Positions 1 to 64,000 of a stretch of DNA of 64,000 bases are shown here, in pieces (position 1 is the stretch's first letter; the number at the start of each line of letters is the position of its first letter). The position numbers and the translations under genes are program-made. The DNA is from Phoronis australis (Eukaryota > Animalia > Phoronida): NCBI GenBank assembly GCA_002633005.1, contig NMRA01000082.1, positions 534,576-598,575 of the forward strand, in the 5' to 3' direction. The notes below the pieces were generated by a model. That model was not told where the DNA came from. It worked only from the letters and a program-made list of their open reading frames with translations, and did not search any database.

Positions 1-119
1 TTTCTCATCCGGTATGAGTTTAGAAATTCTTTCGAAGTTTGAAAAAAATTCGGATTTGATACAGTTTTATGCAGTTTTTTGCCTGTGAGTAGTTGATCCT
101 AGTTATCTTCAAAATGTTG

Positions 120-1121
120 CAGTGGCGGATCTAGGATATCACAAGGGGGGGGGCAACATTTTGTCCGGCTGGAAGCATTTGCACAAACTGAACCACGATT
201 GTAGATGCGCATAGCACCGAATGGGGGGAGGTTGGGAGGGGGGTTTGCCCCCCTCCCGCCCAGGAAATTTTTCTGTTTTTACCGCTAAAAATCATGCATT
301 TTCCTTGATTCCTGAAGTATTATCCAAGAAAAAAAGGCAAAAAAACACGGAGAACGTGTCAAACAGGAAAAAATGCAAGTACCAAAGACTCGAACTCACG
401 ATCTGGCGGATAGAGCGCGCGCACGTTACCACTACACCACCACGATTTAACGACTAGTCTCGTACTAAAAGACTTACTTGTTTATGGGCCACAGCGTTTG
501 CGCGCGAAACCTACTTCTTTTTGTAATGCTTATTACACGTTTTATATTTTGTGCCATCAATTCGTAACAAATTTGTCGTATTTGAAATAGTCTTCAAATG
601 CCCAAAAGACCAAATCCATTTTTCGTGTTGGCAATAATGACGGGATTGCTTTGGAAATCATCTTAAGATAAGGTTTGACAAAGAGAGTATTGCGAGTTTC
701 TGAGTGATTCACTAAGGCTTCGTTTAAAATTCACATCTTACCAGCAGCTTCTGTTTTTTCATCGTCACTCAGGTTCCATTTTCTTTAAAAAATGAAGTAA
801 ATTTTCTTCATTGCACAGTGGAGCAGACGACGGAAACGGAGTCGTAGTGCACAGCGCTACTGCCGGTCGCCTAGGATATCGCGGGAGATTCTATACTTAG
901 CCACAGTTCCGTTACGAACGCGCGGTGTTCCGAATTTGACACTTTGAAATTGGATATGAGCCCCCCAACACTAAAACTGCACACATTTAAATCTTTTTTC
1001 ATCCGCATAACTTTAGTTACCGGTGTTAATTAATAAACTCACCATTTCCCTACGCTCTTACTGTTTTATTTTTTGCGGCAGCCAAGGGGGGGGGGGCAGG
1101 CCCCCCCTAAATCCACCTATG
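120..1121. mobile_element. Non-autonomous TIR element (CAGTGGCGGATCT...ATCCACCTATG) with 5-bp TSD, hAT5-like
   Basis: Imperfect inverted termini with G/C runs. TGTTG occurs at both 115-119 and 1122-1126. No credible ORF inside. Confidence 0.65.
380..441 (-). other. tRNA-like Pol III promoter remnant inside the MITE
   Basis: The minus strand reads GGTGGTGTAGTGGTAACG...GATCGTGAGTTCGAGTC, giving an A box (TGGTGTAGTGG) and a B box (GAGTTCGAGTC). No complete cloverleaf is evident. Confidence 0.45.
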
Positions 1122-2842
1122 TGTTGTTTCGTTTTTTGTGATCCACAGAACGTTGTCCTTCGTATTAATTCAATACTGTTACATTGGAGTGGATTCCGGA
1201 CACAAATGTGTATTGGCAAACATTTGAAGATTAATAAAAAAGCACTTTGGCAGCCCACTTAATCCAAGCACGTCGGCTGGCTTGCGTTCAACTCACTGAC
1301 TTTTGTTATGGTTATGTGTACATGTAGGCCTACAAGTTAACAGAGAGCTGTGACCCCAATGACCCAGCTAGCACTGTCATACTGTAGACTGTGAAATTCC
1401 AGAAATTCCAAATACTGTAGTGTTATTGTAAACTTGACAAGTATTGCTCTGCGCAGACTACATACTGACTTCAATCGGACTCACGGTGACTGGCGCCCAA
1501 GCTTCCTGACCTTTAACCTTACTATGCGTTGTTATGATTGGTTAGGGTCATAGCGCTAAGTGTCACCTAGCGGATCAAGAATGTTACAAATTTCTAGCGT
1601 TGAGGGGGGCCCAACATGTTGCCTCGCGGAGAATTGTGCAAAGCGCGATTGTATGCACAGGTGGCCCGAATGTTGCGGGGCCTGGCGGTGCACTCGATAT
1701 TTCTTCACGATGTTGCTGTTTAATTTTGCTTGCAGCTGCTCCCCCCTAAATCTGCGTATGTAGGCCTACATGCCAATTTAAACGGTGTGTTATTCATACT
1801 GTAAGGATACAGGACAGTATCATGAACAAAAGTCATCGACAGTAGAAAGATGCACTCCGAAAAGGCGCATGCACAATTTCTGGGATTCACATTTCCTGAA
1901 CAAATTTCAAGCAACAATTTGTCTGTGCAACAAACCACATAAACACTTGCTCCACCAGCCATGCCAGTTTGTTTGCGTGAAGCGCTGCCTGTTGAGAATT
2001 AGGCCAGCCAATCAGAAACGCCGGTGTAAAAAAAGCTCCCGAGGAAAATTTAGTGATACCGCTAGCGGCACGCAGGGAACCAGCAAGTGTCGTTTTGTGT
2101 GTTGAAGTGTGAAGGAAATCTTGTGTTAAATTCGTGAGATATAAGGTAATTTTATCTAGAATTGTGTGATGTTTAACCAGGGACTCTTTTCAAATAGTTT
2201 TCAGGTTTTTATTCTGTTTCATAGTGTTATTGGACTGTTACAGACTTAATTTTCTCGACACGTACATGCATAGCTTATCAGTAATGATTTAGGTCACGTA
2301 CATAACATCAGTGAGGATAAAGTCCAACTCGAGCCGGCTGTTGAGTGTGTGTTCCGGTATTGAAATCGCCGACAACAGGCCAAAAAACGAGGTGAAAATT
2401 ACGTGGAGACATAACAACATATTTTAACCTGATCTCTTCGTGTAAAGCAATATTCAAATTCGCCAAAAGTTTTCTATTAGCAGCCAAATTTTCAAGATAA
2501 CTCGCCTTGGACTCCTGCAACTCGTAATCGTCGGCATTTTGAATTTAGACTCGGTCAACCTCATACAAAGATTGAAGATTTAATTGCAACAAGACATTGT
2601 TAGTATCTGTACTATATTAAAACTAAGAAACGAAACCTCGATTGCATGAAAACATACCAAATGATGAAGTTTTGTACACAATTTATTGTTTTAAATGCAA
2701 TCGTAAAATATATTCCAATACGAACCGCCAGTATTGGAATTCCAATACGGGAACGGCCCGTATCGGAATATTCCGATTTGGGCCGAATTACAATACGGGC
2801 AGAAACATCTGCTCGTACATTGGCTTGTTTATTACTACTGCC

Positions 2843-2991
2843 TCCCGTTCAGTAACGCTAGGACCTCGCTAAAATGCAAGATTTCGCGAGATTATATGAG
2901 ATATTGCCGTGTATTTTAAATGAAAACACGTGACCTTGACTAGATTTTAGCTAGGTCCTAGCGTAGGTCCTAGCGTCTACTGAACGCAGGC
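2843..2991. mobile_element. Short MITE with ~25-bp imperfect TIRs
   Basis: CGTTCAGTAACGCTAGGACCT is inverted against AGGTCCTAGCGTCTACTGAACG. The internal sequence resembles ~41030-41100. Confidence 0.5.
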
Positions 2992-3056
2992 CTGGTTCCC
3001 AGTTTACTATAAGAAGGTGACGACTCATAACTTGACGAAAGCTGAGATTACACAAA

Positions 3057-4230
3057 TAGTCCAGTCATTCTAGGGCTCCAGAGGGCCCAACCTAGAAAAA
3101 ATTGCAACAGAAGGTTTTTTTTTGCATAAATGGCATCTTCAAACATCCCTTAGTGTCAGAAAAAAAATCTACCGAAATCGGAGTGGCGGAAGTCGGTTTT
3201 TCAAGATGGCGGAAAAAATGGCCGACAAAACCGGTGTTTACTGTTTCTGGCATATTACTCTTATGTAACAGCTAAAAATAAAACAATAAAGTTTGTCATT
3301 GATTATATACTTTTCATAACAGGCATACCAATCAAAAGATGCCAATTTTCCGTAAAATAAAACCAATATGGCCGACAAAATGGCGGNGGGGGCATATGTT
3401 GGTAGACTCAGCACTGAATGCTATCATAAAAGCCAGAACATTCAACATCCCACTTCCAAATATTGACAGATCAAGTAACACCAATCCAAAACCAATGAAG
3501 AAAGAAATTCAGGTTCTTCAGAAATTCCAGGAGTCCGGAATGTCACCAACACAGAATACACAGATTACATACCAAGAGCAGTTCAATGCTTGTATACAAA
3601 TTTTGGCTGTCAGAAGATGGAGACAGATTCTTCAGACATCTCAGACATCCCAACTGATCACATAACTAGATGTATACTCTGGGGCATGCCATGCCCAGCC
3701 AGTGTCTTCCGATTCTGAACCTTGGATTACAATGGAATGCCCTCACGAGAATTCACTTCTGGTTTCCGACCTACTGCCACTGGTATATTCAAACACGACT
3801 GAATCAGAGTATAGGTGTTCAGAATTCACAGTGACAGAGAATAGTTCGTCAGAAGAATCAATGTCCAATGATATTCTTCATGATGATTTGAGAGCTGGTC
3901 TGAAGCAGTATGATGATCTTATTGCTGGCATGACGTCTGTGTGCGACGATATATGCTTGACGGAGTGTCTTGTGGGTGCCCATAAAAAATCAAAGCACAT
4001 AAATCAGACTTGTCCAAGCAAAGTCGAATCATTAGTCTTTGACTACAATATATGAAGATGATTGACATCCTTCGACTTTTTTAAAAGCAGAAATCACGTC
4101 TGATTGGGAGATTCACCTAAAAGCAGTTTCTGAAATGCTGCCTTACCTTGCAGCTGCTGGTCACAACTCTTATGCAAAATCTTCATACATATACTTGACT
4201 GAAGCAGACGTAGCAACTCAAAGACACCCG
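3057..4230 (+). mobile_element. Truncated Academ transposon remnant (one terminus plus transposase fragment)
   Basis: Begins TAGTCCAGTCATTCTAGGGCTCC, which resembles the terminus at 7162. 4050-4200 translates, with one frameshift, to LQYMKMIDILRLF/LKAEITSDWEIHLKAVSEMLPYLAAAGHNSYAKSSYIYL. This is homologous to FIRATREGIWGLHLAVLHAMLLWYFAYDRINYARYLPVYL of the large element. Confidence 0.65.
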
Positions 4231-6823
4231 TCCAGACGTCTACGGCCAACAATCCATAATCGAGTAAAGTTTAAATAAACGCCAGTGCTGTAGTGGGGNG
4301 GGGGGGGGGTAGGCGCACGTAGGCGCAACCAACGACCGTGGACCTTTTGGCATTTGAACGTAGCGCCTACGCATCGAAAGTTACGCTCAGTGCTCAAGGT
4401 GATACGGTGGGCTTTGGACGCCTACTTACCTCTAATTTTACCATTACAATAGTGATAAACGCGCCACTCACGATTCTCACCCGAAGAACACACCGCCATT
4501 TTGAACTTACCGCGAACCCGGAAGTGCAATTCATTCAGGAGCACAGGCTAAGAAAACGCCGTCATTGCGACTGGAGCAGTGCCTGTTACCTGCCTGGAAA
4601 CGGGGGTAAAATAATCGACATTGCGCCTTAATTTAAAAAAAAATACAGACAATTTTATCGAATTTCGGCTGAAGAAATGTGGCGTATAAATTTTGACAGA
4701 AATTATTTTGCCAGACTCGGGAACGCAGCCTTTCGGACCCGGTGCGGATCGAGACCAGACACTGGCGAACGGTAAAGGCAGGCGGTTGCAAGCTGTTTTG
4801 TAGAAGTAAAATGTTCAAATCATGAATGCCGTATATATTCAAAGTAGTTTCAGACGCTTGCATAAAATTACGGGCTGGTTAGTCCTGTGTCACACTGTCG
4901 CGGCAGCCCTTAGCTAGCCTCACATGTAGGCCTATACAGCTTTGCGCCAAGGTTACCCTTAGGTCCACCTTGCCACAGCACTCGCACAAACGAGGTTTGT
5001 GTGGAACTTGGTGTCTTCTGGCGAACTGTGTAAAGTTAATTGTTGGCTTTCAACAGAGATTTGTCTCGACTTTGCATGAGCGCACCAAGCCTAAGAAATG
5101 GGGGGGGGGGCTGGAATTTTTGGGAATGTCTACCTTTTACTATTAGATTCACTGGGTATGTTCAGAGGTATGAATTGCAGACGGTAAATTTGGCACTTCC
5201 TATCTTCTAGCGGACTTTTGTTTCGTTTTCTACTTTTTCAGAGTTCATGCTTCTCTGACTGAGGCAAACCTTTTTCCATTTCTCCAAATATGGGGCTCGT
5301 TCGAGCACATAAGTAAGTCGAATACAAAATGTTATCATTTTTTATTCATTAAGCCAAAATGATTCAACCTTTTACCATAATAAGTAACTTAAAATGCACT
5401 GTGTACTTTACAACATTTAAGCATTACAAACAGTATCCAACAGCACAAGTTTCCATGATATGAAAGTGGACATACATGCAACTTTTACCATGGTGTCCGA
5501 ATAGTGTTTCCTTACACCAGTATTTGACAAGCATGACAAAAGTTAAAAATTTGAAGTTGCAAGGAACACGAATTGGAGGCTTGAAGCTTCACAAACCAAC
5601 ATAGCTTATTTCTCTTATTAAAATTTTTCATATTGTTCCTGTATTAAGAAAGCAATAAGATACAAAACATGACTTGAAAGCAATTTACACTTAAAATTTA
5701 GAAAAATATGAATCATTCTGTGACACCTAACTAAGCCTTGAACAGCAGTTGATAGTAAAACAAAAAAACACTTCAAAATTATTTCAGTTATGTTTTTAGC
5801 TTTGAGTAAGATCACCTGAAGGGGAAATTCACAGTAAAATAATTCGAATATACCTTATATTTTTGTACAAAAACGCAAAAATTGAACAAAGTTCTTTTTC
5901 GTAGCAACGTTTGTCAAAATGTATCAACGTTAAATCTTCACAAATTACAATGTAACATGTTGAACTTGCCTTTCACATCAGCAATGAGACTAAGTCCAAC
6001 GGGAGTTGTGAGCACATTTAGCACTTAAGAAGTGACAACTGCGAGGCTGAAATTTGGTGAAAACTGTTGAATCATGCAGAATAGTAAGTAAGTATGTGTC
6101 TCACAAAATTTCACCGTAAATTGTTGGCGAAAACAATTTACACAAAGTTTTAAACTCGTAACTTATCCCGCTGTCCTCCAATATGGCCGACGCGATCCAA
6201 ACAAAGTGACCCAAATTTCGCCACAAAAATTGCAATAACTTTCCACTGCTTGCCCCGATTTTGATACTTTTTCGATTTTTACTGAGTAGATTGCACTACC
6301 TTTCCTATGATAGCAAAGTACTTTTTCAAAACCAAAAGAAATTCAAAAAGAAAAAAAATGTTCGACTCATTGGTTCCTAGGTTCGACCGCCCAACATAAC
6401 ATGAACTAAACACCAATGCTATTTTAACATAATAAACAAAAGTACGCGTAACATTCCAAAATATTCAACGACCACTAACTACAACCTATAAATACACTAC
6501 ACATTCAAACAAATAATGAGATATTACTAATAAAACAAAATAATAAAGACCTTGCGAGCAAGCGATAGCACATTCAAGGAAAAAATGGCTGCGTTCAGGA
6601 CAAGTTCCTGAACTGACGAGCCGGAAATGTGGGTACGGAAATAACCGATGACAGCCGGTACTACGCTCACAGATAATGGTAAAATACTGTTAAAAATCGC
6701 TTTTGGCTTGAAAGGCGAAGAGAATATAACGAAAGGGTATCGAAAAAAAGATTTTATTTAGTAAGTATCTTCGGATACTTCAACCACATTGGCATTTTGA
6801 GGCAAAGACTTTAAGAGCGTGAG

Positions 6824-7115
6824 CTATACATAGGAGTAATATAGTGGGAGAGTTGTGGGTTGTGCTATACATGGTGATTGATGCCATTGGGAGACCGTGA
6901 CCTATGCATGGGAGTATTATAGTGGGAGGGTTGTGGGTTGTGCTATACATGGTGATTGATGCCATTGGGAGACCGTGACCTATGCATGGGAGTATTATAG
7001 TGGGAGGGTTGTGGGTTGTGCTATACATGGTGATTGATGCCATTGGAAGACCGTGACCTATGCATGGGAGTATTTTAGTGGGAGGGTTGTGGGTTGTGGT
7101 ATGAACAGTGATTGA
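6824..7115. repeat. Tandem minisatellite, 78-bp unit, ~3.7 copies
   Basis: The unit GTATTATAGTGGGAGGGTTGTGGGTTGTGCTATACATGGTGATTGATGCCATTGGGAGACCGTGACCTATGCATGGGA is repeated. It explains the 26-aa periodicity of ORF 6780-7043. Confidence 0.95.
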
Positions 7116-7161
7116 CGCTATCGAAACAGGTCCCTGACTCCGCTAACATATTCGACAAATT

Positions 7162-10100
7162 TAGTCGGTGGGTCAGAATTTGTAGGGCTTCTAGAAAATG
7201 GTTTTTATGAGTACTTTTGGGGGCAATTTTATTTTGGTGTTTTTTAATTCATTTGCTCGAGTGTTTTCAAAATCTAAAAAGTTCCCACATATAAAGTTGC
7301 ACATTTTTGAGAGATTTGAGTTTGAAGTTACATAATAATGACCAAAGAGCTTAGTAAACTTATATTTGTAAAAAACAGAGTTTTGGGATCTTTTTTGTAA
7401 AACAAGTAATATGGTCCCATCAGTGTCATTGCATTGAACAATAATACACTCAAATTACATCTTTCACTATTGTAGACTAATTGTAAAGAGTGAAATTTAA
7501 AAAATGCAAAGTGACACCTAGTGGCAGAAATGTGAACTAAGTCTGAATGTTACTAGAAGATTATTCTGGCATTGTCTGACAACACAAATACCACAGAACA
7601 CTTGAGACTGCACAAAATTTGTGCCTCAATGTCTGAACCATTGACTTATGGTGTAAAATGTTATTTGTTTGCATAATATACCAGGAATATCTTATACAGA
7701 AACAATGTAGTCGAATGATCTCTGTGAATGTGCACACAGACTGTACAGTATGACAATGATCAAGTAGGTATTTGCTTAGTAAAAGAACTAAGCTAATAGC
7801 TCACACTTTTTAAGCAATAAACTATAACGCAGTTGGAGAACCCAGTAGTCTATGTACAGTAGTTGTCTTATAATATGTCATCTTCATTATCATCATCACA
7901 GTCCAAAGTAGTGCAGTCAGTGTTACCAATGTTATTGCAGTTGTCACAACTGCACAATTCTGTGCAGTTTAGGCCAGCATTGCGGCATGAACACAGTCTC
8001 CCCACGCACATGTTTTTTTTCTGCACTTACAGCGTACATCATTTAGAACTGTCGACGGAGCTGTGGGCATTGCCATCCATTTAAACTGCAAGGCTCCACC
8101 GTCAAGCTGCCAACCATGGCCGACTCAAGAGGGTGCATGCATGTATGGATGCAGAGTGCGTCTGTACACTGTACACTGGTAATTGGCCCTCATGCGATGG
8201 AAAGTCAAGCAGTCCTTGTTTGGAAGCAGGCTCGATTCTGCCGCATGCTTCATTCGAAATATGTTGTAGCGGGCGGTGTTAACTGATTGTCAGTTACACC
8301 ATACAATTGGCAAATGAATGGTTCAACACATTCCACAACATTTTCACCCATCTCAAATGACTGCCCAATCTCTTCAAATACTTTTATGTACTGGGGACAG
8401 CCCGGCATAATTTTCAAAGGCTTCACCTTTCCCTTGCCCCTGAAGGCACTGACAGTGTCACAGCCGGTGAACACATGCATTCCAAGCAGGGCTTTTCATT
8501 TGCTCTGGCCAAGGTGACGTGCGATTTCACTGAGGTTGACTGTCCGTGCATTTGGACCCACTCCAGTGGATATCAGTAGGTGGCATCCGATGTCAGCAGC
8601 ATAGGCAACGCCGAGTACCATGACGTCGGTATCTGGGCTTCTGAGAACAACTTTGCTATGTGTCTGCGATTCATGTTTTGCATGCAACATCACCCTTGTG
8701 TCAGCCTCCTCGTGGTCACATTGAAGTTCCTGCACTTCGTCCAGTTTGTTGGTGTCATGATGACTGTGGATTACGTGGCACTCACTTCCATGGGATACAA
8801 ACAGCTTTACATTGGCAATGCAAGTAGCCGACTGCCACTGCTCAAACAAAAACTCGAGAAGAATTTCCTTGTTATTTCCATTTGATAAGAACTTCTTGTA
8901 TTGCTTCGGCATTTTCTGGTCTGGGCGAGTAATGCGCATTGTATACGCACCTGCTACACATCTCCTATTACGTTCACAGTTTTTAATGCTGACATCTTGG
9001 TACCTATCTACCACAAAGTCTACCCGTTTACTGTTGTGCAGTGAAGCGACAGACATCAACCGCTGTAGACATTCGTGAGCAAAAGAACCAAAAGTATCAG
9101 CAGATACTTGCATGCTGTGCAGAAATGCCATTGCATCAACGATCAATGCACTCTCAACTGTAGGTACCTCATCACAGCCACTGCTCAGTTCCTCAATAGC
9201 GTGCATCAGTTTGGCTTTGTCGGTTTTAACATTGTAGCCCTCGTAAGTAGCAATAGACCTAGGTACTGCACTCAGACTGTAAGACAGAAGTTCCTTGACA
9301 TCTACATCCCGGGTCTTTCCCACTATCAATAACCGCCCAAACAACTCGGAGCTTGTTTTCACAGACATAGTCTCAGAGTTTTGCTTTGTTACTGTTTTAC
9401 GCGTGTGGTTTGCTGCAACAGTTTTCAGCTTCATTTGTTTAATTGGCTTGTGAAAATCAACATCTCCACCATTTAACAGTCTCTCGTTACAAAAAGCTTC
9501 AGCGGCAGCAGATCCCAAATCATATGCATGTTCAAGGTCAAACCTTATACTCGGTGTACCACTTGACGAGACATCTTCTGCAACAATACCTGAGGACACA
9601 TTAATCCTATCATCTCCGTCATATGTAAAGGGGTCCACAAGTGACTGTATTACAGCTTGAATAGAATCAATCGAGGCTTCATCCTAGGTGATTGCTGAAG
9701 CATCAAGGTCTTTACAGACTTGAGCAGAGGACACTCGACCAGACATCTCTTTACATGCAACAGATATGGCACCCCTGTCATGGTGCGATAGAATCCATCT
9801 GTTGACAGCACCTTTAAAAATACATAAACACATGTGATTTGTGTTTGAAGTAAATTTCTCCCTTCACTGCAATTTCACAACAACTTACTTAGCCTTACAT
9901 ATTTTTATCACAATAATACACAAACTTATACTGATGCACGCAAATATTGTGGGTAAAGGAAAGTTATGGTTTTCAAAAAAGCATACTTTCAATCAGTTAT
10001 TTTTCATTTAAATCTCACAAATGTTTCCATAGTACTCCATTTAATTTCGACAGACAGCCAATTCCTTGTAGTTAATTTAAGAAAACTTTGAAATCATATT

Positions 10101-13100
10101 TAAACATTGTCACACTACTGGTATTAATTTTCACCTGTTTTGAGGCACTGGTATTTTTAATGCCTTTTAGCAATAATCAAATACCTTTGTTTAAAGTGAA
10201 CCCAGTCATTCCACCTTTGGTTTTCGAATCTCTGTTAATGGTCTGCTCAATTAGCTGGTCAAAAGCATTGGCACAGAATCCATAGTTTGTGTGTTGTTGG
10301 ACGCTGAATCCCTTGTAGACAAGTTCACTGTTGATTTCGGGATGGGTCGCTGGCAGAGAGGACATCTCAGCTAGGTATACAGGCAGGTATCTTGCATAGT
10401 TAATTCGATCATAGGCAAAGTACCAAAGCAGCATTGCATGCAGTACTGCTAAATGTAGTCCCCAAATACCCTCTCGTGTGGCTCGTATGAACTGCAGCAA
10501 CAATCCCACCATGTCCAGATACGATGACCAAAAGTCAAATGTGGGACTGTTCTTTCGTTTATGCAACACATACTCTGAATAGTGACTTAGGACAGTCAAT
10601 ACACAATCTTCCTCCAGCAAACCAAGGAATGCTGGTGATGCACCCACAGAGTTAAGCTGGCCTACGACTGCGAGTACCTCTTCTCCTCCCTCCTCAGTCA
10701 GAAAACTGGCAAAAGACTTCCATCTGAGCCGCTGTAAAGCCTAAAAGAAAAAAAATAATAAGTTACCGCATTCTGTTAAAACGTCCTTTTGTTTAGAAGT
10801 AATTGATTTATGCCACATATTCAATGTATACAAGCAATCTAAGAGCAAGTTATCGCTGTTCAACAAAATGTTAAAACGCTTAGCTAACTGCACCTGTGAT
10901 AAAATCTATGTGCCAAATCACAAAATTTAATTTAATTAGTTGAGGCTTTCTTAATTAATGGAAATCTACAAACCTCAAACAAGAGCTTGTGTGCCAACAT
11001 GCATCCGTTATAGTTGTGGCCAGACATCACCCCATTCATGGATCCAGGTGCAAGCACTTCAGCTTCAATCCAAATGTCTTCTAGTACAGAGTACTCAAAT
11101 CGTTTCGCGATGATAGCCAAAAATGACATGGCAGTGAGAAAGTCACCCAAGCGAATCACAAGTTTCTTTTGAAAGATTGGGTTTTGCCACCTGATGCGTT
11201 GAGCTTTAGCATATATGGCCTGGTCAAACACTACAACAAGGCTATCAAGCTTCAGCTCGTCGGCTATAGCAACACTTCTCAATAGAATGGTGTACACTGT
11301 AGACATATCAGTGGGATTAGCAACAATAACAGGCAAATAGCCAACTTTGGACACATTAGGTATGTCAACAGATTTAATTAGTCTGTTGAACCCAGTCCAG
11401 CCAGGTAGCTTTTCACCTACTACTTCAGGTTGCTTCGACAGGCAAAATGCAGTGACTGTCAAATTCTGGTGTGCAGTCACTGATGGAATAAAGGTAAGTG
11501 CATCACTACGGGGAGGACCACCTTTTTCTCTCCTCGAGTAGTCTTCAATCATCTTTGGGGGAAGGTCGCAAGTTTTTTTCTTCGACTTCTTTACAAAAAC
11601 TCCTTGTCTTTTGGATGGAGCTATTTCCTGGTGTTCCTGCTGTAGTTGTACAATTATCCCGGTGGTGTTATGGGTTGTGCCTGCACCACTCCGGGTTTCT
11701 TCTTGAAAATCGTTGTTGTCCCAAACTAATTTGGTGTGTATACCATCTAAGAAACCATGTTGGCACCATTGTATTTCTATGAAGCTGAGCCTCTGCTAAA
11801 GCAGTGTCAAACTGTAACACAGTCGAATGAGAAACGCAATGGCCCAGTCCATCTAGTCTACCAATGAGTGTAGAAGATCCAGTCAAATGTCAAACTGTCA
11901 TACCTAAAGCATAGTGTTTTGGCATCGGAGCTGAAGCCACAGACATAAGTACCCTGTCGACGTCTTGCCTAGTGCTAACAAACCCGTCTCCGGTCACTAG
12001 CACCGATGACCCATGCAAGAAAATTGTACAAGTGCGAAGGAATGTATTCCTTGACCGAGTCAGACTGAAACTCTTTGGCAGCAGGTGGCCGAACTGTAAC
12101 ACCTTCACAATCTTTTGCATAATTTCTTAAAATAAGTGCTGATCTTTACAACTCACGCCGGATGTCTTGAGATGAGTCCACAACTTTGAGGTCGTGCAGA
12201 CTTTCATCACCACTGCTGCTACCCTCGGATTCATAATAATCGGCAAGTGAATCATTAAACGCTAGCACCAGTTCACTTTCATACCTCTTACAAGGTCGTA
12301 CAAACTGCAGCTGTGGGTACAGTTTCAACAGACGTTTTTTAAGATTTCCTGTCCAAATACTTTCACGCACACCAGCTTTCTCAAGCATAGCTTCAAATTC
12401 TCGCTTAAGTTTGGTAAGGCGGATGACTTCCCCATGTTTCAGAAGCTTCATTTCAATAAAGTCCACACAAAACTGTTTGAAAACTTCACAGAAAAGTGGG
12501 GATTCTCCACTTGTCTGGTCTTTCACAATCTTTGTCAGGGGTCTCCTTAACTTTTTGTAGCAGGATCTATGATATTTAGCTTCCAAAGCCACAAGGTCTT
12601 TATCTTTAAACTTAATGTGCAGATTCATGTCCCCAGACTGCGCTGCTGCTTGTGATGCAAGTCCACCTGAAAGAACGTGAACTATTAACACTAATTTAAC
12701 ATTAAAAGTATTTGCATGCTCCTAACTATGTTAATGTATAGCAGGAACTAAAAGACAGTGCTATTTGAATATCGTCTACACTAATCGAAGTGCAGTTTTA
12801 TTCGTTGTCAACTTGTAGATGTGAAAACTAATAGGTGGCCTTTGCACTAATGACATACCTTGCGGCTCGCATAGCGTACATCATGCGTCACGATATTTAC
12901 TGGACACCGTTGAGTGATTTACAGTAGATCATATTTGACCCAAAACTCTTTCTTAAAAATATTTTGCAATTTTCAGCGTAATTCGTATTCACATCATCCC
13001 GATATGTGGTGTTTTGATCTAAATTTACCAAGTAACCACAGAGATAAGGAATTAGAATGTAAGTTCTACTTAAATATTGTGTTGATATGCAAATGTTTCA

Positions 13101-14082
13101 GATAGGCTGACTAAGCCTTGATCAACCACCAGCCTAACACGTTTGCATGCCGTCTGATCTGTCGCCTAAAAATGTTCATTTCAACAATTAAACCTTTCCA
13201 AAATGGGCACGAGTTTCCCAAATTAAAGAAGCGACCTTCATAATTAATTGCCAAATCCAGTTAGCATTTTGAACATGCAATGGTCAATACTTGTAATACA
13301 GGGAAATCTAAAACACAAACCTGGTTATAATAGTGAACACACTAGGAGAACACAAAAAATTAAATGTACTTTACAAAATTACATACTGTTATATACTCAA
13401 AGCGAGAAAGGTGCTCTTTCCTTCTCTTTCTAGAAATGCTGTCTACAACATATTTTCTTGTTGACAAATAAATACACTCAGGTGCCAGAATGTATGAACT
13501 TCTGGTGGTTGGTTTTTGTAGTTCCGACTTGGAAAGTCCCATGGATTTCCTTGGTTTTTCAGGGGTAACGTCTGTGACACTTTTATCTTCTTCATTTTTA
13601 GCACAAATGTTGGTTTCCGAAAACTTCGCTGTGCGTTTCTGTGCCCTTCTATAGCAAGACATATGATATTTCAAGGGAGTAAATCTCCTGTTTTCTTGCG
13701 TAAATTTCTGACACACTTCCTTTTCTTTGCCGTCTAAATTGGTCCATTGAGCTGCACATTCTTTGAACTTTCCCCAAGATGCTTTTGTAAACTTATTCAG
13801 CTTTTGATCTTCACAATTTATTGTCATTTCACAAACGTGAATAATACAGGCATCTCCCTCCATGGGAGCTGCCATATTGAAGTCATTCAGCACAACAACA
13901 CAATCTGGCTCTGTGATTGGTCAAATTGAACGAGAAGCGCTACCTGGTGGCAAAAATGTGTATAATATTTCTTGCAACAAAAACGCCTTTTTTAAGAAAA
14001 TGTGCAACTGTAGACATGGGAACTTTTTGGAATTTGATTTATAGGTATATTATCTAGCCACGTAGATCTAGCCCACCGACTA
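7162..14082 (-). mobile_element. Full-length, decayed Academ (AcademX) DNA transposon
   Basis: Left end TAGTCGGTGGG (7162) is the exact reverse complement of right end CCCACCGACTA (14082). ATT flanks both ends (7159-7161, 14083-14085). The internal gene has the transposase-XPG-Cys layout described for Academ. Confidence 0.88.
7868..13893 (-). pseudogene. Academ transposase / XPG(FEN1)-like nuclease / Cys-rich finger polyprotein; spliced, with several frameshifts and stops
   Basis: Motifs in order: ALEAKYHRSCY; WDNNDFQEETRSGAGTTH (~11670-11730); VVFDQAIYAKA...IRLGDF; YDRINYARY; DQLIEQTINRDSK; IVDAMAFL, FVVDRY, HEEADTRVMLH, SPDTDV, FTGCDTVSAFRGKGK (PIN/H3TH); C-terminal CRNAGLNCTELCSCDNC. GT-AG introns at 9812-10184, 10741-10973 and 12667-~13390. 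Confidence 0.85.
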
Positions 14083-16519
14083 ATTGGCTAATCACGGACT
14101 TGTAAACTGGTTTTTAAGCATTTTTATCTTTCGCTGTAATATTTTCAACATGTTTTATTCCATGATAAATCATTAGTAAAAGTGACTTCAAGGTATTTTG
14201 ATTCCAGCACTTGTTAAGTTAACGTTCCTAGAGAAAATAGTTAGACTCACATTTCTTGTGCCCCGTAAAAATTCTGAGCGTACTATACTTATTGAGGTGG
14301 AATGCGGTTAACCAGGACACTAGCGCCTCTAGTGCCCTGCGCAGTCATGTACATGTATGTGATGATGTCATCACCAAACAGTCTGGGTTTGGAATTTGAA
14401 CTATCTGCAATGTCAGTTATACAGAAAAGAAATAATGACTTGAGGTAAATGTACACCTGAAAGCATGCTTATCTTATCAAAGGTCTTACCTTATTTATTA
14501 TTACTATTGTGCCTTACAATACTGTAGCAATTGTCCGACAATTAATCAATAACAACATGGGAAATTATTCACCTCAAATACAACGCGTGACCTTGCAGGG
14601 GCAGTTTTGGGTTGTATAGTTGATAATTTGGGAGACGCTTTCCTTAAAAAATATCTGAAGGAACCGACAACCTGTTCTGGAAGGAAGTTTTAAGCGATGT
14701 TGTGCTCCTATTTCAAATGTGTGATAAAAATGAAACTATTATTTACGCTCCCCTGTGGTATAATTCAAAGATTAAAGTTGGTAGAAAATCTATTTGCTAC
14801 AAGAGGGAGTCTATCGTGTGTGTGATTTGTTTAATGCTGAAGGTTCTTTTATGTCATACTCTCTCACAGTTATACCTTTCAACCTCCAATAATACAATTC
14901 TATGAATTAAGACGTGCAACCTTTTCAGCGCACAGGGGTCTTAAGAAAAGACAAGACAAAGCTTTTTTACCAATTTTCCAAGTTATATTTATAAAATTTT
15001 GCATAATAAATGACAAGCGGTAAATATTTATGACACCTTAGTACAGTCACTTCAGACAGCTTGAAAATATAAAAACAAGCGGTCATCTGAGATAGATATC
15101 AACGTTGTAATAAACAATGTAAATTTTAGTGAACCTGATACAAGGTGGAGAAAAGTACATAAACTCGCCCTCAATTATATAAAAGATACAAAATTGCGTT
15201 GGTCTCAATACCGCTTAATTCACAGGATATTGCCAACCAATAATTATTTGCATAAAATGAAAATAAAAACAAATGATTTGTGCTCTTTCTGTGTGGTGAA
15301 CACAGTGAAACTTTTCTCCATCTGTTTTGGGAATGTCGTCTTGTTTCCGGTTTCTGTCTCTGTCAGACGATAGTCTGTGTGGGTTTGTTTAAAAGGTAGC
15401 TATGCTTTGAAGTTGTGCGTAGATGGACAGTGAATAATCAAATCCAGTAATTAATTTATTATATGATAACCCCTAATTAGACAAATGAAACCTATTGTTA
15501 ATTAAGTAATCAACTACAAAGAGAAACTATGCTAGCACCCTCTTAAAAGATTACTTTAATCAAACAACCAAACGATCAAATGTCTTATCTGCTATCCAAG
15601 CTAGAACTCTCCACTTGTTGGATGTCTGTCCTGTTGGTGAATCTTCGAACTACACACACTGTATAGTGACAGTGTACTTGCTGGTCACCGTCTCTGGTGA
15701 TGCAACACTTGCAGGCAATTTCTTCTACCCGCGATTCTTCTTGCTGGTCACAGTCTCTGGCTGATGACGCAACACTTCAGGTAGTATCTTACTACCCACA
15801 ATGCAAGTGACAAGCTCTTAGTTAACTTCCGGTTCGTTAACCCTTGCCCTTGCCAAGTATAATAGATTTTGACGTTAAAATACATGTCAACAAGTCTGAC
15901 CCCATGATTTAAAAGTACATATGCACAAATTTTGGGCAACTTAAAATGGATCTATTCTTACTTATTACTTAATCAATATTTATTCTGACAGTCTCCTATT
16001 TGCTGAGTGGTTAAAACAAACATATGTAAATTTTCATGTGGACAGGATACATGTAGCAGTGTTTTTTGTTTTTTGTTAACCATTGAGTCGGAAAATTATA
16101 ACATTAATCTGTTGATTATGCTAGCAAAAATACATATTTTAGTTTGTTAAAAAAATCTTAATTTCCAATTGTTCATTAACTTTATTAAATTTTATCCTGA
16201 TAGAAATACGGTACCTGTTGACTTATGATTTAGTATTATTCTTTGTAAATGATGTCTACTGTATTGTTTTATGTGAAAGGTAATTATCATGCTAGAGCAA
16301 AATAAAAATACAAAAATAACAACATGGAACAGCGCGGAAGAATCTGTGAGACATATCACTCAAATGTACACCATTTCCCGTCTGACCAGATGTCGGCCAG
16401 TTGCCTTTGCAGAATATTGCACACACACTAATCGCGTATCAAAAGAGAATTTCTTCAAAAAACTGTTTTCAGCTTCCAGGTCTGTAAAAAAGTGCGTTTT
16501 AATTCTGAAGACCAGTTTT

Positions 16520-16900
16520 TTATTGTTCCAACCTAGAATCCCAAAGAAACAATCACCTTAGTAACTCTGGTATCGTCCCTACTCTTACCATATACAACCA
16601 GCACTGACATCTACTACTCGGGAAAAGTTTTGAATCAGGTTTTAGTTTGACCTCTCATATCGTGCGTATTGAGTGTGCTTAATAAAAAAGACTTTATCAA
16701 ATGCTTTGAGGAAATCGTGATGAGGATTTACATATAAGTCTGGACACCACATTGAAGGTTTTTTGCAATGTCGTGGGTAAGATGTAACAATCGTGTTTCA
16801 CAAGGTCTATTAGACCTTAACCATATGTTGGTTGTTAACGATGATATGGTCCATGAGTTAGCTGACAAACGGTGTGAGGGAGATTGGTCAATAGTTGCCA
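16520..16900 (-). mobile_element. Fossil non-LTR (CR1/L2-like) reverse transcriptase fragment
   Basis: Degenerate minus-strand translation RSNRPCETRLLHLTHDI resembles QHGFRxxRSCETQL. It is followed by remnants of the DFSKAFD and GVPQGSxLG motifs. Confidence 0.55.
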
Positions 16901-17628
16901 TCAGCAGTTGTAATGTACTTCATGTCAAAGCTACAAAATAAATGTTTACCCATTTATATCTAATCTGCAAATTTTGATTGGTAGTTGGAATAATTTGTTC
17001 ATCAAGGTTTCTGTAAATGTCACTGAGTCCAGGATTTTTACTGGAAATGCAATTAGATCAAAAGACACCAAACTCCTATTAATATTTAAAGATGCATAAT
17101 TTTGGATGAATGCCCGCCTAAATTCTTCCCGGCAACTGTGAGACATTCATATTCTAAAATCTTTGCCTTGATAGGGTTGCAATGTTTTGAAACATTAAAA
17201 CTATTTCTCTAATAATTCAATTAGTCATTTATGTAACCACCCTTGTCCATTTTCTGTTTATTTTTTATTACACCCGAAACTAATTGTCATTATATTTAAT
17301 TAGTTGACATATTAATTGAGTAATGTGCTAATTATTACTTGAAGGGTTTCGTTGTTGCACTCTTTTTTGATTTTGGTAACACTCTTCGTTTTCGGAATTA
17401 AAAAAAAATTTAAACCTGTCAGATATTTAAAACGATAATCAAACTTGATTAAAAACACGACTATACTTTTGTTAGACGGCTTGATGTCCACGCGCTCATA
17501 TTCACTGTAAAATTTCCGATTTTCCGACCTGCCGCCATTATAATCAAACAAGCTTTAGTATTTCAAATCACCACTTTTATATCAAATACAACTAGACATA
17601 GCACCATCAGTCGATGAAGTGTTAGATT

Positions 17629-17689
17629 TGCGCATCAGCAAATAATATCTGATGGTAGCCTACCATCAGATATTATTTGCTGATGCGCA
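17629..17689. repeat. Perfect palindrome, 30-bp arms, 1-nt centre
   Basis: TGCGCATCAGCAAATAATATCTGATGGTAG-C-CTACCATCAGATATTATTTGCTGATGCGCA. Confidence 0.95.
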
Positions 17690-17719
17690 GCTAATTAACG
17701 TACTATGTTGATTAGCTGA

Positions 17720-18230
17720 CCTCAAACTTACGGGCATTCATTGCTCGATACATATGCGCTCAAAATTGGAGGTGTCATCAACAGTTAGATCAAATTTACT
17801 CATACAAGTGTTTTTTCCATGATGAGGTCAACATGAACATGTTTGTCCGGCGAACTACTACTTTAACATTGTCTTCCAGACGCTTTGGGGCTTCATGGAA
17901 TTTGCGGGGGCACTTGATGTCAATGTTGTATTATGGTGCTTTCGCATCGCAGTAGGTCTTTACTGTTGGGACTAGCGTTGACGAATACCGCTGATTCCAG
18001 GCGTTTAAAATTTCTGGACAAGTTTTCCAGCGTGAGACGTTTGCAGTAAGGGTCAAATTTAGTGGAGGTTTGGGCCAAGGCTGAGCAAGTAATTTTCGTC
18101 ATCCGAAAGTTTGTGTGACGACGTGTTGACAAACGGGGATATCGCCATGAAGAAGAACAAGTGGAGCAACTGTAGAAATAGTATGGAAAAATTGTCTCAA
18201 AAAATTTTCGGCCGATATGTTCTGATTCTA
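17720..18230 (-). mobile_element. Highly decayed Gypsy-like RT/RNase H fragment
   Basis: Minus-strand remnants such as FLRQFFHTISTVAPL...KFDP...VNAS...TPP follow the order of the Gypsy RT-RNase H junction. Many lesions. Confidence 0.3.
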
Positions 18231-21200
18231 AATAGGAAATGCTAATGTCCTTTTTTCGGTTTCACAATTAATTGCAAAGTATCCTCTGCACCAATAGAAT
18301 CAGTTAACGAGGACGGTTTCTGACAGGAAGAATGTCTCCTCATAGATAAGCCAGTCGTAACCAAATCAATTTAATATTTTTATATTCTGTTGAATGTAGA
18401 GCTGTTGACCTTTGACCTGCTGAGGAGTTCTTCATGATCAGACTAAAACCCTCCTTGCTCGTCAATGCAACTTAATCCTATTATAACTAGTACTAACAGT
18501 GTTTACTCATCCATGAGATGACATTTCCCTCCCCAACACCGCTTCAAAATTTGATATTTGAAATCCATGTTTCTGGTCATCAACCATCGAAGCAGTTTGG
18601 CAGTATTTCGTTATCTCAAATGCGTTCGGTTACAATAGATTTTAATAGAAAAAGCAAAACTATCTTCGCTTACAGCGTAACAGATAATTCGGCCCTGGAT
18701 GCTGTGTTATCATCATAATTTGTACCAAGATTTCTCATATAGTAGCTTGAAAAAAGCACCACTGTCTCGATTTAGTAAAAATCAGAGACCAGAAACAACT
18801 ATACTCCTTGGCCTAACAGCAAGAACACTTAAAAAATTCATAAAACAACATCATATTTATGTATGTATGTACGTACGAATGAATGTATGTATAAGTAGAG
18901 TTTTAGAAAGGGTTTTGGCTCCAAATCGGACCTTTGCTCTTTCTAACTGGAACTGGAACTGTCGGGCGTATGCAGTGAAAGTTAAATTTCCTTCCTCCAC
19001 TTTAACCATTAACCACTTACTTGGAGGCAACACACGTTTAACCAGTTGTATCAATTTTTCCTTGAAAGCCAGAACGATTGGACATGTTCATGGCATCCTG
19101 CTTTCACTGCACTAAAACTCAGAGCGAAGATTCGTCTCAGCTGTTTCCAAAGCGAAATGTTGCACGTTAATGTCAAACGCACATGCTTTGAAACTTGTGA
19201 TATATAATTTTTATACATTGGAAATATAGATCACATGCCGCATTGCTGTCATCTTTGGTTTGTTTATATGTTGTGTGTGAAGTTAGGTTACAACAAGACA
19301 TGAAATACGGTGGTCGTTCAAGCTGACTCTGCAATAGGCAAATTGACATCTGTTGGGCAATTATTGATTCAAAAAATGTTAACTTGTTAAAAAAATGCAG
19401 AGTTATCTGACCTTGTCCACATTTGAAAACTTACGAAGCCTTTCTTTGCTTGAGTTTTGTAAAGGGACGAGTTGACGCATACCGAATATTTAGACATTTA
19501 GTGCGATATTAGTTCTAGCTAACTGAGAAATTAGCCAATGAACGAGTGGGCTTGAGGTTGGTTTTCTTTGTTCGATTAAGACGTATTATGATTACATAGA
19601 ACGAGAGATGCGATTGAGACCATTGCTAAGATACCAGAGCCTATCAACATAGTTACGGGATCGCCTAAGTATTTCAATTTATTCGAAAATAAGGAAAACG
19701 CGCCAAAACGATGCAAAAGCTATATTATACAATATTAAGTAATTTTCATGATAACTTTTTAACCAATGAGCATGATTAAGTCGAACAAAAATGGCAATTT
19801 TTTGTCATTACATTGCAAATCATGGTGCTTCAAACCTTTCTTTCCCTTGTTTACATGCTTTTGGGCGGGTTTCCAACAAATACGAAACATTGGCTGAATG
19901 ACGTGGGCGGACGCTTTCTTTTTGTTTATGGGCACAGGTCTCAAACTGAGTCGTGCAAAAGACCAGAACCAGTTTTTCTTTTAGTGAGTTCGTGATTATA
20001 GTTTGTACGTACCGACATTAGAACTTGGAGTTGTGTCCATGTTACTCGTGTGGCCATGATGTAACTTAGCAACTCTTAGTGTCAAAAATGCACAGGAGTA
20101 AACAAACACTTGATCCATTTTTCGTGGGCAGCTTGCCAAATTCACTCTGGTAATCCGGCACTTCAAAACTAAGCAATTGTTGGAGGTTTGGTTTTTCTAC
20201 TTATGACACGAAGTCTCGAAACTATGGTGAAACTCTTCCCGTTTGCAAGACTCTGGAATTTGGGGCACCGATACAGAAATTGAGTTTTCTTCATTCTTAA
20301 TATTGGGACATGGGCGATTTTGTCTTTCAACGTATTTCTCTGATTTTGAACACAGCATCTTTTATCAACATAGTCTGAAACCAGGCTTGACAGTTAATGA
20401 GGTCGCTAAAAGTATCTGCCGGAGGACGCTGCGTTTCCATAGTTTATAACACAATGATATAGCTGGAAGATGGTTTGTTTACTGGCAAAAGTATATCAAA
20501 AATTTTTTGAATGTTAAGGGATTGCTTATGAACATTGGAAATGTCTACCCTAATTTGTCTGAAATTTTTGTCCCAGTTTTTTTCAAAATGGACCTTAGTG
20601 AAGTTTGTGCAAAATAAGTTTCAGTGGCACAATCTCGTGTACGTTCCATCGCAGTGGGATATGCTGGATGCCACATTGTCAGTTCTTTGTACTCTCGCTT
20701 GCGCAATTGTTCCTTCACATGCACGTGAGTGGGGTCACCTGCATATGGCTAATATTGCCTGCACATGTGTTGTCTCGCTGCACGAGGAGTTAAGTCGGAG
20801 ATGTCTTGCGAAAAGTGTTGATTTGGCAAGCTGTCGTAGTAGCAGACATTTTACAAAGCGAACATTGGATGTTCAGTTCACAATCTTGAAACTGAAAATG
20901 GCAGGAGAAATGGTATTCCGAAAATGAAACAGTTTGTAACAAATTTGAGTACGAGACAGAAGCCGAATTTCATGTTTCGTTGTCCAGTCCTGGCAAGTTT
21001 AAGAACTACGTTGATATCACGTTGCGACATTAGAAACAACGACCTCAGGTCTCTGTTTAAAGTCGTTGGCAGTAACCAATAAAAATGCATTTCAAAGTAC
21101 ATACAAATGGCAATGGTCATCAGAAGAAAACGCTGTGTACGTGTGTATCAAAGTTAGCTTATTATTACAGGAAACTGTGGCCGGTGTCTTCTTATATTCA

Positions 21201-21381
21201 ATTAAGTTAAGACACCTGCTACGGACCTGTTATACGTTCAGAATGATTCATTGATGGGATTCTCAGTTGGATGTCCAGTGTCAGACTACCCTTAGATATA
21301 GGACAAGCACCAGGGCACCTTACACACTAAGTTGCTTAACAAAAACGACACTCGCAAGAGCTCTGAACAAGTCAGTACAGT

Positions 21382-21677
21382 CATAGGCAGATTTAGGGGT
21401 GGAGCGCAAGCAAAGTGAAAGAGCAACAGCGCGACGCGTGAGTAAATATTGAGCCCAGAAACTAGGACTTGTATAGGGGAGAGTGGACTCAGATCCCAGA
21501 TTATGTAGGGGCGGAAACGTGCTGCCGTTTTTTCTTTTTTTTAGTCCACGATAGATTTTGTGAACGGAAGATTCACCCACGGCAACCGCAATTTTGGGGC
21601 CGCCTGTACGTGCAATTGCCCAATTTCCCCGAGGCAACATGTTGCCTACCCCCTATGGTATCCTAGATCCGCTTCTG
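21382..21677. mobile_element. MITE (CATAGGCAGATTTAGG...CCTAGATCCGCTTCTG) with 5-bp TSD
   Basis: Imperfect TIRs of the same type as 120-1121. ACAGT occurs at both 21377-21381 and 21678-21682. Confidence 0.7.
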
Positions 21678-21769
21678 ACAGTACCATGTAATTCATAAAG
21701 TTTAAAAACGACAGTCACAATAGCAACACAATAATAATCACAACACACCGTAACTGATTAAACAAGAAG

Positions 21770-22906
21770 CAACACTTTGGCAATGAATTGCTTTTCCTCA
21801 ATTCCGGACCTGATTCTGTAGTGCTTAGGATGACTTTACATGGGGTCACATCACAGTCATCACTCATTGTCAGACAATAAAGTTAGGCAATAAAGTTCAT
21901 TGCAAATGTTTTCAAGTAATCGGCTGCTGGCAACCTACTAACCAAGTTGCTTGTTTCCAGAACTCACTCGCACAAGTATGGGATGCGTCGCAAGCAAACT
22001 GTGTTGCCTTAATGGGAAGACACTAGACGACAACAGTTCTGCGACGTCTCACGCTAGTGTGCTTGGATTAACATCTGAAGATCTCATTGGTTCTGACAGA
22101 AACGTTGAAAAAGGTAATGAAAATGGAAGAGAAATAGTTGAGTTTAGTTTCACTCTGAATACAGCTTACTTTAGTACTAATAGTTGCTTATCCAAACAAG
22201 TTATAAGTCATGAGAACTCTCACGGGTGACCCATGCATTCTAGACATTACCCTATCTTTTTGTTGGACTAAAAATAAGGTGTTCGTGGGGTTTGTGAGGT
22301 ACCCACTTCTAAAAAACAGATAACGTCCGCTTTTGGGTGTTACGCCACCGGTAATATGCTCTTCCACAAAAAACAGGCCAGGAATTATTTTGTGTGTTGC
22401 GACGAACATTTCATCCTTGTGTTTTCACAAGGATTCAGAGTTCCCCGGCTTTTCAACAAGAAGCAATACTTTGGTAATGAATTGCTTTTCCTCAATTCCG
22501 GACCTGATTTTGTAGTGCTTAGGATGACTTTACATGGGGTTACATCACAGTCATCACTCATTGTCAGGCAATAAAGTTCACTGCAAGTCATGGACAGCTG
22601 AGAACCCACTAACTTATTTGCCTGTTTCCAGAGCTCATTCGCACAAGCTGCTTTAGTATGGAGTGCGCCCCAAGCGAGCTGTGTTGCCGTAATGGAAAGA
22701 CACTAAACGACAACAGTTGTGCGACACCTCAGGCTAGTGTGCTTGGATCAACATCTGATGAAAACGTTGAAAAAGGTAATGAAAACGGAGAGAAATAACT
22801 GAGTTCAGTGTCACTCTGAATACAGCTTACTTTGGTAATATAGTTACTTAACCAACCAAGTTAAAATTCTAAGCATGAAATGAGAATTCTCGCGGGGGAC
22901 CCATGG
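21770..22906. repeat. Local duplication of a ~450-bp segment (21770-22235 and 22463-22906)
   Basis: Both copies run from CAA(C/T)ACTTTGG(C/T)AATGAATTGCTTTTCCTCAATTCCGGACCTG to GAGAA(C/T)TCTC(A/G)CGGG(T/G)GACCCATG. Confidence 0.9.
22240..22410 (-). mobile_element. LINE-like fossil fragment, paralogous to ~26610-26760
   Basis: Clear nucleotide similarity between the two segments (AATAAGGTGTTCGTG...AAAAAACAGATAA...GGCCAGGAAT). The translation loosely resembles the post-RT region of CR1/L2 ORF2. Confidence 0.4.
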
Positions 22907-23079
22907 ATTTAAGGGTTAGAGGTAGCGACCCCGTTGACTTAGCTTTCACAGGACTAGTCGCGAGAATGTGAATTTCCAGTCGTCCACGCGACTAACTTTT
23001 GATCGATCGAGTTTAGTTATCAAATCGAGCCTAATTTTATTGCTTCCGAAAAATTGCTTGTGGATTTATTTGCGTTGCT

Positions 23080-23082
<3 letters not shown>

Positions 23083-23144
<62 letters not shown>
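23083..23144. repeat. (TG)n microsatellite
   Basis: Uninterrupted TG run. Confidence 0.98.
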
Positions 23145-23147
<3 letters not shown>

Positions 23148-23230
23148 ATATGTACATGTATGCATGTGCATATTATTACTGTTTCGTGTTGTTTCTGTAA
23201 AAAATCATTTGTGCAATGTTTACCTGATGC

Positions 23231-26200
23231 CCGGTTGCATGAAATAGTCCCAATTTAGGGACTCAACTAAGATCCCTAAATCTACTGCGTATTTTTGGAC
23301 TTGTGGAAACAGCGATTGCCCATTCTTGTATTCTTTTAGTTTCATTATTAAATTACCTTTTCACTTTGATACAAATCGAAAGTCAACTCTACGTGAATTT
23401 GTCAATGTAATGGGAAATAATTAGGGATCTTTTCATGCACACTAAGTCCGTATTTTTTTTCAATGAACTCTGGGTTCAGTTTTCATTCATATTATTAGAG
23501 AAAGTCTTTAAACAAAGAGGGGCTTACTAAAGACGAAGTCTTCCAGTGGCGGATCTACGTTTTCAGTAAGGGGGTTAGGATTCCCGCAAAGGTCGAATCC
23601 GAGGCGCGTGGCGCCGAGCGGGGGGAGGTCGGGAAGGGGGGGGGGCTCCCCCCTACCGTGTAAGACAATTTTTTGTTTTTGTTGCCAAATAATGAAATTT
23701 CCATGCATCCTGGTAAGTTTCTGGCACTTAACATGTCTCTGGAGTTTTTCTTAAGATAATTTAAAACCCTTCTCGATTTCGTCACATGAACTTGGGTCAT
23801 AAGTTTCGTGAAACCATATTTGTGTACATCTGGGAATGAGTCACGACACCAGCAAAAATTGTTGTTGGAACATTTGCTTACACACACCTTTTTTACCATT
23901 ACGAAAAGTCGTATACGAAAAAGAGGGGCTTGTTCACAGGGGTTTAGACAACTACCAAATATTCAAGAGCAGAAGGAGTACCGACGGGGCATAAAAACTT
24001 GAATGTCAAATGATCGCGTAACAGCAGCCTCAAGTTAAGAACGAAGACCTGTACTGTTAGTCCGGAAATAAACATGTGTTCTGTCTCGTTACGAGAAAAA
24101 CTGGCGAACGATGGTACTCTCAGCTCATAGTCTATCATTAAAAGCGACAATAAAAATTTTAATTGTGATACTTAAAAGTATCATTTTATAAAGATGAATC
24201 ACGTTGACAACAATTGAAAAAACGTCAAATGTATTATGAAACAAAGCATCTGAAAATAGTTTCACGAAACCAAAACATTCTGTACATCGTGGTGAAAAGA
24301 TATACAGGACCAGTTCGCAGAGGGACCATCTAGAGTACACAAAAAGGCTGGCCTGGTCTGTCACGAGACCAAAAGTACACCTGTGCTTATTATCCCTATA
24401 AAAATAGTCGATCTGTCGCGTGACTAAACAGCACTTGCTGAGATAAATAGTTTAAAAAACACACGTTGGTAAAAACATCACAAGACTAGTTCGCCGAGGG
24501 ACCAGAAGTACACTGAAACTCAATATTTACACAAATCAAGCTGGCCTGGTCCGTCGCGAGACCTAAAGTGTACTATGCAAAAATTTTGAATTGAAAACTT
24601 CTATCTAAACACTTTTTAATCCCCAGTTGTTGCTCATTCGTGTATTTTACAAATCTGGTGGTCAATTGCTGCGAGATGTTGTCTAGGAAGAGTTTTCGCA
24701 CGGTTCTGTAGTACTCACTGGAAGAAACAAATATTGAGTACAGATTTAACTGCGCACTATGTGAAATAGATTTTGGATATGAAGAAGATAGAGCCAAGTG
24801 GAAATACAAACCAAAATCAGTTTCTGTGCGCTCATAGACCCTCGGCTGTACTGGGTAAAATTGGCATGACCACAAATAATTTCTATTTCGTTTTCATTGT
24901 ATACAAGCATAAAAAAACGACATTATATACAAACTGTGTAGAATTATAACTTATTACCTGGGTGTTTCTGCAGGAACGTTAGTCCTATCCTTCTGTTGTA
25001 TAGACTACCGAGGAATCTGTATATCGGATCCGATGGTTTGCTCGTCTTGGAATCATTGTACCCAGATATCTTCGATGTTTGTTACCAACGCTTGCACTTC
25101 GTCAACTGCTGTGTCAATGAGCTTGTAAGCCTCTACAACGTCAGCATCTCATGTCGCAGATCAGTTGGCACTAAGCCTCTTGAGGTTACCAAGTCCATTC
25201 AAAAGACTTACATGAGCAAAAAAATTTGATCCGTTCATCATGGACTACTTCAAACCTTGACGATGTATCCCAGGACCTATTTGCATCTCTTGCAATTTTC
25301 GAAATAAACGCCCCAATGTCTGAACGTTTGAAACCCGAAGTACTAACATCAAATAAATGACCATGGGCATGGGCGTTTCATCGNGGCGTTTCATCGGGTG
25401 GGCCTTTCTGCGGAAATTCCCAGTATAGAAGACGGCAGTAGTGCTTATTGCAGGTAGAAAGACGGTAGGTGTTGAGGTCAGAACTAGGGCTTCTCAGGAG
25501 GCCTACTGAACATCGCAAGAGTCCCGCAGGACTTTGTTGTGAAAGTACAGCTTTCCCGCAATTTCTGATAATGTACACTGTTCGCGAATGCGGTCACTTT
25601 GTCAATGTGAGTGCCCCCTTGGTCATTCCTTGTATAGACATAACTTGTTAGAGTGTATCTTCAAACGGACTCGCTACCAGACCACGGCGCCCGCCACAAT
25701 AGCAATTCTTCGGAAAACGATTTTTTTTCATAAATATTACATGTACATGTACACTGTATGATATTGCGCAAGACAATTTTATTATACACCAGTCAAATTC
25801 GAGTTGCAAACGTGTGGAGTGTTATAGCATGACACGGCATGACAGATGAGATAAAAACGTTGCACGTCAATTTGCCTGAATACCAGGGTTGCGGCACCAA
25901 AGTATTTTCCGTAATCAAATCAAAACATATTTTAGAGTAACGAAGCTAGTTACCTAAAGAAATCAGCTATAAAGCTGCTCTTTCAGCGGTGGATCCATCT
26001 AAAATGCTTGGCTACTTCATAAGTGTTGACGCGTGTTTTGCCGATGAGCCACGAAGACTCGAAATGCATTGATTTTCATAACAGCAATTCACAATGCAAA
26101 AATTATATTTTCAGAGTGAACCCCCTCAATTTTTTCCAAGTTGGTTTACTTAGGCTTTACACACGCTGGCGATGCCGCTTTTGTTTTGCTGGAGACGTTT

Positions 26201-26377
26201 TCTTCATTTTTGGGTCCTAGCCCAAGGGGGGGTTTAAACTCCATGAACCCCCCCGTAGACCGCCACTGGAAGTGATAACAAAGTATTGCATCTCTGAGTC
26301 CATAAAGACACAAATACGCCAAAGGACTTTGGGACCTTAGTTTGGTCCCTATTTGGGACTGTTTCATGCAACCAGCC
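23231..26377. mobile_element. Harbinger-like MITE split by a nested 2.7-kb insertion
   Basis: CCGGTTGCATGAAATAGTCCCAATTTAGGGAC (~23232) is inverted against GTCCCTATTTGGGACTGTTTCATGCAACCAG (~26345-26375). An uninterrupted short relative lies at ~44626-44830. Confidence 0.55.
23544..26268. mobile_element. CAGTGGCGG-terminus non-autonomous element, nested
   Basis: CAGTGGCGGATCTACG at the left and CGTAGACCGCCACTG at the right. No clean TSD. Confidence 0.55.
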
Positions 26378-26519
26378 ACTGATGCCCACGGACTCAATTC
26401 AATTGATGAGCGGCATTGTTACCTATGACATATACCTGTGCTCGTGAAATAAAATTAATCAATTTAAAGTTTTCTTTGTAAAAGAATGTAATATTTTGTG
26501 TAACCGAGAAAGTTCTTGC

Positions 26520-26990
26520 TTTTGGCAGAATGTCGCCTTACCGTTAACCACTTTTGCCACTCATGAAATTGACATACCCCATTGTGATTTTCTTCGCGAC
26601 ATTGCTGCATTTTTTGTTCGACTAGAAAGAAAGAATAAGGTGTTCGTGAGTTTTTGAGGTACACACTACTAAAAAACAGATAATGCCCGCTTTTGGATAT
26701 TACGCCAACAGTAATATCCTGTTCCACAAGAAAACGTGGCCAGGAATTTTTGTGTGTTACGGCGAGTGTTTTCACATGGACCAATCAAGGTGCCACCTTT
26801 TTATCCGTATGTCCTTCTTTTCAACTGCGTTGCCCTGCTTGTTAATTCTTGTATCTTGGCATCTATGCAACAGGTGTTCCAAATAGTATTGTCTCTTTCA
26901 TATGAAAATATACCTTCCAGAGTCCACTTTCTTTAGTAACGGAACTATCGTAGAATGTGTTCCAATGTCTCTGGTTTACTGTATTACTAT
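26520..26990 (-). mobile_element. Fossil LINE (CR1/L2-like) 3' ORF2 fragment
   Basis: Paralogous to 22240-22410, with a decayed FYxSF...WNxL-type motif near 26920-26960. Confidence 0.35.
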
Positions 26991-28271
26991 TACTATTTTT
27001 ACTCGATCAAGAAATGAGTTCATTTCTAAATGTCTTCGTATAGTCCTAGTACACTGCAGCCAATGTAATCAGCTATTCACAGTACATTTCAGAGCTACGC
27101 AACTGGTGTTTGCCCATTTTTATCTGTCAGAACATGCTTACTGGAAATTACGCATAAATAGTTGGAATAAATTTTGTTGCATTCTGAATTTTTACTAAAG
27201 AACGTATTTGTATCGAACAGCATCAAAGGTCCAATTAAAATATAAAGATGTATAATTTCGGATTAGTGCCTGAATAAATTCTTCACAGCAACTGTGGGAA
27301 ATCCATATTCTAAAATTTTTGTCTTTATCAGTAAAATCCTTTTGAAACATTGGTTTAATAAGTCATTTATAGAATGTCTACTTCTGTGGTTCATTTCCGC
27401 TTGATGTCATTGATATACATTAAATCGTTTGATTTTAAAAGTTAATTAGTTGACTAAGTAATTCATTAATCAATATATTATTACATGAACGGCTTCATTA
27501 TTACATTTTGCTTCTGTTAAAACCAAACACTAGCAATCGCCTGCAGGCAATCTTCCGTTTCACATTGTTTGAAATAGTCCGATAACATACGATTTTTTTG
27601 GAAGAAAGTTTCGATGTTAACAGTTCTAATTTTATTTCATTTCTGCTTAACATAAATTCAACCCCAAGCCCCATATATCCTTGCAGCAAACAACAACGGA
27701 TCAACCAAACTCAAACAAGTCCCATGCATGCCCCGCCTGTGATAGACGTTGTCATTCCATTCTTACAGTTTTATGGCTTAAACTTTGCAACAGAATTTGG
27801 CAATAACAGATACACTTCGTCATCGTGAAAAATGTTAAAGAGTTGTTATTACAGGGTGTACCACGGTTTACAAAAATGATATCTTGCACTGTGATTTGAC
27901 TGGAAAAGGAAATACACGGACGAGATTTTAAATTCATGTTTACAAATGTTGTCGATATCGCTTGAAATGTCTACAGACCCATCATTTGGATGATCACCAT
28001 TCTTTGGAGGTGTTTGTTTTAGAACTAGCCAAATTACGCAATCAACTTAACGTAAGTGGAAGGTGATCGTACAAATATAAAATGTATGATTATAATTTGA
28101 GTGTTACCTCGTGAAAGCCATTTGCTTACTTGTGCTGTGTGAAGTCTATTAAATCTAACATTGCATTATTCTCCCGTGATTTTTAATCATGGCCCCCACC
28201 CCCGATACACGTTAGAGATTCAAAGAAAGATACAAAAACATTTTGAAATGAAACAACATTGATAGATATTA

Positions 28272-29519
28272 ATGCTGACTCAACTCTTTTCAGGGCAACT
28301 TGACGATGAGGAACAACGGTTGGCGTCAGAATTACGGCAACTTTCTGAAGAAGATAGGGGTTCAATATTAGGTGGTAAGATACTTCAAAAAATGGGTGAC
28401 GTTTACATGAAGCGAGGCTTATTGCAGGGATGTGCACAGCACTTTGTTACGACCTCGGCGTTATACAATGCTGCGTTAATGCGATATAATGAGTCTGGGA
28501 TGAAACATCAAGTTGAAGCGTCAATGGAACAAAATGAACGAGCATTCTACAATATGATTTCAATATCAAATCATAAAATTCCAATGGAGTTTAGGTGTGA
28601 AATAAAAGAAGAATTGGACCGTATCAGGAAAGATATTACTCCGACAGCAAATCAGGTACTAGACAAATTTGCTAAAAACCTAAACATGGAAGCAGGAAAT
28701 GAAGAAAGAGTGATGGTGGAAAGGGGATTTGTTAAGGAAACGAGGAATGCTTTTGAAGGTTTGTGTACCAATTTGAAGGGATTTCACAACAGTCTTCTAT
28801 CAAAATGTCAAATGATATTAGGCCCGCCTCCCCAGGACTACACTGCCATGGCCATGGGATCATTAGCAAGGGGAGAGGCAACACCTTATTCAGACTTGGA
28901 GTGGGCCATTTTGGTAAAAGATGACGACCAAGATCTCGAGTACTTCAGAAACCTGGTTCGACTTATGCACATATTCGTTTTAAACATTGGAGAAACAAAT
29001 CTGAAGACCATGAATATTAAGTCACTCAATGATTATTTCACACCTGATGGGAACTGGTTCAGTGACACCGTTGTAGCTAGGGGAGTTGAATTTGATAGTG
29101 CAGCGCCTTTTGCTTGCAAAACGCCACTTGGAAGACCTGACAGAACCGGAAGACAAGGCATAGAATTGATAAAAACACCCAAACACATGGCTGCAATATG
29201 CGAAAGTGAAACCGCCTTTAAGGAGGGTTATAACTTCGATCGCGTATTGACGGTTACAACCAAACTCCATGGAGATGATCACCTTTTTGAAAAGTTCAGA
29301 CAGCTCAGAGCATATAATCAGGCTAAGGAAGACTCGAGTAGAAAGTACATTCAGGATATCCGTAATGTAGTGGATGAGTTCTTACCACAACTGAGTTTTC
29401 ACACGGATAACGCAGCAACTCATGACATTAAAAAAGAGATGTTGCGGTTGCCGACTTTGGTTGTCGTTTTACTGAAACCGTTATTCAGTTTGAATAATGA
29501 TTTTATTTGGATGAGATGA
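28272..29519 (+). CDS. N-terminal part of NTase-TPR protein: helical region plus Pol-beta-superfamily nucleotidyltransferase (DUF294/GlnD-like)
   Basis: 415-aa ORF containing LGPPPQDYTAMAMGSLARGEATPYSDLEWAILV, which fits the hG[GS]x9-13Dh[DE]h signature. It continues with GETNL, GVEFD, CKTPLGR, ELIKTP and the start of a helical DIKKEMLRLP domain. It joins the next ORF by a frameshift at ~29505. Confidence 0.8.
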   Translation: MLTQLFSGQLDDEEQRLASELRQLSEEDRGSILGGKILQKMGDVYMKRGLLQGCAQHFVTTSALYNAALMRYNESGMKHQVEASMEQNERAFYNMISISNHKIPMEFRCEIKEELDRIRKDITPTANQVLDKFAKNLNMEAGNEERVMVERGFVKETRNAFEGLCTNLKGFHNSLLSKCQMILGPPPQDYTAMAMGSLARGEATPYSDLEWAILVKDDDQDLEYFRNLVRLMHIFVLNIGETNLKTMNIKSLNDYFTPDGNWFSDTVVARGVEFDSAAPFACKTPLGRPDRTGRQGIELIKTPKHMAAICESETAFKEGYNFDRVLTVTTKLHGDDHLFEKFRQLRAYNQAKEDSSRKYIQDIRNVVDEFLPQLSFHTDNAATHDIKKEMLRLPTLVVVLLKPLFSLNNDFIWMR

Positions 29520-32212
29520 TATCTGAATCCATATTGACATCCGATGGAGGGCATAATTTGCTTGTGGTCATTTCCATCGTGGCCCTTCTCAGACTCGTAA
29601 TGTACTCTAGTAAAGCAAGACAGCACGAAGTGTTTGTTTTATTTGGAAACTCAAACTCATCTGATCTGGGAAAATCTACCGTACCAGGATATAACAGATA
29701 CAAGCATTTGGTTATTCGATATTATTATTCAATGTTACCATTAGCTTATTTTGTAAGAAGTAAACAGTTAGTAGAGGCACGTACCAAGCGACAAATAGAT
29801 GACATGTTTTATGAAAGAAATCATTTAACAGAAGGTTTAATTGAATTTTATTGCCTCTCCAACGAACGTGCCAGAGAACAATTTTTTGCTCACATTGAAT
29901 CAGTTTCTGTAAATCCACACAAAAGAGAAAGGGAGGACGTAGTAGTTCAGCACAAAGGAAAGGATATTTTCTGTGACCACACAAACAGTACAGTACGGCG
30001 CTGCCTCTTCAATATCGGTGAAACCTACATGGCAGAAAAAAAGTTCGAAGAAGTTTTGAAATATAACTTACATACTTTCAGACTGATCTGGCGGAAACAC
30101 ATCACCAAAAGCAGATTCCCAATGCATAACTATGGTGATCAGGGGATTCATTCTATTTTGAATACGATTGGAAGCTTGCATGAAATGAACAAGAAAGAGT
30201 TGAAGTATACTGAATATGATGCTGTTGAAGTAACATGTATCGCAGATAGTCTTAAAGTTATCGGGAATGTCTGTACAGCTATGGCTATGCACAACTTGGC
30301 CATGATATACTACGAAGAGTCACTGAGTTTGAAGAGGAAGATATACGGTGATGGTGAGCATCCCGGTATTGCCACTCTTTTGAATAATATTGGGGGTGTG
30401 TATTACAGCATGAGTAAGTATGACCTAGCCTTACAATACCAGCAAGACTCACTGAGTATGACGAGGAGGATACACAATGATGGTGATCATCCCAGCATTG
30501 CCACAAGTTTGAATAATCTTGGGAGTGTGTATGAAAAGATGTGTAAGTACGACCTGGCCTTACAATTCTATCAACTGTCACTGGGTATGAAGAGGAGGAT
30601 ACACGGTGATGGTGATCATCCCAAAATTGCCATTAGTTTGTATAGCATTGGGAGTGTGTATCAGGAGATGCGTAAGTACGACTTGGCCTCACAATACTAC
30701 CAAGACTCACTGGATATGAATAGGAGGATACACGGTGATATTGATCATCCCGACATTGCCATTAGTTTGAAAGATATTGGGGATATGTTTAACAAGATGA
30801 ATAAGTATGAATTGGCCTTACAATACTACCGAGAGTCACTGGATATGAAGAGGAGGATACACAGTGATGGTGACCATGCCAACATTGCCACTATTTTGAA
30901 TAATATTGGGACTGTGTATTACAACATGTTCATGTACAACCTGGCCTTACAATACCATCAAGACTCACTGAGTATGATGAGGAGGATACACGGTGATGGT
31001 GATCATCCCAGCATTGCCAAAAATTTGCATAATATTGGGGATGTATATAACAACATGTGTAAGTACGACCTGGCGTTACAGTACCATCAAGACTCACTGA
31101 GTATGATGAGGAGGATACACAGTGATGGTGATAATGTCAACATTGCCACAAGTTTGAATGATATTGGGGATGTATATAAGGAGATGAGTAAGTACGACCT
31201 GGCCTTACAATCCTATCAAGACTCACTGAGTATGAGGAGGAGGATAAACGGTGATGGTGATCATCCCGACGTTGCCGCTAGTTTGAATAATCTTGGGAAT
31301 GTGTATATTAACATGTATAAGTACGATCTGGCCTTACAATCCTATCAAGACTCACTGAGTATGAGGAGGAGGATAAACGGTGATGGTGATCATCCCGGTA
31401 TTGCCACTCTTTTGAATAATATTGGGGGTGTGTATTACAGCATGAGTAAGTATGACCTAGCCTTACAATACCAGCAAGACTCACTGGATATGGAGAGGAG
31501 GATACACGGTGATGATGATCATCCCAGCATTGCCACAAGTTTGAATAATCTTGGGAGTGTGTATGATAAGATGTGTAAGTACGACATGGCCTTACAATTC
31601 TATCAACTGTCACTGGGTATGAAGAGGAGGATACACGGTGATGTTGATCATTTCAACATTGCCACTACTTTGAATTGTATTGGGGATGTGTTTAACAAGA
31701 TGAGTAAGTACGACCTGGCCTTACAATACTATCAACAGTTACTGGGTATGGAGAGAAGAATACACGGTGATGGTGATCATCCCAATATTGCCGCTTGTTT
31801 GGATAGCATTGAGAGTGTGTATAGGGAGATGAGTAAGTACGACATGGCCTTACAATCCTATCAAGACTCACTGGGTATGATGAGGAGGATACACGGTGAT
31901 GTTGATCATTCCAACATGGCCACTACTTTGAATAATATTGGTTCTGTGTATTACAACATGTCTATGTAGGACCTGGCCTTACAATACTACCAAGACTCAC
32001 TGGGTATGAGGAGGAGAATACACGGTGATGGTGATCATCCGGACATTGCCGCTTGTTTGAATAATGTTTGGTATGTGTATAATGAGATGTGTAAGTACGA
32101 TCTGTCCTTACAATACTATCAACTGTCACTGGGTATGAAGAGGGCGATACACGGTGATGGTGATCATCCCAACATTGACACTAGTTTGAATAATATTGGG
32201 ACTGTCTGTTAA
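29507..32212 (+). pseudogene. C-terminal part of NTase-TPR protein: helical substrate-binding-like domain plus TPR array; in-frame TAG at 31967
   Basis: The 820-aa ORF and the 68-aa ORF are in the same frame. The TAG replaces the Tyr codon (TAC/TAT) found at this position in the other repeats. The terminal stop is TAA at 32210-32212. Confidence 0.8.
30230..32209 (+). repeat. Coding tandem array of 129-bp / 43-aa TPR units (kinesin-light-chain/NPHP3-like type)
   Basis: Units start at 30359+129n, giving 14 full units to 32164, one partial unit and one degenerate leading unit. Consensus HPxIAxxLxxIGxVYxxMxKYDLALQxYQxSLxMxRRIHGDGD. Confidence 0.95.
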
Positions 32213-32799
32213 ATCACAATCAAGGTCCATATTCGAGAGTTGACTGTGTTACGGTTTAAAATAATTTTTGGTCACTTACCAAATGCCAACTGAATCTCAT
32301 TATGCAAAGCGGTCTTTAGTTGTGCAAATTTAATAAAGAATCATCAAAATCGGACAATATTTGAGAAATTTATGCATGTTTTTTTCTATGAATTTCATAC
32401 ATTCTGAGCGTTACGAGTGGCCATTTTTAAAATAACAATTTTCAACTGTCAAAAGTAGAAAAGAAATTTATTTTATCAAATAAGCAGCTGTTTAGATATG
32501 ACTGGGGATAACGTAAGGCACATTCAGAGTCAATTAGATGAAGTTGTGAATAATCATTGAGAAATGGTAGGGTTCATCATAAAACAGGTACTCGTTACGA
32601 AATTTGTAAATTCTGTGTTTCTAAACTTCACCTACTGTAAAGAAGGTTAAAAACTAAAGCTCACACTCTGTAACGCAAAGAATTGCAAAATTTGTCAGCC
32701 TAGGCAACACAGCAAATTCTTCAATGTCTAAACATACCAAATGTTTGGATATTGAATGAGTTCTGCTATGTTGAAAATGGGCCAAAAAGGCCAACAAAA

Positions 32800-34005
32800 T
32801 GTAATGTACGTACCCCCATGTGGAATTCAGTAACACAAATTGTCAATGCAAATGAAATTGTTGCTTTTTAAATAACAACATGGTGCTTATTATCACCAAA
32901 GAAAAATGAATGGCCATACAACATTATGTTACCATGTGATGCAGAAACAGTGATGTAGTGTACGTACCCCCTTTTGTAGTGTACGTACCCCCATGTTTAC
33001 AAATGCCATGACATTAAAACATCACTTGGTAAGTGAGGAACATTGGTCATACACAGTTTCCTTCTTAAAAATGTTAGGTTAAAAGAGTGTTTATTTCAAA
33101 TACATTTGTTTTGAGTGAAATATTAGCATTTGTGTAGTGTACGTACCCCCATATTTTAATTTGTGTCTATTTTCAAAGTATGGCAGATATGCACATGAAT
33201 ACTGTGATTTTTATTTTTTCTCTTTGAATTGGTTTAGTAAATCAACTAACTCTCAGTACATTCTTAGTATTTAGTTACAAACCTGACATGCCATTGAAGA
33301 GTAGGGTACGTACCCCTGTGTAGTGTACGTACCCCCATGTGAATAAATACCATGAAACAAAAATATCACACGGTAAGTAAGCAACACTTGTCATAGACAG
33401 CTTCCACCATTATAAATGCTAGGTTAAAAGGTTGTTAATTACAAATACATTTGATTTGGGTGAAATATTAGCATTTTTGTAGTGTACGTAACCCTATATT
33501 TTAACATGTGCCTGTTTTCAAAGAATTGTAGACAGATATGCCCACGACTGAATGCTGTACTTTTAATTTGTTCTCTTTGACTAGTGTAAGTGAACTAACT
33601 CTCGGTAGATTTTAATTATTTTTATAAACCTGAAAAGTCAATGAAATGTAGTGTACGTACCTTCAACCTCTGTGCTATAAAGCAATGCCCACAAGAATTT
33701 TTACACACTGCTGTTCACATGAACAATACTGATGTTTCCAAAATGAACACAGTCTGACAAAAATGGACATTAGCAAATTTGTGGACAATAAAATGCCACA
33801 CAGGACTTGGCTATTACTGGAAATCCTGAGAGTCAGGTCATGTGACAACTGATGTTGCAGAGGCAGGTTCTCTATCTCTCAAGACAACTTCAACTTGCAA
33901 CAAAACAACCAGTAGAGGCAGCACAAAACTCGAGACCATCCCATACATTTGTAACTTAGCCAAAATTTGACGTTGATTGACACGCGTAGTGTACGTACCC
34001 CATCA
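32800..34005. repeat. Dispersed GTAGTGTACGTACCCC motif cluster, including a ~345-bp tandem duplication
   Basis: About nine same-orientation copies, near 32801, 32956, 32976, 33134, 33301, 33320, 33479, 33648 and 33986. 32976-33319 aligns with 33320-33660. Confidence 0.85.
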
Positions 34006-37000
34006 ACCAGTAGCATTTTTTTACTGTTTACAAGTGGAGCACTGGGCCTAGCATTGCTTTAACTATTTTGACCAACTGGTGAATGTGTTGAAAACTAGGC
34101 AAATAGCACCAATGAAACCAATAAAGTGTTTGAAAAAATAGTAACTTGGCATTTTCTTTTTGTAAGAATCATATTGCAAGAGAAGGAAGTTTTCATTATA
34201 CTGTGTTAAGATATGCAATGTATCATCATCTAGAACAACTTGATCAGAAAGGTAATAACTTTTCTTATTTTAGTATGTGATACTTCTTCAATTTAACCAA
34301 AGGTACTAAAGTAGCGACAATCTCCTTCCATTTTCGGACAGATTGTACATATTTTGCGCCTCCTGGTGGGTATTTTTAACACTTTCGAGTCTAATTTTGG
34401 TGTCCGTTTTTCTATCAGCCAAACTAATTGGAGGTTTGTTTTGAAAATTAGCAGATGTGTTTCCAGTGAGAAGGCCGGGGCTCAGTGACATTGATACTCA
34501 GACGGGTTCTTCTACTTTAATGCCTCCTAGTGGCGTTTGTTTTTCATCTACGGTTCTGCCTCCTTCCTAATCTTTCGTAGGATTTTTTGAAATTTAGCGG
34601 ACGTGTTCCTACGGTACTGACAACATTTTATGACGTGTTTCAGCCTCCTTCGACTACAGCTGTGCCCCATGGCAGTTTTAGATGTTCATGTCTGCCTCTT
34701 ATGTTCGAAGTTCATCGATGAATTTTCGTGATATTTGGCGAATAGCTTTCTATTAAAAATGGCGACAGTCTTCCATTTTTCTAAGGATTTGATGTATTCT
34801 TGAACAACTTATTGGCTTTTCTATTTTTTCGAGTCCGTCTATTTTTGTACCTCTTAAGAAGACTTTTATTTGAGGACGAATATGACAGCTGTGACGCCTC
34901 CTCATGGCGACGTTTGTTTTTTTTTACTTCCTCGGTTGAATCTCCTTACTCCTTTGAAAGATCTTTGCGAATTTAAAAAAATCAACTTCATATCATAAAT
35001 GTGACTTTGGCTACCTTTGAATTTTGGGCTGTTCTAACTACTGCTGAGCCCCCTAGATTCTATTTTAGTTTTTACGTTTGCATCTGTATCTTTAGAGTCC
35101 TTTGACAGTTTTTATTGAAAAATAGTAAACAAGATTTTGTTACGACGGCGATATCATTCCTCCAATTTTGAGATAGATTTGCATATCCTGTATGACCCAG
35201 TGTCTCTTTTTGACACTAATACATGTAACCACTGCTAGAAGCACACGGTTTGCGTTGCTGTCGTGGCCGCATTTCTGCGTTGTTCCACCTCAATGACTTT
35301 TTGCAACACCTGTTAATTGCACGTGCAATGTTGTCTTTTTAAAATCTTTAGATCTTGCTTTGAAACAGTTTTTGGTCGAATTATGTTTTAACGGACTCGT
35401 GATCAGCAGCTTGTGACAGTGCAATGCTTGACGGTAAGTTTCGTGAAGATAAATGATCTTGAGTTTTGACGAGTTCATTACGTAATTGTAGTGACCTGCA
35501 TGGTGACTGCGTAAATGAGGAGCTGCCAACTGTTTTGATTAAAATTTGCTTTTAATTATTTCGTGCTAAATTGTAAAGAAATTTAGATCATGGGTAGAAG
35601 GACTTCTCACTTGGGATGGCGTAGTATTTGTGTTTATAGCGAAAAACATTTTGGGCGGGAGATGAAAGTAGTTCTTTATCCTCGTCGCCAATATTGTTAT
35701 GCAGACAGTAACGCGGCGATTTGATATAACACATATATTGGTTGATGAAGAGATGGTAACTACATATAATATTGGAATACTAACAAATAGATCCATGTAA
35801 TACAGTTAGCGAGTCTTTTACCACTCTGAGTGGAGAGTTCAGATGAGTCGCATAATCAATCAACACATGGTTTTAATGATGTGTGGTCGGCACACTAGTA
35901 CAGCAGACGATAATCAACGCTAAGCTTCGCCCACGTGACAGCCATATTTGTTTGGGTCGTCTGTCGTGCTCCGCAAGTTCGCAAAAATGATTAAAATTAC
36001 GCTATAAACAAACAGGTATGTCACATTTTCTAAACATGAAGTAAATATCAGCTTTATTTCTAGTACATCAACAAAAATTAGAACAGAATGACCGCGCATT
36101 CTGAACGAATTTTGACCTCAAGTAGCAATCGAAGCCCGCTTAACTTCAAAGCCGTTTTTCTAGGCTCGTGATTTCACGTTAGTGACAAGATTCTCGGGCC
36201 TATTTTTCCGCAACACGTGGGTCAATTTTTACGAAATTTGTAAATTTGAAATCATCTAGGACTGAGGCAAAATCGCGTGCCAGGGTTTTTTGATACATGG
36301 ACCAGATTTTTGGTTATTAGACGGAAAGTGACCAAATGACAGAAAGTAGCGTGCTTGCCCCAACTCACACGCAAAAAAGCCACAAAATCAAGATGATAAT
36401 GATTTTGTACATATATTTGGTATGTATAAGTAGAATATTGCGTAAGGAAACAGTTGATGATAATCTCTGTGCATTTTGAAAAAAAATTCGAGGTAAAATT
36501 GGATTTTTTGTAAAATAAAAAATACGATTTTTAAAAAAACGAACTGCAATAAAAACTTTTTTCCCCATTTTTGTCACTTTCAGAGTCATTTCTAACTAGT
36601 TAAAACCCCTTTATACTTACTTTAGATAGGAGCCTGGAGATTTGACCAGTGTATACACCCCCCTTAATAATCGTTGATTTGACCAGTGTATACACCTACC
36701 CTAAAGGTACTTTTCCCTTTACATTTACAAATTTAGAACAAAGGATGAGCTTTTGTCAGTCGAAGATGTCAATGAATATGATATAAACGTTTCGTAAATT
36801 TCAGACCTGCTTGTGTGAGCTAGATTCTTTTTAAATGTGGGCGGGTTTCCACGGAAACCTCATTACACTCGCTGGTTTAGTATAAACATAAATTACAAAA
36901 TTATAAAATAATAATTTTGACCAGACTTACGTAGAGCTGTTATTTACTTACCTCTTCAAAAATCATTACTTGGCTATGGACCCGATCAATGTTGATCCAT

Positions 37001-37530
37001 CTCAACTCCCCAAGAGCGAACAAAGCGTAACCGTTGTCAAAGAGCACCGATTAATCCAAAAATAATTTTGTAAAAATTTATCGCGCTAAATTACCCAGGT
37101 GGTTAATTGAGTCTCAAAAATCCAAGACTAACAAAATTCTTCAACATGCGATGGGACAACTCATTTTTATCGGTATTTAGAGGTTCAAAAGCTTATGATA
37201 CTGGTGGCGGATACGGCCTCGGGTTCGGAACCGGGTTCGGGTTCCCAACAAAATGTTACTCTACGCACGTTGAACCGTTAAGCGATATTTAGTTTTGAAA
37301 TAATTAATCACTGGACTAAATTTATTTTTGTTTTTTGCAAAAAAGGAATAGGAAACACCAGTTTTGGGAATGCGAGATTGTCATTGTAGTGTGGGAACAA
37401 CACTTTCTATGGATTAAATGTTATTGGTAGATAAAATAGTCTATGAAAGATAGTCTGGTTGGTTTTGTTACTCACTCATTCAAAAATATCAATTTTATTT
37501 TCGGATTGTTACTTTTTAGTAGGCGCAACG

Positions 37531-37770
37531 GAGGAGGTAGTGTGACCTAGTGTGATGGTGCCCGCCTTCTTTACTCGAGGTCGTGGGTTCGAGTCCCACT
37601 AGGCCACACTGCTGGACCCTTGAGTCAGGTTTCTAGCTCCTCAGCTCGGTTTCAACTAATAAAAAAGCACAAAAATATTTCCAGGTGATTAGTGCAATGG
37701 GCCCACATGCGCGGCCTGCGCACGTCTGGTACAACGTGTACCAGACGTGCGCCTGCCATTATTTTTTTTT
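37531..37770 (+). mobile_element. tRNA-derived SINE-like / Pol III unit with terminal hairpin
   Basis: A-box-like GTGACCTAGTGTGA and B box GGTTCGAGTCC. A perfect 16-bp stem at 37718-37752 is followed by a T-run at ~37762. Confidence 0.5.
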
Positions 37771-39677
37771 ATTTAATAGAAGTAACGGAACTGAGCCTAT
37801 TTTACATGTTTAAAATCATATTTTTGATCACTGTGCTATAAATAGGAATTTATGCTAACAGAATTTATGTATTAAAAACACATGTATGTGGGACGAAGTA
37901 ACTTTATTAATAAATCTTAATAGAATAAACTCTCATTGTATTGTAAATATTTTGTGCATAATAAGTTCTTGAAATAATGAGTCCAAAAACAATCCCTGAA
38001 ACATAATGAATCAATGACTCCTTAAAATATGACAAATGAAAAAAATCCTTGTCAGTACTGTCGTGACTGTGGAATGAGTTTCTACTTGTCATAGGCAAAA
38101 ATTTTGTTTTCAGATGAGGTGGGCCATAGTGCAATTATGAAGAATGGCACTTTCATGGTAAAAATATTACATTGTCCTCTATTTACAGATATATCGGTGT
38201 ATGTTTTATCTCCAAACTTGTGTGGTCACGGGCTAACGAGATACTGGCAACCCAAACAAAAAGCAGTTTTAATGATTGCAATGGCTTCGACCGCAAATAA
38301 ATGACGAAAATTTTGATGCTTTAAAATCTAACAAATTCGTGAACATGCTGAAATATCAAAGATCAACAGTTCGGTAAAATGTACCACTTATCAAAAATCT
38401 TGCAACCAGCGCAGCTACTGTAAATTTCCGAAACACAATATAAACAAACGCAACGTTTCACTCTTTCAGAGGAGCATCATCAGACAAAAGAGACAAAATG
38501 TCAAAGAACTGACAGCAAAAAGTCACAGAGGTCAACATGGCGAACAAGAATCGAGTAAACAATGAACAAATTAGGAAAGAACAACAACTCAGTGTGCAAG
38601 AGACACATTTTTCTCTTTTGATTTCTGAGACAACTTTGCTGTGTAGCTTTTTTATTGATTAATCTTCCATGGCAAAATGTGTACAAATTTGAAAAGCTGC
38701 TAAGTGCATAAAAGTTGTTTTACCACATAAATAAGAAAGAGTGGAAAAATTTTAATATTTGACGTGATTGGTTCCTTTACATGTAAATGTACTTGAATTT
38801 CTTTGCTATAGCTGCAGTTTTCAGTTATTTGATTAGTCATTTTAATTGGTGCAGTAATTTGTTTTACTCCATGTCTGTTATATTTTCTGCTTTATAACAT
38901 AGCCACACATTAAATTCCCATTTTGTGATGAAGTTACTGTGTAATAGACATATTAGAAAGCTTAACTTGTCGTTTGACCTGGTTTTTTCTTATTTGAATT
39001 TTAAGTGAATTTAAACCAAATACTTTAAAAATATGATAAATCCCACCAATTTATCAGACAACAGGATTTTTTTGCACTTTTCATATACAATAAATGACTT
39101 GAAAATTTAATGTTTTAGCACAAAAAGAGATGCAGGAGTATTGCAGCCCCTAGATAGCCTGCCGGGGCTACTTGTTGCCACGGTTTAACAAGCCTTACCC
39201 TCCCGTTCACTTTGACCTACGTGGCACGTACATTGACTTGTTTACTCTAACAAGGTGGTGGACAAAACTGAGGACTAAAAATACTCAGTCGACTCATCAC
39301 TTCACAAAAGCTGAGATTGTAAAATGAGCTGATTAGTGGACAACCTGAACGTCTCGGACATCCTGATTCAGTTGTCTAATGTTGACATACCTGTCACGTA
39401 AAATCTTTACTAAGTGAGGAATCCAATGCATAATAATCATCAGAGATCGCAGATAACTCCAGCGCTCAAACTTATTTCCAATATATTAAAACGTCACAGC
39501 GGTAATAGCCAACTCGATGTCCCTAAGCTGTACTAAGACTTTTCAACAGAGTACAACCAATTCCTTCGAGTCGCTCTCCATTTTGAACTTCCTAGGTGTG
39601 CGTGAACTTAGAATTTTGCTTAATTTCAAGATCGCGTATGCGTGACCTTGGAATTAAATATCAGTTAAAGCAATCAG

Positions 39678-40081
39678 TTCCCGGTCTCCAATCTTTTTAC
39701 TCGAAATGGAACTCGAAATTAGGTTTGGCATTTTTTATTCTACTTTTGGGCGAACTCAAGATAAGTGTTTATTATTATTCTATGCTCGAGTACACAACAA
39801 CTTACGTAGATAATTTATTGCCCTTAGTTCACAGTTTGTAAACCCAATATTAAAGCAATTAGTTCGAGTTTGAATTTGAAATTTCGAGTTTTTACTCGAG
39901 TTTGTAGCACGAATGTAAGGCCCTTCAAGGGCAAACTTGAACTAGAAACTCTTATGCATAAACTTTAATGTATTCGAGCACAGTCTGATAACCAATTATC
40001 TTAAGTTCGCACAAAAGGAGCATAGAAATTGCCAAAAATAGTTTCGAGTTCGTTTCGAGTACAAAGATTAGAGACCGGGCC
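39678..40081. mobile_element. Harbinger-like MITE with ~40-bp TIRs
   Basis: CCCGGTCTCCAATCTTTTTACTCGAAATGGAACTCGAAA is inverted against TTTCGAGTTCGTTTCGAGTACAAAGATTAGAGACCGGG. CAG flanks both sides. Confidence 0.7.
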
Positions 40082-43000
40082 CAGGTGCAATTTGTTGTTC
40101 ACTCTAGAGAAATTTTGTAATTATTGACCCCACAATGATCCACTCTCTTCTGCACTGGAATTTGTGTCACGGAATCGTAGGAATCCGTGGATGGTTAATG
40201 AACTATTGCTTGGTGAATAAGATCGCCAATAGTTGAAATAAACCAATGCAGACTGGTTAAGATTGATAGTTTTGATTAACCTGTATTTTGGTCTATTGCA
40301 ACGTGAACCCAATTATTTGAGTAAACTTGCAGAGTTTTGACGGGTATTCCAATACGCGTCCTGAAATAAAGCATAATTCTATGTTCAAGCATCCGACAGG
40401 ATTCGACAACACAGTTTTCCTCAGGAGCAGAATTTCAATTATTTCAATTGACACTTCGTCGGCCAACTATTTTTACATGTGGAGTACATTTAGACAAAAA
40501 TTAAACTAAAAATCTGTTTTAAATTCAGTTTACATTAAAATAATGTAACGCCATGTTCAAAGACCATTGTTTGGGTTTAGGTTCCGTATAAAAGTGTTTG
40601 CGTAAAGATCCGTTTCATGAAGTTTTTTAAAAATGAAGCGGAAATAGTATCTTTAAAAGAAAATAAAGTAAATAATGTTTTTAAATATAATGTAAGTGAA
40701 TATTAATTCACTTTTAACTTGTTTACCTATAGATTCTAATATATAATATGTCGTTTATACCGACGTAACTTCACGTGATCCTTAAAGTCAGTTACGTGCC
40801 TCCATAAGCGACAGGCAGTTAAAGTTGCGAAGTTACATTGTACGCTTCGTCGTTTTATAACCGGTCATGAACTTAAATAGATCGGAGCCGCTCATTCTCT
40901 TCTAAGCTAGGAAATAGTCAAAGGCAAATTTCTGGCGCGGACGCCATTGCGCATGTTCGAGTTAAGCTTCCGCTCAAAACAACAATCTTGGGTTCTTAGA
41001 CGTTTACAAATGGGTCGAGTTCAAGAAAGCTAGCGTTCACTGGAAATACAAGATCTCGCGACGTATTGCCGTATATTTTCAACGACAGCACGTGTTTTGG
41101 GGTAAATTTGTATCGTCGCGAGACAGTAGTTGAACTCGACGGAACCAGACTTGGCAATGGCACTATCTAGCTTTGTTTCATTTTACCAATTATTAGGTCC
41201 ACTTTACATACTAAAAATATAAGTGACGTCTACCTATTGAATCTGACCAGTCGGACAAAAATCGCGATCTTTATTTATTGCAAGTTAACGTTACCACGTC
41301 ATCAGTATGGACAGCCAACAAAATACGCACGGCGTCGCAATGCCTTTCAGGTTCTCTAAGTGTGCACGTGAAACGCCGTTAATGACTTGCAGCCACTTAT
41401 GAACAAGCGTCTCTCAGTCTCATGCTCATGAGAAATTCGATGGAGATACATGTACAAGGTAGGTTAGTGATTCTCGCGAGCATGATACTTTATGTGCATG
41501 AAATAGAATTTCTTGAATTTAACAACTTGAAGTTAGTCACTTGTTTAAAAACACAGAAAATGTCCAATCCTTCTTTACTCGATCATCAGTGAGTAATTAA
41601 GACACAAGATGGGTTGATATTTATAATACTTGCATACCTTAGCGTGATTGTACCCGTTTTCAACTCACTTTTACCTTACATGTATTTTCTCAGGTTATTT
41701 CTGGAAAGGGTTACTCAATATGATAAAACATATTTTCCTAGGCTTCGGCAAAGGAAGATACAAATGAACTAGAGAGTAAACTTTTACAAGCCATAGAAGG
41801 CAATCCACTTGGCTCACGAAAGTGTGCACCCACGAGCGACCTTCATACCCCAACATTTCCGAAAGCACCTTTACAGAACTACCAGTGACTCCTGTCAGTG
41901 CCAATTTATTTATGTTTCTTCTTCAAGTTTGCCAAGTGTCAGTCGTCTGCATGCGCGCACCCAAGGGGGGGAGAGGGGGGAGGAGGTAGAGGGGCTCGAG
42001 CTAGCCCCCCATTTGGCGAAGTGGGCAAAAAGGTCCGCCCCTGAGAGACAAAAAGTTCGAGAAAATGGGACAAAAGTCCGCACTTGACAGTGGTGCTCCC
42101 GTTTTGTTTAGTCCGTCTGCTGATTTGTTAGCAAAAGGTCCACGACGTCAAGAATTCGAGCCCCCCATATTAAAGGCTGGGTCTGCTTCCTCTGTTACTC
42201 CAACTTGTTCATCAGTGCCGGGTTAAGGGGCTTGCGGGACCCTAAGCTATCAAAAGTCCGGGGGGCAATTACTAATCTTAAGTAACTTATGAAGACCTAT
42301 ATGGCCAAGCTTTTATAACTTAAATAGCAAACAGGATAAACTAATCGATTAGATAGATGGAATACCCAATTTATTCCTGCCGGAAAAGTTGTCGCTGTAA
42401 ACTTGTGAGCATTTATACGAATGTACAAAAATAGCTTTTGTGCATTGAACGAGACACAACAGTTTCTTTGCTCCTCTTAGGTTTTGCGAAGTTCATCTCG
42501 ATTTTTCCACGAAAAACTTCAACTCTATCTTCGTAATGAAAACTTCTTAACTCGTCCTTTTCCACGCATATAATAGCTAATGTTCATAATTTTCCTTGCG
42601 ATACCTTTGATCGCAGTGCAGTTTTAATTCTTTTAAATCGTGACATTTCTCCAAAGCAAATATTCATCATGATACTCAAAGACATTTTCAACACAGATTC
42701 TCGTTTCTGTAACTTTTGCGCGGGGTCCTAAGCTGCAGCTTAGTATAGCTTAACAGATATTCCGATAATGCGCTCACGTGATTTAGTAAAGAAACTTATG
42801 GCGGACACGTAGTGCAAGGTGTTGTCACAGGTACCTGGAATTTCCGTAAATAAGCCAATAGGCGTGTATTCGGAAAATTGAAATTTTCAGGCGTTTTAGT
42901 AACACAAAAAAAAACGCCCTCACGTATAGTTCGCCAACACCTTGTTCACATTTTTAAATGATAAATGCTCCATAAAACGAAATTTGTGACAAAAAGCTCA

Positions 43001-43499
43001 CCGGGAATGGGCCTTTAAGAAGAAATTTTGCGAATAAACACCCCACTATCTAGGCATTTTACGCTAGAAAATGTAGCTCCAAATAAACGCCCGTGGGCGT
43101 TCATTCGGCATAATTTTCCGAATAAACGCCCCTTAGAATTTCATCAGGTGAACGTATCTGCGGAAAACCCAGGTAAGACAGTTGGTACTTTTTATTCAAC
43201 GAAAATCCCAAGGGTATCGAGCATTAGTACATTCATGCTACATGCTGATTATGACTTCTCCCCTTCGTTTGCCTCACCCATGTGCTCTGTCACTTTTTAA
43301 TACTACAGTTCTTGTACTCTCAATTCCCTTTCCACCAGGTTTTGAGAATTTAGATTTCTATAAACCCGCCATTCGTTAGAAAGTAACTTGATTTGGACCA
43401 CTTAGTGCTGTAAAGTTGGTCTCCCCTTGTCCATTTCGCAGATGAGATGTACATGTATCTGAGCTTGGAATTAAACAGCACTTCATCTCAATCATTTTC

Positions 43500-43720
43500 G
43501 CATTGCTATTACCGTTACAATTACTAGTATTGGTATCACTATAATGATAATAACAATAATATTATAGGTATCACTATAATGACAATAACAATAATAATAA
43601 TTATTATTATCAAAATTGCTATTATTATTATTGTTGTTATCGTCATTATCATTGTAAGTATCATTATTTATTGTTACCATTGGTATTACTGTATATTACT
43701 ATTATTATTATTATTATTTG

Positions 43721-43785
<65 letters not shown>

Positions 43786-43985
43786 GGGCAATAACAACAA
43801 CATTAATAATAAAAGTAAAAAGACTAATAATAATAATTAATATTATTTTGAGCTATATATTATTATTATTATTATTATCATTATCATAATTATAATTACT
43901 ATTTTGAGCGCTATACTGTCATTGCCATTACCATTATCATTATTATCAATATTAATATTATATTATTAATATTAGTAGTAGTTAT
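43500..43985. repeat. (TAA)n/(ATT)n low-complexity microsatellite region
   Basis: Long trinucleotide runs in alternating orientation. Confidence 0.95.
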
Positions 43986-44110
43986 ATTACTGGTAGTGGT
44001 TGTGGAAGTAGCAAGACAGATAGTAGCAGTATCAGCAGTAGAAGTTTCTTTTTGATTCAATTAGTCATCAAATGAAACCCCAGTCTTACGGAATTGACAT
44101 TGTCTTATAG

Positions 44111-44201
44111 ATGTGTGAGCAGACGGAGAATCGTTCTTTGACTCGATGGCATACTCTCATAGTTTTCTTCTTGTCGTTGACAACGTCTCACGTGGACGCA
44201 G
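44111..44201 (+). CDS. Receptor-like gene exon 1: signal peptide
   Basis: ttatag|ATG...GCAG|gtaata. Encodes MCEQTENRSLTRWHTLIVFFLSLTTSHVDA, a hydrophobic core with a V-x-A cleavage site. Ends in phase 1. Confidence 0.65.
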
Positions 44202-45305
44202 GTAATACCAACGTAGTGAAATGAACTTGAACGTGTTTTGAAAGAAAGTTGATAATTGAAACAACGTAGCTAACTGTATTTTAGATATCTGTCACGAACT
44301 CGCATGGTATTTGAAGACTTCAAATCACTTAAAGCTCCTATTCACGTCTACCTCAATTTACCTCCCCATCCCCCTATCTGCTCCTCGATCTCACCTTTCC
44401 TCGGTCGTGTGACCGGTTGGACGTAGCAGTCTCAAATAAGGATTTAACTAAGTTACCTAAATCTTTTGTGTATTTATGCCTTTTTTACTTCCAGACGTAT
44501 CACTTTAAATTCGTATATTTCATCATTATTATGAGGTCCTTTTTGGTCAGGGACAATGTCTAATATTAACTAAAAGCCTAGCACCGAGTTCAGTGAAAAT
44601 AAACAGGCAATTGATCCTTAAGTTAGGGGCGTTGCATGAAAAGATCCCTATTTATTTTCGATAGTGTTGAGAATGTAACGTAGAGTTCACTCTCGATTTG
44701 TTTCAAAGCCATCCCTTACATAGTAAAGAAACCAAAAGTGCACCAGAAATGACAATCCTTTCCTCAAATATGCATTAAATTTAGGGAACTCAGCTGAGTC
44801 CCTGTTTGGGACTGTTCCATGCAACTGGGCGCTTCCTTAAGTTCTCCTCTATATTGACCTTTTCGGAATTCTAAAGCTAAGGGTTAACTGTTGCCTTCAC
44901 TACGCCACACCATATAGTGCTCAAAATAGATGAACCTCACTTAAAAGGATACTAAACCCCGTTGTGACCTATTGAAGGCCACTAAAACGACTTTTTTATC
45001 CAGTTCTCTGAAACAAAATAATGCTCCAACTCTGGACAACCATTGGAAATTTTGAGGAAAATTGTAATTTAATACTCCTTTCTAAGTCTGCTAAATGGGC
45101 AAGCAGGACCCACGGTCTTAGTGAATTACTCGGCAAATATGGAAAACAACCAGCAATTAACTATCATAATGTCCAATTTGTGGAAAATGTGGTCTAAATT
45201 AACAAGTTCAGTGTTAATCAGTACTGTAACTGGATTAAATAAAGAGTGAGTAATTATTTCTTGTCTGCAGGCAGTCTAACAGCTAACGAATAACGTGATT
45301 TTCAG

Positions 45306-45458
45306 TTTGCTCCGGCGGTACATTTGGAATTTCCTGTAGGGGCAATTGTCACTGTAAAACTACGCTGGGATTTAACATGGGATGCAATCCTTACACTGGA
45401 AAGTGCTTCAGGCCTGGTTGTGAACAGGATTATTTCGGGGCCATTTGCCAGATAAAGC
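45306..45458 (+). CDS. Exon 2: EGF-like (Tie/MEGF-type) domain
   Basis: ttttcag|...|gtgagt, 153 nt, phase 1-1. Encodes CSGGTFGISCRGNCHCKTTLGFNMGCNPYTGKCFRPGCEQDYFGAICQ. Confidence 0.85.
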
Positions 45459-45776
45459 GTGAGTCATTCGCTTACCCTTGAAACTTGGTTCCCGTAAGTG
45501 ACGCAGGTATTTGTTGAACCGAATAAATCTTCAAAATGTTTTTCTGGATGCACCACATTAAATGTAATATGAAGGCACCTCATGCCAAAATCAAGGCCAT
45601 CTGAGGTTACAAAATGGTGATAACATGTTCCGTTCTCAGCTTAGATATGACTTCTGGGGCTTGAGAGTTGAGACGAAATACCGTTCGTTGTTGCTAGAGA
45701 CCATGGCTGCAGGGCGCAAATAGATCTGCCAAGAGAAGCTAGCTTGCTTTACACCGTCACGAGCAATGGTGAACTA

Positions 45777-46743
45777 CAGGGTGTCCACGAATTTATCATA
45801 CCGACTAAATTAATTCTAACTTTCTTGTTTTTTGAACTTTTTGACTTCCTTTGTCAAACTTAAGGCGCTTGAGAAGTTAAGAAACACAGCCACCTATCAA
45901 GAATGCCATTCACCAAAGAAGAGAAAATTTTCTGGGTAGTTATAAAAACTGACAAAACCTCTTTCAAATATGCCATCGCTCAGTTTTTCCAAAAATATGA
46001 TCGTAACATATACCTCACAAAATGCAGATTAATCGCTGGGTAAAGGAGCGTGAGACTGCAGGGACAATAGATCATATGAGAGAGAAATCTCGGAGCACAG
46101 TAGGCAGAAAACTCACTGTAAGATCTTCAGAAAACATTGCTTGAGTACAAGACGGTCAGTGAGTCGTAGTCCCAAGAAATCTCTCCGTTCACATAGAAAC
46201 GCTAAATGGAGGTTCTCCTTGAGTTTCGGGAAGAATTTGGAAGAGGTGCAAATATGGTGAAGAGGAATATACAGTGGTTCCGGCAGGATAGTACCACCCT
46301 TCATACATCCACTCTGGACTGGTTGAACAGCATGTTCCTTGGTCTTCTCCTCAACCATAGGCGCTGCATTCCCTTGATCTGAACCAGCAAATCTTTACTC
46401 ATGGGGATATCTGACGGACAAGGTATACAGTGACAACCCCAGGACCATTTCAGATCTCAAGGAATCAAACACCAAAGAAATTTAAACTATATCAACTGAG
46501 GAGTGCTGCAGGGTCATGAATCCCTTTGGTCGGATAATCCAAGTGTGTCTCCAGCCGAACGGCTCCAATCTGGAGCATATTATCTAAATGACGATTACTT
46601 TGTAGCCAGTGGAGCTAGAAACCTGTAGTGTTCAGTATTAGATTTCTTCTCAAATTTCCAAAAATGTATTGTTTTTGTGTGTGTTGTATGCTTAAAGAAG
46701 GTGTATGCACTTTATCAGGTATTACAAATTCATGGTCACCTTG
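45777..46743 (+). mobile_element. Internally deleted Tc1/mariner-superfamily transposon in an intron
   Basis: TIRs CAGGGTGTCCACGAATTTATCATACC and revcomp CAAGGTGACCATGAATTTGTAATACC, with TA on both sides. Transposase remnants WFRQDSTTLH, SLDLN, WGYLTDKVYSDNPRTISDLK and CLQPNGSNLEHI. Confidence 0.88.
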
Positions 46744-46927
46744 TACCAATCATTCCTTCTCTGACATGGTGTCAGTTATCAAATACATCGTCTGCCTGCC
46801 CTTCCCAAGAGAACAACCCTTAAGATCAGAGAACGGAACAAGCTGATGTCACGTTTATAATGGTAAAATGCTTCAAACTTAGATCCTTTCTGGGTTTATA
46901 GCTGCTGTAAAATATCCGGTATTTCAG

Positions 46928-47137
46928 AGCTAGTTACAGAAGACAGGACGTTTGTAGTTGATGGATCGTTCACACCAAGGCCCAACAGTTTATATGACGT
47001 GATAGACAACAACAACGACACGTATTGGAGGATCACAGGATTTTCTAATGACCGTACAAGTACTGGTTCTTTTACAATTGACTTACTCAACGATTTTTGG
47101 ATCTACAAAATTGCGATTATGATGGAGGCGAAAATAG
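46928..47137 (+). CDS. Exon 3: N-terminal half of a galactose-binding (F5/8C / F-lectin-like) domain
   Basis: atttcag|...ATAG|gtaaat, 210 nt, phase 1-1. Encodes ...VIDNNNDTYWRITG...SFTIDLLNDFWIYKIAI. Confidence 0.75.
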
Positions 47138-49730
47138 GTAAATATCTTTTGAGTTGATTTGGGTTGTTTGTTTTTTTAGTTCAATAATGAAGAAATATTG
47201 ACATAGTGAATTGAATGTACGCACTACATTAAATAAACAAGGACCCTTATGGGAATATACCGTGCGCCAGCAAACCTCCGTTTCTAGAAATACAAAGGTG
47301 AGTTGGAAACAACTTAAAACACCTTAATGTTTAGCACGTGTTCCGTGATGAAAATGGCTTGCGCGTCAGCGAAGCTCCGTTTCCTGTGAACGGGGAGAGT
47401 TGGATGAGCGAAAATGTTCACGTATTATGTCGTACAAGTAATTATAGAATTAGACAAAATGATGGATATTTTTTTAATCCGGCCAGGAATTTGATGCGCT
47501 GAGCGTTGTTTCAAGAACTAACCAAAGGTCAGAACATCCCATGTTTAGAAATTTTTCTAATCTGGGCAATAAAAACAGAGGGCATTTCATATGGTAGTAT
47601 GATTTCGATCAAAAGCGTCTATTTGACAGCTTTGAATGTTTCTCAGATAATAATTTGCATGTGTTTTAGCAATCGCAATATAGTGTTGTGTTGAGTTTTA
47701 CATATCCGCTGAAAGAACTTTAATCCACTTCGAAGCTCTCACATTTTGCCTAATGCAGGGTTTCATTGATCCCACAACTACCAACTCGCCAACCATCGGT
47801 ACATTCGCAAGTTCATCGTACTGACAACTTCAGCTGGTCACTATGACCGGTCATGTTCTTTAACTCATCTGTCTTTATCAATGATTACTTAGTAAAATTT
47901 TGAAACAAGAAATTACGCTCTGGACCGAGGACAATAATTTATTCAAGTTCCATTACATTAAAACATTTTTATCTAAAAAGAAGTCTACATTTTATTTCTA
48001 AAATATATTGTTTCGCTTGAAAAGCGTGAATATGCATAAGATCGTCATGGGCCATTATTTTTGCGGATCGCATATTTTCGTCTACTGGCAGCGTGGCTCA
48101 GGATGTCCTTTGTCAAAACGGCTGCTCTTGGTATCCGTAAAAGTGTGCTAGTAAGCCGTATAGTACCCATTAAGGGGCGACAGAATTGCAAGATGTGCTG
48201 CTCTTCACGGCATATGTTGTCGCATCTTGTACTCTAGCCGGGGTGACAATATGAGTCGACGTTGACTGCATAAATTGATAATGTTTCAGTGTTTTGTATC
48301 CCGTAGCGACAATGTGTGCCCGACCAATGAGCTATATACATAGAGGTGACACGATGTGTACTCGCAAGCCAGGCAGCGCGTGACACTCGGTCCGCCATAT
48401 CGATGATAAACGATATGTAAACAAAAGCCGGGGAAGTTTCAGAATAAAATTTGAAATTTTAAATACTAACGAAGTTTTAAAATATAGGTAACACAAAGCA
48501 ATGTGAACCTGTGACAAACGAATTGCGTAAATGCTCATATAAACCATTGCAAAGACAAAATTCCTAACGCTTTGGCTGAAATTCTCACGGAGTGCTGCTA
48601 GGGCCTGGGAGTTTTTGCGGGCTCAGTCGAAAAGACAATCACTGAAATGCATAAAGCTTAGAAAATGGTATTATTTAGGAGGGAGGGGCAGGGGAAGCGT
48701 CTACCCCCCTTGGCTGCCGCATAAAAAATAAAACAGAAAAAGCGTGTGGAAATATTGAGTTTACTAATTAACGTCGGTAATCAACATACGGCCAGGGGGA
48801 TCAGAATTGCATTGCAAGTGCCTGATCGAGACCGCCCGTTTTTTTTTTAATTTAGTCATCCGACTGTGTTTTACTAGAAGGTCCACATACATCCACGAAC
48901 ATTTGACGTTTCGACGTGCGCGCATGCAATCGTGCTTTGTGCGTTTGACCAAGACAAATTATTGCCCCCTCTTTATGATATCTTAGATCTGCCTCTCTAC
49001 TATACAGTGATTCGCCTTTTTTGTCGTTATAACTGTACAGTACCTATTTTTCAGTTGTTTATAAACCGACAAGACGATCAGCTGTCAAGGGGGCGCTCCT
49101 CCGGCGCTCCATCACATCACTGCAATCCCAAAGTTTTTAGTATAGGTCTAAAAATTCCTTGACCCGACACCACTTGATTTATTCTAAAAAAGATTTGAGG
49201 CTTGCGTTCGTGCAAAACACTAACACTATGTAGAAAAAAAATAATAGAAACCCATGGAAATCGACGAGCATACAAACAGCAGTATGACCAATGGAACCGT
49301 ACATGTATGTGTACTTGTGCATATTCGGAATTGAGGGTATAGACTCTATTCACGCCGACAGGAGGTGCGTTCCAAAACGAGGCTCGCTACGATAGATCTG
49401 TGGCTTATCTGTGTAGTTGTACTCCGCGTTGCTCGAACAGCTAGAAAAAATACGGACACTTTGTTTTACAATCCCTAAGGACGTTGGGATTCGGAAGCGT
49501 TGGGTCCTTGCCAAAAATGACAGGGCCCTCAATCCCTCAATTTTGGGCCCAAATATCGGCCCTAATCCCTTCTCAAAAATATTGAAAAATCACGCAAAAT
49601 TCCCGGCCACGAGGCCTAAAAATTCCCTTTGTGATTGAATATTTCTCTCTAACGGTTCAAATCACCTGTGACCACAGAGGTGACAATTTGAAAAAGTACA
49701 AAATCATAGGCGGATATAGGGGGGGGGGGG

Positions 49731-50513
49731 NNNNNNNNNNNNNNNNNNNNNNNNNNNNNNNNNNNNNNNNNNNNNNNNNNNNNNNNNNNNNNNNNNNNNN
49801 NNNNNNNNNNNNNNNNNNNNNNNNNNNNNNNNNNNNNNNNNNNNNNNNNNNNNNNNNNNNNNNNNNNNNNNNNNNNNNNNNNNNNNNNNNNNNNNNNNNN
49901 NNNNNNNNNNNNNNNNNNNNNNNNNNNNNNNNNNNNNNNNNNNNNNNNNNNNNNNNNNNNNNNNNNNNNNNNNNNNNNNNNNNNNNNNNNNNNNNNNNNN
50001 NNNNNNNNNNNNNNNNNNNNNNNNNNNNNNNNNNNNNNNNNNNNNNNNNNNNNNNNNNNNNNNNNNNNNNNNNNNNNNNNNNNNNNNNNNNNNNNNNNNN
50101 NNNNNNNNNNNNNNNNNNNNNNNNNNNNNNNNNNNNNNNNNNNNNNNNNNNNNNNNNNNNNNNNNNNNNNNNNNNNNNNNNNNNNNNNNNNNNNNNNNNN
50201 NNNNNNNNNNNNNNNNNNNNNNNNNNNNNNNNNNNNNNNNNNNNNNNNNNNNNNNNNNNNNNNNNNNNNNNNNNNNNNNNNNNNNNNNNNNNNNNNNNNN
50301 NNNNNNNNNNNNNNNNNNNNNNNNNNNNNNNNNNNNNNNNNNNNNNNNNNNNNNNNNNNNNNNNNNNNNNNNNNNNNNNNNNNNNNNNNNNNNNNNNNNN
50401 NNNNNNNNNNNNNNNNNNNNNNNNNNNNNNNNNNNNNNNNNNNNNNNNNNNNNNNNNNNNNNNNNNNNNNNNNNNNNNNNNNNNNNNNNNNNNNNNNNNN
50501 NNNNNNNNNNNNN
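49731..50513. other. Assembly gap (N run)
   Basis: The run of n follows a G-run MITE terminus (CATAGGCGGATATAGGGG). Confidence 1.
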
Positions 50514-50577
50514 TTGTTCGAGACAGTTGACACTGACAGGTTTTTTCTTTCAAGGAGTAAAAGCAGCGGACAACATC

Positions 50578-50732
50578 CAGGGTTTGATCCAGGATTTTGA
50601 GGCCAGGATTATTAGCCAGGATTTTGCCGTCAGACATTCGCGCTCCTGAACTGCCAAATGGAATCTGGGAGAATTTTAGGTGGGGGGGGGGCTGGGGCAC
50701 GGCCCCTTGGCCCCCCTCTAAATCAGCCACTG
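50578..50732. mobile_element. Short MITE, same family as 63737-63864
   Basis: Shared GATCCAGGATTTTGA...CCGTCAGACAT...GAACTGC...AATGGAA...CTGGGA...GCCACTG. Confidence 0.7.
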
Positions 50733-53713
50733 TGCTCTGTCCAGTTAACTGAAATTGAGCTTTAAAACGAGGTTATGCTTTGTACAAAAGAATTAGGTGT
50801 TATAATTTTTAAATTCAACTTGGTCGAGATTGATATTTCAAAAATATAACACATGAAATAGACGTAACTATTAAAACCAAGAAAGCAGAAATGATGGCCA
50901 TATAATTTTTATTTTCAATTGCGAGCCTGGTAATTAAAATATATATTTAATAACATCAAGTATTATTTCAGATCAATGTCAAATCAACTGTTAGTCCCAG
51001 TAGTGCCTACCTCACCAGGACCTAGGCTATACTTGAAGCTGAAAAAGGCCTACTCTTGATAAACAAATTGAACCAGAAGTGACTAATTGCATAGGACAGC
51101 AAAATGCTATGAGCCACCACTGTCGAATGTATCTTCAACTCGTCAACAATACGACCAGATGACCTGGTTCGTGTAGAAAGCATTTTTATCAAGAATTTAT
51201 TAAAAGAAACGTAACCCTACATTCAGCATGATACCTAATCCGTAACACTACGATCGCCGCAGTTTGGTCATGTTTACTTTTCATGTTTCGAACCTTGTTT
51301 TCCGGAAAAAAACTTATATCCTTTCGTCAGACAACTCTTTGGTGCATTGACTTGTTCTTTAACTGTATTTTTCTACGTCTCTGTTGTTAATTATTGACAC
51401 ATTTTTAAGATTTAATATTCAGGTTGGACTCCAAAGACCGGCCATTTAACTCACGCAAAGTAAATTTCCGCTTTGTTTATCGCAGTTATCCTCGCTTTGG
51501 ATTTTAATGTCCGCCGCGTGAATTGGGTCAATAGACCAATTTGAATAAAAGTTGGGAGCAAAATTTTGCAAACGATAGAGTTATAGAAACTGATGTGTTA
51601 ACATTAAGTATTTCAATGAAAAAAGAATAATGCACGACACCAAAAACACCCTGTACTGGTTGGTACGCACATATACATCGGTTAGTCGCGTGTGCCTGTG
51701 AACACCACTGCTTGGGCAGCCGAAGCCGGAGGTCGAAGTATGCATTTGCCCAGACCCAATTTTCCGAAAGGCGATTGGAATTGCCCACTTCAGGTTATAC
51801 CAAGGAATTATAATTACATGAATATGCTGAAGTTCTTTTCAGAAAATAAAACGTATGTAAGGTGCGCTGAGGTGTATCAAGGAAAATTACTTCAGTGATA
51901 CGCTACTTTTCTTTAACCATCTAGTATTACTCGTCCTAGTACCTAATTTATATTAGCGTGGTGAACTGGTAATTTGTACAGTTTGAAACGACATGGTCTC
52001 ACAGTTCAAACAGTTGTGTCACAGACTCTGTTGTAAAACAACACGCCGTGTAACTAGAGTTTTAAAAAGGCAATCACATCATTAAGTTTTACCAGTATTC
52101 ATTTTACACCAATGAATGTACCCTTTTAGCCAACCATGATGCGCGGAATAGCAGATTTTTTTCTGTCAATAACAAGCACATTTCCATCTGATTGACCAAC
52201 CAGAACGAGAAGGACAACAAAATGCTGATACAGAAACAACACATTGGGGTACTGTAACCAGTTCAGACAATAAAGTTTCTATTTATTACGAAATACATCT
52301 ATTTCAAAATATCACCATCACGCAGTAAATTCACACCGTGACCTTAAAAGAGAAATGTCTAGCTGGTACAAAGTTACTGTACCGTACTGGTACACGCACT
52401 CCACTTCAGCAAAAGTCAGATTTCAACCAACTCTAATTTAGTCCCTCAATTCATTTGGCTCCGACATTTACAGGCACACAAATATGTTGCTAGGTACATT
52501 TGTATTGACAACAAAATAAATATGACAAAACTCAATGGTCATAAACTCTACCTGCCCTGTCCTACATTGACACAATGTAAGTAGCAGAAGACCATAAACA
52601 GTACATAACATAAAAATGATGGTTTTCCTCAAGTAAGACAGATGCAGATTTCAATAGCTTGCCAGGCTACAGAACATTTGTCCCATCTCTTGAAATCTAC
52701 AGAAACAACCCATCTACCGTCTTATAGTATAGCATTTTTGGGGTATCCCTTCCTTCGATCCTGCTCTATTTTTAGTAACCTGGCTATATTAATGGATCTT
52801 CGAATTGATGTCCACTCTGTAAAAATGTACAACTATTAATCTTGTAGTCACTTTTTGTGTTTCTTCGTTGCTAGACTCAGATATCTTGGTCATTAAACCC
52901 TTAAAGACATATCGGACTAAGAAGGAAAGTCAAGTAAAATACCATGAAAAATCGACCTAAGTGGGTGTTCTAGAGACCAAATTAAGTTCACCAATATTGT
53001 TTTATTTTATTTCAGTTTAATTTTTAAACCTCGATAGAAAAAACATTATATCACTGATTCTGGGTCTAATCTTTGTACTAGAAATCAAACTTTATGTTTT
53101 ATTTTTATGTCTTTTGCTATAACTAAAGAACCTTTAATTACGTATTCAAGCATGCAATGATTTTCTTGGATGATTTTCAAAAAATCCTACTTTGCATTTG
53201 ATGATACTAACATAAAAGCTATGAGTTTGTACTTGAAATCTCGTGTTGTTTCCAATATTGGTTCCTAGATACTATACAGTACACCCGCATCTCCACTTTC
53301 ATGGTTCATCCGCAAGATGGCGGACATCTCCGCTCACCGAAAACCACGTGACTTCAACTCTAGTTATATTTATCTCATTGTGCCCGACCAACAGTTTGCT
53401 TATAGCGGTGAAACATTCTCCGTTACATTCTAGCCATGCCTACCTCACTTCAGCCATTTTGTGTTGCAACACTCGCACAAACGATCGCACCTCGCTCAAG
53501 AGATTCTGATTGTGGGAGACTTTATCTCACTTACTGTATCTCGTAACGTAGTAATTTAAGGAACTTTGCTCGCACGCCAACGGGTATATACAAATACAAC
53601 CTGTGTGGTGACGCTGCTGAAAGCGGCAGTTAACTTTGCAAGGCCCTCTATCCGGCTGAATTCTGCATTTGTGTTGTCAATTTTTCCGAATATTTGTTTT
53701 CGATATTTTTCAG

Positions 53714-54004
53714 ATTATGAGGTCAAAAAGTTTTGCAGGGGAACCGGTACACCTTTCAAGCGCGAATGCGAAAAAGGTTTTCGAGTCTTCTTTGAAAAGT
53801 ACTCGGCTTTCCAGACGTCGGATACCTGCCAAACCAAGTCTGAATACGAGTGTTCTGATCAGGGAGAAAAAATGTTAAACACCATCAAGGAAATTTGCGA
53901 ACGCCAACGAAGCCAAGGTTACTGTACTTTTGAGATTGATCCCAAGACAATGGGATCGACATGTGAGGATGGCAACGAATTTGCTTCGTCATCTGCGTGT
54001 TATC
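53714..54004 (+). CDS. Exon 4: SUEL-type lectin-like domain
   Basis: tttttcag|...TATC|gtaagt, 291 nt, phase 1-1. Eight Cys in SUEL-like spacing: FCRG...ECEKG...DTC...ECS...ICE...YCTF...GSTC...ACY. Confidence 0.75.
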
Positions 54005-55053
54005 GTAAGTCACACTAACAACACACGCGTAGTTTGTGTCAAGCCCTAGTCTTATTCAGTCTTAATTTTCAGTAACGCTAAGTGCAGTATGGTAACAGTA
54101 TTGATGTTGTACAGTTACTGTGTATCGGTCTTCAAATGCCGGTGCTGTTCAGCCTCTTGAAAGACTCCAGAATCAAAATGTGTCACTCGTAAGTCAAGCT
54201 TACGGTAGATATAACTATGATGCTTTTAACGTTTTTAAAGAATACCAAACTCTATTTTGGCCTATTGTCAAATACTAGAACGACTTTACAATCCATTTCC
54301 CTGAAATAAGATAATGTTCTGTAACCCTAGACAGCGGTCAAAAGTTTTGAACAAATTTTGCATGCTCCTTTCGAAGTCTACCAAACGGGGTGAACCTCTT
54401 ACACAGACCAGCCACCAAGGATCATGATATCCAATGTGGGAGATATGAAGTATGAGTTTTTATTTGATTTCTGCCTCTTGCCTGAAAAATTGACGCCAGT
54501 GATGCATTAGCTGGTGATAGTACGAGGACTGGTTGAAATCATCTTAGCAGGGTTTACTGTCCATTTAACTATCCCGATGTTCACGGATCTAATATTGTTT
54601 TCCATGTACAATTCATCTTGAGCGCCATCTTGTTTCTGTTTACTTATTTGTAGCAATGAAGTGTCTAGTTGTTATACTAATGAAATGTTAACTTGGAGAC
54701 CTTTGGTAAACATTTCTTTTTATTACATCTTCTATTACAAAAGTACAAGGTTTGGGTTAGTTACAAGCTTCACCACCAGTTTGCCTGAAATTTACTCCTT
54801 AATATCACACTGTCTGGAATCTAATTTTATTGTTTTTAAATATGTTCTGTTCCATGTCCAAATTTGCAGAACTAGACAAATTTGAAAGTCCAATTTCATG
54901 AAAATGTGCAAGTTTAAACGAGGAGTGATAGAAACCAAAAACGTACATGTTTCTTGGAACGATCAGTCGTCTTTACCTGGTGATGAGATCACGCTCTTTC
55001 GAGCACGTTTGAGGGAATGGCTTTGCTGTACAGTAATGTTTCTATCTTGACAG

Positions 55054-55257
55054 CTCACATGGCTATAGAAGTTGCCAGACAAGGGTTACGTGAACGTTCA
55101 CCGCGTTTTGAGGCCTGCATGGACGTGGGAGATTTAGTCACTGATGTCCGCTGCAAAACACCAATGCGAGGAAGAAGTGTGAAAACAATTTTTCATATGA
55201 TGGGTTGGAAGAAATTCGACATCCGTCAGATATATGTGTATGGCCACAAACCAAGCA
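55054..55257 (+). CDS. Exon 5: C-terminal half of the galactose-binding/F-lectin-like domain
   Basis: cttgacag|...|gtgagt, 204 nt, phase 1-1. Encodes ...ACMDVGDLVTDVRCKTPMRGRSVKTIF...FDIRQIYVYG, matching the CxxPMxGRxV...ExxVYG pattern. Confidence 0.75.
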
Positions 55258-55739
55258 GTGAGTTTTGACGGAATTCGTTCTAAGATGGTTGTACGATCCG
55301 GCTTAAATTAATAGGATGACATGTCTGTGAGGCAATTCTACGAATACTCCCATACGTCGTCATCTTGTGAATTCCATTTTTCAATCCATTACGGAACCCA
55401 GTCTTGCTTTGCTACTAACCTTCACAACCCATGCAGTTTGTAGTTTAGAAACGTGTGATCTGCGTGGCCGCCTCATACATGTATAGAGTTCAAATAGACA
55501 GTGAGACTACACAGTTCTTCGAGGTTTGGTTTACCGACAAGCCTTCAAATTACAACAGTATGCTTAGATATTAAAATATTTCTCGATTCATGCACAGCAT
55601 GGTATCTCGTGCTTGAGCTTGTGCAAGTACTTTATGTGAATTTCGATACAGTTACATGTACCACTGATTATGTTATGACTACGTCTCTAGTTGGCACGGT
55701 AGAACCGTCCATTCCATCCCTTGCATGGGTTTCTTTCAG

Positions 55740-55883
55740 CTCGTGTCGCAGGAGCTGGTGGTTTACTCATGGTCACATACTGCTACTGCAAAGACAAGTC
55801 CGACTGCGACGCAAAAAGACCGCTAGTGTTTTGCAAGTCAGGCTGCAAAAACGACAATCTGAGACCACCGGAATGCCAAGAAA
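55740..55883 (+). CDS. Exon 6: EGF-like domain
   Basis: tctttcag|...|gtgagt, 144 nt, phase 1-1. Encodes YCYCKDKSDCDAKRPLVFCKSGCKNDNLRPPECQ. Confidence 0.75.
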
Positions 55884-55997
55884 GTGAGTATTTAATGTGT
55901 CATCTTACTCGGACAAATTGCTCCGCGATTTCTTGTTTTAACATCACATACAATTTCCCATTTCGAGCTTCCTATTTGCTTAACTTTACCCGTCTAG

Positions 55998-56155
55998 ACT
56001 TCCCAAGCCTCGATGTTGCGCCGCGTCTGATCAAGAGGACCGATAACGACGTCAAGTTTGAGTTCAAGCAGTGGAACTGGAATACGGATAGTGGAGACGG
56101 TCCCCCGACGTTCTACAGTGTGGAGTTATTTGACCGCGGTCAGTGGAATAAGAAG
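55998..56155 (+). CDS. Exon 7: fibronectin type III, first half
   Basis: cgtctag|...AAG|gtacaa, phase 1-0. Encodes FPSLDVAPRL...FKQWNWNTDSGDGPPTFYSVE, with a Tie-like W...GDGP...Y motif. Confidence 0.8.
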
Positions 56156-57282
56156 GTACAATATTATCTCAATGAAAGATTCCAAACTGTATGTTCTTGG
56201 TGAGCCAAAAATGGTATTCTCGGTTTTGATTATGAAAGGACTATTCACCTGCTTTTTATTGCAAAAAACTAAATGTTGATGTAGACTACTTACGGTTATG
56301 TATTTGGTACCAAATTTTGTCTGCTGTAAAATTGGTAAGGATTTCAGGTTTTCGAAAAAACTGATAGTAAAGGCCATCTTAACCACAAGACCCACTGGGC
56401 AGTTGTCCACGCTCCAGGGCAACATGGGCTCCACGCAGATCCAAGTAAAATTCCAAAGAAAAAAACTTATTTAATGCCAGTTTACCATTGAGCAGCCGTA
56501 AGGTACAGTTGGGGGTGCCCATGTACAAAACAAGGTCAACAAGGTCATGGCCAGCCTTGCATTCTCAAGATCCCACAATATTTTCACGCTTCCATACCAT
56601 AACATGCCATTTTCCAAGGGCCTGTAAGAGCTATAAACTTCTGCACGGTTGTTCGTGCCATAATTTCTTCTTATTCACCCAAACTTTTATTGCGACTATA
56701 CCCCTTTTCATATAATGCACCAATGGTCACGACTTTGCTTGGGGACCCATAGTATTGCTAAGAAATTCCGGTTTCTAGCACAAACAATCTGTCCTTTCCA
56801 CGTCCAGACTTCACTACTTGTTTTAGTAATGTGCCAGCTTTCTATACGTATGTTCATTCAGGTGACTTTAGTCGATAGTTATTTTATTTGGGGAAGGTTG
56901 GAAAACATTTTTTTTTCTGCCAACCTAGGTGCATGCGGTGTAGCGCTAGCAGACAATAAAATGTCGGCTTAGCGTCAGCACAGCACAGCCTAAACCTTGG
57001 CGCATTTACCTTGTCACTCTACTGGGCACTCACGCTAAAGTTTCAGTACATAAAATGCACGACGGTCTGGCTCCCTATGCGTGAAATGTCGACAATTTTG
57101 AATGGTTCAGGTAGTTCACTAATCTGCAAGAATTTTAAAGTAATCTAGGTGGCTTGTCATTTTGAGCCTGTCAGCCCTTAGTAGTGCTGTTCTCTTTTAG
57201 CAGCTGAAGGAGGGCTGTACCGAAGTATGCATTTTATGATACACCTTGTATCACGAGACTAGTTTCACGTTACTTTTTTCAG

Positions 57283-57460
57283 AAACGAATAGACCACCAA
57301 GACCTGACTGAAATAGAGGTATCTGGGACATCGGAGACGGTTACCTTAACCGGCATTAACAAAAACAAACAGTACGAAGTGCGTGTTATGTCAGTGACAG
57401 AATACGATGGCGGCAAAACAAAAGCGATGTTACCGCGCTATACCCTGAAATTGTCAGTTA
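57283..57460 (+). CDS. Exon 8: fibronectin type III, second half
   Basis: ttttttcag|...|gtgagt, phase 0-1. Encodes ...TVTLTGINKNKQYEVRVMSV. Confidence 0.8.
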
Positions 57461-57922
57461 GTGAGTGCGGTTATCTTAGTTCACGGATTACTAATTTCCA
57501 GTCTCCCCATGTATGTATATATGTGTATATGTGTATATGTGTATATACATATATACATATATACACGCACACACAATCTCGGGGATATAGTAAATTATAT
57601 GTTAAAGATGTGTCTTTCTAGCCAAATACTGACGACTTGCTGCATTCGTCCCATATCACTATCCTGCTCTTAATATGTCACGCTCCCCTTCATGAGCCAA
57701 TAATTGACTGGACCGACATGATGTTCAAATCACTTTAAATAGGACCTGCCTACAGGTGCCGTATATCAATATCGTCGTCTGCTTTTTAATAAAATATAAT
57801 AGGTACGGAATATGTGCGTACAAATATTCAGAAAAAATATGTTTCCGTATCCAAAACTGAATATCTAATAGAAACATTCACCAGTGTTGCCCAGGTATTT
57901 ACATCCACCTCAAGTGCACATC

Positions 57923-59719
57923 AGGAGAATGCCACCCAAAAAACAACCCAGTTTGTATCAATGTAGATCAAGTAATTCCACTCAATAACAGCAATTGCAG
58001 CTGCTTTACCTGACACTTGACGGCAGACGGAGGTGTTGAAATTAACCAATGACGTCAGAGGTTCAAATATTGACTGTTCAGCAGTTCACAACAGGCTTAC
58101 TGAGGTCAGCTTTAATTCATCGTTTTACGCCAATAAATCATCAAAATTCGATGTAAAACCCTTACAAATACATCAAGTTTTTGAACAAACGTGTGATGTT
58201 ATTTCGCTGTTTCAGATCTTTAGGTATTTGATCGTACCGTAGCCTACAAAGTTCCGCAAGTCAATTTACCAAGGTCGACCGCGGGAGTTTTTAGTCAGTT
58301 TGGTGATACATTCAGATTATCATCCGTGAAATACAGACAAGAGAAAAAAACGCACATCGCGGCCGGACTGAAGACATCACGAACATAAACCAGCCAAAGC
58401 TGGAAGCCAAACTTCCAGTCACGAAAAGCCTATACTAGTGAGCTAAAGAAAAAAAATGTGCACGTGGTTATTTTGGTGAATTAGCTGCAAATCTGCAAAT
58501 CTACTTTACTAGCTCGTTGGGAGCCGCGAAGTCAGGTTACCCTTCCACTGACAGAACCGTCAGGGCAAAAGTTGTACAGTAACAATAATTTGAATAATGT
58601 ATATGAATATCTAAATAAAGATTCCTCTAACATCTGACCATAAGATATAAAATCGACTTATTGTTTCACACGGCATCGGTACCGTGTGAATTAGCCCATT
58701 AATTCTAAAGCCGGCAACGCAGTGGTTTATTCATTGCTGATTTCTCAAAACATTTGCACTCACGAACATTCCAATGCATTACAAATTGTACATGTATAGA
58801 ATGAGAAAGACTTTGTTTTAGTTTCATACAAGCACTGGTAAGGGTGAGAATAATTCATTTTGAAACAGAACGCACAACGTCAACGTGGCAACTGGCAATC
58901 CCAACTTAGACGAGTGCTCATCCGACGAAGACTTCACAGGTCGATCGTAAGTTTTCACAGGCTATCAGATCGAACCGGATACACTGATCAAGGAAACAGA
59001 GAGGTGCCGTGAACGTGCACAGACAAGGGAACATATGGATAGTTCCGAAAACCGTTTGAATGACGTTTCATGATGTCAGTGAGCTAACTGCACGATAATG
59101 GAAACGACTGGAGTTTGCATTTGCTGCCACGAAATTCCGGAAATGAAACGCCTTCTAGGAGAAGCGCAGAAGTGTCTGACAGACCATCCTGATTTGACAC
59201 CGCATCTAAACAGAGGTGTGCTTACGACGTTTTTGGGACTGAGAAAAAGAACTGGCAAAAACATCCTACACCCAGAGGACCAAACAGAAGCATCACGAAC
59301 GAGTCAAGCATCAGGTTATATAAGCCTCATTTTCTCACGCCTTAGATAAAGTATAATTGTTTATGATTTCGTGGCCAACTACAGTTCTCCTTAGTCAAAA
59401 ACTGATCAACAACCGATCCGACGAAATGCAGGCGACTGGCAGATACGGAGAAGTTTCACGGCCTCATACTTGGTATTAACGGCCTACTTTTCATTCTTCA
59501 CTACCGCGAGCCACTTTCAAAGCATTATGGGCTCTCGAAGAAATCGAAAAGAACGATGTACCCGCTTTCTGCACAGCTTCATAGTTCGCACACGCGGGAA
59601 CGATACACCACACCATAGCGACACCTCTCGGTGAGGTAAGATGTGCGGTATACGAGGTGATGTCGATATAGACCGATTAAGACGGTAAAAATACTAATTA
59701 AATTGGGTGGCATTCTCTT
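57923..59719 (+). mobile_element. Kolobok-like non-autonomous element carrying a decayed P2X7-C-terminal-like Cys-rich ORF
   Basis: AGGAGAATGCCACCCAA is inverted against TTGGGTGGCATTCTCTT, and TTAA follows the right end. ~59071-59240 reads *CQ*ANCTIMETTGVCICCHEIPEM...KCLTDHPD...LNRGVL. Confidence 0.65.
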
Positions 59720-60527
59720 TTAAACGTTAAAAGGGTCTCATTTTTACAATATTAAAAAATGCTTACGTCACACAATTTGTTCACAGAAATCCACAGGGAG
59801 TCCCAAAAAGAGTCCTAAACAATAATCTGCAAATCTATTACAAAATAGCCCATCAACAGCTAGAACAATTTCACTTTTCTTTTTATGTTTGCGCTAGCAA
59901 ACGCAACGTGCCCGTTGATTCTGAACCGGATGTGACGTTAGATCAGCTGATGTGCAGTCTTGTTTACCTCACCGTAATATTTAGACAACGGCCACCGTCT
60001 CTATTTCATTAAGACGGTGTAGCTCCTATATGAGCGTCATATGCCGGAAGCTTTTCGGCGAGTTGGGCTTCACACTGACAACATCAAAGACATGCTGTTA
60101 TAAATGCTGAATAGAGAACGCGTGCGCGAGGCCTAAAAATGTGAGGATTCGAATTTTTTAGAATGATATTTACCTGGTCATCTTAAACGCCCCGTCAACA
60201 TACTGATTCTTTACGTGTCATTTATGTAAGTTCAACAATCAGCCGAATGCTTAAATATTTGGGCGTAGAATTGATAGCAAATATGTAAATAGAAATAATT
60301 GATACTCTTTAAGGTGGTGTTATTCGTGCGGTTATTAAGCTTTAATGTTACTTTTCATGTAGTTAATATCTGGGCCTAGTTTCACTCACACATTTCCTCA
60401 GTACTCAAGTGTTTCACATATAAGTATTTGTCAGAATACAGCCGGAGCTTCCAACATACGTGCATTAGCCTATATACCATCATTATGCGGCGTAACAATA
60501 AAATTGAAAATCCACCCCTTCTAACAG

Positions 60528-60695
60528 TTCATGGCAACTGGGGTACCTGGCTACCATGGAACTCCTGCAGACGAGATTCGACAACGTACGGGCTCCAAAG
60601 ACGCACACGGGAATGCAACAATCCGAGGCCGTCAAGCGCCGGCGAGCTATGTGAAGGCAATATGGACGAATATAAGATATGTCCACCAGCTAAAG
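60528..60695 (+). CDS. Exon 9: thrombospondin type-1 repeat
   Basis: ctaacag|...AAAG|gtaccg, 168 nt, phase 1-1. Encodes HGNWGTWLPWNSC...QRRTRECNNPRP...GELCEG...C. Confidence 0.9.
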
Positions 60696-60953
60696 GTACC
60701 GTGTTTTTTCAAGCCTCTTGTAAAATATCCAAAACAGTCCCCTGGATTAAATGTTTAGTACATGTATTTGTAAGTGATGTATTTGCTGCACGCTTAAGCA
60801 ATCGTCAAATATGTGAATGGTCGAAAGATGATAAGTAGCTAGTCAACGTACTGGACATTGATTTGTACGTTTATTTTGATTCACCTATTTTGCACATTTA
60901 CACTTTTGATCTGAAGTAATAATCGATGTAAAATGTCTCCTGAATCTCAACAG

Positions 60954-61099
60954 GCAAGAGCACTGTTAAAAAGAAAATCCGAGGACCAAAGCCGACAGTA
61001 CACATGGCTTACAAGCGCAAAGTGGCAATGACGTTCGTCTACCCTACGATACGTTCCGACGAGCTTGCTCCAGATGGCTACGAAATAGAATATCAGGAG
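60954..61099 (+). CDS. Exon 10: fibronectin type III, first half (gene continues beyond this exon)
   Basis: ctcaacag|...GAG|gtatat, phase 1-0. Ends PDGYEIEYQE. Confidence 0.7.
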
Positions 61100-63736
61100 G
61101 TATATTTCATCTATGCATGCAAAAGACGTTGCAATTAATTTACTTGTCTAGCTTTGATGGAAACAACCTATCGTTGACTTCTTTCAATAAGAGTTTGAGA
61201 CGTAATGGTATTTAAACATTATGGATTAAAATGCTGAATTGCAAAGTTCGTGTGTATGTTCATTTTATACTTATGAATTAAAATATTGCACGCGACATTC
61301 AAAAGAGCACTTGACTGTAATCAGCATGTGACTTGGGGGAGAGGTGCGTAGTTCAAGAAAGCTGACCAAACCCGAGCAGTAGAAGTAGGTGTAATCGTGG
61401 ATGCAAACAAAATCCCTCATCTCATGATAACCCCATACGATTCCGCAGTGGCAACGAACAAAAAAGAGAAACATGGATGGGATGAATGAATCAGCAGCTA
61501 CGTCAGCTATCGACTATTCAACTGATTTACATTGGGCAAGAATATCATATATTTTATAAAGTTTCATTGCACACGCGTAACTTGGTTAATCCGGTCTACA
61601 GGTTGAAATGTTTTTTTCGTTTTGTGTAGTCGCCCTTTCTTAGTTTCAGTGCAGCTAGATACCAAGGCAATACTCAGCTTTTAAGGGTTGAGTTATCGAC
61701 TTTTAGAAACCGTGCAAAATGCTACGAAACTGAAATAAAATGCGGACCCCGGGTTCGGGCATGTTACACAAGGTTTGTCACGTTAGTTCATACGACATCG
61801 AAAATATAAGCAAGAACCAACCCTTCGTGTTAGAGTTGTCTTGAAGCCACTGGCTGCCTCACCCTAAGATTGACTGACACTATTATTCACAGCGCCCTCT
61901 ACTAATCTCCGTATGAGACGATTCAATACAAACAAATCTTTTTTTTCCAAAAATGTACAATTGAAAACGAGGACGTGTTTTACTTTGTGAACTATGAATG
62001 CTTGATGGAGACTTTCAAGAAAAACTTGACTTCTACTAGGAAATTTCCCGCAATAACAGGAAGGTTGACAGCGATGCGAGTGTGTTAATTTTTCATTAAA
62101 GCAATTACAATGCAGTTCCGCTTATATACTGTGTCTTTTACTAGTATCTACTACCAAGCCATGCATTTGAATATCTTAGATGTAATATTGTTTCTGCCTT
62201 ATCGAGGTCGGACAAGTACCAGTTCACATTTATGACAAGAAACGAATCGTTACCACAAAGAAAGGACAGACAGAAATTATGTTTTTCATTCCTGTTGAAC
62301 CCAAGGCTGAATACGATGTCAATGTCTTCGCTGCTTACAATTTCGGCGGGGACGATTGGCAGCGCATTGCTGGTCAAGCATCGGAAACTGTGAGGATAAA
62401 AGGTACTGAATGTTAAACGTTTACGAAAAACCTTCATCCATTTGCTAACGGAGTGTGCCTCAGAATAAGTATGGCTATATCCCCTTTCAGACAATAAGTC
62501 AACCCCATAAGAAGTTAATGAATTGTTTTGGGCCGCTACCAGTTTCGGTGATTTCGTCAAAATCTGTTGCATCCCTTGTTGCATTGCCAATTCGTATTGC
62601 ACTTATAGCCACCAACTTCGCCTCCGTTTGTGTCGTCGCTAATTGGAATAGGCGTGGCTACATTTTATTGTTTGGAGGCAAATGATGGCAACTTATTATT
62701 ATTTAAAGCTTCAAAAGTGATTGTAGTATTGCTACTTTTTGGATTATTATTTGTTGCACGCGTTATTACCACGTGCCCTTTCGACGGGTAAGAGTTGCTT
62801 AAGAGCCTTACTCTCATCCCATGTTGTCGCAAGTAAAATATACTTTGCGAGATCATTTGCCAAGGAGAATCACCAAACGCTTAGATTGAAGGAAGGAGGA
62901 AGTTGAAAGCGAATGAATTACGCCAGAAAACACACAGGCCGAATAATTGCATCTTGGGCGATCTTACAGAAGCCTTCGAAAACCTGAACTACAGGGGCCA
63001 GCCGGGGATTACACGCAGACAAAACAGGTTTATGCAATCATCTCTAAAACACACTTTTTGGGAAACATTAAGCTATATTTTTTATGGTGGGCCCATTTTG
63101 GCATCAACTGTTTGTGTCTCAGTTTCCAACAGCACCAAACATTATCTAAGACAACTTTTCATTCTTAGCTTTAATTTTAAAGCAACACTCGGCAACTGGA
63201 ACTTTTAATAAAACATCATCAATCAAACGGAGGGTCATTATTATTTAGATGGTGCTCGCCTACTTCCCATCTCCTGCGCCTATGATTTATAAAGGCAGTT
63301 AGTATTTCTCAAACCATCAATTGTTTGTACACTGACAATCGTCATTGTTTCTCCAGTGACTTAGGAGCAAATTTTTGCAATCGAATCGTCCGCTTCATGT
63401 AAGATTTGAACTAAAGTATCGTTGTTAGTAAATGTGGAATTATGATGCGATTTGCATGAAGACTCGTGACGACAGGAGGTAAAGTTTGTTGGTGAGAGGA
63501 TGGGAACCTCTTAAATAGAACGTTGAAAACCATAACTCGTTTAGACAGGATAATAAGAATAGTTTCCACGGCTGAGGAAGTCGCATGCGTTTACAATTTG
63601 ATAGTTTCTTTGTGGAGTAGATTAAATTGAACTGTGGTACAGAATACTAATTTTAATGACAGCATTAAACCCGCCAATCAGAAGGCAGCATTAGTGACAG
63701 AACTAACTACTTATGACGGTCATAACTGAAACTTAT

Positions 63737-63864
63737 CAGGGCCCGATCCAGGATTTTGAATTGGAGGGTGGGGTGCAGGGCAAAGTGTCAGCCAAGTTTT
63801 TGCCCGTCAGACATCCGCACCCCGAACTGCAAAATGGAACCTGGGAAAACTTAATCCGCCACTG
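63737..63864. mobile_element. Short MITE with near-perfect 5-bp TSD
   Basis: CAGGGCCCGATCC...AATCCGCCACTG, flanked by CTTAT and CTAAT. Related to 50578-50732. Confidence 0.65.
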
Positions 63865-64000
63865 CTAATTACTATGCAATAAATATTGCATAACTATTAC
63901 TATTACTATTACTATTGCATAACTATTACTGTCATCAGTCCTAACTAGTGATTTACTAAGGTATCGTTATTACTGTCTTAATTTAGGAATCAATGATAAA

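Follow-up and report, generated by a model that had tools for sequence, protein, structure and literature searches.

Several described systems share parts of the architecture analyzed here. The Legionella AMPylase DrrA/SidM carries a G98-S99...D110-x-D112 motif (PMC7815794), and the accessible part of a 2015 survey treats DrrA-like proteins as confined to Legionella (PMC4454073). Neochlamydia, a symbiont of amoebae, encodes 50 F-box-(OTU)-DUF294-TPR proteins (NEX2), presented in the available portion of their description as putative effectors with a likewise putative activity (Domman et al. 2014, PMC4209131). HEPN domains of the GlnD/GlnE type are described, in the sections available, as free of the Rx4-6H motif (PMC3710099). 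In animals, the accessible text of a 2021 review recognizes only two AMPylase classes, FICD and SelO (PMC8097203). A literature search, with most subscription papers outside its scope, found no paper treating the animal family examined here. Databases already record the domain pair, listing members under automatically assigned names (KLC, TTC28-like, 'Protein-PII uridylyltransferase N-terminal domain-containing').

The gene lies in a 64,000-nucleotide stretch of Phoronis australis DNA (the window; Table 1). Its domain order is a TPR-like hairpin, a DUF294 nucleotidyltransferase, a helical HEPN-like domain and 14-15 TPRs of 43 residues. As stated in the original prediction, a Pol-beta-superfamily motif (MGSLARGEATPYSDLEW, 28854-28904) is followed in the sequence by a helical domain and a TPR array. 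The predicted helical N-terminus is indeed helical and was resolved by structure match as a TPR-like hairpin, while the estimate of ~15 TPR units agrees with 14 full units, preceded by a degenerate and trailed by a partial one (TRF: 129 bp x 14.7 copies at 30307-32205). A Pfam scan of the window gene placed DUF294 above the cut-off (E 1.1e-7) and SidM_N below it (E 8.7e-5; 22.4 bits against a cut-off of 27). No second copy was found in the window: with 244 relatives as queries, 0 of 1146 tblastn matches fell outside 28100-32400.

Table 1. Features of the Phoronis australis gene (window coordinates)
Feature	Position	Strand	Basis or remark
Upstream coding exon A; ATG 21978, MGCVASKLCC..., 45 codons + 1 base	21961..22113	+	RNA loose ends at 3' end
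GT-AG intron, 6180 bases, exon A to main exon	22114..28293	+	Junction reads
Duplicate exon B; ATG 22658, MECAPSELCC..., without Gly2	22632..22775	+	~680-bp tandem duplication
TPR-like helical hairpins, start of main exon	28294..28586	+	Model residues 1-97 match TPR folds
DrrA/GlnE-type nucleotidyltransferase domain, approximate borders	28587..29330	+	Pfam, family alignment, predicted structure
Catalytic residues	G 28857, S 28860, D 28893, E 28899	+	
Candidate third acid	D 29094 (or D 29064)	+	Putative metal-ligand role
Helical HEPN-like (DUF294_C/GlnD-type) domain, approximate borders, frameshift-split	29331..29820	+	
10-base deletion in window copy	29509..29510	+	Same-species DNA contig and RNA reads; amphioxus P0006 alignment
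14 full 43-residue KLC-like TPR units	30350..32155	+	Groove positions variable
TAG in TPR unit 13; Tyr in other 13 units	31967..31969	+	Assembly sequence
Final stop TAA, within partial TPR unit	32210..32212	+	Window ORF analysis

The single-exon model starting at 28272, proposed originally as one intronless block, was rejected. The coding block is carried by two reading frames (28266-29519 and 29501-31969) and interrupted by the TAG in unit 13. The ATG at 28272 sits within a pyrimidine tract of the intron ending in AG at 28292-28293, where RNA depth over the main exon begins, and RNA reads join the main exon to exon A, 6.2 kb upstream. In RNA runs X5 and X6, 11 and 8 reads, respectively, have loose ends that match 22089-22113 (2 mismatches in 25), where GT follows, and the join is in frame. 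The few mismatches point to a close paralog or allele as the source of these reads; the exact window locus presumably uses the same junction. Exon A is flanked by AG and GT, has phase 1 and shows a sense RNA depth of ~0.4-2 in the two runs. In the RNA depth mapping of upstream exons, the loose ends listed did not include its junction and revealed no further 5' exon. Bacterial contamination was rejected as well, because of the GT-AG intron with junction reads and the neighboring fn3 and TSP1 exons.

Exon A encodes a 45-residue low-complexity peptide. From the acylation consensus, we take its N-terminus to be a predicted signal for N-myristoylation (Gly2, Ser6, Lys7) and palmitoylation (Cys3, 9, 10), and intact copies are likely membrane-anchored through this predicted lipid anchor. 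Across the family the anchor is not a general feature of current gene models: just 20 of 377 proteins begin with Met-Gly. Exon B, with the same phase, a GT donor and low sense RNA depth, may provide an alternative N-terminus; no junction read for it was seen in the RNA reads.

The window copy itself is damaged. A same-species DNA contig carries 10 extra bases after 29509 (28.3 of depth 28.3), as do the species' RNA reads, and the loss of these bases leaves an alignment gap against residues 439-442 of amphioxus P0006. After the deletion, frame 1 terminates at the stop codon 29517-29519; the window allele would give a 453-residue product that ends inside the helical domain and is probably inactive. 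The TAG in the array would cut it by about two units. The window protein also has Leu and Ser at positions that are Tyr (224/247) and Gly (219/247) in the family. Transcripts of close copies nevertheless keep the reading frame at the point where the window copy has lost it.

AlphaFold models of the window protein (pLDDT 86.7) and of an intact relative, P0139 (pLDDT 87.3), both have a Pol-beta-type nucleotidyltransferase fold with a helical C-terminal bundle like that of DrrA/GlnE. The window model matches DrrA best (6yx5_B, Foldseek E 5.6e-5), with GlnE next; in a search of 48,161 chains it aligned with 6yx5_B over 251 residues (Z 16.1, rmsd 4.1). In a narrower structural search, the P0139 model aligned with DrrA (PDB 6YX5) over nearly the whole domain (324/339 residues, Z 24.4, rmsd 3.7), ahead of GlnE AT (Z 18.1), GlnE AR (Z 17.6) and aminoglycoside ANT (Z 8.8 or less). 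Within the helical region, P0139 residues 351-518 match DrrA 209-346. The predicted fold of the enzyme domain is thus that of the Legionella DrrA AMPylase domain, with 14-16% identity in the structural alignments, and this shared fold would not by itself establish the function of the window family. A profile search of solved-structure sequences was dominated by TPRs and gave nothing useful on the enzyme, and an alignment search confined to 2457-5000-residue proteins was of no help.

The motif G-x11-[DE]-x-[DE] is present as G188...D200-x-E202, within the wider pattern G-S...D-x-E...D. Among 247 family rows, G is kept in 245, S in 241, D in 244 and E in 245; the candidate third metal-ligand acids are D267 (245/247) and D257 (234/247). 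DrrA and the window family share a G-S-L...D-x-acid motif with a G-to-D spacing of 12 and the nucleotidyltransferase plus helical HEPN-like bundle, but the second acid is Glu (D-x-E) in the window family and Asp (D-x-D) in DrrA. The window gene further differs from DrrA in being animal-encoded, with a spliceosomal intron, and in having a TPR array and, in the Pfam scan, no GEF or P4M domain. Action at membranes would be common to both, via PI4P binding in DrrA and via the predicted lipid anchor in the window family. GlnE (GS-ATase) AT/AR and GlnD/DUF294 have the same fold, and the helical domain resembles theirs in lacking the RNase motif: of 116 pattern-matched proteins, 101 lack Rx4-6H following the conserved Arg, and it is likewise not seen in the window frame. 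Unlike GlnE and GlnD, the window gene has no nitrogen-control partners, ACT or CBS domains. The DUF294/GlnD/GlnE-type, rather than cGAS-type, layout claimed from the sequence is supported by Pfam and structure matches.

The original prediction named an NMPylating or second-messenger enzyme. The nucleotidyltransferase type stands, and because DrrA, a protein AMPylase, is the closest among solved structures, protein NMPylation is favored over second-messenger synthesis. A synthase of a cyclic or linear nucleotide signal or oligonucleotide, acting as cGAS-like receptors do, would agree with the Pol-beta superfamily fold, a weak match to Hailong HalB (Z 5.2) and the cGAS-TPR fusions noted for oyster in the available part of PMC8195603. 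This is quite improbable, as the three clear structural matches in the fold searches are all protein-modifying enzymes and cGAS/OAS chains are absent among the best 50 rows listed in each structure search. An enzyme that strips NMP placed on host proteins by microbial effectors, like the adenylyl-removing domain of GlnE, appears highly improbable: GlnE AR does score near GlnE AT and hosts of AMPylating microbes would presumably benefit, but DrrA scores clearly higher and the accessible text of PMC4209131 treats the endosymbiont kin as effectors aimed at the host.

As anticipated, the gene belongs to an expanded invertebrate family. Relatives are multi-copy in amphioxus and Owenia and present in hemichordates, tunicates and octocorals; 66 pattern matches in viruses yielded 0 confirmed relatives. 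Relatives are also multi-copy in intracellular bacteria, where the Neochlamydia NEX2 effectors are direct sequence matches (E to 1e-23, 26-34% identity). By sequence, the animal and endosymbiont genes are kin. The hairpin-NTase-helical-TPR core, with DUF294 followed by C-terminal TPRs, is common to the window gene and NEX2 (PMC4209131, available in part), and one Owenia member, P0166, also bears OTU (OTU-DUF294-DUF294-TPR). The window gene differs in having no OTU, no N-terminal F-box in the Pfam scan of the main exon, and an acylation-type N-terminus; its intron with junction reads marks it as host-encoded rather than a secreted bacterial product. GlnD and CBS-DUF294 rows form very long branches outside the family, and the family tree has separate lineage clades of 71, 32 and 30 rows. 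Of the suggested horizontal (endosymbiont) origin, the kinship is supported. Two quick trees first appeared to favor bacteria-to-animal transfer, but this failed an AU test (constraining the 27 named bacterial rows to a single clade gave a fit 15 log-likelihood units better, p 0.667), so no transfer direction is claimed.

The TPR array carries the predicted sensor-like diversification. At six positions equivalent to the KLC1 peptide contacts, dN/dS was 2.68 (bootstrap 1.41-5.15), a value matched or exceeded by 1155 of 100,000 randomly drawn six-position sets; a first groove set, picked after the variability table had been viewed, gave 3.53. These values come from pairwise counting without a codon model, in which pairs are not independent and gene conversion can bias counts. 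In the groove of these arrays, amino-acid change thus outpaces synonymous change by a wide margin (dN/dS ~2.7-3.5), a pattern also known from fungal NLRs. Only 7 bases separate units 1 and 9 and only 3 separate units 2 and 10, against 16-32 for other pairs, indicating unit turnover, and positions 9, 16 and 19 are variable in all four amphioxus arrays examined. By this counting method, groove variability and repeat turnover are both NLR-like. The available part of Dyrka et al. 2014 (PMC4986451) describes like behavior in fungal NLR TPRs: KLC-like long units (~81% internal identity), variation focused on the concave face and signs of repeat shuffling. The unit is 43 residues in the window gene versus 42 in fungal NLRs, and, unlike in those proteins, the enzyme is joined straight to the repeats, with no NACHT or NB-ARC in the Pfam scans of either window frame.

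An ordinary signaling or trafficking enzyme, or drifting duplicates with neutral repeat variation, would account for the broken window copy and for a whole-array dN/dS indistinguishable from 1 (1.26 over all 43 positions, bootstrap 0.78-2.19). Against this stand the contrast between 13 of 43 invariant unit positions and a hypervariable groove, the catalytic residues kept across 247 rows and the separate lineage clades, which make it improbable. Overall, none of the three outcomes named beforehand as contrary was observed: a nucleotidyltransferase fold is predicted, relatives are multi-copy and the TPRs vary, and expressed close copies are frame-intact at the lesion.

NLR-like groove variability and turnover would also suit a gated sensor-effector, in which TPRs hold the DrrA-like domain inactive and, once a non-self ligand is bound, release it to modify one fixed host target; the cell would then be killed or arrested, as by an NLR that lacks its NOD domain. 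The ATase domain of DrrA is under allosteric control and toxic to cells on its own, as far as the accessible texts go (PMC7815794, PMC8097203), and two amphioxus gene models are fused to death-fold domains (CARD or Roc-COR-Death), the CARD-bearing one with Gln replacing the catalytic Glu. This reading is nevertheless unlikely: the Pfam scan found no oligomerizing NTPase switch in the window gene, and in the bacterial kin these TPRs occur alongside F-box and OTU domains, where the available part of PMC4209131 reads the repeats as target recruiters. A substrate-selecting role for the TPRs would fit at least as well as the repeat gating first proposed.

The preferred reading, which stands at about an even chance, is that the window copy is a frameshifted member of a multi-copy animal gene that is spliced and transcribed; its intact counterparts are likely membrane-anchored DrrA-like NMPylases that choose a protein target by variable TPRs. 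The TPR groove would hold a target peptide, as kinesin light chain does, and the enzyme would transfer NMP (probably AMP), in a Mg-dependent manner, to Tyr, Ser or Thr of a protein. The target may be microbial, or it may be a host protein under contest, for example a small GTPase. The groove may diversify because the target keeps changing, and a changing target would in turn suggest that the family serves defense or control of intracellular microbes.

A broader and more tentative proposal, falling somewhat short of an even chance, is that invertebrates from octocorals to amphioxus deploy a large and rapidly diversifying set of DrrA-type AMPylases, either acquired from intracellular bacterial effectors or held in common with them. 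At membranes, the NLR-style hypervariable TPRs of this arsenal would pick out microbial proteins, or host proteins under contest, to be switched off by nucleotidylation, with alternative first exons toggling anchoring; this would be an undescribed immune effector arm. In short, addition of a nucleotide to selected proteins is the likely activity of the family. If so, an animal DrrA-fold family with intact catalytic residues, many paralogs and diversifying repeats would constitute a third animal AMPylase class, tie animal genes to the putative NEX2 effectors of amoeba symbionts, and provide a testable candidate for NMP-based innate defense in invertebrates.

The original prediction had placed one open coding block at 28272-32212; two frames and an internal TAG were found instead (see table). 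Frame 1 carries a Pfam match to the DUF294 nucleotidyltransferase (NTase) domain above cut-off (E 1.1e-7) and a weak match below it to SidM_N, the Pfam entry of the Legionella AMPylase DrrA (E 8.7e-5). Frame 2 matches TPR_12 (E 3.6e-133). No second copy of the gene was found inside the 64-kb window.

Features of the window, in window positions
Feature	Position	Strand	Size	Remarks
Tandem repeat	6814-7102		78-base unit, 3.7 copies	95% matches
Five same-strand open frames	8496-13920	-	186-395 residues	Interrupted by stops; Pfam match 0/5; presumably like a decayed large DNA-transposon gene
Dispersed repeat	17074-17172 and 27230-27328			82% alike; high DNA depth; >100 RNA reads from elsewhere in RNA run X7
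Inverted repeat	17629-17689		30 bases, 1-base spacer	Perfect
Tandem duplication	21758-22840		~680 bases	Gives two alternative first coding exons, with and without Gly2
Exon A	21961-22113	+		ATG at 21978
Exon B	22632-22775	+		
Frame 1	28266-29519	+	417 residues	
Frame 2	29501-31969	+	822 residues	
TAG	31967-31969	+		Frame 2 runs on beyond it
TAA	32210-32212	+		End of continued frame 2
Neighbouring gene exons	53560-60838	+		Fibronectin type III and thrombospondin type 1 matches

Four DNA runs from one study contained 57-65% of sampled words. Reads from one DNA run and three RNA runs (X5, X6, X7) of the same species label were mapped to 26800-30330; ∼18-19% of each RNA run was sampled, and the RNA source individuals differ from those of the DNA. 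The DNA contig spanning 29509 has 10 additional bases at full depth (28.3/28.3), which close the gap between residues 439 and 442 of the amphioxus relative P0006. These bases are also present in RNA, in two versions (X5, 5/12; X6, 3/18 and 5/18; X7, 0/4 listed). A third RNA sequence type appears there as a loose end, and the deleted form is in none of the rows listed across 29509. The 10-base deletion in the window assembly may be a null allele or else an assembly error; the effect of the TAG would be limited to a shorter array.

An NTase fold of DUF294/GlnE type had been anticipated, and the structural models agree with the Pfam result. Frame 1 was modelled with 108 relatives (pLDDT 86.7); DrrA was the top Foldseek match (E 5.6e-5), and all others among the three at E ≤0.001 were the adenylyltransferase GlnE. 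Against 48,161 representatives, DrrA again came first (Z 16.1, rmsd 4.1, 251 aligned), followed by GlnE (14.1 and 13.2). The model of P0139, an intact relative (pLDDT 87.3), matched DrrA at Foldseek E 1.5e-7; a closer comparison with 951 Foldseek chains gave Z 24.4 for DrrA (rmsd 3.7, 324/339 residues), 18.1 and 17.6 for GlnE, and at most 8.8 for aminoglycoside enzymes. The DrrA active site comprises G98-S99...D110-x-D112 plus D150, according to a section of PMC7815794. Among the 266 rows examined for the catalytic core, 18 were short, one had no match and 247 covered it, with high conservation (G 245, S 241, D 244, E 245, later D 245). In 101 of 116 matched proteins the helical HEPN-like domain has no RNase motif, like the GlnD/GlnE/DrrA-type HEPNs in the relevant part of PMC3710099. 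Because all three clear structural matches are protein-modifying enzymes, the fold points to protein-modifying chemistry and makes synthesis of a second messenger improbable; removal of the modification (de-NMPylation) is rated lower still.

First mates of the RNA reads map almost wholly to the minus strand, the pattern that most stranded libraries give for plus-strand RNA. Coverage extends over every bin of 28216-30330 in X5 and X6, and depth is zero in 27980-28215. Reads ≥99% alike to the window number 36 and 41; most are 88-95% alike, so the transcripts come from several paralogs or divergent alleles. The gene had been called intronless, yet RNA reads join the main exon to an upstream coding exon. 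A loose end before 28299 (11 reads of X5, 8 of X6) agrees with 22089-22113 at all but 2 of 25 bases; the next-best site, the duplicate at 22751-22775, has 6 mismatches, and all remaining have at least 8. Directly after both 22113 and 22775 lies a phase-1 GT donor, and the acceptor AG at 28292-28293 keeps the reading frame across the junction. Since the junction reads differ slightly from the window sequence, their source is a close paralog or allele. Sense RNA depth is low over exons A and B (about 0.3-2). Exon A codes MGCVASKLCC..., which we take to fit the N-myristoyltransferase consensus, and exon B lacks Gly2; from this consensus and the nearby cysteines, the exon A N-terminus is predicted to be a double lipid anchor. 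Only 20 of 377 family proteins start with Met-Gly; Ser/Thr at position 6 occurs in 8/18 distinct Met-Gly starters versus 55/352 others (p 0.0035). We infer that small first exons such as exon A are frequently absent from gene models.

The claim of ∼15 TPR units is well matched by an array of 129 bases x 14.7 copies (81% matches), with 14 full 43-residue units in the chosen register. The units can be aligned with the TPRs of kinesin light chain (KLC; E 1.7e-36); 13 of 43 positions are invariant, and 4-8 different residues occur at each of positions 6, 10, 16, 19, 20, 22 and 38. Recent copying links unit 1 with unit 9 and unit 2 with unit 10. Pairwise counting, which is distinct from a codon-model test, was applied to 11 units, excluding two near-duplicates and the stop-bearing unit. 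Over all positions this gave a dN/dS of 1.26 (0.78-2.19). Packing positions had 0.60 and canonical groove positions 3.53 (2.08-6.46), the groove set having been chosen with the variability table already in view. KLC1 peptide contacts K340, N343, N344, L347, L348 and N351 (PMC6214655, in part) map through the KLC alignment to unit positions 9, 12, 13, 16, 17 and 20, where dN/dS is 2.68 (1.41-5.15), a value reached by 1155 of 100,000 random sets. Fungal NLR TPRs vary in the same regime, in the portion of PMC4986451 concerned. The model rated most likely, at even chances, is one in which a lipid-anchored enzyme would transfer nucleotide monophosphates onto a protein (NMPylase), its TPR groove choosing a target that shifts under host-microbe conflict. 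The array could instead act as a gate, a minority possibility; a selector is preferred because bacterial kin join the same repeats to F-box and OTU domains and because a NOD switch is absent. A non-immune or neutral role is given a small chance.

The proposal of an expanded invertebrate family fits the relatives found. A phmmer search at E ≤0.001 returned 1543 clusters (50% identity), the top matches being merely 30-37% identical (best 150 of 1543). Named animal members come from four Branchiostoma species and hybrids, Owenia fusiformis (10 proteins), Saccoglossus, Ptychodera, Styela, Clavelina, Xenia, Paramuricea and Dendronephthya; Branchiostoma has the most, frequently clustered on one scaffold. 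No vertebrate, arthropod or nematode appeared among these and 30 of 145 further representatives looked up, which is not proof of absence. Bacterial members include Neochlamydia, Parachlamydiaceae and Jidaibacter. Scanning 185,579 genomes with a sequence pattern turned up 18 loci (9 Chlamydiota/Holosporales/Rickettsiales, 6 Gammaproteobacteria, 3 others). Viral contigs yielded no member. Five of five such bacterial genomes carry 5-18 DUF294 matches, and the family is present in 21/200 genomes of the chlamydial phylum and 7/86 of the gammaproteobacterium's order. A 3-Mb gammaproteobacterial genome (G003; loci L008, L011-L014, L019) contains 18 DUF294 matches, the frames being ∼900-3000 residues long; a single 0.7-Mb contig accounts for 15. 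The Neochlamydia members are described, in part of Domman et al. (PMC4209131), as NEX2, 50 putative effectors. Owenia P0166, which begins MGNS, is arranged as OTU, DUF294, DUF294 and TPRs, an order shared with ten NEX2 members in that account. Two Branchiostoma gene models, either of which may be a model fusion, read CARD-fn3-NTase-TPR with Gln for the catalytic Glu (P0354) and NTase-TPR-Roc-COR-Death (P0112). A 30-row clade of ENA/Logan/JGI proteins (P0054-P0098) falls together with the rows of the window and of Owenia. An atlas DUF294 cluster is rich in ciliates, so the family may extend to protists.

The trees are quick, non-mixture and have long branches. FastTree on 247 rows showed separate expansions with the backbone not resolved. 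In a 93-row tree, with 11 loci left out as short, all 23 named animal rows shared a group that included no named bacteria (SH-aLRT 83-91). In an 87-row tree, with 14 near-duplicates removed and 8 of 11 GlnD and CBS-DUF294 loci as outgroup, all 20 named animal rows belonged to a single clade of 34 rows (96), which sat among bacterial rows. Of the horizontal, endosymbiont origin first suggested, kinship of the animal genes with endosymbiont proteins is shown, and one origin within animals is compatible with the results, but a bacteria-to-animal direction is not upheld: forcing the 27 named bacterial rows to be monophyletic was 15 units better (AU p 0.667).

Animal AMPylases in sections of two reviews are FICD and SelO (PMC8097203; PMC12409994), and DrrA-like proteins are given in part of PMC4454073 as restricted to Legionella. 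No account of the animal family was found in the literature searched, which took in passages of PMC3482391 and PMC8195603 and the listing of PMC13342648. The structural and evolutionary signals are strong, for an enzyme that is only predicted and whose window copy is itself broken. This animal family, neither DrrA nor NEX2 by membership, is predicted to work as DrrA does, and its recognition module is NLR-like.
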